From the IMG/VR virus record IMGVR_UViG_3300021124_000007, positions 1 to 43,145 of that record: a stretch of DNA of 43,145 bases. The stretch is one strand, 5' to 3'. Source of the DNA: a virus. Taxonomy: Duplodnaviria; Caudoviricetes. The notes beneath the pieces are model-generated. The model was not told where the DNA came from and made no database searches. It was given only the letters and a program-made list of their open reading frames with translations. This document shows, piece after piece, positions 1 through 43,145 of the stretch. Position 1 is the stretch's first letter, and each line of letters opens with the position of its first letter. Made by a program: the position numbers and the translations under genes.

Positions 1-383
1 CCTGCCATATCTGGCGAGTTTACCCCACCAACCATACCAGCAAGCTTTAGAATTTGTGCAAGGATAGCATCATCGCCACTAGTCTTAATTTCAATACCTT
101 CGGCAACTGGTGCAGAAACAGGTGCTCCCATCTTGGTAGCATTTGCAATAGCATGTGCCATTTCTGGACTACGTGATTCAAGTTCACGAAGCTTGTTAAG
201 AACATCAACCATATAAGAACCATTACTAGTTTCTGGCATAGTTGTTGGTTTTGATTCTGCAACTTTTGTTGATGATGCTGTAATATCATTTAACTTTGCA
301 ACACTGGCAATTGCTCGACCAAGTTCTTCTGGACTGCGGCTTTCAATTTCTTTAAGTTTGTTTAATACATCAATCATTTGCAT
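1..383 (-). CDS. partial CDS running off the left edge, probable virion/head-associated protein
   Basis: Open frame from ATG at 383 (MQMIDVLNKLKEIESRSPEELG...), directly downstream of 386..952. Confidence 0.6.
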   Translation of the reverse strand, partial: MQMIDVLNKLKEIESRSPEELGRAIASVAKLNDITASSTKVAESKPTTMPETSNGSYMVDVLNKLRELESRSPEMAHAIANATKMGAPVSAPVAEGIEIKTSGDDAILAQILKLAGMVGGVNSPDMA

Positions 384-385
384 GG

Positions 386-952
386 TTATCGTCCTGTTCT
401 TCCACGTTCTGGGAGTTTGTTTTTTGTTGTTCCAACAGGACTCGTGTTGCTCTGTGGAATATCATTTGTAGTTGTGCCTTTAGTTGGTTTTACAGCAAAA
501 GGATATTCAATTGAACTTGTTGAAATAGCATTTGCTAAATCTGCAAGCAACTGTGGTGCTTTTTGTTCTGGATAGTTCTTTTCAAGAATTGCTTGACCTT
601 CTGCTTCTGGTACCATAGGTGCTGCTAAAATTTCCTGATTTGGTGTAAGAACAAGAATACGACTCAGTGATACTTGTGTTGATTCATGGATTGCCGCTTG
701 AATTTCTGCTGGAGTTGCAGGATATTGTATAACAATATCAACCATTGATATTTCTGTTGCCTTTAAATGCAAAAATCCTGTATGATCTTCACTCACAGGT
801 AAACGTTTTGGTTCACTGATAGCTTCGAGATTCCAACGTGAAAGCACCTTCTTTAAGCTTTCCATTTGTTCATTAGTAAGTTCCGCAGCAAGCTTTGCAC
901 GGAAACCATACTTTTTTTCAGTTTCTGAAATATATTGTCTTAGGGTTTTCAT
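386..952 (-). CDS. hypothetical phage protein (late module)
   Basis: 188-aa ORF; late-promoter-like AATAAATA upstream. Confidence 0.7.
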   Translation of the reverse strand: MKTLRQYISETEKKYGFRAKLAAELTNEQMESLKKVLSRWNLEAISEPKRLPVSEDHTGFLHLKATEISMVDIVIQYPATPAEIQAAIHESTQVSLSRILVLTPNQEILAAPMVPEAEGQAILEKNYPEQKAPQLLADLANAISTSSIEYPFAVKPTKGTTTNDIPQSNTSPVGTTKNKLPERGRTGR

Positions 953-976
953 CGCTAAACCTTTTTTATTAAGTAT

Positions 977-1405
977 TTATTGTTTTTTGCGGAAACTATT
1001 AAGAAGCTCGTTGCGGTCAAATACTTGAGCTTCAATGGTATCTGGTTCGTTGCCACTATCTTTATTCATATCATGTTGCATTTTTTGCATTTTAAGCAAG
1101 ATTTCAGTTTGTTTAAGTTTCTTTTGTACTTTTCCAAGTTTAGCAGTTACGGCTGCAGTCAACATCTTTGCACTTGCTTCAAAGATTGGAGCAGCAAAAC
1201 GCGCTTCTACATTCATTCCAAGACTCTGTAGGTTTTCAAAACTTTCTACTGCTTGGTCTGCCAAATGGTCTAAATCTTTATCAAGTGCGTCTTCTGCTAC
1301 CTGTGGCAAACTACTTTCAATTTGATGCGCATTTTCCAATGCTTCTACAACTTCTTTACTTGGTGCTGGCGGCAAGTGGAATAAATCTTCTAGTTTCTGT
1401 GTCAT
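977..1405 (-). CDS. hypothetical protein, possibly terminase small subunit-like
   Basis: 142 aa, helical/coiled-coil, C-terminal VFDRNELL tail reminiscent of T4 gp16 architecture; function inferred. Confidence 0.45.
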   Translation of the reverse strand: MTQKLEDLFHLPPAPSKEVVEALENAHQIESSLPQVAEDALDKDLDHLADQAVESFENLQSLGMNVEARFAAPIFEASAKMLTAAVTAKLGKVQKKLKQTEILLKMQKMQHDMNKDSGNEPDTIEAQVFDRNELLNSFRKKQ

Positions 1406-1413
1406 ACTATTAA

Positions 1414-1860
1414 TTATCGTTTTTTATTTTTGGTGCCAGCAAACATATCGTGCTCAGTCAAAATTCTAAATTCAATGCCTTGTCCATCGCAGTATGATTT
1501 TGCAGCTTGCCACTTTGCTAAATTTACTACTGCCTGTATTTGATTTTTTTGACTACGACCCGCAGCTTCTAAACTTGTTTCTTTGTATGGTTTTATCTCT
1601 ACAATTTCTGCTTTACGATTACCATTTGCATCTTCATATACAATAAAAAAATCTGGCACATAATTTTTAGTCTTATTAACTATTGGATTTTTATATGGTA
1701 TGCTTATACTTTCACTTGCCCAATGTTTTACTGACGGATGAGAGTCTAGAAATTGCATAAATTTCAGTTCCCAACTACTGCGATACCTAATACTTCCTTT
1801 GCCAGCATACTTTTGTGGATTTTTAGGTTCATACAAACCTTGACTGTATTTTAAACTCAT
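1414..1860 (-). CDS. head completion nuclease (T4 gp4-like, TnsA-type fold)
   Basis: Motifs PKNPQKY, YRSSWE, WASE, YVPDF, EIKP, NLAKW, FRILTE. Confidence 0.9.
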   Translation of the reverse strand: MSLKYSQGLYEPKNPQKYAGKGSIRYRSSWELKFMQFLDSHPSVKHWASESISIPYKNPIVNKTKNYVPDFFIVYEDANGNRKAEIVEIKPYKETSLEAAGRSQKNQIQAVVNLAKWQAAKSYCDGQGIEFRILTEHDMFAGTKNKKR

Positions 1861-2216
1861 GAAATTATGTTTCTAGAAACACTTGGCGGTATAGCATTAT
1901 TCCGAGTATATCCAAGTTTACTTGTTGCGCCCTTTGCACTATTGAAAAAACTTATTAATAATTGTTTTACATTTGATGCATTTGGTGCTGCTCGAAATTG
2001 TGCAATAACAGTTAGTGGATCAAGACTATTATTGTAGGTAAGCGCAATCACTGCTTGTGCTAATGCACTTGCTGATGCTGAATCATTTGTAAGTGTGAGA
2101 AAATAACCATAAACTTGTTCCCAAACTGCATCACTTATTTGCAGTGGTTGACTAAAGTAACCATTAAAGAAAACGCTAGGATTTGTATTTTCGACTGTAT
2201 TAGGTAAATTTGCCAT
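1857..2216 (-). CDS. hypothetical virion-module protein
   Basis: 119-aa ORF; TATAAATA at 2222-2229 (minus strand) upstream. Confidence 0.7.
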   Translation of the reverse strand: MANLPNTVENTNPSVFFNGYFSQPLQISDAVWEQVYGYFLTLTNDSASASALAQAVIALTYNNSLDPLTVIAQFRAAPNASNVKQLLISFFNSAKGATSKLGYTRNNAIPPSVSRNIIS

Positions 2217-2224
2217 AAAAATAT

Positions 2225-3742
2225 TTATACTATTGTATTTTTATTATACTTTATATAACCTATTGCAATAGGAACAAGGTCTGTTCCTGTCGAAACATTT
2301 AATTTAGATATCTGCGAAGATGCAAGGGCAATATCGCTAGGGGTATATCCTTGTGAAAGTAAAGTATTTTGCCAACTATTGCTATTATAAACCGGAGCAA
2401 CTGGCGCAACGGGATTACTAAAATTAATCTGACTTGGTGTAGAAATTGGTTGACCATAATCTATAGTGCCTATATCGCTTACACTTGATGGGCTATCAAT
2501 ATATTTTTGAGCAACAACAGTCTGTGTTTGTATTGTAGTTGGTATATTATTAGTTTGCTGATATTCTTTCAACGTGTTAGAAGAAACAGTGTCAATAAAT
2601 TGTGATGCACTATTAATTTGTGATGTGCTGTATCCTTGATTAAACAAAGCATACTGGTAACTGCCAGTTGTATAAGGATTTGCTGTTGAGAATGTATTAA
2701 TGTTTGTTTTATCTGGATTAGTAGTACTTGATGATGAATCTGGATTAGCGATTGGCTGAACTTCTGCAGAATTTTGACTATAAATTGGTTGATTTAAATT
2801 AGCAGTTGGAAAAATAGTATTTCCATTACCAGAATTAGCAGCATTATTTTGTATAATTGCTGCTAATTCAATTTCTGTTAAACCAGCATTGCTTGTTGGA
2901 TTATATTGTCGTCCCTGATTAATAAAACCAAACTCACTTTGTTGTGATTGACGTAATTGTACAGGATTTACAAATCCATCGGTTTGGCGGCTTAATACGC
3001 CGGTAATAGGATCAATGTAATTTCCTAACAAAGAATCGGTTAATCCACTTGGATTTGTGTCATATGAAAAACCATTATTAAAACCAGGTATACCGCTTGT
3101 AAATCCATCTTCATATGTTACAGCATTGTAACGAATTTGCATAGTTGCTTCCATAATGCCTTGATTTTCTGAATATTCATGTGTATCATGTGAAAAATTA
3201 GTTATAACTGGACTCATAAGAGTTATTTTATTGCTTTGTCCACCATACATACTATAAATTTCTATTGCACTGAAAAAAGGAACATCGCTTCCATTATCTA
3301 ATCCCCAACTGCTGTGAAGACGGGTTTGATATCTATCATCATAATTAAAATCATTTGATCCATATTGACCATCTGCATAATAATAATTGTAATAGTCTTG
3401 CCACAATACTCGCAATCCATTATTATTATCATCATGAAATTTAATAGTAATTGGTTCGTATTTTATACGATCTTGAATATAAACATGTCGATTATATTGA
3501 TTAAGATCTTTTACGTCTATAGAAAATTTAGGCAACTCTACACTTTTTACAAGATATCCAATTTCACTTGTATCTATGTTGCTCGGCACATCACTAGAAA
3601 CTACAAAATTAACATAAAAAAGATACTTTGATTTTGGTGCACGAGCAAAGTTATTTGAGCGAAATACTTGAGAGGCATGCGCATAATCATGAATTTGCCT
3701 CCCACTTAATGATGAATGAAGATAACTAAAAAGCGAAGCCAT
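2225..3742 (-). CDS. tail-tube-fold baseplate/tail protein with low-complexity C-terminal extension
   Basis: N-terminal VKSVELPKF..NQYNR..YEPITIKFHDD resembles the gp19/gp54 tube fold; adjacent to tube gene. Confidence 0.65.
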   Translation of the reverse strand: MASLFSYLHSSLSGRQIHDYAHASQVFRSNNFARAPKSKYLFYVNFVVSSDVPSNIDTSEIGYLVKSVELPKFSIDVKDLNQYNRHVYIQDRIKYEPITIKFHDDNNNGLRVLWQDYYNYYYADGQYGSNDFNYDDRYQTRLHSSWGLDNGSDVPFFSAIEIYSMYGGQSNKITLMSPVITNFSHDTHEYSENQGIMEATMQIRYNAVTYEDGFTSGIPGFNNGFSYDTNPSGLTDSLLGNYIDPITGVLSRQTDGFVNPVQLRQSQQSEFGFINQGRQYNPTSNAGLTEIELAAIIQNNAANSGNGNTIFPTANLNQPIYSQNSAEVQPIANPDSSSSTTNPDKTNINTFSTANPYTTGSYQYALFNQGYSTSQINSASQFIDTVSSNTLKEYQQTNNIPTTIQTQTVVAQKYIDSPSSVSDIGTIDYGQPISTPSQINFSNPVAPVAPVYNSNSWQNTLLSQGYTPSDIALASSQISKLNVSTGTDLVPIAIGYIKYNKNTIV

Positions 3743-3752
3743 GGCTTAATCC

Positions 3753-4376
3753 TTAGCCAGTAACGCTGGCTCCACTTGTTCTTGTTACTTTTTTACCAAT
3801 GCCATTGCTGTTTGGAATTTGTAAAGCATTATCATAACGCAATGTTAGCGTAATTGTTGCTGGATCATTGCTTGTGTATTCAAAATTATTATAATTTACT
3901 TCACTAATAAAGCAACCATACATTTGCCAAGTTTCAAGAACGTTTGGATTATTTGCGCCATTGCCACCGTCAAGTGCTTCAAATTGTGTAATAAATTTGT
4001 AATCAATACCACTAACAGCACTGCTCTGTTCAGCAAAGTCAAATTGTTTTTGAATTTGCTCGCCAACAAGTAGGCGAACAGCACCACTTGCATCATCACG
4101 CAATTCACATGTTACTTGTTGCCATTCTGGTTTACCAGCAAGATACATTTTACTATTATAGATATCAAGTGTGTATGGATTAAAATTTAAATTTGGTCTT
4201 GTAAAACTCATAACCTGCTTAGTAAGTTCCGTAGTAGGGTTAGTAACACCAAAATTTAAGAATGTTACTCTAAAACGATACTTTAACAGAGGCATTAACA
4301 AGCTCTGATTACTTGCACTCTGGTCACTGTTGCTAGCAACTGGAATCGTCATGTTGAGTAGTGATGCAACTGCCAT
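3753..4376 (-). CDS. tail tube protein (gp19-like)
   Basis: KYRFRV, YLAGKPEW, WQMYGCF, ITLTLRYDNA motifs; follows the sheath gene. Confidence 0.88.
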   Translation of the reverse strand: MAVASLLNMTIPVASNSDQSASNQSLLMPLLKYRFRVTFLNFGVTNPTTELTKQVMSFTRPNLNFNPYTLDIYNSKMYLAGKPEWQQVTCELRDDASGAVRLLVGEQIQKQFDFAEQSSAVSGIDYKFITQFEALDGGNGANNPNVLETWQMYGCFISEVNYNNFEYTSNDPATITLTLRYDNALQIPNSNGIGKKVTRTSGASVTG

Positions 4377-4395
4377 CTTATATCTCCTATAGAAG

Positions 4396-4403
4396 TATTT
4401 ATA
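4396..4403 (-). promoter_or_regulatory. T4-type late promoter TATAAATA for the tail tube gene
   Basis: Exact TATAAATA on the minus strand, upstream of an AGGAG RBS and the ATG at 4376. Confidence 0.75.
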
Positions 4404-4436
4404 ATAGATTGCTTACTTTTATTTTGTCCGTATATT

Positions 4437-4465
4437 AAAAAAGCCGCTATTTCTAGCGGCTTTTT
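4437..4465. terminator. bidirectional intrinsic terminator after the sheath gene
   Basis: AAAAAAGCCGCTA-TTTC-TAGCGGCTTTTT hairpin with A/T tracts on both sides. Confidence 0.8.
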
Positions 4466-4487
4466 GTTTTTTATCACTAAATTGCTA

Positions 4488-7400
4488 TTATGCAGTTGTA
4501 TTAACTGAGCCAAGAGCAACGGTTGATGTAGTATTACTTAAACCACCTTGATTTGCACCTGTACCAGCTAGCGCACCAGTGTTCAAAATACGCACTGGAA
4601 TATAGATAAATTCAACAGCTTTGGTAGGTTCAATTGCAATATCAATATGCAACTCATTGCGGTCAATAGTAGTCGGTGTATTATTTGTAGTATCGCAAAC
4701 AACCAGATAATCATAAATGCCTCGCTGTGCTACAATATTATTTAAAAGACCACTTACTGCTTGTGTAGCTGCATTTCTTGTTACCGTATCATTTGGTTCA
4801 AACACCAATGGTTTTGCAAGACGCTCTAAACTATAACGCAAGTAATTTACAAGACGTGCAACATTAATTCGATCAAGTGCAGTAGCATTTGCTTGACGGG
4901 TATGGTTGCCATAAACAAGGATACCATCAACAGGAAATACTGCAACAGGGTTGACATTGTTTTGGTATAAAAGATCACGAAGACCTTGATTTGTTCCAAT
5001 ACTATAGAACGAACCAGTAACTCGATCAACATAACCAATCTTAATTACATTATCAACTTTACCACGCAAAGCGCCTGCTGGCGCAAACCAAGGAGCACTT
5101 GCTTGATCACTCTTTACCATCATACGCAGAATTGCATGTGACATTGGAACAACTACTTGTCCAATTCCATCAAGTGCGTTGGTGTAAGCAGCACCAGGAT
5201 AGTATACTCCAACATATGGATCATTGGTAACAAGACCATCTTCTCCATCACTGTCCGCACCATTTGAATTAGTGATGTAATTATTTACCGCTGTTGGATC
5301 ACTTGAAAGTCCCATTGGAACATCAGCAATAACAAAGCCAGTGTTACGACGATCATTATTAAGTGTTGCTAAGTTTTGAGTTAGTTCAGGATAACCTGGA
5401 CATACAAGCAAGTTGAAGTTAATTTGATCTTCACGTGCTTGTGTACTATTATCAACTGCTTCTTGTAAAGCACTAACAATAACATTACGTTGTGCCTTGC
5501 GACCCATATATGGCACACCAAGAGAATTCTTTCCACTATAACTCTGCCAAGTTGATTTTACATTTGGCAAAGATACAAGAGGATAATCTAGACTATTCCA
5601 TGCATTAGCCTCAAAAGATTTAACATTATAGCTACTGCGACGAGTATTGAACAATAGCATGCCACGTGGATAAATTTGTGGATTTGGTGCGTCTAGGTCA
5701 AGATAGTCACTTGTAATAAGTGTGCTAATAGCAGGTTTTGCATTGAGAACAGGATCAAATGTACCATTGTAATCCCAACGAGCATCAGCAAAAAGTATAC
5801 CATTTTCAGTAGTACTATCGCTATTATTAATCAACACCCATTGTGCAGTACCAGCCACATTTTGCCAACGATGAATTTGTGGATAATGTTCTAGATCACT
5901 TGTATCAATCCATAAATCACCGTATGTGACAGATGCACCACCACTTTGGTATGAAGGTGGTGTTGGATTAAAGATTGGACCAAGTGGATCAGTATTTGAA
6001 AGAGTATAACCACGACTATCTTTAACAATAGCTGAACTGTGATATCCACGCCAAGCAGTTCCATCATTAATCATAATATCTGCTTCAAGTGGAGTGCTAT
6101 AATACCACAGAGTTCCAGTAGCAGGCGCAACAATCGGAGCGGTTGACTGTTGATTTAACAACAGTGCAGGTTGAAAATATGTACCAACCATATATGTGCT
6201 AGCACCAGCACTATATGAACCACTCTCATAATATACATTTGTTGTAGAACTTGGAGCAATGCCTGCACTCACACTAATTGGTGTTCCGCTTGATTCAGAT
6301 ATATAGATATCGCCGCCTGCAGAATGAGTAAATCTGATGTTATTAGTATCAGAAGTTAATGCACAATTTAGATATGGAATACCTGCAGCAAGAACTTGAC
6401 TAACAAAATTTCCAGCACTTGTGCCGGTAAGTGTAATTGTATATACACTACTTAAAGCATTACTGCCAGGAATAGTAACTTGTATATTAAATGCATTTCC
6501 AACAGTAAATGTAGGATTTGATACACTTCCTGTTATTGTAAGTGGTCCACCAGTTCCTTGCCATTGATATAGTTTATATGATCCAGTAGTGTTGCCATAA
6601 ATGTCATATTTTACAAATAAAGTATTTTGTGCAATTGCTTGACCACCAAGCAATGGATCATAGTAATATAATGCCTGACGACGACCGGCAAACACTGGTG
6701 CAGGAATAGAATCCCAATTACTAGTTGCACTATTCCAACGATAAACGTAGAAATTTGCACCATTGTTAACTGGATTTGTTTTAATCCACACACTACCATT
6801 TGGTCTTGGTGAAGTATCAGTTGATTTCCATGCTGGCACTGTATAGCTTGGGCTATATTGCAGAATAGGGCAGCTATATGTGCCAGCAGTAATTCCCAAG
6901 TTCGTAAGAGGAGTACCACTACCATTAGAAATTGCAATTGAACCTGTTGCAGTAGAATTTCCATAGGATGAAGCTGCACTAGTTGCAAAAAGATTAAAGT
7001 AACCATTAATAAGTGCTGCAGTCACGCCAGTAATACTTGCACTATTGATAGTAGCAACAAGATTTGCAGGTGATGCATTTGAAATTGTAAATGTATTATT
7101 ATTAATAACAAGTGAAGTACTTGTTGTACTTAAGTTAGATGCCTGAGCAGTACCAATAATTGATGGAGTTTTAGTTTGCCATGCAGTACTACCAACTTGA
7201 TTCCATGTGTTGTCATATGCTTTTTGATATATTGGATTTTTAACATCAGTTGCATTTACAGCATATGTTCCAATTACGCCAACATTGCTATAAGGAACAC
7301 CGTTATTTAACTGTGTTGAATCGGTAAAAACACTCGGAAGCTGTTGGTTAAACTGATTATTATTAAGTTGAAAAATACCCCAATTAGTTAAATTTGTGTT

Positions 7401-7811
7401 AAGCCACTGTGTACCACCAATTGGATTACCATACGGGCGATTAGTGCTACCTTGCAACGAACTTAAGTCAATATTAGCACGAAGAACATAGGCTTGGTTA
7501 GTAACACCAAGTGTGCTATGCGCAGCCATAAGACCATATTCTGCAAGTTCACTACCAAACAAACGATTACCACTAGCATCAGTAGGGAAAATTGGCAGTC
7601 CATAATTATTAAGCAAATCTTTTTGACTTGTTACAAGTTGCAAAGTATTTACCGTAGATGATGTTGTATAGGTTGCGATTCCGCCCGCAGTGCTTGATTT
7701 ATTGCTTGCTGTTGCAAGAAGAATTAATGGTACTGTTCCTGGTCCAGTAGGAGCATAGTTGCTCTCATCAATGATAGAAACCGATACGCCGGGTGATACT
7801 AATGTTGCCAT
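4488..7811 (-). CDS. contractile tail sheath protein (gp18-like) with large insertion
   Basis: N-terminal LVSPGVSVSIIDES; C-terminal PWFAPAG..RG, DRINVARL, VFEPND, IEPTKAVEFIYIP. Confidence 0.95.
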   Translation of the reverse strand: MATLVSPGVSVSIIDESNYAPTGPGTVPLILLATASNKSSTAGGIATYTTSSTVNTLQLVTSQKDLLNNYGLPIFPTDASGNRLFGSELAEYGLMAAHSTLGVTNQAYVLRANIDLSSLQGSTNRPYGNPIGGTQWLNTNLTNWGIFQLNNNQFNQQLPSVFTDSTQLNNGVPYSNVGVIGTYAVNATDVKNPIYQKAYDNTWNQVGSTAWQTKTPSIIGTAQASNLSTTSTSLVINNNTFTISNASPANLVATINSASITGVTAALINGYFNLFATSAASSYGNSTATGSIAISNGSGTPLTNLGITAGTYSCPILQYSPSYTVPAWKSTDTSPRPNGSVWIKTNPVNNGANFYVYRWNSATSNWDSIPAPVFAGRRQALYYYDPLLGGQAIAQNTLFVKYDIYGNTTGSYKLYQWQGTGGPLTITGSVSNPTFTVGNAFNIQVTIPGSNALSSVYTITLTGTSAGNFVSQVLAAGIPYLNCALTSDTNNIRFTHSAGGDIYISESSGTPISVSAGIAPSSTTNVYYESGSYSAGASTYMVGTYFQPALLLNQQSTAPIVAPATGTLWYYSTPLEADIMINDGTAWRGYHSSAIVKDSRGYTLSNTDPLGPIFNPTPPSYQSGGASVTYGDLWIDTSDLEHYPQIHRWQNVAGTAQWVLINNSDSTTENGILFADARWDYNGTFDPVLNAKPAISTLITSDYLDLDAPNPQIYPRGMLLFNTRRSSYNVKSFEANAWNSLDYPLVSLPNVKSTWQSYSGKNSLGVPYMGRKAQRNVIVSALQEAVDNSTQAREDQINFNLLVCPGYPELTQNLATLNNDRRNTGFVIADVPMGLSSDPTAVNNYITNSNGADSDGEDGLVTNDPYVGVYYPGAAYTNALDGIGQVVVPMSHAILRMMVKSDQASAPWFAPAGALRGKVDNVIKIGYVDRVTGSFYSIGTNQGLRDLLYQNNVNPVAVFPVDGILVYGNHTRQANATALDRINVARLVNYLRYSLERLAKPLVFEPNDTVTRNAATQAVSGLLNNIVAQRGIYDYLVVCDTTNNTPTTIDRNELHIDIAIEPTKAVEFIYIPVRILNTGALAGTGANQGGLSNTTSTVALGSVNTTA

Positions 7812-7891
7812 AGGGTCTATTCCTTTAAGGTGTTGCTAATATTTAGCGGAATAGATTAAAATGGGTGTTTATTGCAAATTATATACGTATA

Positions 7892-8503
7892 TTATAATAA
7901 ATTTTTTACTTTTTCTTCTAAATCAAGCAGCGTACCATCATTATTAATAAGTTGGTCAATATTTTCACGCACCCACGACCATTCACTTGGATGAATATCA
8001 TTTGGTTCTTCTCCATATTGGATAAGTTTTATCATCCAATCAGGGTCTTCGCCGCGACGAACACCCCACACTTCACCACCAAGTTTGCGAATCATTTTAA
8101 TCTCGTTAGGAAAACGAGTATCTGGAATTACAATGTTATTAGTAAGATGATCAGAACCGCTATTAACAATTTTGGAAAGTTTATTTTCTAAACTTGCAAT
8201 CCAAATATCTTCATGGAAATTAACACGACAAACATCGGTTCCCCAATATTGTAGTATCCAACGTGGTGTAAGGTTTGGAATACCAAGACGTGCAGCCCAC
8301 CAATCATCACGTTGCTCACGCCAGTCACGAGATTCTTTTGTATCACCTTCAAGCATATGACGAGGCCAGTTGAATACCTTGGATACCATATCTTTTAGAG
8401 GATCGGCAAAACTTACTTTCTGAAAGTTATGATTGCCCACGAGAATATCCGCAACGGTTCCTTTGCCACCACCTATCAAACCACAAACGCCAATTATCTT
8501 CAT
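7892..8503 (-). CDS. deoxynucleoside monophosphate kinase (T4 gp1-like)
   Basis: GLIGGGKGT P-loop, FADPLK, LQYWGTD, DTRFPNE, HPSE. Confidence 0.9.
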   Translation of the reverse strand: MKIIGVCGLIGGGKGTVADILVGNHNFQKVSFADPLKDMVSKVFNWPRHMLEGDTKESRDWREQRDDWWAARLGIPNLTPRWILQYWGTDVCRVNFHEDIWIASLENKLSKIVNSGSDHLTNNIVIPDTRFPNEIKMIRKLGGEVWGVRRGEDPDWMIKLIQYGEEPNDIHPSEWSWVRENIDQLINNDGTLLDLEEKVKNLL

Positions 8504-8539
8504 GTTTTTACTTTAACAAAAAATAAAAGTATTGTCAAA

Positions 8540-9292
8540 TTATCCAATAACAAACCACATTGGAGTTTCACCAGCAACATAATTTGTTAGTTCAAGTTCA
8601 AGCGCATCTATTTTAGCTTGACCACGAGTCAATAGATCAGCACCATTGAGACTACTGCCACCTTGCGGTCCAGGCAATGTACTAAACTTGCTACGTGCCT
8701 CACCCAACATCATCATGCATTTAGCAAGAGTATATTCACGAAGCCATGGATTACTATAAATGTCAGTTAATAGCGTAACATCTGGTTTATAATTTTCTGT
8801 CCAGAGTAGAATAGTTTCATTATCAGAAAGAGGACGACGCATAATAGTAAGTTCTTTGGTGACTGGATTGAATTTATAATTTAGGTAACCACCAAATAGT
8901 TTTGATGCTTCCTTTAAGAATGAACTATAAAGATACCAAGTTGATAGACCGCCAACACGACCACTTTGAATCATATAAAAGTTTACAAAACCTGCTTCAA
9001 ATGGTTCATATTGTGAAGAGGTTCCACTATTGGCACCAATATTACGCTTAAAAACGTTTCGAACACTTATAACTTCGCTAGGAAGAGTATATGTATTAGT
9101 ATCCATTATTAGATTTAAAAAAGAATAACTTTCTTCTACGCTGTTGGCACTGCGTTGACGATAGCGAACAATTGCCTGACTTAATGCAGTTTCATAATGA
9201 ACTGGGTCAAGTTCAACATCAACGATGCCATCACCAAGGCTGTAACGCACATAATCAAATACAGTTGTTTTAAGTTCTTGTAGAGTTGCCAT
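8540..9292 (-). CDS. neck/head-tail adaptor protein (gp13-like)
   Basis: LGDGIVDVELD, LGEARSKF..LPGPQGG..LNG motifs. Confidence 0.8.
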   Translation of the reverse strand: MATLQELKTTVFDYVRYSLGDGIVDVELDPVHYETALSQAIVRYRQRSANSVEESYSFLNLIMDTNTYTLPSEVISVRNVFKRNIGANSGTSSQYEPFEAGFVNFYMIQSGRVGGLSTWYLYSSFLKEASKLFGGYLNYKFNPVTKELTIMRRPLSDNETILLWTENYKPDVTLLTDIYSNPWLREYTLAKCMMMLGEARSKFSTLPGPQGGSSLNGADLLTRGQAKIDALELELTNYVAGETPMWFVIG

Positions 9293-9306
9293 AAGAATAT
9301 TTATGA

Positions 9307-9582
9307 CTAGTACCTATCCCAATCACGTCCATGGCTTGTAAGTTCATCGCCCCATCGTAACCAAAAATAAATTTCATCTTCTGGTGTAAAATCTGCTTCA
9401 ATAATTACAGAATAACCAATGTATCCGTCAGGACCATTAATACCTGTTTTGAAAGATGGAGTTTGCAGTGCATGTTCCATTACCCATGCACCAGCCTCGC
9501 TTTGTTGCCACATGATAATAGGACCAGCAGCATAGAGTTGGGCATCCTCTACATCACCCATACGAAAACGATGAACTATCAT
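9307..9582 (-). CDS. hypothetical protein (small F-x-L-R-W family)
   Basis: 91 aa ending DEIYFWLRWG. Confidence 0.7.
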   Translation of the reverse strand: MIVHRFRMGDVEDAQLYAAGPIIMWQQSEAGAWVMEHALQTPSFKTGINGPDGYIGYSVIIEADFTPEDEIYFWLRWGDELTSHGRDWDRY

Positions 9583-9590
9583 GATTTTAT

Positions 9591-10010
9591 TTAAAAAGGC
9601 ACATCATCATGTTCGTCTTTACCTTCATACCAATCTGGACCTGGGTCTTTACCATCTACAACTGCTTTTGTCATACGATCCATTTTACGTTTGCTTGCTA
9701 ACTTTTCTTCACGGTCAGCAATAGTCTTGTCCTTAAAGCCAAGAATACTAATATACTCACGATACTTCATCCAACCATGCATAAAGTGAATACAATCTTC
9801 TGCCGTGCCACTGTATATCATTACACCACGTGTATAGATTGGTAATATATCACCATCATCTTTTGGAACGGTAAGTGCAAAATCTGTGCCACTACTTTGT
9901 TCATATGCATAAGAATTGTATGCACCACGACTTGGAGTAATTTCAAACCCAAGTTTGGTAGCAAGACCTGTTAGGTCATTGATAGTACGGTAGTGATTAT
10001 AGTTTGTCAT
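9591..10010 (-). CDS. hypothetical protein
   Basis: 139-aa ORF in a co-oriented operon. Confidence 0.7.
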   Translation of the reverse strand: MTNYNHYRTINDLTGLATKLGFEITPSRGAYNSYAYEQSSGTDFALTVPKDDGDILPIYTRGVMIYSGTAEDCIHFMHGWMKYREYISILGFKDKTIADREEKLASKRKMDRMTKAVVDGKDPGPDWYEGKDEHDDVPF

Positions 10011-10288
10011 GCTACATATCCTATGATAAGTTTCACCAAATCTTCTTCATTAAGGTAAAAATTTGCTCGCCCATGTGATTCGCGCTGATAAAAAATCACG
10101 GGCGGCGAAGATTCATACCAAGTTGAACTATAATTTTCAAAGTTATTGACAATATAATAATATAATTTGTCAAATTCCCGAAAATTGTAAACAGTGATAC
10201 GATGGGTATAGTGCTGCCGCATTTTATTGCGACCATCCATTTTTACCCAACGAGTATGGGCATCCAAGTATCCGCCGTCGTATTTCAT
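10007..10288 (-). CDS. hypothetical protein
   Basis: 93-aa ORF with ATGA overlap to the next gene. Confidence 0.65.
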   Translation of the reverse strand: MKYDGGYLDAHTRWVKMDGRNKMRQHYTHRITVYNFREFDKLYYYIVNNFENYSSTWYESSPPVIFYQRESHGRANFYLNEEDLVKLIIGYVA

Positions 10289-10296
10289 AAATCACC

Positions 10297-11469
10297 TTAC
10301 TTGATTGATTTAAGAATTATTGTATCACCGTTTAACCGACCTGTCAAGGCAATTTCTGTGGCACGAATACCATCCATGAACTTACGAAGTTGGATTTTAC
10401 CTGCACCCATAAATGCCTTCATCTGCTCTTGTGGCTTGCGTAGTGTCTTTGCCACACTCAACTTTTCATCAAAGCCAAGAATAGTGCTGCCCTTGATGCC
10501 CAATACGCCACTGCTTACTGCAGCCGTATACTTGCCAATCTTGCGGGTCTTGGTGTTGTATACCCACAATTCAGTGGCACCAATGATATCCGTAGGATTA
10601 ACAGATACAAGATTGAGTTCCGCAAACTCTCGCATATACTTGACATTCTTAACAACCTTTTCTTTGCTAAGTGGACGAGCCATACGAACCTTACGCACAG
10701 CCGCCTTGACTACGCCGTAGGTCGTGAGGGCATCAAAGAGAGCCTTATACCATGCATCATAACGCTTGAACACTGGCTTGGTCATCCAAGCATAGGCTTC
10801 ACGTAGGGCAGCATCGCCCTTCTTGTCTTGGCCTTCAAGCAACTCTGCATATTGCTCTGCATACTTTTCACGAATACGAGCAACAAATGCCTGTGGCATA
10901 TTTTGTTCACGAAAATAAACCATGAAGTCTGGCGTTTCCGATGAACCTTCTATTAGTGCATCAAACATAACTTCCAAGTCACCAATAGTATCAGCTAACT
11001 TATCACGCAAATGATCTTGTACATTACGTTTAGCAACAGGTTTCTCAACAACTTGCTTCTTTTCAGCAAGACGTGCATTGCCGTATGCTAGCAATTCTGC
11101 AATCTTGTTTGTGATAAATTCAGCATCAACAGCCATTGGGCAACCGCGCAGTATCATCTTCGAGACACTGCCAATGGTGATACCAACACGGCTATCTTCA
11201 CATTCTGCAAATGCGGCAATTTCAGGCTTGCCCCATTTCAAATACTGCTGACCAAACTCTACAACATACTTGCGCATATCAGCGGCGCTCATGTAGTAGT
11301 TGTAGAAATATAGGGCATGGGTAATCTCCTGACGTAGTTTGTCAGGAGACCATTTCTTAGCATCAGTCCACACTGGTTCTGGACCAGTGAACTTTTCGTC
11401 CATAAACTTAGGTTGACGAACAATCGTCTTCTTAGGTTTAGTCTTTAACATGAGTGCGGACTTAGCCAT
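10297..11469 (-). CDS. hypothetical T4-like phage protein
   Basis: 390 aa; C-terminal IIGATELWVYNTKTRK..KTLRKP..GRLN pattern recalls a conserved T4-like phage family. Confidence 0.75.
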   Translation of the reverse strand: MAKSALMLKTKPKKTIVRQPKFMDEKFTGPEPVWTDAKKWSPDKLRQEITHALYFYNYYMSAADMRKYVVEFGQQYLKWGKPEIAAFAECEDSRVGITIGSVSKMILRGCPMAVDAEFITNKIAELLAYGNARLAEKKQVVEKPVAKRNVQDHLRDKLADTIGDLEVMFDALIEGSSETPDFMVYFREQNMPQAFVARIREKYAEQYAELLEGQDKKGDAALREAYAWMTKPVFKRYDAWYKALFDALTTYGVVKAAVRKVRMARPLSKEKVVKNVKYMREFAELNLVSVNPTDIIGATELWVYNTKTRKIGKYTAAVSSGVLGIKGSTILGFDEKLSVAKTLRKPQEQMKAFMGAGKIQLRKFMDGIRATEIALTGRLNGDTIILKSIK

Positions 11470-11472
11470 TAC

Positions 11473-12045
11473 TTACTTCTCCAAATTGCGGTCATAAAAA
11501 CCATAGTGTTGCGACACATAGCGATCATACTTGTCATCAATATGACCGTTATCAAACCGTTCCCATGAATGGTCATTAAAGTAGTCATAACCGTAATCAT
11601 AGGTTGTGTCAACATATTTCTGCGCAGGTGCGGCTTCAAGTGCTTCTACTAACTGTACAGTGGGAACACCATGATGCTTGTAACCTTTGGTGCACAAATC
11701 ATAGTATGATGTGCTAGGGGTCATCTCATAGTCTTGATCAGCCATACTATAAACCCAAGCAATATATGCTTCGGTCTCAGTTTGAACTATTACACGTTGA
11801 CGCAAATAATAAGTTGGGAAACCTTCTAAACGGTCAAGCGCAATCATATCGCTATCGCTAACTTCCCATAACACGCCACTGACAATAGTGCCAGGATTAA
11901 TCTCAATATCGGCATGGTTACGAAACACAAGACGATAGTCGTTCAGATAGGCAACACCTACTAGGGTAGCATCAGGGCAACGCTTTGCCATCTGCTCAGG
12001 GTGGGTGTTCATTCCGTATCCGAAATAATAACTGCGATATTCCAT
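11473..12045 (-). CDS. gamma-glutamylcyclotransferase (AIG2-like) family protein
   Basis: YFGYGMN, GVLWEV, LDRLEGFPTYY; start moved to ATG 12045 behind a GAGGAG RBS. Confidence 0.85.
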   Translation of the reverse strand: MEYRSYYFGYGMNTHPEQMAKRCPDATLVGVAYLNDYRLVFRNHADIEINPGTIVSGVLWEVSDSDMIALDRLEGFPTYYLRQRVIVQTETEAYIAWVYSMADQDYEMTPSTSYYDLCTKGYKHHGVPTVQLVEALEAAPAQKYVDTTYDYGYDYFNDHSWERFDNGHIDDKYDRYVSQHYGFYDRNLEK

Positions 12046-12109
12046 AGTAAACTCCTCGTTGTCACGGGCAGACCTTGCCCAACAGGGGGCATACATTGCC
12101 CCATAACTT

Positions 12110-12200
12110 AAAATACCATGTCTAGGGGATTTGTCAAGCATTATTTTTAATTATATTGTAGGTTAAAAAACCCTTGACAAATAGCGCAAATATGATAAAT
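12110..12200. promoter_or_regulatory. divergent sigma70-type promoters
   Basis: TTGACA on minus (~12132-12137) and plus (12174-12179), each with an AT-rich -10. Confidence 0.6.
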
Positions 12201-12207
12201 TAAGAGA

Positions 12208-12483
12208 ATGTGGGCATTAATCTTCCTTTTATTCCTATTAGGGTTCATGTTGGTCTGGAACCTTGCAGAATCAATGTGGGAACTGGACCATTGGATCGCT
12301 ACCGCTGACAAACGGGAGCGAGACGGCTATGATTATGATAACGATTTACCCGTTAAACCGCCTATAACATTGCCCAAACCAGCGTTAGAAGATGTGCAAA
12401 AAATATCAATTTCTCTTCAAAATTTTCCCAAGTCTGCTGAAGATGCCAAGGCAAAAATTGCACGATTGATGAAAAATCAATAA
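12208..12483 (+). CDS. hypothetical membrane-anchored protein
   Basis: 91 aa, N-terminal hydrophobic helix. Confidence 0.6.
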   Translation: MWALIFLLFLLGFMLVWNLAESMWELDHWIATADKRERDGYDYDNDLPVKPPITLPKPALEDVQKISISLQNFPKSAEDAKAKIARLMKNQ

Positions 12484-12499
12484 ACTCATTAAATAATGA

Positions 12500-12865
12500 G
12501 TGCGTTTTATATTAGGGATATTTACAATTTTATTTTTTACCACGATTGCTCACGCACAAGATTGTGATTGGGTTGGTGATTATCTGCATTATGAATCATG
12601 CAAAGTAGAAAGTAATTTTGGTAACACGGATGTTTTTATAGGCAACCGTGAATGGTTTTATCGTTTCTATGGCACTAAGGCAGAAAAACGACGATTAGTT
12701 TATACATATTATACTAATACTCGCACATGGATACGTGATTATACCCTAGAAGATATTCTATGGAGCGGTGGACAAAAACCGTTAAGTGGATCATGCCGAG
12801 ATCATGGAAAAGTATCCACACAATCTTGGGATATAAGTGACGGATCAAAACTGTGCCTTTATTAA
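12500..12865 (+). CDS. hypothetical secreted protein
   Basis: 121 aa, signal peptide ending AHA, four Cys. Confidence 0.6.
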   Translation: MRFILGIFTILFFTTIAHAQDCDWVGDYLHYESCKVESNFGNTDVFIGNREWFYRFYGTKAEKRRLVYTYYTNTRTWIRDYTLEDILWSGGQKPLSGSCRDHGKVSTQSWDISDGSKLCLY

Positions 12866-12872
12866 AGGCAAC

Positions 12873-12897
12873 AAAAAAGGCGGGATAAACCCGCCTT
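12873..12897 (-). terminator. intrinsic terminator downstream of the porin gene
   Basis: AAGGCGGG/CCCGCCTT stem followed by a T6 tract on the minus strand. Confidence 0.75.
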
Positions 12898-12919
12898 AAT
12901 CTCATCTTTAATGTAATTA

Positions 12920-13564
12920 TTAGAACTTTACAGTCAAACCAACACCGAAACCATCGCCAGTGTTGTTGCTGAAAGTGTTATCATAGTTACGATAAACCTT
13001 TGCACTAACTGTGTAGTTTGAAGTGATGTCATAGGAAACACCAGTACCAATCTGGTGGCTCTGCCATCCATAAGTGTTGCTATCAAAAGCACTACGATAA
13101 CGATACTGAATAGCATTGATAGTGATACCATTGCCAAGTGCATAATCAGCAGTGCCATAAAGTGCATAATATGGGAAGTTAGTAGTTGTTAGCTTTTCAC
13201 CAACGCCAACCTTACCGCCAACAGTTACGCCAGCAAACGCAGGTAGCTTATAACCAACCTGTGCTTCACCATAGTTAGTGATTGCATTGTCAGTCTTCTG
13301 TGTTCCATTTACAAGGAAGCCAGCACTGATTCCACCACCAATATTGTGTGAATAGCTGATGCTGTAAGAGTCATCAACCTTTGAACCAAAGTTTGCACCA
13401 AGGTCTTGTGAATAGCTAACAGTCAAACTATCATTGCTAGCAGCAGGAGCAGCAGCAACTGGTGCAGGAGCAGCAGGAGCCTTTGTCTTGCTTGGTAGAT
13501 CAGTTGCACTTGCTGCAACAGTAAGTGCCAATAGTGCCATAGTAGTTGTAAGAATATTCTTCAT
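12920..13564 (-). CDS. outer-membrane beta-barrel protein (Omp25/RopB-like N-terminus)
   Basis: Signal peptide, TDLPSKTKAPAAP linker, amphipathic beta strands, C-terminal GLTVKF BAM signal. Confidence 0.8.
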   Translation of the reverse strand: MKNILTTTMALLALTVAASATDLPSKTKAPAAPAPVAAAPAASNDSLTVSYSQDLGANFGSKVDDSYSISYSHNIGGGISAGFLVNGTQKTDNAITNYGEAQVGYKLPAFAGVTVGGKVGVGEKLTTTNFPYYALYGTADYALGNGITINAIQYRYRSAFDSNTYGWQSHQIGTGVSYDITSNYTVSAKVYRNYDNTFSNNTGDGFGVGLTVKF

Positions 13565-13798
13565 TATATTTTCCTTTCAGATGTTTGGTTATATCATAGA
13601 CAACGATTTTTGTCTAATTATTTTTCAACCTATATTATAATCAATATTTGTTGAGGCAACGTTAGGTTTTTAACTCCATAAGTTTAATTTGACAGTATCG
13701 TCGCCATGCTTCACTCACCATGTGATTTGGAAGCATAGGTATTTAGTCTAGAAAAACTACCTTATCCTAAAATGCATAAAAAATCAATAAATATTTTA

Positions 13799-14677
13799 AT
13801 GCTACTAAGTGAATTATACGACGAAGAATTAGTTGAAGGTCCAATTGCGGATAGATTAAAACGCCTTGCAGCGGCAGGTGCAATTGCTGGTGGTCTTGGA
13901 TTAGGCGGTTATGGCGCATTAAATGTACCTCAATCACCAGATGCTACAGTTAGTGTGGCCAAAACACAACAAGAACCGCAAAACGACACAAAAAAACAAA
14001 GTGAACCGCAAAAAGTAGAAAAAAAAGTTAATCCTAACTTTCCAAAAGGGTTAACAGATGTAGAAAAAATGACTACAGATCAACGTGTTGCAGCATTTAC
14101 ACAAACCGTACTACCACTTATTCAAGCAGAAAATAATAAAATATTAAGTGAGCGCACTCGTCTTATTCGTGACATTAAGTACATAAAGAGTGGTAAGAAA
14201 CTTCCACAAGAAGAAAATACTTGGGTTTACGCACTTACACAAAAGTATGGCGAAGATAACTTATACGACCTACTTGAAAAGATTGATATTATTCCACCAA
14301 GTATTGCGTTAGCACAAGCAGCAATTGAAAGTACGTGGGGACAAGATGAAAAGACACGCAGTTCAAATGCTTTCTATGGTCAAAAATCTTGGGCAAAAAG
14401 TGGTGGAGTAGAAGGTCCATATGGCGAACGTTATCGTGCATTTGATACACCAAATCAAAGCATTGCTGCATATATGACAAATCTTAACACGCATGATGCC
14501 TATGATGATTTTCGTACTGCTCGTGCGGCAATTCGTAAAAGTGGCAAACCAATTACAGGGCTTCCACTTGTGCCAAAATTAATTAATTATACCGATACGG
14601 GTAAGGCATATCCACAAAAACTTGCATCTATGATCAAGGGGCGTGGCCTACAAAAATACGATATTCCTAAAAAATAA
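13799..14677 (+). CDS. GH73 glucosaminidase (Bax/FlgJ-like) peptidoglycan hydrolase
   Basis: IDIIPPSIALAQAAIESTWG, NAFYG, YMTNLNTH..Y..FR motifs; start set at MLLSE behind late-type AATAAATA. Confidence 0.82.
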   Translation: MLLSELYDEELVEGPIADRLKRLAAAGAIAGGLGLGGYGALNVPQSPDATVSVAKTQQEPQNDTKKQSEPQKVEKKVNPNFPKGLTDVEKMTTDQRVAAFTQTVLPLIQAENNKILSERTRLIRDIKYIKSGKKLPQEENTWVYALTQKYGEDNLYDLLEKIDIIPPSIALAQAAIESTWGQDEKTRSSNAFYGQKSWAKSGGVEGPYGERYRAFDTPNQSIAAYMTNLNTHDAYDDFRTARAAIRKSGKPITGLPLVPKLINYTDTGKAYPQKLASMIKGRGLQKYDIPKK

Positions 14678-14680
14678 TGC

Positions 14681-14708
14681 TTGACAAGCCATAAATCTAT
14701 GTTATATT
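14681..14708 (+). promoter_or_regulatory. sigma70-type early promoter
   Basis: TTGACA-N16-TATATT with TG; the same pattern recurs at 15575, 15969, 17598, 20632, 31978, 32293, 35779, 35946, 38224 and 40659. Confidence 0.7.
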
Positions 14709-14737
14709 AAATTATAGTCAACTGATGGAGAAAACAA

Positions 14738-14935
14738 ATGGCTATGACAATTGAACAGGCAGAAGACTTGGCTCATGCTCTGTATAGCTTTGGTAAAGAT
14801 ATTGGTGCAGAACGAAAAATGCACAATGCCAAACTTGACATGATCAAGTTTGTTCGTTCTGTATCTGGTCTTGGCTTAAAGGAAGCCAAAGACGTTGTTG
14901 AAAAGGTCAATACCGAACGCCGTTCTTGGAAATAA
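14738..14935 (+). CDS. ribosomal protein L7/L12 C-terminal-domain protein
   Basis: KLDMIKFVRSVSGLGLKEAKDVVE matches the bL12 CTD signature; GGAG RBS. Confidence 0.8.
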   Translation: MAMTIEQAEDLAHALYSFGKDIGAERKMHNAKLDMIKFVRSVSGLGLKEAKDVVEKVNTERRSWK

Positions 14936-14942
14936 AGTTATT

Positions 14943-14972
14943 AGGGTTGTCAAAAAAGTGCTTGACAACCCT
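14943..14972. terminator. inverted repeat between convergent genes (terminator-like, contains TTGACA)
   Basis: AGGGTTGTCAA-N8-TTGACAACCCT. Confidence 0.5.
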
Positions 14973-14980
14973 TTACATTT

Positions 14981-15499
14981 TTATCCGAAGTGCCAATCAA
15001 AGTATTTGCTTTGACAACGATATCTAATACCTTCCGATGAAAGTCCAAAAAAATCTGCCGCATCTTTGATTTTATTAAAAATTAAACCTTCGGGAGATAT
15101 CACTTTGCGAACACGCCAAGTTTGATTTCTACCTTTAGTTGCATTTGAAATCGCATCCTTGTGTTTTTGACTTCTAATAGCACCGCAGGCACCGTCGCCA
15201 CCATCTGTTTTGTTTCTTAAAATACCAGTAGTATTATCTTTTCGTCCATACCAACGAATTAGTCTTCTTTCTAATGCTAATGCGCCAATCTCTGTTAAAT
15301 CTTGTTCAATTATAATTATTAAACTTTTATTTTTTGGTGGAGATATTTCACCATGTTTTGTAAGTTTTACAAATGCTCTTTTGTTTGAACCTTTGCCAAT
15401 ATAATATGGAGTTCCTGCTTTTGCTGTGGCAGAGTCTTTACTGCGAATATACGCATATACATAATGACCACTTGGTGGATTTTCTTTGGTAAATACCAT
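14981..15499 (-). CDS. GIY-YIG-like homing endonuclease
   Basis: YVYAY...PYYIGKG..R, ALALERRLI, LRNKTDGGDG, C-terminal NUMOD1-like helix. Confidence 0.82.
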   Translation of the reverse strand: MVFTKENPPSGHYVYAYIRSKDSATAKAGTPYYIGKGSNKRAFVKLTKHGEISPPKNKSLIIIIEQDLTEIGALALERRLIRWYGRKDNTTGILRNKTDGGDGACGAIRSQKHKDAISNATKGRNQTWRVRKVISPEGLIFNKIKDAADFFGLSSEGIRYRCQSKYFDWHFG

Positions 15500-15630
15500 T
15501 GCTGTTGTCCTTCACGACGATAGAGTAGGCAGGATTGCAGTCCGTGGCCTACATTATTATTTATCATTTTTTACTTGACAAATCACTTACCTATGATACA
15601 TTAAATCATTATCAACTGATTGGATAACCA

Positions 15631-15972
15631 ATGACCACCAATGCTTACATTTTTATGTGGTGCAATGAGGGGCTTGATAGCCTAGTCCCCATTACACAAT
15701 ACGAAGACCAGATGCTGATTGATGCTGTTATGCATGGCGCAATTGTGCCTAGCAAAGTAGATCATATATTAACTTATATGGCGCTACGAGCACGGTTTAA
15801 TTCGCAGCGAGTATATGAAATTTATGCGATGGATTGTAGTGAAGATTTAGGCGAAGATGATCTGCGTCAGTGCTTTGATGATGACCCGCAAGGAATTGTG
15901 GATATTATTCGTAAGCGTGGTGTTAAACTTTATAGCGATTATAGTGGTAAAAAAAGTAAAATTATCGCTTGA
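15631..15972 (+). CDS. hypothetical protein
   Basis: 113-aa ORF after a sigma70 promoter. Confidence 0.7.
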   Translation: MTTNAYIFMWCNEGLDSLVPITQYEDQMLIDAVMHGAIVPSKVDHILTYMALRARFNSQRVYEIYAMDCSEDLGEDDLRQCFDDDPQGIVDIIRKRGVKLYSDYSGKKSKIIA

Positions 15973-16022
15973 CAAACTTTAAATCTGTGTTATATTTGTA
16001 ATATAAGCAATGGAGAAAACAA

Positions 16023-16241
16023 ATGACCGTCAATGAAGCAACTTCTCTCGCCGCTCGTATTGAGTCCGTTCTTGCACGGCACAAGCGTTCTGAAATTTCA
16101 CAGGCAGAAACGCTTGTAGAAATTCATTACATTGCCAACGACCTTCGTGATTATGCAGATAATCTTGATCGTGCTATGTATGAGGAACTTGGTCATGCTC
16201 TTGAGCGGTATGATGATGCAATAGTAGCAAAGGGAGTTTGA
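16023..16241 (+). CDS. hypothetical protein
   Basis: 72 aa, GGAG RBS, promoter at 15969. Confidence 0.7.
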   Translation: MTVNEATSLAARIESVLARHKRSEISQAETLVEIHYIANDLRDYADNLDRAMYEELGHALERYDDAIVAKGV

Positions 16242-16242
16242 T

Positions 16243-16383
16243 ATGAAGCGGTTTGTGTTTAAGATGGAATGCGGTGGTATCTTTGATTGTCTCGCCAGAA
16301 ATTTTGAGGTAGCCTGTATCAGGTTTGAACAAAACCAGATGGGATTTCGACCCGAAGATATTTTAGAAGTTTGTGAATGGTAA
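16243..16383 (+). CDS. small hypothetical protein (46 aa)
   Basis: MKRFVFKMECGG..., GGGAG RBS, ends before a terminator. Confidence 0.55.
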   Translation: MKRFVFKMECGGIFDCLARNFEVACIRFEQNQMGFRPEDILEVCEW

Positions 16384-16385
16384 AT

Positions 16386-16410
16386 AAAAAACCCCCTTCT
16401 GGGGGTTTTT
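16386..16410. terminator. bidirectional intrinsic terminator
   Basis: AAAAAACCCCC-TTCT-GGGGGTTTTT. Confidence 0.8.
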
Positions 16411-16453
16411 CCTTATTAAATATAAGAAAATATTAAAAGAAAATAAATTGCAG

Positions 16454-17617
16454 ATGAAAGAAATAGAATTACCTTTTCGTGAAATCCAAAATGAAAATTT
16501 TGTAATTAAGATTTATGAATATGGAAAAGAAAAAAATAATTCTAAAGTAGAATTTTATTTACAAAATATTAATTCTAAAGATACTTTTTTTTATTGTGTG
16601 GATATATTTTTATTTATCCTATATCCTAATAATTTTTTAAAGAAATATTTACAAAAATTAATAATTAATGAAGTGCAAAAATATAAAGATATTGCAAAAA
16701 CTCAAGGAAAAAGATTTATTTTTTTAATTGATGCAATTGAAGAAGCACCATCATATCAAGATGATCTTGCTTGGTTTTTTGATAAATTATATCAAAAAAA
16801 TATTATTTTGAAAGAAGAAATTTTAATCATTAGTGGTGCGCATTATCAAACAGATAGCATAAACCATGTATGGGCAGCAGATGTCTCAATAATCAAAGAT
16901 TTTTCGCACATAGAAATTGAAAAAGATGTATCAAATTTACCAGATTATCATTTCATAAGTTTAGCAAGATTGCCAAGACCACATAGAATTACAGCAACAA
17001 TAGAAATTTTAGAAAGGCATTTAAATAAATTTGGAAATTGTAGTTTAGGCAGTGGACACTACTTTGATAAAGAAGAAAGCGATAATTTGCTAGCAGAATA
17101 TTGTCCAGAAAAATACAAAAATATATTTCCTCTATATATTGATGGCGAAGTATTAGGCAATCAACAATATGATATTTCACATCCATATATTAAAAATGCA
17201 TTTGTTAATGTTGTAATGGAGTCAAGTTTTGAAAAATTTTCATATCAAAATAAAAGGTTTTGGCATTTACCTTTTATGACAGAAAAGACCATGAAAACAT
17301 TTATGTTAGGTCAAGTTCCTATTTTTATTACTTGCAGCAAATCTTTAGAAAAAATTCGCGATTTAGGTTTTGATTTGTTTGATGATATCATTGACCACAG
17401 TTATGATTTAGAAACAGATTTAGATTTAAAAATTAAAAAAGCAATAGATCAACTAGAAAAAATTTGCGCTTGGTCGATAGAAGATTGTCGAAAATTTAAG
17501 CAAAATAATATGAATAGATTTGAAAAAAATTTTCAAAACTATGTTTATATCAAAAATAATTATAAGCAAATGACCTTGGATAATTTACAAAAAACACTTG
17601 ACACCTATAGTCGTTAA
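16454..17617 (+). CDS. hypothetical protein, glycosyltransferase-like
   Basis: Very AT-rich; VNVVMES, MTEKTMK, LGFDLFDDIIDHSYD pattern resembles GT-B-type phage proteins (inference). Confidence 0.55.
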   Translation: MKEIELPFREIQNENFVIKIYEYGKEKNNSKVEFYLQNINSKDTFFYCVDIFLFILYPNNFLKKYLQKLIINEVQKYKDIAKTQGKRFIFLIDAIEEAPSYQDDLAWFFDKLYQKNIILKEEILIISGAHYQTDSINHVWAADVSIIKDFSHIEIEKDVSNLPDYHFISLARLPRPHRITATIEILERHLNKFGNCSLGSGHYFDKEESDNLLAEYCPEKYKNIFPLYIDGEVLGNQQYDISHPYIKNAFVNVVMESSFEKFSYQNKRFWHLPFMTEKTMKTFMLGQVPIFITCSKSLEKIRDLGFDLFDDIIDHSYDLETDLDLKIKKAIDQLEKICAWSIEDCRKFKQNNMNRFEKNFQNYVYIKNNYKQMTLDNLQKTLDTYSR

Positions 17618-17631
17618 GTTATAATAACCAT

Positions 17632-17889
17632 ATGAGCCGAGTAATAGTAATAGATCAAAAACACAATTTAACTAAAGTTATGAATTGGTTAGAACGCAAT
17701 GTTGGACCAGTCACCAACCGCGGACTTATAGCCGAGGGATTAGACAATATGCCAGAGGGCAATCATTGGAGACTTAAACACTCAGTAATAACACCAAAAG
17801 GTCAGCGTGTTGCCAGTGGATTTTTCTGTGAGTTTGATGATACGGTTGATGAAGGTATTATCCTATATTTTGCATTAAGATTTGTATGA
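17632..17889 (+). CDS. small hypothetical protein (F-x-L-R-W/F family)
   Basis: WLERNVG...YFALRFV. Confidence 0.7.
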   Translation: MSRVIVIDQKHNLTKVMNWLERNVGPVTNRGLIAEGLDNMPEGNHWRLKHSVITPKGQRVASGFFCEFDDTVDEGIILYFALRFV

Positions 17890-18116
17890 CTTACGATATT
17901 GACATACCAGATGATATGCTTCATAAGTGGTTATATTACGAAACTGGATTTGAACAATTACATCCAGTTCCAGATATTATTCGTTGGATGGAAGAGCAAA
18001 GTTATGTATATGGTAGGGATTGGAAAGTAGATACTTTTACTGGTAAAAGTTATTGGATTGGTTTTCCTAATAAAGAAATAGCAGCGTTATTTGTAGCACG
18101 ATGGTCAGCATCTTAA
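17886..18116 (+). CDS. small hypothetical protein (same family)
   Basis: IRWMEE...FPNKEIAALFVARW. Confidence 0.7.
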   Translation: MTYDIDIPDDMLHKWLYYETGFEQLHPVPDIIRWMEEQSYVYGRDWKVDTFTGKSYWIGFPNKEIAALFVARWSAS

Positions 18117-18286
18117 TTAAAACATATCCACTATCATCAAGAGCAACCTATGACCAAATTAAATGGTGTATGGATAATTGCAAGGGAATTTGGGATAAGA
18201 AACCCGTAGAAAATGATGGCATACACTGGACATTTAATAGCAGTGAAGATGCAGTTTTATTTGTAGTGCATTGGAAGACGCAATGA
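18101..18286 (+). CDS. small hypothetical protein (same family)
   Basis: IKWCMDN...FNSSEDAVLFVVHW. Confidence 0.65.
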   Translation: MVSILIKTYPLSSRATYDQIKWCMDNCKGIWDKKPVENDGIHWTFNSSEDAVLFVVHWKTQ

Positions 18287-18537
18287 TTGATTTAAATTTT
18301 GAGAATGGTTTTTGGATTCCGCTTGATTGGATTGATAGAAATTCAGAATCTGGTAGCATGTGGAAAAATTTTGCAACGTATTGTCGGAGCAAAGGCGAAT
18401 TTAATGAAGTTGTGCTGCTGACCGAGTTCAATGCCAAAGCACAACGATATGTTGGCGATGATGATGACGATGACCAATGGTTTGTGCGTTTTAATACACC
18501 AGAAGATTATACTTTTTTTGTAATGAGATTTGCGTAA
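18283..18537 (+). CDS. small hypothetical protein (same family)
   Basis: FNTPEDYTFFVMRF. Confidence 0.65.
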   Translation: MIDLNFENGFWIPLDWIDRNSESGSMWKNFATYCRSKGEFNEVVLLTEFNAKAQRYVGDDDDDDQWFVRFNTPEDYTFFVMRFA

Positions 18538-18764
18538 TGGCTAAAATAAGAGTCCACGAGTTGGGACCAACTCGCTGGCATATGAGTGTGCGGTTTTCTA
18601 ACGACGATAATAGCATAAATTGGGAGTTCAAGAAGTGGATGGCTGACAACTATCCAGATTGCCTCTGCATACACAGATTTAATAATGGCGATCCTTATTG
18701 GGAATTACGCGGCGGTGATCAAGCAGACCAAGCATTTATAGCTATGCGGTGGGGCGGCGAGTAA
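18537..18764 (+). CDS. small hypothetical protein (same family)
   Basis: KKWMADN..RFNNGDPYW..DQAFIAMRW. Confidence 0.7.
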   Translation: MAKIRVHELGPTRWHMSVRFSNDDNSINWEFKKWMADNYPDCLCIHRFNNGDPYWELRGGDQADQAFIAMRWGGE

Positions 18765-18812
18765 ATATCTTTATGAAAATATCAATGATTGGTTTGGGTA
18801 ATAAATAAATAT

Positions 18813-19481
18813 ATGAAAAACACATACATACCCTACACCTATCTAATTGGTTGGTCTAAAATAAAAAAGTACTATTATGGTGTCAGATATGCAAATAATT
18901 GCAATCCAACAGATTTATGGATTAAATACTTTACTTCGTCATCATATGTAAGTGAAATAAGAAAATTATATGGTGAACCAGATATTATACAAGTTAGAAA
19001 AACATTTGCCACAAAAGAGGAAGCAATAAACTGGGAAGTTAAAGTTTTAAAAAGAATGAAGGTTGTTTTGCGTAAAGATTTCTTAAATGAAAATGATGTT
19101 GCTGCGCCACCAATTAATAATAGAATTATGTCATCTACAACAAAAGAGAAGATAAGTTATTCTAATAAAGGAAAGCCTAAATCTGATGAACACAAGAGAA
19201 AAATTAAAGAAGCACGTGCAAAACAAGATATGAGTTGGAGAAAAAATCTAAAACATTCACAAATTACTATAGATAAGATAAAAAAAGCAAGAGCAAAACA
19301 AATTATTACCGAAGAAACAAAACAAAAAATGTCTTTGGCACAATTTGGAGAAAGACACTGGGCATTTAATAAAAAACAAAAAATTATTGAATGTCCACAC
19401 TGCCGTAGATACGGCGGCGTGTCTAATATGAAAAGATGGCACTTTAATAATTGTAAAAATTTTGGTAGTAAAGATGAATAA
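18813..19481 (+). CDS. GIY-YIG-like homing endonuclease with NUMOD3 repeats
   Basis: PYTYLIGW..YYYGVRY, YFTSS, KSDEHKRKI/ITEETKQKMS repeats, CPHC..RWHFNNCK. Confidence 0.8.
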   Translation: MKNTYIPYTYLIGWSKIKKYYYGVRYANNCNPTDLWIKYFTSSSYVSEIRKLYGEPDIIQVRKTFATKEEAINWEVKVLKRMKVVLRKDFLNENDVAAPPINNRIMSSTTKEKISYSNKGKPKSDEHKRKIKEARAKQDMSWRKNLKHSQITIDKIKKARAKQIITEETKQKMSLAQFGERHWAFNKKQKIIECPHCRRYGGVSNMKRWHFNNCKNFGSKDE

Positions 19482-20625
19482 TTTTAAGATTGCAGTTATA
19501 GGATTAGGAAAATTAGGTTTGCCATGTGCAACCGTTATGAGTAAACATTATGAAGTGGTAGGCTATGATATTGGTCCAGTTACTGCAGATTTTCCACTGA
19601 AAGCAACTATTAATAGCTGCATTGAAGGCAGTGATGTAATCTTTGTTGCTGTTCCTACTCCCCATGAGAAGGAATATGGCGGCGAGACTCCAACGAGTCA
19701 TTTGTCAGTTAAAGATTTTGATTATAGCATCGTAAAAGATGTGTTAACTAAAATTGCGCAATACAAAACGCCACAGCAACAAGTTGTGTTAATCTCAACA
19801 GTATTGCCAGGCACCACTCGTCGTGAACTTGCGCCTATCATTGAGGACATCATCTATAACCCATATCTAATTGCAGTTGGAACAGTTGCGGCAGATTTTA
19901 TTGATCCTGAAATGATTATTATTGGACACAATGACAATCCAAATGTAGAAAAGTTATATGAAATTTATAATACTTGCTGCGTTCCGAATAGCCGTTATGA
20001 AATGGGAACGTGGGAAGATGCCGAATCAATCAAGATATTCTATAATACTTTTGCAAGCACAAAACTAGCACTTGTAAACACAATCTATGATATATCGCAA
20101 CGCATTGGTAATATGAATGTTGATAATATTACAAGTGCACTTGCAGATTGCACTCGTCGTATTATGGGTCACAAATATATGACCGCTGGATTAGGCGATG
20201 GTGGCGCTTGTCATCCTCGTGATAATATTGCACTGCGTTGGTTGGCTAGTGAATTAAATCTTGGTTATGATATCTTTGGAAATATCATGCAAATACGAGA
20301 AGCACAAGCAAAGAATATGGCACAAATGTTGTGTAACTACAATCTTCCCGTTGTTATTCTTGGACAAAGCTATAAACAAAATGTGCCTAACCGTGATGGC
20401 AGCTATGCGTTGCTTGTTGGACATTATATAGAAGAGTTGGGTGGCGAGTTATTTTACCATGATCCACTCAATAACATAAGTTATATGGGCAACGAACCCG
20501 TTGTTTATCTAATTTCATATCATCATGATTGGACTAGAAGTTATGAGTATATTTCAAACAGTGTTATTGTTGACCCATGGCGCACTGGTTTAGATATCTC
20601 AAACTGCCAAGTAATTAATTTGTAA
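19474..20625 (+). CDS. ugd: UDP-glucose/GDP-mannose 6-dehydrogenase
   Basis: GLGKLG Rossmann motif, AVPTP, STVLPGT, GGACHPRD catalytic Cys. Confidence 0.9.
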   Translation: MNNFKIAVIGLGKLGLPCATVMSKHYEVVGYDIGPVTADFPLKATINSCIEGSDVIFVAVPTPHEKEYGGETPTSHLSVKDFDYSIVKDVLTKIAQYKTPQQQVVLISTVLPGTTRRELAPIIEDIIYNPYLIAVGTVAADFIDPEMIIIGHNDNPNVEKLYEIYNTCCVPNSRYEMGTWEDAESIKIFYNTFASTKLALVNTIYDISQRIGNMNVDNITSALADCTRRIMGHKYMTAGLGDGGACHPRDNIALRWLASELNLGYDIFGNIMQIREAQAKNMAQMLCNYNLPVVILGQSYKQNVPNRDGSYALLVGHYIEELGGELFYHDPLNNISYMGNEPVVYLISYHHDWTRSYEYISNSVIVDPWRTGLDISNCQVINL

Positions 20626-20662
20626 AAGTTCTTGACATTCTTTAATTTCTACTGCATACTAA

Positions 20663-20917
20663 TTGCAAAGATTGGAAATCAAGATGGTCAGAAAAAGCAG
20701 TGAAATAATTGAAGATTTTATTAACTCGCTAGAGAAACTTATTGATACTCTAGATGATGAATGGCATCATAATGATGAAGGTGAGTGGCGACAGGCGGAT
20801 AATATTCGCCAAAACATTTTGCCAGGCGTTAAAGAAAACTTTAAGGAACACCTTGATGAATATATTGATCGCAGAATACAAACTTACTTAAAGAAAGTGA
20901 AAATCAATGTCAAGTGA
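20663..20917 (+). CDS. hypothetical protein
   Basis: 84-aa ORF after promoter at 20632. Confidence 0.6.
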   Translation: MQRLEIKMVRKSSEIIEDFINSLEKLIDTLDDEWHHNDEGEWRQADNIRQNILPGVKENFKEHLDEYIDRRIQTYLKKVKINVK

Positions 20918-21395
20918 AGAAACGCAAAAACTAATCGAATACAAAATATCAACTCGCTATAAGAAGAGTGTTACAGAGATTGAATTTTTTAGAAAAGATG
21001 ACAAGACCATCACCTATAGCACAGGTTGGCGTTGGGGATATGTCACTCTACTTGTTCCAGAAGGCGTTGATTTAGCTGCTGAACTTGATGCAGAAAACAA
21101 CGACGAAGTTGAGATTGACGAACTTGGTTATGATATCCGTGACCGTGATTTAGATGATGGTTGTTGGGATGAGTGGGATTACGGCGATCTCGATGATGAA
21201 GCAATTGCCGCTATCGATGAAGCTGTTGAAGAAGATGGCAGTGCATATGGTGCGTTAGTTGATGTTCTAGGATGGGATGCGGTTGATAGCACCTTAGTAT
21301 TCAGTGGTCCGCTAGACATTGAAAACATGGGCGAATATGTTCCACATGTTTATGAAGAAAACGATGAAGAGGAAGAAGACGATGTACAAGATTGA
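20907..21395 (+). CDS. acidic hypothetical protein
   Basis: 162 aa, D/E-rich, TGWRWG motif. Confidence 0.7.
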   Translation: MSSEETQKLIEYKISTRYKKSVTEIEFFRKDDKTITYSTGWRWGYVTLLVPEGVDLAAELDAENNDEVEIDELGYDIRDRDLDDGCWDEWDYGDLDDEAIAAIDEAVEEDGSAYGALVDVLGWDAVDSTLVFSGPLDIENMGEYVPHVYEENDEEEEDDVQD

Positions 21396-21627
21396 AATTA
21401 GTGACGAAACAGCAGAAAGCATGTTCCGTGATATTCTTGTTGAAGACTATCGCCGTATTCGTAGCGATATCTATGATTTGACTAATCGTGCAGTTGAAAA
21501 TGGCGAATTGAAATCTTTTGAACAAGAAGACCTTGAAAACAACAAAGAGTATTTTGAAGCCATGAAGGTTATGCTTGGTTATTATCTGCCATTCAGTGAT
21601 GCAGAAGCAATTATTGGTGAAGCATGA
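21382..21627 (+). CDS. hypothetical protein
   Basis: MYKIEISDE..., overlapping operon. Confidence 0.65.
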   Translation: MYKIEISDETAESMFRDILVEDYRRIRSDIYDLTNRAVENGELKSFEQEDLENNKEYFEAMKVMLGYYLPFSDAEAIIGEA

Positions 21628-21884
21628 AGATTGTTGAAAAACTTCGTGATATAGCAGAAGAGTGTGAGCGAGGTGAACGTTCACCAGTGAGCGGCATTTC
21701 TACTTGGCCAAAGGAAACTACGGTTGAGTGGAAAGCTGCCAACATCATTGAAAGAGCAATGCGAGAACTCACTATTATAAGTGAAATGAATGAAGTAGTG
21801 CCAGCCGAAGCAATTCGTTATACTGCTAAAACAATGATTGCACAACTTATGGAGTTGATTGATGACGCAGACTTGGACAGTTGA
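21624..21884 (+). CDS. hypothetical protein
   Basis: 86 aa, ATGA overlap. Confidence 0.65.
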   Translation: MKIVEKLRDIAEECERGERSPVSGISTWPKETTVEWKAANIIERAMRELTIISEMNEVVPAEAIRYTAKTMIAQLMELIDDADLDS

Positions 21885-22053
21885 ATTAGTTGAAGACCCT
21901 GAAACCAAAGAACTGCTTCTTACATTTCCAGAAGATGTAATTAAAGAACTGGAATGGGAAGAAGGCACACTGCTATGCTGGTCTATTACAACCGATAATA
22001 AACTTATGCTTAAAAAAGCAAGTGACGAAGATGGTGAGGAATATCCACTATGA
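21859..22053 (+). CDS. AbrB/MazE-like small DNA-binding protein
   Basis: LLLTFPEDVIKELEWEEGTLLCW swapped-hairpin pattern. Confidence 0.6.
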   Translation: MMTQTWTVELVEDPETKELLLTFPEDVIKELEWEEGTLLCWSITTDNKLMLKKASDEDGEEYPL

Positions 22054-22235
22054 AATATGCAGCAATTATCGCCACTATGCTATTATGTGGTTGTATGAAG
22101 ACTGTTGAATATGAATTACCACGCAGTCCCCTGCCAGCAGAACGCAAACCACTTACTGTTCCGCATCGTGATTGGATTGAAAGTGGTTGCTACCCAAAGA
22201 TTGTAAACGGTAAAGAAACGAAAGTATGTAAATGA
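22050..22235 (+). CDS. small lipoprotein
   Basis: Lipobox-like LLCGC after a short signal peptide. Confidence 0.55.
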   Translation: MKYAAIIATMLLCGCMKTVEYELPRSPLPAERKPLTVPHRDWIESGCYPKIVNGKETKVCK

Positions 22236-23059
22236 AGATAGCCGTTCATAGTGATTTTCATATGGAGTTTAGAAAAGAACTCCCACCTATCAAGAACACA
22301 GGCAGTGATGTCCTTGTTCTTGCTGGTGATATTTGTTTAGCCCATCATCTGTATCGCCATCCTCGTGGTATTGTCCGTAATAACGCTGAAAATGGTCACA
22401 AGGCTGCACTATATCGTGAGTTCTTACAGTATTGCAGCGATAATTGGGAAAAAGTTATTATGGTTGCGGGAAATCACGAGTTTTATAGTGGTGATTGGGA
22501 AAAAGTTACTGACATTATGCGTGAAGAAACGCAGCACTATCCAAATATCTCATTCTGTGATCAGGATCGTGTTGATTTAGGCGATGTAACATTTCTTGGA
22601 GCAAGTCTCTGGACTGATTTTAATAATGGTGATCCTCTTACTATGATGTCAGTAAAGGATTTAATGAGTGATTATCATGCCATTACTGAAAATCCAAAGG
22701 AAGGAATATATCATAAGTTGCGTCCAGTCACCACTTTTGCCAAACATAACAGTGACTTGGATTGGTTGCGCACTCAACTATCTTTGCTAAAAGACCGCAA
22801 GGTGGTGGTGGTTACACATCATCAGCCAAGTTTCCGCAGTGTGCATGAAAGGTTCAAAACGCAAACTATTATGAACGGAGCGTTTTGTAGTAACCTTGAT
22901 GATTTTATTATGGACAATCCGCAGATAAAACTGTGGTGTTCAGGTCATGTTCATAATACTTGGGATTATATGATTGGTGAAACCAGACTTATAACCAACC
23001 CATTTGGATATCCAAGTGAGCATACAGGTTGGGATGCTAGTTTAGTGGTAGAAGTTTAA
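22232..23059 (+). CDS. calcineurin-like metallophosphoesterase
   Basis: SDFH, LAGD, GNHE, THH, GHVH motifs. Confidence 0.9.
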   Translation: MKIAVHSDFHMEFRKELPPIKNTGSDVLVLAGDICLAHHLYRHPRGIVRNNAENGHKAALYREFLQYCSDNWEKVIMVAGNHEFYSGDWEKVTDIMREETQHYPNISFCDQDRVDLGDVTFLGASLWTDFNNGDPLTMMSVKDLMSDYHAITENPKEGIYHKLRPVTTFAKHNSDLDWLRTQLSLLKDRKVVVVTHHQPSFRSVHERFKTQTIMNGAFCSNLDDFIMDNPQIKLWCSGHVHNTWDYMIGETRLITNPFGYPSEHTGWDASLVVEV

Positions 23060-23328
23060 TCTTCTACCTCTGCCACATAATATCCGCAACCCTCATGTTT
23101 ATCAAATGCCATTAGTGACCCTACTTCGGGATAACGGCGGCAACCATCTGGTCTGGTTTCATAAATTGTGCAAGATAAATTTACTTGGTCAAAGTATTCA
23201 CACCAAGATTCTGTATAATTAACTGCATCAGTATAATTTCTAAATTTGCAGCAATTACCGCCACATGCTTTTGGTGTGCAACTACCTTTAATAACAAGAT
23301 TATGCCACTTGCTCTGTATCATGTCCAA
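23056..23328 (-). CDS. YkgJ-type cysteine-cluster (Zn/Fe-chelating) protein
   Basis: C..CGGNCC, CTIYETRPDGCRRYP. Confidence 0.75.
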   Translation of the reverse strand: MDMIQSKWHNLVIKGSCTPKACGGNCCKFRNYTDAVNYTESWCEYFDQVNLSCTIYETRPDGCRRYPEVGSLMAFDKHEGCGYYVAEVED

Positions 23329-26300
23329 GCAAAATAATTTATAGTAGTTGCGGCTGGTGTAATGCCAGCACCACTAAAATTATGAAATTGTATGCTTAAA
23401 GTATTCAACGAACTTGCGTATGCTGCGCCAATGATAACACCATAGGATTGGTCTGCTGATGGAATAACAACAACTCTATGACTTGTGGTTAAACCAGTAA
23501 GCGTGAATGTTTGTGTGCTTGTGCTATTTTTTAAAATAGCACCTGGCGTAATTGATAATTGACCTGCAAGAATATTGCTCGCAGCAACAAGGTTATTTGC
23601 TTTGGAAGCAGTTCCACTTAAATTACCTACAAAGTTGCCACTAGTTGAAGCATTACCAACTGTCAAGTTTCCACTAACTGTGCTGTTGCCAGTAACAGAA
23701 AGTGTATTAACAACTTCTGTGTTTGTAACAGTTAAGTTGCCAGCACGAATATTACCACTATATGTTGTTAAGTATGCAGCAGTTACTGTATTGGCATTAG
23801 TTCCAAGACTGCTAATAGCACTATTAGCAGCAGCAACATTGTTATTGATAGTGGTAATATTATTAGTATTAGTTGTAATAGCACTATTGGCAGCAGTGAT
23901 ATTTGCCTGATTAGAAGTAATAGCACTATTTGCTGCTGTAATGTTTGCTTGATTAGAAGTAATAGCACTATTTGCTGCTGTAATGTTTGCTTGATTACTT
24001 GTAATTGCGCTATTAGCAGCCGTCACATTGGCATTAACAGTTGTGATTAGATTTGCTTGTGTTGCCGCATTTGAAGTAAGTGTAGAAATTGCACTATTTG
24101 CCGCAACAATGTTTGCATTAATAGTTGTAATGTTATTTGTATTAGTTGTAATTGCGCTATTAGCAGCAGTTACATTTGCGTTGATTGAACTAATTGCACT
24201 ATTAGCAGCCACAACATTAGCATTTGTTGAAGCAATTGCGCTATTAGCAGCAGCCACATTAGCATTAAGTGAAGCAAATGCCTGGTTGTTTGCAAGACCG
24301 CTCATTAGGCTTGCATTACCAAAATGATAGTTTGCTGAAATATTACCAGTAAGCGCAATACCAGTTCCATTAACATAGGTTAGGGAGGTATTGCCATTTA
24401 TTTGTAACTTGCTTGTGCCGTCATCAACCGCACCAAGTAACCAACGACCAGCATATATTCTGCCTGCTTCATTGGCTGCAAGTGTGCCACCAGTATGGAA
24501 TACAACTGCCTTTTGTGTAGTCTGTGTTCCAATGGTTAGATTACCACCATTTGTATAAACATAACCATCAAGTGGATATTGTAGCGTAAAACCAGGATCA
24601 GCATAGCCGCTGCTATTGATACCCATATCAATAAAGTTTGTAGATGCACTGCCAACATCCGCAGCAGCAATATAATCGGTGCTTGCTGCACTCAAGTTAG
24701 AGATATTCTGCGTAACAGTCTGTGCATATGAGTTGGCGTTGCTTGTAAATTGTGCAATTGTGTTAAAGTCGGTAATTGGTTGAATACCAACACTTAATTC
24801 GCTAGTTACATATGCATTGCCAGCATACATATTTTGCCATACACGATTGGCATTACCAAGTGATTGTGCAAGCGTAGTAAGCGGAATCATATCTATACTG
24901 CTAATCCACGCCTTTTGTGAATCGCTATACAGTATCTCTGCATAGTTTGCATTGGCAACAACAAGACCAGCGCCATCTGCTGCAAAACTTGAAGCCGCAT
25001 TATTAGCAACAGTAATGGTTAGACCACTTGTAGTTTGTGTGGTGCTGCTTGTGCTTGTAGTAGTTCCCTTAACATTCAAGTTACCATAAATTGTAAGATT
25101 GCCAGCAATAGCACTATTTGCAGTTGCAGCAGTAGTATTGATAGTATAAGCACTAATATTGCCAACTGCCACATTACCAAAATTGTCACGAGAGACAATT
25201 GTAGATGGTTGGTTGCTTGGCGTAGCATCGGATGTTAGGTTAAGAACACGAGTAGCACCACTATAACCTAAACTACCTGTAATGTGACCGCTATTGTTTA
25301 TCTGACCAATAGCAGCAGTGGTTTGCACCGAACCATCATTAAATGCAATATTAGCAGTTCCACTTAGCGTAATTTGGTTATTGATAGACATTGGTCCATT
25401 TTGTGTGCGAGTGCCATAATCGGTAACATTACCATAGCGGAAAGTATCACCAATAACATAAAAAGCACCAGTCTGTGTAGTAGTTCCAGTAAAATTAGTT
25501 GTTCCGAAACTTGCAGCAGCACCAGTGGTGTTAATATTTCCTACAACATAAACATTGCCATTTAGCGTAGATGTTCCATTTGATGTAAAGGCACCAATTA
25601 GATTAGTAGTGCCGCTGGCAATAATATTACCAGTCATTAGCGTGGTGCCTTGATTGATACTGTTGCCTACTACATAAGAGTTACCTTGCGTGGTAATATT
25701 GCCTTGAATATTAAGGTTGGCTTGAAAGAATGAACTTGCAGTAACAGTAATTGGACCAGTGAAACTTGTATTACCAGTATGCACAACATTACCCGTAAAG
25801 GCAGTTGTTCCAACACTTATACTATTACCAGTTTGTGTGATATTTCCTGTTTGAAGAATATCACCGTAAAAATATGATGGACCAAGATTAACTGCTGTGC
25901 CAATAATATTAACATTCGTTAAATTAACATTGCCACCATCAAAAGATGCGGTTTGCGTTAGTGTAGTAGTTCCAATCGGTGTAGTCCAGATTGAAATATT
26001 ACTGCCAGCATTTGATGGAGTTTGTGCTTCTGTGGTGGTCATACGAATATGAGCAATGCCACCAACAGGTGCTAACACACCATTATAAGCAGTGCCGCCA
26101 TAACGAACCATATCTTCGCCAGCACCTACCGCATACGGCGTATCTACGGTATTATCATATCTGCGACCAGCATATAGAGCATAGTTACCAAAGGCATCAT
26201 TATATACCTTTGATGATAGTGTTCCTTGACCAGTGATATGCAGCATAACACCAGTTGAAGTTGGATTAATGATTGTGCCACTTGCGCTACCAATAATATC

Positions 26301-26678
26301 AATGCCACTATCGGTGCTGTTTTGAACTGGTGTATAAAGATTAAGTGTGCCGTTTTGTAGCGTTTGAATAATAGGTTGATTAGAAGTGTTTGTAACTACG
26401 AACTCACCAAGAATATTAACAGTTCCCGTGCCAGTAGTATCAATATTGATATTAGCATTGGGAGTAATAGTGGATATAGTAGTATTAGATATAGAAAGAT
26501 TACCAACATTGGCACTGTTTGTAGCAACATAAACTGGAATACCACCGACAGTATGACCATCAGTTAAGCGCAATTCACCTGTGCTTGTGTTATAGAATAA
26601 TTGGCCAGCCTCGCCAACAAAGCCAGTAAATCCAACGGTATTAACACGACCTGCCTTAATTTTGGCTAACTGGCTCAT
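23319..26678 (-). CDS. tail fibre / long virion fibre protein
   Basis: 1119 aa, G/N/T/S-rich beta repeats, N-terminal GEAGQLFYN..LRLTDG.T.GG module, coiled-coil repeat block. Confidence 0.8.
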   Translation of the reverse strand: MSQLAKIKAGRVNTVGFTGFVGEAGQLFYNTSTGELRLTDGHTVGGIPVYVATNSANVGNLSISNTTISTITPNANINIDTTGTGTVNILGEFVVTNTSNQPIIQTLQNGTLNLYTPVQNSTDSGIDIIGSASGTIINPTSTGVMLHITGQGTLSSKVYNDAFGNYALYAGRRYDNTVDTPYAVGAGEDMVRYGGTAYNGVLAPVGGIAHIRMTTTEAQTPSNAGSNISIWTTPIGTTTLTQTASFDGGNVNLTNVNIIGTAVNLGPSYFYGDILQTGNITQTGNSISVGTTAFTGNVVHTGNTSFTGPITVTASSFFQANLNIQGNITTQGNSYVVGNSINQGTTLMTGNIIASGTTNLIGAFTSNGTSTLNGNVYVVGNINTTGAAASFGTTNFTGTTTQTGAFYVIGDTFRYGNVTDYGTRTQNGPMSINNQITLSGTANIAFNDGSVQTTAAIGQINNSGHITGSLGYSGATRVLNLTSDATPSNQPSTIVSRDNFGNVAVGNISAYTINTTAATANSAIAGNLTIYGNLNVKGTTTSTSSTTQTTSGLTITVANNAASSFAADGAGLVVANANYAEILYSDSQKAWISSIDMIPLTTLAQSLGNANRVWQNMYAGNAYVTSELSVGIQPITDFNTIAQFTSNANSYAQTVTQNISNLSAASTDYIAAADVGSASTNFIDMGINSSGYADPGFTLQYPLDGYVYTNGGNLTIGTQTTQKAVVFHTGGTLAANEAGRIYAGRWLLGAVDDGTSKLQINGNTSLTYVNGTGIALTGNISANYHFGNASLMSGLANNQAFASLNANVAAANSAIASTNANVVAANSAISSINANVTAANSAITTNTNNITTINANIVAANSAISTLTSNAATQANLITTVNANVTAANSAITSNQANITAANSAITSNQANITAANSAITSNQANITAANSAITTNTNNITTINNNVAAANSAISSLGTNANTVTAAYLTTYSGNIRAGNLTVTNTEVVNTLSVTGNSTVSGNLTVGNASTSGNFVGNLSGTASKANNLVAASNILAGQLSITPGAILKNSTSTQTFTLTGLTTSHRVVVIPSADQSYGVIIGAAYASSLNTLSIQFHNFSGAGITPAATTINYFAWT
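23810..24270 (-). repeat. coding tandem repeats, 42-bp/14-aa unit (NQANITAANSAITS)
   Basis: Three near-identical 42-bp units around 23875-24000, flanked by degenerate AANSAI copies. Confidence 0.85.
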
Positions 26679-26685
26679 TTAATTT

Positions 26686-27021
26686 TTAACTCTCTATTTC
26701 TTCATCGCTCGCAATATGTGCTACGATAGGATGTATGCCAGCATTACGCTTGATAATTGATAGTTCATCTTCTGGTTCGGCATTAGCGCCATCAAAAGCT
26801 GAATCAACACCAGCAACTTTCTTTAACAGTTCAATCTTTTGCTGTAATGGTGGAACCATGATACCGCCAGTTTCATCACTGGTATGTTCATCTTCTGGAA
26901 ATGGATTTTCTGGTGCTTTAACAGCTACAAGCTGAGCATGATTTGGCTGTTGCTGCGAAGATGGCTCGTTAATTTGTGTTAAAACATCTATTAGTTTGCG
27001 GATAAGTTCTGCGGCTTCCAT
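26686..27021 (-). CDS. hypothetical protein
   Basis: 111 aa, MVPPLQQKIELLKK motif; CTAAATA late-type site upstream. Confidence 0.7.
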   Translation of the reverse strand: MEAAELIRKLIDVLTQINEPSSQQQPNHAQLVAVKAPENPFPEDEHTSDETGGIMVPPLQQKIELLKKVAGVDSAFDGANAEPEDELSIIKRNAGIHPIVAHIASDEEIES

Positions 27022-27048
27022 AGGTAAATCCTGTTTAATATATTTAGT

Positions 27049-27342
27049 TTAACTACGATAAACCGTATATGGATTTCCTAGACCGCCAGTAAAAACATTG
27101 CCACCACTGTATGTAATTACATAATTTGCACCACTGGTTGAAACACCAGTAATAATTCCAGTTCCACCAGCAACGGTAATCTTCATACCATTGGTTGGCA
27201 TACCTGTTTTGAAATCGGTTTTCTTTACAGTAGCACTTCGCAAGCTACTGCCATTGGCAACAGCAATAACGCCATTGGTTTGAGCAGTAGTTGTTGAACT
27301 GGTGTTATGTGGGCGCAACAAGCCTTTATGTAAACCAGGCAT
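27049..27342 (-). CDS. hypothetical (probably virion) protein
   Basis: 97 aa, G/T-rich. Confidence 0.6.
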   Translation of the reverse strand: MPGLHKGLLRPHNTSSTTTAQTNGVIAVANGSSLRSATVKKTDFKTGMPTNGMKITVAGGTGIITGVSTSGANYVITYSGGNVFTGGLGNPYTVYRS

Positions 27343-27641
27343 TACTGGCTCTTTAATTCAAGAACGTTGCAAAGACCGCTTGTAGTACTTTGAATTGCAG
27401 CTACTTTATCGCCACCATTGACAGCGATAAATTCTACACCACCACCTACGATTAGCATACAATTTCCAGTATTGTAAGCAGTAGGATTGGCACCCCAAGC
27501 AATATAGGTGTCTGCATTTGTTGTAACACGTAGAATACTTGCTACACTACTGAAAGCTGCTGTTGCATTACTGCTGCTACCTGTGGTGATTGTTTGTGCA
27601 TTTGCTACTGCATACGCACCTTTTCTTAAAAGAACTGACAT
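27342..27641 (-). CDS. hypothetical (probably virion) protein
   Basis: 99 aa, beta-rich; GATAAATA upstream. Confidence 0.6.
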   Translation of the reverse strand: MSVLLRKGAYAVANAQTITTGSSSNATAAFSSVASILRVTTNADTYIAWGANPTAYNTGNCMLIVGGGVEFIAVNGGDKVAAIQSTTSGLCNVLELKSQ

Positions 27642-27729
27642 TTATGATTCCCCGAATCTATGCAAATATTTATCTTGACTTACCCTTAGTTGATTGTTAT
27701 AATTAATCTAAACTATTATAGGGAAAATT

Positions 27730-28539
27730 ATGATTATCAGTAAACCATTTTTGAAGTGGGCAGGGAATAAGAACAAACTTGTGCCTATCATTAGTCCACT
27801 ACTTGGCAAGGGTAACCGATTGGTCGAACCTTTTACTGGCAGTGGTGCTGTATTCATGGCTACTGATTTTCCAAAATATCTGCTATGTGATATTAATGCA
27901 GACCTTATTGGATTGTTTAACAACTTAAAATATAATCCTACAGCAGTTATTACTGAGATCACCCATTTGTTTGATGGCACGAACAATAACGAAACCAAGT
28001 ATTATGAATTGCGCACCGAATTTAACTCGCTTCAACCAACTGATATTCGCAAAAGTGCGCTATTTGTATACCTAAATCGTCATGCTTTCAATGGACTATG
28101 CCGTTATAATAGTAAAGGCGGCTTTAATGTGCCATTTGGAAAGTATAAAACAGTATATTTTCCCATTGATGAACTACAAGCATTTGCACAAAAATCGGTT
28201 TTGGCAGAGTTTCATGTTATGGACTTTAATGCGTGTCTAGATTTAGTAACCGATGGCGATGTTGTATACTGTGACCCACCATATGTGCCACTTACCCCCA
28301 CTGCAAACTTTACCGCATATACTGCAGATGGATTTGGTATGGACAAACAACAGCAACTTGCTGATGCTGCAAATCGCTTGACAAGTAAAAATATTTCCGT
28401 TATTATTAGTAACCACGACACGAGCGTAAGTCGTGCGCTATATGCAAATGCAAGTATTACTACTATTGATGTTCGCAGAAGCATTTCAAGCAATAGTGCC
28501 ACTCGTGGAATGGCTAAAGAATTAATTGCAGTTTTCTAA
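27730..28539 (+). CDS. dam: Dam-family DNA adenine methyltransferase
   Basis: FLKWAGNK, EPFTGSG, FNGLCRYNSKGGFNVPFG, DPPY. Confidence 0.92.
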   Translation: MIISKPFLKWAGNKNKLVPIISPLLGKGNRLVEPFTGSGAVFMATDFPKYLLCDINADLIGLFNNLKYNPTAVITEITHLFDGTNNNETKYYELRTEFNSLQPTDIRKSALFVYLNRHAFNGLCRYNSKGGFNVPFGKYKTVYFPIDELQAFAQKSVLAEFHVMDFNACLDLVTDGDVVYCDPPYVPLTPTANFTAYTADGFGMDKQQQLADAANRLTSKNISVIISNHDTSVSRALYANASITTIDVRRSISSNSATRGMAKELIAVF

Positions 28540-28551
28540 CGGAGAAAATAA

Positions 28552-29088
28552 ATGAAAGTTGGTGGAGTAGGTGGCGGTAATACTGTAAGTGGTGCTGCAT
28601 TTGAAAAACAAACTGACCTTAAAAACGTGCTCGAAAACATTGATGGTATTTCAGTAGAAATAACTGACCACAAAAATGTATTTTCAGTAACACGTGGTGG
28701 CAAGGTTGTTGGTCAACTTATGCAAAAATATGCTCTTTATAAATTTCTAGAAAGTAAAGGCATTGATTACAAGACCATCCTGAGCAAGCGTTTGTTACCA
28801 GATGAATGTTATTATAGTTTTGAAACCTCAACACTTTATATTGGTGAAAAGAAATATCAAAACGGCAACGGCAGTGTTGATGAGAAATTACAAACTTGTG
28901 ATTTTAAGAAGCGCCAATATAAACGACTCGTTGAGTCCATGGATAACGTAAGCGTAGAATATTTTTATGTGCTAAATGATTTCTTTGATGATCCTGCATA
29001 TCGTGATGTGCTATCTTATATCAAAGAAGTTGGTTGCCACTACTACTTTAATGAAATACCACTTGACCTTTTAGGATTTAATCAATGA
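28552..29088 (+). CDS. PD-(D/E)XK restriction-endonuclease-like protein
   Basis: LLPDE...EKKYQ...GSVDEKLQT motif; lies between two methyltransferases. Confidence 0.65.
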   Translation: MKVGGVGGGNTVSGAAFEKQTDLKNVLENIDGISVEITDHKNVFSVTRGGKVVGQLMQKYALYKFLESKGIDYKTILSKRLLPDECYYSFETSTLYIGEKKYQNGNGSVDEKLQTCDFKKRQYKRLVESMDNVSVEYFYVLNDFFDDPAYRDVLSYIKEVGCHYYFNEIPLDLLGFNQ

Positions 29089-30167
29089 CAGTTCAAATTC
29101 TCAACGGCGATTGCCGTGATGTTCTACAAACACTGCCAGAAGGCAGCATCAATATGTGTGTAACTTCGCCACCCTACTATGGGTTGCGAGATTATGGAAC
29201 TGCTACGTGGACGGGCGGTGATCCACAGTGCGACCACGTTGAAAAGATTGCCGCACATGGCGGCGAACGTGCTGACCGTGATCAAAGCGGCAATATCTTT
29301 AAGTTTCGTGGAACCTGTGGTAAATGTGGTGCAACAAGCAGCGACAATCAAATTGGCTTAGAAGAAACGCCAGAGGAATATATCGCGCAACTTGTTGAAG
29401 TGTTTCGTGAAGTTCGCAGAACATTGCGTGATGATGGAACACTATGGGTTAATATTGGTGATTCCTATTACAATTATCGCAGTGGTACCGCATTTGTAAA
29501 GCAGAGTGTTGCCAAGACAAATCAAGATTTGCCTACGCATAGCCCAAGTCGTAATAATAAATTAGCAGGATTAAAAAGCAAAGACCTAATTGGTATTCCA
29601 TGGATGTTGGCATTTGCACTTCGTGCTGATGGTTGGTACCTGCGACAGGATATTATTTGGCATAAACCAAATCCTATGCCAGAGTCGGTAAAAGATCGGT
29701 GCACTAAAGCACATGAATATATTTTCTTGTTAAGCAAGAGTAAGAACTATTACTTTGATCATGTAGCAATCAAAGAACCTACTGTTAAAAGCGGCGGAGC
29801 ACCAAGACAGTTTGGTGCAACAGAACAAGAAGGCACAGGACGTGGTGACATTGGCAATACATTTGTAGATGATGGCACCAGGCAAAAACGCAGTGTATGG
29901 ACAGTGAATACTAAACCATATAAGGAAGCGCATTTTGCAACATTCCCGACAGAATTGATTGAACCTTGCATTTTGGCAGGTTGTCCGAAAGATGGCATGG
30001 TTTTAGACCCATTTGGTGGTAGTGGCACAACAGGTTATATGGCAGATAAGCTAGGGCGCAATGCTACGCTTATTGAACTTAATCCGCAATATATTGAAAT
30101 TGCTGAAAATCGCATTGATCCACCACAAAGTCGTCTTGATCCTAACCTATTTGAGATTGTTTCCTAA
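29085..30167 (+). CDS. N4-C/N6-A DNA methyltransferase (beta class)
   Basis: TSPPY, HFATFP, VLDPFGGSGTT. Confidence 0.9.
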   Translation: MTVQILNGDCRDVLQTLPEGSINMCVTSPPYYGLRDYGTATWTGGDPQCDHVEKIAAHGGERADRDQSGNIFKFRGTCGKCGATSSDNQIGLEETPEEYIAQLVEVFREVRRTLRDDGTLWVNIGDSYYNYRSGTAFVKQSVAKTNQDLPTHSPSRNNKLAGLKSKDLIGIPWMLAFALRADGWYLRQDIIWHKPNPMPESVKDRCTKAHEYIFLLSKSKNYYFDHVAIKEPTVKSGGAPRQFGATEQEGTGRGDIGNTFVDDGTRQKRSVWTVNTKPYKEAHFATFPTELIEPCILAGCPKDGMVLDPFGGSGTTGYMADKLGRNATLIELNPQYIEIAENRIDPPQSRLDPNLFEIVS

Positions 30168-30201
30168 ATAGGTTTAATACCAACCACATGGAGCAAAACC
30201 A

Positions 30202-30420
30202 ATGACTACTGACGAAATTGCAAATATTCAAACTATCAGTGATAATCTAAAAGCATCTATTTCTGCTATTACGCTTGAATTGGTAGATAAGCAAAATCAA
30301 GTAACAGCACTCAACAATGAGATTGCTGCACTTAACAATTTATTAAACAGTTTAGGTGGCAGTGCAAATAATATTGCAGATGCGGTAAGTGCTGCAAAGA
30401 CTACACTTAACATTCAGTAA
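30202..30420 (+). CDS. small coiled-coil protein
   Basis: 72 aa heptad pattern, GGAG RBS. Confidence 0.6.
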   Translation: MTTDEIANIQTISDNLKASISAITLELVDKQNQVTALNNEIAALNNLLNSLGGSANNIADAVSAAKTTLNIQ

Positions 30421-30449
30421 TTGTCATAATACTGTCATAATACTGTGAT
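30421..30449 (+). promoter_or_regulatory. Pho box (three PhoB-type 11-bp direct repeats)
   Basis: TTGTCAT-AATA-CTGTCAT-AATA-CTGTGAT, then CATAAT at 30462, upstream of pstS. Confidence 0.85.
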
Positions 30450-30482
30450 AAATTAGGTTGGCATAATAGAAGGAGAAATCAT

Positions 30483-31412
30483 ATGCTAACCAGACTACTC
30501 GCAGTTGCAGCGGCAACGATTATTGGTACAGCAGCAATGGCTGCTGAAATTACAGGTGCAGGTGCTACTTTCCCATATCCAATATATTCAAAATGGGCAG
30601 ATGCTTATAAAAATAGTTCAGGTAATACACTTAACTACCAATCAATTGGCAGTGGTGCTGGCTTGAAGCAGATTGATGCAAAAACAGTTACATTTGGCGC
30701 AACTGATATTCCAGTAAAGCCAGAAGACCTAGAAAAGAAAGGTCAAGTTCAATTTCCAATGGTAGTTGGTGGCATTGTTCCAGTTGTAAATCTTAAAGAA
30801 GTTACAAATGGTAAACTAACGCTTTCAACTGATATCCTTGCTAAAATCTATATGGAAAAGATTAAGCGTTGGAATGATAAGGAAATTGCAGCTATCAATG
30901 CAGGCGTCACGTTACCAGACCTACCAATTATTAAGATTCGTCGCAGTGACGGTAGCGGTACTACTTGGAACTTCACACGTTTCCTTGCAGAAGCAAATGG
31001 CGATTGGAAGAAGACATTTGGATTTGGTCAAACAGTTGAATGGGCAGGCAGTGCTATTGGTGCTAATGGCAATGCTGGTGTTGCAGCAAACGTTCAACAA
31101 ACCAATGGTTCAATTGGTTATGTAGAATATGCATATGCTAAGCAAAATAATCTTACTGTTGCTAATATGATTGGTAGCGATGGCAAATCAATTGCACCAA
31201 GCCTAAAAGCATTCCAGACAACTTGGCCAATGACAGCAACAACTTATATTGTTATGTATAAGGAACCAGTCGATAGTGCTGCCGCAAAGGAAGCAATCAA
31301 GTTCTTTGAATATGGTTATGCTAACGATAAGATGGCAGAAGAACTAGATTACGTACCGCTAACTGCTGCTCAAAAGGCAGAAACAAAAAAAGTTTGGTCA
31401 AGCATAAAATAA
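30483..31412 (+). CDS. pstS: phosphate ABC transporter substrate-binding protein PstS
   Basis: Signal peptide, GAGATFPYP, YQSIGSGAG, RRSDGSGTT, IGYVEY. Confidence 0.95.
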   Translation: MLTRLLAVAAATIIGTAAMAAEITGAGATFPYPIYSKWADAYKNSSGNTLNYQSIGSGAGLKQIDAKTVTFGATDIPVKPEDLEKKGQVQFPMVVGGIVPVVNLKEVTNGKLTLSTDILAKIYMEKIKRWNDKEIAAINAGVTLPDLPIIKIRRSDGSGTTWNFTRFLAEANGDWKKTFGFGQTVEWAGSAIGANGNAGVAANVQQTNGSIGYVEYAYAKQNNLTVANMIGSDGKSIAPSLKAFQTTWPMTATTYIVMYKEPVDSAAAKEAIKFFEYGYANDKMAEELDYVPLTAAQKAETKKVWSSIK

Positions 31413-31415
31413 TTC

Positions 31416-31445
31416 TTGACATTATTTTTTATTGTGGTATAAATA
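31416..31445 (+). promoter_or_regulatory. overlapping sigma70-type and late promoter ahead of the leader peptide
   Basis: TTGACA 31416-31421; TATAAATA 31438-31445. Confidence 0.7.
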
Positions 31446-31466
31446 GAATACAAATTGAGAGCAAAC

Positions 31467-31553
31467 ATGACTAACACGCCTAAACACAATGATTATAACA
31501 TTTGCCGCATGCCAGAAGGTTTCTGGATGGTGGGGGCGTGTGCCTTGATGTGA
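31467..31553 (+). CDS. putative attenuator leader peptide, 28 aa (MTNTPKHNDYNICRMPEGFWMVGACALM)
   Basis: GAGAG RBS 5 nt before ATG; 3' end carries the antiterminator strand; stop lies 25 nt before the terminator. Confidence 0.65.
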   Translation: MTNTPKHNDYNICRMPEGFWMVGACALM

Positions 31554-31578
31554 TATGCACATCATAGTATGCACTTAG

Positions 31579-31608
31579 CCCCCGAAGCGAAAGTTTCGGG
31601 GGTTTTTT
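31579..31608 (+). terminator. intrinsic terminator (attenuator 3:4 hairpin)
   Basis: CCCCCGAAGC-GAAA-GTTTCGGGGG-TTTTTT. Confidence 0.9.
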
Positions 31609-31628
31609 ATTATTAAGGAGTAAGGTAC

Positions 31629-31787
31629 ATGAAATGGCCAAAGTTGTTAAGAAAGATGTATGATGCAATTCTATCGCATGATACTAAGAAAGAAAAAGAA
31701 TTATTTGAGAAAGCCTTGAAGAAGAATATTAAGGCTAACTTAAAAGATAAAAAGACTACAGTGACTCAGGTTACTGTTCAAGATTAA
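31629..31787 (+). CDS. small basic hypothetical protein (52 aa)
   Basis: AAGGAG/TAAGG RBS; MKWPKLLRKMYDAILSH... Confidence 0.6.
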   Translation: MKWPKLLRKMYDAILSHDTKKEKELFEKALKKNIKANLKDKKTTVTQVTVQD

Positions 31788-31793
31788 ACAAGT

Positions 31794-31887
31794 TTTCAGG
31801 ACGGTATCCCCTACGCATAAGGATACTTCACCGACCAGTACTTGAGCCAAATGGCTGAATAGGTGGTTTCGGCGGTGATAAATGAAA
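31794..31887 (+). ncRNA. candidate structured RNA before tRNA-Trp
   Basis: GC-rich non-coding stretch; stems GTATCC/GGATAC, TCACCG/CGGTGA, AGCCA/TGGCT. Confidence 0.35.
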
Positions 31888-31893
31888 CGATGC

Positions 31894-31968
31894 GTTGGTC
31901 GGGGAAGATGGTAATCCGCAGGTCTCCAAAACCTTGAGAAGTTAGTTCGATTCTAACGACCTTCGCCA
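31894..31968 (+). tRNA. tRNA-Trp(CCA)
   Basis: Cloverleaf, loop CT-CCA-AA, TTCGA T-loop, CCA end; two U-U pairs in the acceptor stem. Confidence 0.85.
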
Positions 31969-32011
31969 ATTTTTCTCTTGACAACCTTAAAAAACATGAT
32001 ATATTAGTAAT

Positions 32012-32248
32012 ATGGCTAGAGCATCAAAACCGCTTAACAAACCTGTTATTCCAAGCGATACCTGTCCTTATATTGACATGGTAATTGACCTTACTGAAAA
32101 GATGGCAAGTGAGCCTAACTATGATTGGCGCAATGAACAGCAAATACTTGCCAAAGCACTGCTAGAATATGTGCGTGAAAGCAACCAAAAACTGCGAATT
32201 TCATCCAAATTCTGGTACGAACAATACCAAAAAGTGTCAAAAAATTGA
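32012..32248 (+). CDS. hypothetical protein
   Basis: 78 aa, PSDTCPYID motif; starts right after a promoter (possibly leaderless). Confidence 0.65.
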   Translation: MARASKPLNKPVIPSDTCPYIDMVIDLTEKMASEPNYDWRNEQQILAKALLEYVRESNQKLRISSKFWYEQYQKVSKN

Positions 32249-32349
32249 GTTTTTGTGTCAAAATATTGGCAAACCTGTCAAAAAAATAACACTTGACAAC
32301 AATTTTAACTGTGTTATATTAGTAATATACCGCAGTTCAGGAGAATTAT

Positions 32350-32982
32350 ATGCGCAAGATAGCCTTATTTTCCCATCATCCAGTGTGCTCCCGTGACTCT
32401 ACAAACGGCATTATTGCCGCCCTAAGTGGTGCCTACGATGTTGAGACCTTTCGGGTAGATGATGACTTTGGCGCTATCTTGGGCGAGGCTGATATCGTAG
32501 CCTTTCCTGGCGGTATCGGTGATAGCCAATCATTTGATTATTTGCTTGGCGACAAGGTAGAGATGATCCAAGACTTTGTTGCCAATGGTGGCAAGTATCT
32601 TGGCATCTGTATGGGTGCGTATTGGGCTGGCAGCCACTACTTCAATCTGCTTGATGGAGTAGATGCTGTTCAGTATATTCGCCGCCCACAGGCTTGTACT
32701 GCTCGTCCATACGGCACTGTTGTAGAAGTGGATTGGCGTGGTGATAAAGAAGCTATGTATTTCTATGATGGCTGTGCATTGGTTGGCAACAAGCGTAAGT
32801 TTGAGACTGTTGCTACCTATGCCAATGGCGATGCTATGGCTATTCGTCAAGGCAATGTAGGTATCATCGGCTGTCATCCTGAGAGCCAAGCATACTGGTA
32901 TGATACATGGCAGTATATGCCACAGTTCTATCACGATGGTCATCATCATACGCTGCTACGTGAGTTCGTAGATAAACTATAA
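32350..32982 (+). CDS. BPL_N / class I glutamine amidotransferase-like protein
   Basis: FPGG, GGKYLGICMGAY nucleophile elbow, GCHPE. Confidence 0.82.
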   Translation: MRKIALFSHHPVCSRDSTNGIIAALSGAYDVETFRVDDDFGAILGEADIVAFPGGIGDSQSFDYLLGDKVEMIQDFVANGGKYLGICMGAYWAGSHYFNLLDGVDAVQYIRRPQACTARPYGTVVEVDWRGDKEAMYFYDGCALVGNKRKFETVATYANGDAMAIRQGNVGIIGCHPESQAYWYDTWQYMPQFYHDGHHHTLLREFVDKL

Positions 32983-33033
32983 AATAATAGTTACGGGAAG
33001 GTCTGCGTTTGTATAAATATAAATGGAGACAAA

Positions 33034-33582
33034 ATGTTTTATTTTATATACAAAACTACAAATAATATAAATGGAAAATATTATATTGGCTGTCACAAAA
33101 CAGCCAATATAGATGATGGATACATGGGTTCTGGAAAGGCATTATTAAAAGCCATAGAAAAATATGGCAAGCATAATTTTACAAAAGAAATATTGATTTA
33201 TTGCACAACAATTGATGACATGTTTGAAAAAGAAAAAGAAATAGTCAATGAAAGTGTAGTAAATGATGAAAATTCATATAATTTAAAAATAGGTGGTTCA
33301 TCTAATTTTTATTATGTTAATAAAAATAAATTAAATCATAAAACAAATCAACATCTGAAACATGCTGAAAAGTTAAAAAACGATCCAGAGTATGCAAAGC
33401 AATTTAGCAAAAAAATGAGTATTGCTAATAGAAAAAAAGAACATAAAAAAACGGAAAAACAAAAAGAATCTGCAAAAAAAGTTATGACATTATTAAATGA
33501 AAAAAGAAAAAATAATAGAAATCATACAGTAGAAACAAAAGTTAAAATTGCAGCATCAGTAAAAAAAAAGATGGGACGATAG
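33034..33582 (+). CDS. GIY-YIG (Seg-like) homing endonuclease
   Basis: FIYKTTN..NGKYYIG.H..DGYMGSG..KYG..NF.KE..YNL..GG. Confidence 0.9.
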   Translation: MFYFIYKTTNNINGKYYIGCHKTANIDDGYMGSGKALLKAIEKYGKHNFTKEILIYCTTIDDMFEKEKEIVNESVVNDENSYNLKIGGSSNFYYVNKNKLNHKTNQHLKHAEKLKNDPEYAKQFSKKMSIANRKKEHKKTEKQKESAKKVMTLLNEKRKNNRNHTVETKVKIAASVKKKMGR

Positions 33583-33649
33583 CAAAAATGGCTAATGCAC
33601 TGGACTGCAAATCCTCAAGGTGTCGGTTCGAATCCGACTCGTCCCTCCA
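33573..33649 (+). tRNA. tRNA-Cys(GCA)
   Basis: GGGACGA/TCGTCCC, U73, CCA; weak anticodon stem; overlaps the stop codon of the HEG. Confidence 0.8.
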
Positions 33650-33691
33650 ACATATGCCCTACAAAAATAATATTTGTAGGGCATCTTAAAT

Positions 33692-33767
33692 GCAAAGTTA
33701 GCAAATGTGGTCATTACACTGGACTGAAAATCCAGCCAACTTGGTTCGATCCCAAGACTTTGCACCA
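33692..33767 (+). tRNA. tRNA-Phe(GAA)
   Basis: CTGGA-CTGAAAA-TCCAG arm, CCA end. Confidence 0.88.
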
Positions 33768-33772
33768 TTACT

Positions 33773-33849
33773 GCCCGAATAGTCCAATTGGTAGAGGCGT
33801 TCGACTCAAAATCGAAATGTTGTCAGTTCGAGTCTGACTTTGGGCACCA
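33773..33849 (+). tRNA. tRNA-Leu(CAA), short variable loop
   Basis: TTCGA-CTCAAAA-TCGAA arm, CCA end. Confidence 0.88.
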
Positions 33850-33872
33850 TTTTTATAAAAGGAGTAACCAAG

Positions 33873-34114
33873 ATGCTACGGGACTGTATCTAGAAACAAC
33901 AGATGGGCGAATCGTCAATATTACAGTTTATGTAATGGGCGGTCTGCATACTTTAACAAAGACATACACCATATATTATAAAGAGGAATGGGGCGGTTTC
34001 CCCGATTTACATAATTGGTGGTTCTTCAAAGAAGTAAAAGACGAACCTGATGGTCTATACTATGATAAACGAAGCTACTTTATTGAAATAAAAACAAAAG
34101 GCTCCATCTTATAA
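33873..34114 (+). pseudogene. probable frameshifted small gene
   Basis: AGGAG RBS + ATG 33873 closes after 6 codons, while another frame stays open to 34114. Confidence 0.35.
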
Positions 34115-34171
34115 TGGCTATTATCCTTGACTGTCTATCAGGGGATAGGGGTTCGATCCCCCTTGGAGTCG
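34100..34171 (+). tRNA. tRNA-Asp(GTC), CCA not encoded
   Basis: CTTGA-CTGTCTA-TCAGG arm, G73 followed by CAT. Confidence 0.85.
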
Positions 34172-34233
34172 CATAAGCGCCTCGAATGTATAAATAGTAA
34201 TGTCAATAAAACTATTATACATTCGAGGGCAGC

Positions 34234-34863
34234 ATGTTTTATACGATTTATAAAATTACTAATATCATAAACAACAAATATTATATTGGTATGCATCAAA
34301 CTGAAAATATAAATGACAATTATATGGGTTCTGGTAAACTTATTAAAATAGCCATACAAAAATATGGAATTGAAAATTTTAAAAAAGAAATATTACATAT
34401 ATTCGATAACGAAAAAGATATGAAAAATAAAGAAAAAGAACTCGTTGTTTTAGATGAAATGAGTTATAATCTCTGTGATGGCGGGAAAGGTGGATTTGGA
34501 TATATTAATCGTACAGGATTAAATAATAATCACAAAGATAAAGAAGCAATATATGAAAAGGTATCAAAGTCTCTATCTGGCAGACAATTACCACATGTAT
34601 CTTCTCTTCTTAAAGAAAGACATGAAAATGGATTATTTAAAAAAACATATTTTGGTTCTCGTGGGGAAATTGACAAATTAGCTTTAGAAAAAGCACACTC
34701 ACCAGAATCTAATGCAAAACGCATTAAAACATATCGAGAAAAAGAACACCAAAAAGGTGAAAAAAATTCTCAATTTGGTAAACCAAGAAGTGAAGAAACT
34801 AAACAAAAAATAAGAGAATCTCTGGCAAAAACCAGAGAATTAAAAAAATTATCAACAATTTAA
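34234..34863 (+). CDS. GIY-YIG (Seg-like) homing endonuclease with NUMOD3
   Basis: TIYKITN..KYYIG.H..YMGSG, YNLCDGGKGG, RSEETKQKI. Confidence 0.9.
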   Translation: MFYTIYKITNIINNKYYIGMHQTENINDNYMGSGKLIKIAIQKYGIENFKKEILHIFDNEKDMKNKEKELVVLDEMSYNLCDGGKGGFGYINRTGLNNNHKDKEAIYEKVSKSLSGRQLPHVSSLLKERHENGLFKKTYFGSRGEIDKLALEKAHSPESNAKRIKTYREKEHQKGEKNSQFGKPRSEETKQKIRESLAKTRELKKLSTI

Positions 34864-34864
34864 T

Positions 34865-34924
34865 GCGGTGGTTTGCATGGGTGCTTTAACTAACAACCAC
34901 GAGGTTCGATTCCTCGCTGCCGCT
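34865..34924 (+). ncRNA. tRNA-like RNA lacking a normal anticodon arm
   Basis: 7-bp acceptor GCGGTGG/CTGCCGC and perfect T-arm CGAGG-TTCGATT-CCTCG separated by only 28 nt. Confidence 0.6.
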
Positions 34925-34932
34925 CAAATTAT

Positions 34933-35008
34933 GCTCCCTTCGTCTAGCGGTCAAGGATAACAGACTTTCAATCTGCAGAGACGGGTTCAACTCCCGTTGG
35001 GAGCACCA
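34933..35008 (+). tRNA. tRNA-Glu(TTC)
   Basis: Loop CT-TTC-AA, CCA end. Confidence 0.88.
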
Positions 35009-35014
35009 AATTAG

Positions 35015-35089
35015 TGGCGCATAACTCAGTGGTAGAGTAATCGCTTGATAAGCGATAAGTCGTTGGTTCAAATCCAACTGTGCCAACCA
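35015..35089 (+). tRNA. tRNA-Ile(GAT)
   Basis: ATCGC-TTGATAA-GCGAT arm, CCA end. Confidence 0.92.
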
Positions 35090-35094
35090 ATAAT

Positions 35095-35171
35095 GCTGTT
35101 GGGTCGGTGGTGGACATCGAACCACTCTCATAAGGTGGACAAAACTGCTTCGAGTGCAGTCAGCAGCACCA
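35095..35171 (+). tRNA. tRNA with CAT anticodon (elongator Met or Ile2)
   Basis: CCACT-CTCATAA-GGTGG arm, CCA end. Confidence 0.82.
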
Positions 35172-35175
35172 ACAT

Positions 35176-35249
35176 GCCTCGTTAGTTCAATGGTAGAACA
35201 TCGGTTTGTGGAACCGATTACGGTGGTTCAATTCCGCCACGAGGTACCA
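35176..35249 (+). tRNA. tRNA-His(GTG), no G-1, U72/A73
   Basis: TCGGT-TTGTGGA-ACCGA arm; base -1 is T; ends GAGGT-A-CCA. Confidence 0.92.
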
Positions 35250-35256
35250 ATTACAT

Positions 35257-35334
35257 GGACCGTTAGCTGAGTTGGTTTTAGCGGGAGACTCTTAATCTCC
35301 GTCAACGTAGGTTCAAATCCTACACGGTCTGCCA
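35257..35334 (+). tRNA. tRNA-Lys(CTT)
   Basis: GGAGA-CTCTTAA-TCTCC arm, CCA end. Confidence 0.9.
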
Positions 35335-35356
35335 ACCAATGATATATACAAATAAT

Positions 35357-35430
35357 GCGGATATGATGTAGAGGTAACCTGTCTCCTTGCCAAGGAGAAT
35401 TCACCAGTTCGATTCTGGTTATCCGCTCCA
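35357..35430 (+). tRNA. tRNA-Gly(GCC)
   Basis: TCTCC-TTGCCAA-GGAGA arm, U73, CCA end. Confidence 0.9.
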
Positions 35431-35455
35431 ATACAAACCATCGGAGGGTATCAAA

Positions 35456-35770
35456 ATGAAATACCTAGTGCCTCTACTATTAATTTCAACTGCTACGGTG
35501 GCTCAAGAAAACGGTCCACTTTGTGCAATTGGTGATAAAGTATTTGGATATTTAAATTCTCAATATGGTGAAATACCTTTTGCTGAATTTCTTGATCCTC
35601 AAAATCGCCATATGATTATGTTGGTCAGTCCTAAAACAAGCACGTGGACAGTTCTATTAGAGCAAAGTGATGGTAAATTCTGTGGTGTTGCTAGCGGTAC
35701 AAAGTTTGAACCTGCTGATCAGAAAAAATTTGAAAAATACCAAGAAAAAAAACCTGAAACACCAGGTTAA
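35456..35770 (+). CDS. hypothetical secreted protein (104 aa)
   Basis: GGAGG RBS; MKYLVPLLLISTATVAQ signal peptide; two Cys. Confidence 0.7.
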   Translation: MKYLVPLLLISTATVAQENGPLCAIGDKVFGYLNSQYGEIPFAEFLDPQNRHMIMLVSPKTSTWTVLLEQSDGKFCGVASGTKFEPADQKKFEKYQEKKPETPG

Positions 35771-35815
35771 AAAACTGCTTGACAAATAATTTAAATGTGG
35801 TAATGTAAAGATATT

Positions 35816-35901
35816 GGGAGTGTGTGCCGAGCAGCGAAGGCAACGGTCTGTAAAACCGTGACATAGAAACAGCGTAGGTGCGAGTCCTACCGCTCCCACC
35901 A
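35816..35901 (+). tRNA. tRNA-Tyr(GTA)
   Basis: ACGGT-CTGTAAA-ACCGT arm, long variable region, TGCGAGT T-loop, CCA end. Confidence 0.88.
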
Positions 35902-35983
35902 TAATTTATTATAACTTTTACTACTAATCGGTATCAAAAAAGTGCTTGACAAGCATAAATTATATGATATAGTAAAAAAATAC

Positions 35984-36060
35984 TGTGGCTGTAGAGAACC
36001 AGATATCTCACCATCCTCATAAGCTGGAGATAGGGTGTGCAATTCATCCCGCCGCAACCA
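35984..36060 (+). tRNA. divergent tRNA-Met(CAT), possibly initiator-derived
   Basis: Loop CT-CAT-AA, U1-A72, TGCAATT T-loop, CCA end; several mismatches. Confidence 0.7.
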
Positions 36061-36063
36061 AGA

Positions 36064-36176
36064 TTGTAGCAGTATGGCACTGCTTGTGAAGCACCTACGG
36101 AGATGGTAGGAGAGCAGATGAGAAATCATCTAACGCAACAAATGCCAACAGTTTGCCAACAGTGGGGTTGCAAACC
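36064..36176 (+). ncRNA. candidate multi-hairpin RNA
   Basis: Stems GCAGT/ACTGC, CCTAC/GTAGG, AGATGA-GAAA-TCATCT, GTTTGC-CAAC/GTTG-CAAAC. Confidence 0.35.
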
Positions 36177-36179
36177 TAC

Positions 36180-36253
36180 TGGTCGTTCGTCTATAGGAAT
36201 AGGATACAACTGCGGAGTCGGTTGAGAGATGGGTTCGATCCCCATACGATGGC
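36180..36253 (+). ncRNA. tRNA-like RNA (Glu/Asp-type body) with non-canonical anticodon loop
   Basis: D-arm GTCT..GGAT, arm CAACTG-CGGAGT-CGGTTG, T-arm ATGGG-TTCGATC-CCCAT, imperfect acceptor, no CCA. Confidence 0.6.
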
Positions 36254-36262
36254 AATATATAC

Positions 36263-36335
36263 CTCTGTGGAGTTAGGGTAAGATTAATACCGCACTTGGA
36301 CTGCGGGGAATCTGGGGCAGCGCCAGACACGGAGA
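36263..36335 (+). tRNA. tRNA-Pro(TGG) with atypical GGCAGCG T-loop, CCA not encoded
   Basis: CTCTGTG/CACGGAG acceptor, CCGCA-CTTGGAC-TGCGG, TCTGG-GGCAGCG-CCAGA, A73. Confidence 0.75.
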
Positions 36336-36400
36336 CACAAGTGTCCCAGTTGTATAAATAGTAGTAGAGTAAATCTATTTCTTACAACTGGGACATACAT

Positions 36401-37099
36401 ATGTTTTATACAATCTATAAAATTACTAATAAAATAAATGGCAAATATTATATTGGTAAACACCAAACTACCAATCTAAATGATGGGTATATGGGAAGTG
36501 GAAAAAATGTAAAAAGAGCAATTGCCAAATACGGCATTGAAAATTTTACAAAAGAAATATTACACACCTATGATAATGAAGCAGATATGAATGCTGCTGA
36601 AAAAAAATTAGTTGTTATAAGTGAAGAAACCTACAATTTATGCGAAGGCGGAAAAGGTGGGTTTAGTCATATTAACAAAAATAATCTATCTGTAAAAAAT
36701 TTAAAAAATCCAAATGTTAGAAAAGTTGCCACTAAAAATTCCAATAAAAAAAGAATAGAAAATTTTAATAATAATACAGTGTTAAAAAAACAGTGGGAAG
36801 ATAATATATCTAATAGTTTAAAATCTTATTATAAAACACATTCTGGAACTTTTACAGGAAAAAGACACCCAAAGGAAATTGAAAATAGAATTGCTGAAAA
36901 GTTAAAAATAACAAATAAAGGCAGCGGTAATCCAAATTTTGGAAAATGTTGGATTAAAAATGTAAAAACAAAAGAATATGGAATGATATTAAAATCTGAT
37001 TTAAATTATTGGATTTCTCTTGGGTGGGAACTTGGACAAATACGAGAAAATGGTATTCCAGTAAAATTGAAAAATAATCAAGACGGTAAGGCACAGTAA
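36401..37099 (+). CDS. GIY-YIG (Seg-like) homing endonuclease
   Basis: TIYKITN..KYYIGKH..YMGSG, YNLCEGGKGG; close paralogue of 34234..34863. Confidence 0.9.
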   Translation: MFYTIYKITNKINGKYYIGKHQTTNLNDGYMGSGKNVKRAIAKYGIENFTKEILHTYDNEADMNAAEKKLVVISEETYNLCEGGKGGFSHINKNNLSVKNLKNPNVRKVATKNSNKKRIENFNNNTVLKKQWEDNISNSLKSYYKTHSGTFTGKRHPKEIENRIAEKLKITNKGSGNPNFGKCWIKNVKTKEYGMILKSDLNYWISLGWELGQIRENGIPVKLKNNQDGKAQ

Positions 37100-37165
37100 A
37101 CAATCCGCAATGGCGATGGGATGTGTCACGGTGTGGGCGATAGATGGGGGCTGCACACTGACTTT
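37080..37165 (+). repeat. 86-bp direct repeat, copy 1 (structured, GC-rich)
   Basis: Matches 37958-38043 except for one C/T. Confidence 0.92.
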
Positions 37166-37173
37166 GAAATTTT

Positions 37174-37200
37174 GGATCGGTTACCGTAGTGGCGAACGGA
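37174..37200 (+). pseudogene. truncated tRNA (5' acceptor strand plus D-arm only)
   Basis: GGATCGG-TT-ACCG-TAGTGGCGAA-CGG-A, cut off at the end of the inserted minus-strand gene. Confidence 0.55.
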
Positions 37201-37201
37201 A

Positions 37202-37867
37202 CTAATCTATATCAAAGTCTAAGGGTGTCTCGTAACAAGTATGTATTTGCAGCACTTCTTTAACATCACGCCCAATTAATTCAACCCAATTATTTGTGCA
37301 ATGAATTTGATTGCTATTAAAAATTACAGCAGAACCTGCACTATATTCAAAAATACCATCGAGAGTAAGATAATTTGCAACATAGTCTCGGATACGTTCA
37401 TCATAAGTGTGTGATATATTTTCAAGTTCGCTGATATTATTTTTTCGTTGTTTAGTTTTAATTAATTTATATAGATCATTAGATGCTAACCAATTAAAAT
37501 AAAGTGAAGTTTTTTCAAATTTTTCTTTAAAAACAATCGTTTTGCTTTGTGGCAAATCATCTAAGGCTATCACCATTGTATATCTATACAAATGTTCATT
37601 GCCATTTGGTTCATCCATATGTAAATTTAAAGGTTTATATTGTAATTGATAACCGCCATAAGGTTCTTCGTATGGTATTGGAAAATTATTTTTTACTAAA
37701 CGATCAACAATAGCAAAACATTCATCTTTATTTGACAAATCTATTCTGGAATTTAATAATTCGCTTTGACTTTTAAATAAATCATATTTTTTATTTAAAC
37801 TTTGATTAAACCAGTTTCGCAATTCATTAATTTCTGCTTGAGATAAAATTTTGTTAAACAATTTCAT
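37202..37867 (-). CDS. hypothetical protein, 2OG-Fe(II) oxygenase-like
   Basis: LNLHMD (HxD) and GSAVIFNSNQIH distal His; very AT-rich. Confidence 0.6.
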   Translation of the reverse strand: MKLFNKILSQAEINELRNWFNQSLNKKYDLFKSQSELLNSRIDLSNKDECFAIVDRLVKNNFPIPYEEPYGGYQLQYKPLNLHMDEPNGNEHLYRYTMVIALDDLPQSKTIVFKEKFEKTSLYFNWLASNDLYKLIKTKQRKNNISELENISHTYDERIRDYVANYLTLDGIFEYSAGSAVIFNSNQIHCTNNWVELIGRDVKEVLQIHTCYETPLDFDID

Positions 37868-37957
37868 AAAATTATTTATATATTATAAATCTGATATAAC
37901 AAATATTGCAATTTGGGTAGGGTGTGTTGGCAAAAAAATGCTACCTATATAAAAACT

Positions 37958-38043
37958 AAGATGGTAAGGCACAGTAAACAATCCGCAATGGCGATGGGAT
38001 GTGTCACGGTGTGGGCGATAGATGGGGGCTGCACACTGACTTT
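37958..38043 (+). repeat. 86-bp direct repeat, copy 2
   Basis: Matches 37080-37165; followed by tRNA-Lys(TTT). Confidence 0.92.
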
Positions 38044-38053
38044 TTGAATTTTA

Positions 38054-38129
38054 GAACGCTTAACTCAGTTGGTAGAGTACGGGTCTTTTAAACCTGTTGT
38101 CGTGGGTTCGAACCCCACAGCGTTCACCA
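38054..38129 (+). tRNA. tRNA-Lys(TTT)
   Basis: CGGGT-CTTTTAA-ACCTG arm, CCA end. Confidence 0.9.
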
Positions 38130-38136
38130 ATATAAT

Positions 38137-38213
38137 GCCTACGTAGTTCAGTGGAATAGAATAGCGGTCTTCGAAACCGTGGGTCGGGGGTTCAAATCCC
38201 TCCGTAGGCTCCA
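38137..38213 (+). tRNA. tRNA-Arg(TCG)
   Basis: GCGGT-CTTCGAA-ACCGT arm, CCA end. Confidence 0.9.
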
Positions 38214-38268
38214 AAAATAATACTTGACAAATTTGTCAAATATAAGTATATTAAGAATATAAGGTTAT

Positions 38269-38344
38269 TGCTTAGTAGCACAGCGGTAGTTGCGTCGGTC
38301 TGTTAAACCGAGGGTCGTAGGTTCGAATCCTACCTAAGCAGCCA
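38269..38344 (+). tRNA. tRNA-Asn(GTT)
   Basis: TCGGT-CTGTTAA-ACCGA arm, G73, CCA end. Confidence 0.92.
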
Positions 38345-38395
38345 TTAACATACAATGTTATATAAATACATATAGGTTCGAATAAGGAGACCTAT

Positions 38396-38905
38396 ATGAG
38401 TAAGCAATCTGAAAATGTAATTAACTGGCGTAAAAGAACAAAACAAAAAATTGTTCAATCAATGGGTGGGTGTTGCCAAATTTGTGGATACTTCAAATGC
38501 GATGCGGCACTTGAATTACACCACATAGACCCAACAAAAAAAGAATTAAGTTTTTCTTCAATTAGAGCAAATCCAAAATCAGCAGAGGCAATTAAGGTTG
38601 AATTAATAAAATGTATTTTATTATGTTCTAATTGCCATAAAGAAATTCATAATGGTTTAATATCTATTCCAGAAAATTATGTGCAATTCAATGAAGAAAT
38701 ATTTGATGGTTGGAAAATTGAAAGAAAAGAACGCAAAGAAAAATTTAAGAAAGATAAAGTATGGCGTCAAAAGATGTTCTTAACCAATCAAGAAGTTTTT
38801 GAAAAGTTAACAACAATCTATAATGGTAATAAATCTGCTATGGCAAGGGATTATGGAGTTACTGAAACTACTATTAGAAAAAGGTTAAAGATGTTAGAAC
38901 GGTAG
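38396..38905 (+). CDS. HNH homing endonuclease
   Basis: CQICG..LELHHID..LLCSNCHKEIH, C-terminal HTH. Confidence 0.88.
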   Translation: MSKQSENVINWRKRTKQKIVQSMGGCCQICGYFKCDAALELHHIDPTKKELSFSSIRANPKSAEAIKVELIKCILLCSNCHKEIHNGLISIPENYVQFNEEIFDGWKIERKERKEKFKKDKVWRQKMFLTNQEVFEKLTTIYNGNKSAMARDYGVTETTIRKRLKMLER

Positions 38906-39517
38906 TGGAAAGAAATACCAAATTCCATCTGCCAGAACAATCAAACCGATAATACCAACGGCAATGCTGCTATACCATAGAGCCATACTAACAGCAAGAA
39001 TAGCAGTGGTTGAGAAGATAATAGCAATCTGAATAATGGTGCTAGCCATACCAAAGAATGGACTACACTTTTTGGCGCTATCACGGTCTGCTTCTAGCGC
39101 ACGACCTTTTGCCATAATTTCTTTTTTACCATCACCTTTTGGATCACTTTCTAACGCATCAATATATTTTTGATAGTTGTCAGCACGTGATTGCAACGCA
39201 GGTTTTAAACTTTTGTCAGTTTGAGGATCAGCAATTTGAACTTTTAAATCATCAAGGTTAAGTTGATACATATTTTGTTTAATGCTCTTGGCTTGATAAA
39301 AACCCCAAGTATCACCAAGTTCAATATTATCAGCCATGATTCTACCACTGACTTGCCCACCAAGCCAAGATGTAATTGCTAACAGTGCAGCAAAGATTGT
39401 AATTGTTATAGAAGCAAGCCCTTTAAGAACGGCTTCACCCTCGCTGCGGCTTAATACCTTGCCTTCTTTACTTTTCAAAACCATGTCCATCATTCCTTGA
39501 AATTGTTTTATGTCCAT
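38894..39517 (-). CDS. DUF4337-like membrane protein
   Basis: TM helix, DTWGFYQAKSIKQ motif, two C-terminal TM helices. Confidence 0.7.
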   Translation of the reverse strand: MDIKQFQGMMDMVLKSKEGKVLSRSEGEAVLKGLASITITIFAALLAITSWLGGQVSGRIMADNIELGDTWGFYQAKSIKQNMYQLNLDDLKVQIADPQTDKSLKPALQSRADNYQKYIDALESDPKGDGKKEIMAKGRALEADRDSAKKCSPFFGMASTIIQIAIIFSTTAILAVSMALWYSSIAVGIIGLIVLADGIWYFFPLPF

Positions 39518-39605
39518 ATTAATTCTTTACAAATAATTGCAACTGCTAACACTACAATTGAGGCAACCATCGCATACAAATAATAATCAAATAATTTACT
39601 GTTAC

Positions 39606-40106
39606 TCATCGTCCTACTAATACCTTTAATAATGGAACCCAACTCTTCATTGAGTAATATGCCATAGGGTCAGCAATACCCCAAATTAACAAACCAAGCC
39701 ACACAACAAGTGGCAAGAATACAAATAATATCGCAGCAGCCCAAAAATACTGAACCATTTCATCATGCGCTTCACGACGACGACGCTCTGCCTTTTTAGC
39801 AGCATTTGCAGCATCAATTTTGCTTTGCTTGTATGCTGCTCGTTGTGCTGGCGTCATTCGAGCCATTGCCATTGCTTCTTGTTCTGCTGCAATTTCTTGC
39901 ATTGCCTGAACACGTAGAGCATTATTACTACGAGTAATTTGATTATTAATTTCAGTAATTTTGTTTTGATTAATAACACGTTGATTGTTTGCTGCTTTCT
40001 GTGCAGGTGCATTTTTAACAACATCTACAATGCCAAATACAGCATCTGTAACGCCCTTGCCATAGGCTTCACCTAGTTTAGCGGCACTCTTTGGGTCCAT
40101 TACCAT
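39606..40106 (-). CDS. hypothetical coiled-coil membrane protein
   Basis: 166 aa, C-terminal TM helix; GATAAATA upstream. Confidence 0.65.
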   Translation of the reverse strand: MVMDPKSAAKLGEAYGKGVTDAVFGIVDVVKNAPAQKAANNQRVINQNKITEINNQITRSNNALRVQAMQEIAAEQEAMAMARMTPAQRAAYKQSKIDAANAAKKAERRRREAHDEMVQYFWAAAILFVFLPLVVWLGLLIWGIADPMAYYSMKSWVPLLKVLVGR

Positions 40107-40217
40107 AGAAATATCCTTTAAAAGATAACATTATACTTGACATGCATAACTATTTATCTAGTTTTTATTTTACAAGTATGGTAAACTTGCTGCAAGTTTA
40201 CCAGTTTAGGAACAGTT

Positions 40218-40679
40218 ATGCACAGAAAAGATATATTAGAAAGAAAAGAAGAAATATTAAATTGGATATCCAATCATGAACCAAAGGTATATATTTGTAA
40301 ACAATTAAAATGCAAACCCGATACGCTTGAAACATATTTAAAAAAAATGAATATCTCATATGTTGGCAATCAAGGCAGCAAAGGAAAAAAAATTGATTGG
40401 AAATATGTAGATGCGTTAACTTATGCTAAAAAAGATAATGTATCAGCGCATAAGTTAAGAATTAAATTATTAAGAGATAAAATAAAAATACATTGTTGTG
40501 AAGTATGCAATACAAGTGAATGGATGGGATGCCCGATACCATTGGAATTAGATCACATTGATGGCAATCATTATAATAATGATTTAACCAATTTAAGAAT
40601 AATATGCCCAAATTGTCATGCTCAAACTGATACTCACGCAGGAAAAAATAGAAATAAATTGACAAGGATAACTAACTAG
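40218..40679 (+). CDS. HNH homing endonuclease
   Basis: CEVC..LELDHIDGN..N...NLRIICPNCHAQT. Confidence 0.9.
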   Translation: MHRKDILERKEEILNWISNHEPKVYICKQLKCKPDTLETYLKKMNISYVGNQGSKGKKIDWKYVDALTYAKKDNVSAHKLRIKLLRDKIKIHCCEVCNTSEWMGCPIPLELDHIDGNHYNNDLTNLRIICPNCHAQTDTHAGKNRNKLTRITN

Positions 40680-40695
40680 TATATTATAATAAAAT

Positions 40696-40771
40696 GCGTC
40701 TGTAGTCCAATGGTAGAGACACAAGGTTTAGGTTCTTGGTGGTGGGAGTTCGAATCTCTTCAGACGCACCA
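40696..40771 (+). tRNA. tRNA-Leu(TAG), short variable loop
   Basis: CAAGG-TTTAGGT-TCTTG arm, CCA end. Confidence 0.85.
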
Positions 40772-40780
40772 ATATAATAT

Positions 40781-40941
40781 GCTGCTTTAGCTCAGTTGGT
40801 AGAGCAACGCACTAATCCGTAGCGGGTAACGCTACCAACCAAGTAGCAATGCTTGGTTGCTTGTGGGTATGAAGAGCCTAAAGCTCCCAATGCCGAGAGG
40901 TAATGCGTAGGTCGTCAGTTCGAATCCGACAAGCAGCACCA
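40781..40941 (+). tRNA. tRNA-Thr (GGT after joining) interrupted by an 85-nt insert in the anticodon loop
   Basis: 40781-40813 plus 40899-40941 give a 76-nt cloverleaf with ACGCA-CTGGTAA-TGCGT and CCA. Confidence 0.85.
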
Positions 40942-40946
40942 TTATT

Positions 40947-41030
40947 GGAGGTATGCGAGCAAGGTGCTCAAACGGTCTTGAAAACCGTGCCACCGCAAGG
41001 TTGATGGTTCGATTCCTTGTACCTCCGCCA
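40947..41030 (+). tRNA. tRNA-Ser(TGA)
   Basis: ACGGT-CTTGAAA-ACCGT arm, long variable arm, G73, CCA end. Confidence 0.85.
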
Positions 41031-41050
41031 ACATAGAGAAAGTAAAGAAG

Positions 41051-41170
41051 ATGTATAAGAAGTTTAAGCTATTTGAACGAGTGTTTGACTTTGTTTTGAA
41101 ATTATTTTGGTTTGCACTTCTTTGCAAGTGGTTATTTGCCGAAGTAAATATACATGATTACATCAAGTAA
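41051..41170 (+). CDS. small hydrophobic protein (39 aa)
   Basis: ORF fills the gap between tRNA-Ser and tRNA-Gly. Confidence 0.4.
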   Translation: MYKKFKLFERVFDFVLKLFWFALLCKWLFAEVNIHDYIK

Positions 41171-41244
41171 GCGGATTTCGTATAGTGGTAATACCGCAGC
41201 CTTCCAAGCTGCAGCGAGGGGTTCGATTCCCCTAGTCCGCTCCA
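41171..41244 (+). tRNA. tRNA-Gly(TCC)
   Basis: GCAGC-CTTCCAA-GCTGC arm, U73, CCA end. Confidence 0.92.
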
Positions 41245-41257
41245 TTTAAGGTTAGAT

Positions 41258-42541
41258 ATGTGTGGATTTGTCTACTTAAATTTTATTCCAAGTGATATAT
41301 CATTAGTAGATATAACGCCACGTGGACCAGATGATAATAACAATATAGTCAATGATCTAGGTTACTTTTATCATGCACGGTTAATAACCCGTGAAAATAA
41401 TATTAAACAACCGTCTGCAAATTCTGATGGTATTCTTCTGTATAATGGAACAGAGTATTATATGAACAGCAGTGATACTGTTTATATAAACAATAATCTA
41501 TGCAATGATATATCAAAAAACATTGAATTTATACAGTCATTAGATGGAGATTTTGCTATCTGCTATGTCACAGATGAGCATATCTTTTTAGCAAAAGATT
41601 GTTTTGGAACAAAACCGTTATTTTATGGAATAATGAATAAACAAATCGTTGTTGCTAGTACCGAATCAACAATTATATCTTTTGGATTTAAACCATTTCA
41701 AGTTGATCCAAATACAATAATGATATTTTCAAGGTCAACTGCCAAATATTTAAATAAATTTACAATTATAAATTGGGATACAACCCAAGGCACTACTACA
41801 TTAGATGATGTATTTGAAGCATTTGAAAGCAGTGTTCTATCTCGTTATGAAGAACCAGTTTTACTAAATTTGAGTAGCGGACATGATAGCGGTGCTATCG
41901 CAGCATGTTTGAACAAACATAATAAAAAATATTCTATCATAACACTAAATGGCAACGAAAATGCCGAAATATTAATCCAAAGAACAAAGTTGCACAAAGG
42001 CAAAAAGAAAATAATAACTTTAGATACCTTTGAAAAAAATAAACCTAGAAAAGATGAATTTCCTTGGAAAAATTTTTTAAATTACAGTCATACGCTCACT
42101 GATATTTCATTATGTGGTGCAGACGAAGCAAAAAAGAATAGTATAAAAGTAATATTAACAGGCACAGGCGGTGATGAATTATACAGCGATTATGGATTTA
42201 ATGGACATCGAATAATGAATCATAGTGTATTTGGTGGATATTTTCCTGAAGATTTTTCAATAATATCGCCACATTATACAAATAAAGTGTATCCTCTTTG
42301 GTTAAATATGCCAGCAGTTGAGTATGTTTATGCTTATCATGGGCTTGATACTAGGCACCCGTTGTTAGATAAAAAACTTTTTCAAAAATGGATTAATACT
42401 AGCACACATATAAAAAATGCTAATTATAAAAATTGGCTAGGTGAATATTTTAAACAATTAAATTATCCATATGATTCAGAATACAAAGTTGGTGCTGGAA
42501 ATATTCCATTAAAAATTCCAAAGCTAACAGAAACTGTGTAA
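41258..42541 (+). CDS. asparagine synthetase B-like amidotransferase
   Basis: N-terminal MCG, RGPD, LYNG, GTKPLFY, LSSGHDS, LTGTGGDE, RHPLLD. Confidence 0.85.
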   Translation: MCGFVYLNFIPSDISLVDITPRGPDDNNNIVNDLGYFYHARLITRENNIKQPSANSDGILLYNGTEYYMNSSDTVYINNNLCNDISKNIEFIQSLDGDFAICYVTDEHIFLAKDCFGTKPLFYGIMNKQIVVASTESTIISFGFKPFQVDPNTIMIFSRSTAKYLNKFTIINWDTTQGTTTLDDVFEAFESSVLSRYEEPVLLNLSSGHDSGAIAACLNKHNKKYSIITLNGNENAEILIQRTKLHKGKKKIITLDTFEKNKPRKDEFPWKNFLNYSHTLTDISLCGADEAKKNSIKVILTGTGGDELYSDYGFNGHRIMNHSVFGGYFPEDFSIISPHYTNKVYPLWLNMPAVEYVYAYHGLDTRHPLLDKKLFQKWINTSTHIKNANYKNWLGEYFKQLNYPYDSEYKVGAGNIPLKIPKLTETV

Positions 42542-42548
42542 ATAATAT

Positions 42549-42707
42549 ATGAATTATTCAATTGCAAAAATGATTGAGTTTGCATTCACTTATATCATAA
42601 TTAATGAACTAAAAAATGAAAATCATACCATGCCTGATGATAAAAGACTAATTATATTAGATTACATGACACAGCGTATTGATGAAATACGCAAAGTTTT
42701 CAAATGA
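42549..42707 (+). CDS. small hypothetical protein (52 aa)
   Basis: ORF with ATGA overlap to the next gene. Confidence 0.5.
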   Translation: MNYSIAKMIEFAFTYIIINELKNENHTMPDDKRLIILDYMTQRIDEIRKVFK

Positions 42708-42997
42708 ATGTATCAATAGACGATATAGATATAGATAGCATAACCTCACTAGCACCTAACAAGTATCTTGTTAAAATATACCCAAATATTGGCACTCCTT
42801 ATATTCCGCCATTTGGTTTTGAATTTCTTAAAGAAACTATACAAACACCATTACGTAAATGGTGTGATGAAAGTTTTTCCCACAATTATTCATTAAATTA
42901 TAGATTTAACAGCGGCAACCCTTATTGGTCGCTGCTTTTTAATAGTAGCGAAGATGTTAATATCTTTATGCTACGTTTTGGTTCAAATAAACCCTAA
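42704..42997 (+). CDS. small hypothetical protein (F-x-L-R-W/F family)
   Basis: RKWCDE..RFNSGNPYW..FNSSEDVNIFMLRFG. Confidence 0.7.
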   Translation: MNVSIDDIDIDSITSLAPNKYLVKIYPNIGTPYIPPFGFEFLKETIQTPLRKWCDESFSHNYSLNYRFNSGNPYWSLLFNSSEDVNIFMLRFGSNKP

Positions 42998-43145
42998 TAT
43001 CATTTGCTGCATAATTTTGAATATTCAATTGTAATGGCGTAGCAATGCCTAATTTTTCACATAAATCAATATTATCATATATCATTGATAATTCATTATT
43101 TTTTACAAACTTTTTCAAGTCCTTATTCTGTTTATCAATGTGATG
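42966..43145 (-). CDS. partial CDS entering from the right edge
   Basis: Open minus-strand frame (..IDKQNKDLKKFVK..) ending with TAA at 42966. Confidence 0.4.
   Translation of the reverse strand, partial: HHIDKQNKDLKKFVKNNELSMIYDNIDLCEKLGIATPLQLNIQNYAANDIRVYLNQNVA

Follow-up and report, generated by a model that had tools for sequence, protein, structure and literature searches.

The leader element and its surroundings

The window analysed here, that is the whole 43,145-nt stretch of DNA, is a 43-kb fragment of a large, uncultured tailed phage, and carries a tail sheath gene (PHROG E-value 3e-195), a tail-tube-like gene, pstS and homing endonuclease genes. A full-length relative, G001, is 338 kb long and has terminal repeats; a blastn search of positions 30400-33000 found nothing among 50,697 phage records, and hence no cultured relative for that region. 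An ORF on the minus strand (12920-13564) matches neither PHROG nor Pfam families, and its product looks like a secreted or outer-membrane protein. Its presumed resemblance to a rhizobial outer-membrane protein may hint at an alphaproteobacterial host.

The locus of interest lies on the plus strand, directly downstream of a gene for a pstS-like phosphate-binding protein (30483-31412; PHROG 5385, E-value 2.7e-54; Pfam PBP_like_2), which serves here as context only. In L020, a related phage without a leader at this place, a tmRNA-like gene was recognized by inspection immediately 3′ of pstS. Re-reading of the sequence confirmed throughout the coordinates that the initial annotation had given for the promoter, ORF, pairing strands and terminator. 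The predicted promoter (31416-31445) consists of TTGACA (31416), 16 nt and TATAAA, overlapped by the motif TATAAATA (31438), and both motifs are invariant in the 19 homologues. We take TATAAATA to be the T4-type late promoter consensus; it is also found upstream of the tail-tube-like gene and of four endonuclease genes of the window. A ribosome-binding site, GAGAG (31457-31461), is predicted from the sequence, homologues being purine-rich at the same place, and is followed by a leader ORF of 28 codons (31467-31553), whose ATG and open frame are present in all 19 complete homologues and whose length changes ahead of the antiterminator are of +3 nt. Codons 2-20 (31470-31526) form the predicted sensing zone, with 15 amino acids including Met and with Trp20 as a borderline member. 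A two-codon spacer (31527-31532) comes next, fixed in length and free in sequence, with six and five different codons at its two positions among 16 sequences.

The 3′ part of the ORF contains the antiterminator 5′ strand, or segment 2 (31532-31543), which can pair with segment 3, the antiterminator 3′ strand (31571-31583). Segment 3 overlaps the 5′ arm of an intrinsic terminator (31577-31608; 12-bp stem and U tract), identified by a terminator scan and by pairing in homologues, and the strongest terminator-like site in 28000-43145. The antiterminator and the terminator are mutually exclusive, as their strands overlap and are re-paired in distant lineages. The loop of the antiterminator is closed by a hairpin over the stop codon (31546-31564), which is 100% paired in the homologues and in which one pair is changed on both sides in 7 of the 19. 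A smaller hairpin over codons 16-20 (31512-31526; 100% paired, one one-sided change) is predicted as well, and these two conserved hairpins are candidate pause sites for RNA polymerase. A protector strand, or segment 1 (31474-31481), has its partner at 31534-31541; 98.7% of its cells are paired across the 19 sequences, with two one-sided changes and no two-sided change, and the helix is weak at equilibrium. The second protector that had been proposed at 31507-31513 was not retained: it is absent from the minimum-energy fold and altered in two homologues (L008 and L032).

The fold of the leader has a free energy of −59.1 kcal/mol (z-score −4.97), a value reached by none of 200 shuffled sequences, much of the signal coming from the terminator. 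The antiterminator duplex amounts to −21.5 kcal/mol, which none of 500 shuffles of the upstream sequence reach. When the growing transcript was folded, the 1:2 pairing persisted up to position 31583, the antiterminator had formed at 31590, and the full-length transcript had the terminator. A search of 28000-43145 and of four relatives yielded no riboswitch or T-box match at the Rfam gathering score, with weak, terminator-driven hits only, and identity with a riboswitch was rejected since no curated aptamer or T-box model matched.

The leader ORF specifies 18 amino acids in 28 codons, 15 of them in its first 20 codons, with no runs. These counts agree with those of the initial annotation, except that the missing pair is Gln and Ser, although a tRNA-Ser is present in the array. 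Leu codons occur only 3′ of the pairing strand, despite two tRNA-Leu genes in the window. Fifteen amino acids in 20 codons are reached by 4.7% of 9131 20-mers taken from the window's proteins, 18 amino acids in 28 codons by 1.5% of background stretches, and the joint presence of Trp, Cys, His, Tyr and Phe within 20 codons by 0.5% of the background. That is, diversity within a single sequence is only mildly unusual, and the strength of the argument comes from the homologues. Moreover, the idea of an 'all-tRNA' sensor has to be given up, as Leu, Ser, Ala, Val and Gln fall outside the sensing zone.

The effect of a translating ribosome was modelled by masking its footprint and cutting the transcript just past the terminator 5′ arm, using equilibrium folding and an assumed footprint. 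With the A-site at codons 2-19 the antiterminator forms in the model, and from codon 21 to the stop codon it does not. The earlier reservation that a stall at the last codons might cover the antiterminator strand applies to Trp20, a borderline case in which the strand is partly freed with a shorter footprint but not with a longer one, whereas stalls at codons 2-19 are predicted to free the antiterminator. The modelled switch coincides with the end of the diverse zone in all 12 leaders, most sharply in the window and less so in the other 11. Without a ribosome, the equilibrium probability of the antiterminator is 0.67 in the window and 0.94-1.0 in the other 11 leaders. A full trp-type 1:2 protector, as initially put forward, may not apply: the helix is kept in the close family, but the untranslated leader still favours the antiterminator, and the 1:2 protector looks weak in the model. 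Since the antiterminator forms without a ribosome, failed initiation would probably also give read-through.

Conservation in close and distant relatives

Close homologues were gathered via pstS (80 loci) and by DNA patterns (9, 25, 28 and 23 matches), giving 21 distinct leader sequences, of which two cut by contig ends were dropped and 19 were analysed. The short ORF, whose conservation in related phages the initial annotation had proposed as a test, is conserved: TTGACA, TATAAATA, the ATG, the frame, the antiterminator and the terminator are kept in 19 of 19. The composition of the peptide is conserved too, in that the set of 15 amino acids ahead of the antiterminator is unchanged in 18 of the 19, although one of these has it in rewritten order. 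Counted up to the Phe-Trp pair, 16 sequences have exactly the 15 amino acids of the window, two add Ser and one is without Thr. In the rewritten leader (L008/L145) 14 codons have been replaced, yet His, Lys, Asp, Ile, Cys, Arg, Gly and Tyr were regained, and none of Ala, Val, Ser, Gln and Leu was taken up; the simulated chance of this composition is 8e-6, 2.3e-5 or 1.5e-4 for three backgrounds, in a test made post hoc. Among the 16 colinear sequences there are three changes at the ten single-copy codons, all of them synonymous, and replacements affect the duplicated residues (codons 2, 4, 8, 11 and 15), the spacer codons and one Asn/Ile swap that keeps both amino acids. A frame that is translated, with its composition under selection, would be expected to change in this way. 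The aligned leaders show selection acting on amino-acid composition and not on order, as judged from sequence.

At the RNA level, the leader helices are 99.7-100% paired within the close family, with few two-sided changes, and the antiterminator is nearly invariant, having one two-sided change in one of 19 sequences. One contig (L150) carries two identical leader copies (3618 and 9093) 5.5 kb apart, which may be a duplication or an assembly artefact.

Distant lineages were located via pstS or via a small RNA lying downstream of the leader (see below), so that the search was blind to the peptide. The small-RNA pattern gave 32 viral matches, with 28 new locus identifiers made up of 14 from the known family, 8 chance matches and 6 new genuine loci, and all 6 of the latter have a promoter, a short ORF and a terminator upstream. 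In GTDB genomes the same pattern had 14 matches, and inspection showed neither the context of the RNA nor a tRNA at any of them. Three lineages were thereby defined, L036 (=L420)/L423, L417 (=L430)/L426 and L415, with unrelated-looking peptides of 17-19 different amino acids, whose diversity is significant when combined with one peptide per lineage (P = 8e-5). A cross-lineage alignment put the antiterminator strands out of register, and duplex energies were used instead of pair counts. Each distant lineage has a different segment 2 and a matching, equally different partner (0-10 of 500 shuffles reach the duplex energy), that is, the two strands have been replaced together in L036/L423, in L417/L426 and in L415, as expected under the antiterminator pairing first proposed. 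A pattern designed for the L417/L426 lineage returned only three contigs, all known.

Downstream RNAs, the tRNA array and leaders of unrelated phages

In the window, the terminator is followed by a 52-codon orphan ORF (31629-31787), found in some relatives only and matching no family above cut-off, and by a two-domain structured RNA of ~80 nt (31799-31878). The latter is the constant element 3′ of the terminator, being present in every locus with enough sequence in four lineages. It shows strong covariation, with two-sided changes at 9 of 22 pairs among 16 sequences, and invariant loops; it had no Rfam match in the window or four relatives, and was found only in the window's phage group, behind the leader. 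It could act in antitermination, so that read-through continues beyond later terminators. The ~80-nt RNA also has, in our assumption, some likeness to Y RNAs; no TROVE/Ro60 gene was present in four records, one of them complete, and a Y RNA reading is not supported. In L099, L095, L149 and L032 the interval between the terminator and tRNA-Trp holds long-stem RNAs with tRNA-like T-arms, presumably Y-like in appearance as well, whose only above-threshold Rfam match is as tRNA.

The array begins with tRNA-Trp(CCA) (31894-31965; Rfam 34.9 bits), the only tRNA ahead of the first internal promoter. The main block (33573-38344), with internal promoters and endonuclease genes within, encodes tRNAs for Cys, Phe, Leu, Asp, Glu, Ile, Met, His, Lys, Gly, Tyr, Lys, Arg and Asn, a weak CAT tRNA and a degenerate tRNA-Pro. 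The distal block (40696-41244; Leu, interrupted Thr, Ser and Gly) lies behind two opposite-strand genes and has its own promoter-like site at 40659. ARAGORN called 17 tRNA genes, and Rfam added Trp (31894) and the interrupted Thr (40781); the degenerate tRNA-Pro (~36263-36338) was called by neither program. The tRNA-Thr (40781-40938) has an 85-nt structured insert, possibly an intron, in its anticodon loop; the tRNA-Thr(AGT) of relatives is uninterrupted, and its A34 anticodon is unusual for bacteria. Other tRNA-like elements within the array are a CCA-ending RNA also found in relatives (36061-36148), one with an irregular anticodon loop (36179-36252) and a degenerate element with a T-arm (34864-34926), next to the degenerate tRNA-Pro. 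A sequence of ~80 nt occurs twice (~37082-37165 and 37961-38043), flanking an opposite-strand gene within the array, and the TATAAATA motif is located at 33012, 34189, 36353 and 38361, immediately 5′ of each endonuclease-like gene inserted in the array.

The statement that all 15 amino acids of the zone have a tRNA gene downstream needs correcting, as tRNA-Pro is degenerate and tRNA-Thr interrupted, and as the complete genome G001 has no tRNAs for Phe, His, Pro and Tyr. Counting residues that are in the leader and lack a tRNA in the array, there are none in L092 (P = 0.009), G002 (P = 0.053) and G003 (P = 0.018), one or two in L095, L096, L109, L113 and the window (P = 0.03-0.07; window 0.073), and four in G001 (P = 0.21), namely the four just given. 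In none of the seven close-family loci does either the zone or the array include Ala, Val or Gln. The tRNAs for these three are scattered elsewhere in G001, along with Ser(GCT), Leu(TAA), Thr(TGT), Arg(TCT) and a Met tRNA, and inspection revealed no convincing leader at the scattered genes. Leu and Ser tRNAs are unrepresented in the sensing zone of the close family. In G002, Gln and Ser occur in leader and array alike, and a tRNA-Asp is present without an Asp codon. G003 is without Phe, Gly and Ala in both leader and array, and L426 is without Phe in both; their sister L417 has Phe in both. With only three L417/L426 contigs known, the Phe swap rests on one pair. The match between leader and array is real but loose, lagging behind tRNA loss.

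The caution in the initial annotation that internal promoters may restrict control to the first genes was well founded, since there are four sigma70-like and four TATAAATA sites inside the window's array. In addition, the stretch between the small RNA and tRNA-Trp contains a promoter, a short gene and a terminator-like hairpin at 8 of 17 loci. On account of the internal promoters and of this intervening gene and hairpin, the small RNA is the firm target of the proposed control. The terminator scan found no further plus-strand terminator after the leader up to 43036, and three weak hairpins were all that a looser detector picked up, so that read-through could add to transcription of the whole main block.

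Leaders of the same layout were sought at pstS loci, at 120 viral tRNA-Trp loci sampled from 2 of the 64 parts of the collection (flanks were available for 80), in six cultured-phage regions and in four regions of G001. At array heads, 10 of 42 terminators had a promoter and short ORF; they represent 9 loci, three of which belong to the window's family. The layout occurred at 3 of 109 terminators near tRNAs and at none of 140 far from tRNAs, an enrichment with P = 7e-7, the window's family included. The six cultured-phage regions, among them that of a T5-like phage, gave no layout match. A loose antiterminator pattern, run on 13 of the 64 parts, gave at least four matches with a tRNA within 4 kb among the 119 listed matches examined, one of them new (L178).

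These unrelated leader-plus-terminator units lie at or inside phage tRNA arrays (L303, L340, L277, L279, L178, L280, L332 and L341, besides L290). Their peptides contain 20 of 20 amino acids in L290, 19 in L303, L340 and L277, 18 in L279, 16 in L280, 15 in L332 and 14 in L341. Seven unrelated array-head peptides are diverse in combination (P = 4.5e-4), four of the seven singly not beyond chance (P = 0.21-0.92); nor does the diversity of the L178 peptide alone exceed chance. In L290 (G004, minus strand, ~1770-1940) a 35-codon leader with all 20 amino acids, an antiterminator and a terminator are followed by a dense tRNA array. The terminator lies 10 nt from the first tRNA in L290 and 15 nt in L178. 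The duplex test is weak for L290 (78 of 500 shuffles), and its fold has an 11-pair antiterminator; judged by sequence, L290 appears to be the cleanest candidate among the unrelated leaders for functional study. L279 appears leaderless, with no ribosome-binding site and an ATG near the promoter, and its array comprises 30 tRNAs and no consensus internal promoter. Control over most of the array is likely where the array is compact, as in L279 and L290, and uncertain in the window.

Proposed function and comparison with known systems

Taken together, the conserved layout and the footprint model suggest that the element is probably a broad-spectrum leader-peptide attenuator, with read-through at stalls on codons 2-19 and termination from codon 21. 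The leader ORF would be translated, and the ribosome, coupled to RNA polymerase, would switch read-through, the signal presumably being a shortage of charged tRNA caused by cleavage, degradation or starvation. A ribosome that stalls anywhere within codons 2-19 would leave the antiterminator free, so that transcription runs on, whereas one that reaches codon 21 or beyond would cover it and allow the terminator to form. Read-through would first yield the ~80-nt RNA and tRNA-Trp, and then add to transcription of the remaining array, which would also proceed from its own promoters; the new phage tRNAs would make the leader readable again and close a feedback loop. The central proposal of the initial annotation, a ribosome-gated attenuator with a peptide selected for variety, came through the comparative tests; the wording on 'all-tRNA' sensing and on tRNAs for 15 of 15 amino acids did not, and that on a full 1:2 protector looks doubtful. 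A wider reading, which we consider conceivable and hold slightly less readily than its opposite, is that many unrelated large phages have independently evolved a 'test gene' with one codon per tRNA that audits the host tRNA pool and releases the array on demand, the peptide's set of residues co-evolving with the array; such a leader would be a sensor of host immunity that destroys tRNAs.

Several other explanations have to be weighed. The same attenuator could have the ~80-nt RNA (plus the small ORF or tRNA-Trp) as its real target, most tRNAs being made from internal promoters and the position at the array head being historical. The presence of this RNA behind the terminator across four lineages, the internal promoters and the gene and terminator-like hairpin that intervene in 8 of 17 loci all fit such a view, which we nevertheless regard as unlikely, because the composition of the leader tracks the tRNA set of the array and because unrelated leaders lie 10-15 nt from the first tRNA (L178, L290) or precede an array without a consensus internal promoter (L279). 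The leader might instead be a general sensor of ribosome speed or availability, responding to antibiotics, host translation shut-off or lost coupling, with codon variety incidental or merely widening the response and tRNA shortage not the selected signal. General uORF sensors are indeed described (PMC12218461; whiB7, 10.1101/2023.06.02.543512), and the untranslated leader favours the antiterminator too, at the probabilities given above. A composition-blind sensor, though, needs neither the protection of single-copy codons nor a set of residues that survives rewriting, which makes this explanation improbable.

Less probable still, in our judgement, is that the 160-nt transcript is a stand-alone small RNA, a riboswitch or a small-protein gene with an ordinary terminator, its antiterminator being a by-product of runs of G and C. 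The stable fold, strong promoter and terminator and high sequence conservation in the close family would suit such an RNA; against this, no Rfam family matched, none of the 140 control terminators has the layout, and between lineages it is the composition and the antiterminator that are kept, not the order of the peptide or the 5′ RNA sequence. Finally, a trp-type leader in another frame (31489-31548), with tandem Trp codons, could have controlled tRNA-Trp only. This frame exists in the window and tRNA-Trp is first in the array, but the frame has no Shine-Dalgarno-like site, just 10 of 21 sequences keep its ATG context and L004 and L007 no longer have the Trp pair, and it was rejected as contradicted by the homologues, retaining a negligible probability.

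We therefore favour the broad-spectrum attenuator. Why phages carry tRNA genes has been debated for decades, and if the proposal is true, phage tRNAs would be an inducible response to failing translation, attenuation would extend from biosynthetic and stress genes to viral tRNA genes, and the leader would provide a compact reporter (200 nt) for tRNA-targeting defence systems, with a response readable codon by codon. A search that covered titles, the beginnings of abstracts and few subscription papers found no published description of leader-peptide attenuation of phage tRNA genes.

Judged by the comparisons, the element is neither of the trp/his class nor a whiB7 leader, and appears to work like both. 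The leaders trpL, hisL and pheL, and multivalent ones such as thrL and that of ilvGMEDA, contain repeats of between one and three amino acids and regulate biosynthetic genes, and an untranslated trp leader leads to termination. The phage leader resembles those of amino-acid operons in having a promoter, a short ORF, an overlapping antiterminator and intrinsic terminator, and the same geometry from last control codon to segment 2; it differs in its 15 amino acids without repeats, in the RNA genes downstream, in its weak 1:2 helix and in an untranslated state that is predicted to read through. One hypothesis at present holds that phage tRNAs take the place of host tRNAs destroyed by defence nucleases (PMC10264068). 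A spare tRNA array induced by translational stress is described for the trn operon of Anabaena PCC 7120, which unlike the phage array is controlled by a protein repressor, TrcR, acting at initiation (PMC8421152, PMC10272220); neither 'attenuat' nor 'leader' appears as a word in PMC8421152. The Sinorhizobium duf1127 uORF likewise involves uORF-dependent premature termination that monitors translation efficiency, but depends on access to C-rich codons instead of an antiterminator helix, and has no tRNA target (PMC12218461).

A further parallel is with the bacterial whiB7/wblC uORF, which has nearly all amino acids, stalling that leads to an antiterminator and read-through, and a composition that sets the signal; the whiB7 uORF of Mycobacterium smegmatis contains 19 of 20 amino acids, with single Trp codons sufficing for sensing (10.1101/2023.06.02.543512). 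When the start codon of whiB7 is lost, expression is reported to rise (10.1101/2023.06.02.543512), and the phage leader without a ribosome is predicted to read through. Unlike the phage element, the whiB7 uORF is bacterial, longer, enriched in Ala and controls a transcription factor, whereas the phage leader has a 20-codon zone with most amino acids present once and stands before tRNA and small-RNA genes; no relation in sequence between the two is claimed. The region downstream holds no WhiB7/WblC-type target, only the 52-codon orphan ORF, the small RNA and tRNAs.

Follow-up and report, generated by a model that had tools for sequence, protein, structure and literature searches.

A split phage tRNA-Thr gene and a family of short anticodon-loop introns that share a CUAAA hairpin

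The split tRNA-Thr gene and its surroundings

The window analyzed here is the entire virus record IMGVR_UViG_3300021124_000007, a stretch of 43,145 nt. It carries genes for tail sheath and tube, head closure, DNA methylases and several GIY-YIG/HNH endonucleases, and on the strength of this gene content it is taken to be a fragment of a large contractile-tailed phage. With default settings, ARAGORN reports 17 tRNA genes in the window. The split tRNA-Thr gene is the 18th and appears once introns are allowed, when it is called as Thr(agt) with intron (35,85) at 40781-40941. This gene is the sole Thr tRNA of the contig and is scored as a tRNA by Rfam at 53.5 bits. Because an identical 161-nt gene recurs in two further viral contigs of 9,607 and 23,379 bases (the L003 and L009 series), an assembly error is excluded on sequence grounds; locus L204 also holds the identical gene and is not counted as independent. 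The gene, its 85-nt insert and the three hairpins named in the original prediction are all present in the sequence (Table 1).

A scan for sigma-70-like promoters returned seven sites against 5.3 expected, and the best-scoring of these ends 9 bases upstream of the tRNA-Leu gene that precedes the split gene. Among Thr codons in the long ORFs of the record, ACU and ACA are the commonest (298 and 296 of 755). Several further features of the tRNA array were recorded. The tRNA-Leu genes at 40696-40771 and 33773-33849 are 76-77 nt in length and lack the long variable arm usual for Leu. Three low-scoring tRNA-like genes (31894-31968, 35984-36060 and 36180-36253; Trp CCA, Met CAT and one unassigned) fall below the default ARAGORN threshold. 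Five free-standing GIY-YIG/HNH genes lie within the array (33034-33582, 34234-34863, 36401-37099, 38396-38905 and 40218-40679), in the same way that the T4 endonuclease gene SegB lies among tRNA genes.

Table 1. Features at the split tRNA-Thr gene, in window coordinates
Feature	Coordinates	Strand	Basis
HNH endonuclease gene, free-standing; candidate mobility partner	40218..40679	+	PHROG HNH, E 5.4e-29
Sigma-70-like promoter match (11/12) ahead of the Leu-Thr-Ser tRNA cluster	40659..40687	+	Consensus match only
tRNA-Leu(TAG), neighbor, uninterrupted	40696..40771	+	ARAGORN
5′ exon of tRNA-Thr(AGU), positions 1-34, last base A34	40781..40814	+	ARAGORN -i; intron-less allele L379
85-nt intron, site 34/35, long form of the family	40815..40899	+	ARAGORN -i, L379, alignments A2 and A4
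P1 hairpin, GGUAA loop, preceded by the conserved (A/U)UCC intron start	40819..40835	+	Fold, covariation
P2 hairpin, 10 bp, GCAA loop	40836..40859	+	Fold, alignment
P3 domain	40860..40899	+	Gap-free alignment A1, pair counts, model R1 match of 44.2 bits
3′ exon, positions 35-76, CCA encoded	40900..40941	+	ARAGORN, L379 comparison
tRNA-Ser(TGA), neighbor, uninterrupted	40947..41030	+	ARAGORN

The insert was originally placed after U33, in a register that restores Thr(GGT), with a one-base shift to AGT given as the alternative. An intron-less allele decides between the two. Viral contigs were scanned with the 3′ exon (120 loci listed of about 310), and one of the loci, L379, has an uninterrupted gene with the anticodon AGT. 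This gene is identical at 74 of 76 positions to the exons joined at 34/35, and the two differences form one compensated acceptor pair; the 33/34 join leaves three differences, the third being base 34 itself. Since L379 matches the 34/35 join best and reads AGT, comparison of the alleles places the insert at site 34/35 and makes the predicted product tRNA-Thr(AGU), not Thr(GGU). The shifted register was therefore the right one, and Thr(GGT) with the insert after U33 is ruled out. The original statement that the insert has no terminal G holds for the Thr(GGT) register and fails for the 34/35 register, in which the insert follows A34 and ends in G. Comparison with L379 also reveals no target duplication at the insertion site. 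Among the 120 loci listed of the roughly 310 with the 3′ exon, the base after ACGCACT is T in 68, C in 3, A in 1 and G in none, and one further 3′-exon record, cut at its end, stops at ACTA.

Relatives, fold and junctions of the insert

Relatives of the insert were collected with a series of pattern scans. A pattern built on the 5′ junction returned identical copies only (2 of 11 loci), and a generic pattern for interrupted anticodon loops returned 64 loci, mostly tandem tRNAs, among which relatives with the CUAAA hairpin were seen. Scans for the CUAAA hairpin combined with a T-arm gave 14 loci in viral contigs, 109 in GTDB genomes and, in metagenomes, about 200, of which 120 were listed. Members were selected with a T-arm/ARAGORN filter and inspection by eye, and identical duplicates and chance matches were removed. 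The family that was kept consists of 32 genes with 31 distinct introns, of which 24 are long forms (75-98 nt) and 7 are short forms (35-36 nt), L094 and L228 among them. A scan for the P1 word returned 34 loci, mostly unrelated, and contributed two further members, L542 and L539. The contigs of the metagenome members are unlabelled, many of these members stand within tRNA arrays, and the phage origin of each is presumed; none of the 109 motif loci in GTDB genomes was accepted as a member.

The 31 introns interrupt ten tRNA types, namely Thr(UGU) (11), Asn(GUU) (4), Thr(AGU), Leu(UAA) and Pro(UGG) (3 each), Gly(UCC) and Arg(UCU) (2 each), and Ala, Ser and Lys (1 each). They are found at sites 32/33 (2), 34/35 (12), 35/36 (4) and 36/37 (13). 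A model of the 3′ domain, R1, finds a single copy in the window and one or two copies in each carrier genome, all six of the latter being tRNA copies already known. On 44 non-member loci, inserts of the T-loop type included, it finds nothing above 12.6 bits. Two archaeal matches (L269 and L285) were dropped at 12.6 bits with this model, and two tRNA-shaped loci with a CUAAA hairpin in place of the anticodon arm (L092 and L101) were dropped because they break the 17-nt rule described below. A BLAST search against annotated phages matched the exons only, with none of 980 records covering 80% of the gene.

The 85-nt insert has a predicted folding energy of -33.9 kcal/mol (z = -4.12), and none of 200 shuffled sequences is as stable. 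Its P1 hairpin shows double changes at four stem pairs across 12 sequences. P1 is not constant in length, with 8-14 nt to its loop, and UAA occurs in or at the edge of this first loop in 19 of the 24 long forms. The (A/U)UCC start is present in 11 of the 31 members, every one a long form, at sites 34/35, 35/36 and 36/37, and because it is kept across three insertion sites the 5′ end travels with the intron. The stem of P2 is kept in relatives, while its sequence and length are free to vary. P3 comprises a 3-bp helix formed with the 3′ tail, a 3-nt bulge and a 5-bp lower stem (40866-70/40890-94), together with a 3x3 internal loop, the GAGC-CUAAA-GCUC hairpin (40874-86) and a 5-nt tail. The last 35 nt of this domain correspond to the entire short-form intron.

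Every one of the 31 introns closes with a covarying stem, an internal loop and a hairpin of the consensus RAGC-CUAAA-GCUY. Alignment A1 brings together the final 40 bases of 27 members with no gaps, and in the lower stem and CUAAA hairpin 82% of cells are paired, with 46 double changes; none of 500 shuffles reaches as high a value, and pairing in slid controls is 19-48%. At least four lower-stem pairs form in 30 of 31 members when the two observed stem registers are allowed, against 0 of 31 when the strands are slid by 2 or 3. An 11-base core that includes CUAAA is invariant in the 31 members because it served as the search word. The short helix and 3-nt bulge adjoining the 3′ junction retain at least two of three pairs in 23 of the 24 long forms. 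Judged by these sequence comparisons, the insert and its relatives are a real, conserved and selected family, well defined and new, within the already published kind of short phage tRNA introns.

The 3′ junction lies 17 nt past the CUAAA loop in 29 of 31 members and 18 nt past it in the other two, and all seven short forms start 13 nt before the loop. The bases flanking both junctions vary freely among the 31 members, and 26 of them lack a CCA end, which is present in five of the seven short forms. When the 17-nt rule is applied without exception, removal of the insert yields a canonical loop with an isotype-matching anticodon in 23 of 31 members, compared with 9 of 30 after a shift of -1, 7 of 31 after a shift of +1 and no more than 5 at other offsets. 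Isotype was taken from a vote of the five nearest intron-less tRNA bodies, and because this voter is itself right for only 80 of 120 known tRNAs, 23 of 31 is at its ceiling. The two 18-nt members are among the eight misses. Fully automatic junction assignment gave agreement for 22 of 32, and the stems of five members (L098, L104, L245, L248 and L194) were set by hand for the junction tallies.

Because the 17-nt rule was derived from the same 31-member set on which it was first tested, the two members found with the P1 word provide a better test. In L542 the hairpin is GGGC-UUAAA-GCCC with 17 nt to the junction, and removal restores Asn(GUU). L539 has an extra hairpin, and its junction still falls 5 nt past the lower stem, giving Ala(UGC). 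For many members, the intron calls of ARAGORN imply a different amino acid than the 17-nt rule (His or Ser for Thr, Thr for Pro, Lys for Asn, Trp for Ser), which is a matter for annotation.

The main reason to regard the inserts of the family as introns is that exact removal, leaving the correct isotype, appears to be selected in ten tRNA types, and it is likely that they are spliced from tRNA. The alternative that the RNA stays unspliced and works whole, either as a decoy or inhibitor of host anticodon nucleases or tRNA-binding defense proteins or as a scaffold displaying an RNA, would fit with the independent folding of tRNA body and insert and with the loss of a normal anticodon loop that the insert causes. 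An unspliced RNA, however, would need neither the 7-nt loop nor the isotype-correct anticodon that exact removal gives in ten tRNA types and at four sites, and the intron-less twin L379 retains the same anticodon. This alternative is accordingly rated as improbable, and the scaffold version of it, which had been part of the original prediction, is disfavored.

The same element sits in different tRNAs and at different sites, so it is probably mobile and passes from one tRNA gene to another, perhaps with the aid of neighboring HNH homing endonucleases. Homologues of the HNH gene next to the split tRNA-Thr gene occur at 8 of 41 member loci and at 4 of 207 other tRNA-bearing loci; these four loci, and two matches with no ARAGORN tRNA call, likewise contain tRNA genes with interruptions of other types. 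In matched stretches of 300 bases the gene is found in 3 of 32 cases against 0 of 64 (p 0.035), a weak difference that is uncorrected for relatedness. By analogy with collaborative homing, as presented in the passages of PMC10448857 used here, such a route of spread is plausible for the CUAAA introns.

Known intron classes and other anticodon-loop inserts

The tRNA introns known from bacteria are group I introns, which splice themselves. One explanation that was weighed is a shrunken group I intron, either removed in trans by a complete group I ribozyme or a dead remnant, the relic form being one that the original prediction had proposed. Full group I introns of ~210-220 nt do occupy the same 34/35 site of phage tRNA-Thr(UGU) in L020, L015 and L014 (Rfam group I scores of 65.3, 62.2 and 34.7 bits, respectively), and the present insert ends in G. 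Group I anticodon-loop introns (RF00028), according to the part of PMC3984707 drawn on, also share with the insert site 34/35 of phage tRNA-Thr and homing endonuclease neighbors. They are ~210 nt in length, in contrast to 35-98 nt in the CUAAA family, and depend on a U at -1, a terminal G and a P7 core. The family conserves none of these three. Under the group I rule given in the passages of PMC11915505 used here, the 5′ exon ends in a U that pairs with G in P1. A U ends the 5′ exon in 18 of 31 members, and an A does so in the tRNA-Thr(AGU) gene studied here; the last base of the intron is G in 10 members, the present one included, A in 11, C in 5 and U in 5. Both the U and the terminal G occur together in only 7 of 31. 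The Intron_gpI model (RF00028) gives no match on the insert alone up to E 10, in keeping with the earlier remark that no P7 core is visible, and none in 10 member loci, while L015 and L020 pass the gathering score in the identical search. Compensatory changes point to ongoing selection, not decay. On this evidence from sequence the group I reading, trans-assisted or relic, is largely refuted and is regarded as very unlikely. The exons of L015 differ from those of tRNA-Thr(AGU) only in the anticodon arm, which counts for the group I reading; the same HNH family adjoins them.

Group II introns are defined by a GUGYG start, an AY end and domain V. The starts and ends of the family do not fit this definition, and neither the gene nor the insert has an Rfam group II match. 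Across the gene, the insert and the member loci, Rfam reports no intron family at threshold and, besides IMES-2, only tRNA and JUMPstart noise, so the Rfam search originally suggested for the insert matched no described intron family. The IMES-2 hit (RF02035) is a partial one of 19 bits on the insert alone, compared with a gathering threshold of 54.7, and is absent from 10 member loci. Likenesses of P3 to group I P6/P7 words, the pistol ribozyme and the 11-nt tetraloop receptor were also considered and rejected, because the covarying stems form other pairings.

A further candidate was an intron of the bulge-helix-bulge kind, the substrate of an archaeal-type splicing endonuclease. Archaeal and eukaryal tRNA introns, cut by EndA/TSEN and sealed by a ligase, resemble the family in outline and in their variable anticodon-loop sites, and their motif is defined as a 4-bp helix between two 3-nt bulges that hold the cut sites (both from the sections of PMC7714728 drawn on here). 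The long forms come near to this with the short helix and 3-nt bulge beside the 3′ junction described above. The 4-bp central helix, however, has 0 of 4 pairs in the insert and is complete in 0 of 31 members, which bears out the earlier failure to draw a clean bulge-helix-bulge. In the CUAAA family the junctions appear to be set by the internal fold of the intron, not by exon-intron pairing. The five carrier records, which are incomplete, yielded neither EndA nor RtcB, a bacterial host is presumed, and the window belongs to a tailed phage with bacterial-type genes. A bulge-helix-bulge origin is thus highly improbable.

The closest likeness is to the 'enigmatic' tRNA introns of Lak megaphages (Devoto et al., 2019; PMC6784885), which, in the portions of that paper used here, are short phage tRNA introns reported and left unexplained. 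Both sets are structured anticodon-loop inserts (~80-115 nt in Lak) in large-phage tRNAs, Thr among them, with intron-less alleles, no Rfam intron family, a 5′ hairpin and a 3′ tRNA-like domain. The present insert answers to this general description: it is short, is not of group I, interrupts the anticodon loop in a large-phage tRNA and has an intron-less allele. The Lak introns compared, from Table S6, are AT-rich and end in a tRNA mimic with a true T-loop, whereas no nested tRNA or mimic with a true T-loop lies at the 3′ end of the CUAAA introns, whose terminal loop is CUAAA (UUAAA in L542). Conversely, the CUAAA hairpin, the GGUAA P1 and the 35-nt stand-alone form are absent from the Lak Table S6 sequences compared. 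The portions of Devoto et al. (2019) used here define neither a family nor a boundary rule. No description of the CUAAA family or of a removal mechanism was found in the full-text searches, from which subscription journals are largely absent.

The scans also uncovered several other kinds of insert and motif. Whole tRNAs or near-complete mimics with CCA are nested in the anticodon loop of another phage tRNA in L141, L121, L134, L143 and L117, the examples including Asn inside Lys at 36/37 and CUA-anticodon tRNAs inside Ile. Lak-like inserts with a T-loop hairpin were seen in L106, L107, L108, L118, L120, L123, L125, L131, L132, L136, L138, L140 and L507:12791-12909, and one such insert shares genome G002 with a short CUAAA-type intron. 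Other multi-hairpin anticodon-loop inserts of 67-82 nt, with no CUAAA hairpin, occur in L024/L081, L090, L139, L083 and L130; model R1 gives no score on those of these loci that were tested, and in L024 and L090 the junction likewise lies 5 nt past the last stem. The P1 word is also found, around position 400, inside a longer GC-rich structured element in L538, L549, L551, L563, L569 and L570. This element has shared flanking words, lies upstream of ORFs in high-GC viral contigs, has no Rfam match and is possibly an undescribed RNA motif. In a second context of the P1 word, around position 400 of L550, L559, L560 and L561, a strong hairpin followed by a GGUAA hairpin lies in an intergenic region before a conserved small ORF, with no credible Rfam match in the three loci tested.

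Processing enzymes and a proposed splicing route

The T4 enzymes Rnl1 and Pnk are known for the repair of host-inflicted cuts, not for programmed intron removal. In this repair system, as the part of PMC7824862 used here describes it, an Rnl1-type ligase seals breaks in the anticodon loop of tRNA, and such ligases are common in jumbo phages generally. An Rnl1-type ligase gene was found in all four large carrier genomes (332-561 kb), one carrier copy lying at L514:7245-8465, and none was found in an 83-kb carrier fragment or in the 43-kb record studied here; among controls, one of two genomes searched has the gene, a sample too small to test enrichment. RtcB and the tRNA-intron endonuclease (PF01974) were each found in 0 of 5 carrier records, which are incomplete, and an RNase Z-like gene in 0 of 4 carrier genomes. 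The AAA_33 search for a Pnk-like kinase matched 5 of 5 carrier records and 14 of 14 controls and hence does not discriminate. Across 21 carrier groups, no protein besides the HNH family, Rnl1 and a small GIY-YIG-like (T5orf172) family is common to more than three. The HNH protein was rejected as the splicing nuclease since its gene is absent from carriers G002 and G003 (92% and 97% complete), and excision of the RNase III type was rejected since the short forms would leave a 3′ overhang of 4-5 nt, not 2 nt.

The proposed route starts with transcription of the Leu-Thr-Ser cluster, which would proceed from the promoter match ahead of it. A tRNA acceptor-T minihelix has 12 bp, a 7-nt loop and NCCA, for a total of 35 nt. 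The 3′ domain of the intron, with 13 nt, a 5-nt loop and 17 nt, also has 35 nt and may mimic this minihelix, so that an enzyme measuring from its loop would cut at the equivalent of the tRNA 3′ end. In the short forms the 5′ cut would be set by the foot of the 3′ domain, which is the RNase P position, and both junctions fall where the tRNA-end enzymes RNase P and RNase Z cut. Against the minihelix reading, CUAAA is not a tRNA T-loop sequence, and most members lack CCA. Cuts of the RNase P or RNase Z type leave 3′-OH and 5′-phosphate ends. RNase P gauges distance along the stacked T and acceptor stems and can act on minihelices, and the tRNA elbow is read by RNase Z and the CCA enzyme as well (PMC4810234 and PMC11221534, in the passages used here), while Rnl1-type ligases need 3′-OH and 5′-phosphate ends (PMC7824862, likewise in part). 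Rnl1, with end healing if needed, would then join the tRNA halves.

In the long forms the 5′ junction stands immediately ahead of P1, ~50 nt upstream from the foot of the minihelix, and a plain RNase P model does not explain it. In these forms, the present intron included, the 5′ cut would instead be set by the P1 hairpin. The GG-containing loop of P1 may dock on the P3 loop in the manner of a tRNA elbow; in another model, the two loops with UAA would serve as recognition sites for a phage nuclease. As candidate nucleases, host enzymes of tRNA-end processing and a phage protein would be about level.

The long-form 5′ junction, which known enzymes leave unexplained, can also be read in favor of a new small self-splicing or self-cleaving ribozyme, with P1, P2 and P3 as the catalytic core for cleavage at one junction or at both. 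Conservation of the two terminal loops (the UAA of the first loop and YUAAA in the second) suggests tertiary contacts, and searches of carrier records gave no dedicated nuclease. Seven members, however, are simple stem-loops of just 35-36 nt with the same 3′ geometry, the bases on either side of both junctions vary freely, and no Rfam ribozyme family scored at all; a ribozyme is therefore considered unlikely. Since a 35-nt stem-loop with free junction bases would be an unlikely catalyst of two transesterifications, cutting and sealing by proteins is favored. The conserved family, its covarying stems and its fixed junction geometry lend support to the original idea of a new, protein-spliced small intron type, and it is reasonably likely that the insert is an intron cut out by protein nucleases guided by its own fold, with the exons resealed by a phage ligase of the T4 Rnl1 type.

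On a broader level, and by a narrow balance of judgment, the family would be the footprint of a new pathway by which tRNA is spliced in bacterial cells, one that differs from the group I, group II and bulge-helix-bulge routes. Its mobile introns would carry their own minihelix-shaped cutting signal into any anticodon-loop position, with nucleases that measure tRNA ends or are encoded by the phage, or a new small ribozyme, as the cutters and Rnl1 as the sealing ligase. Its junctions are predicted exactly, its smallest member has 35 nt and there are matching alleles that lack the intron, so that removal can be put to the test directly with short transcripts. If the introns are spliced as we infer, this would be tRNA splicing in bacteria that depends on protein and follows a new rule of recognition, and phage RNA ligases would gain a role beyond repair.
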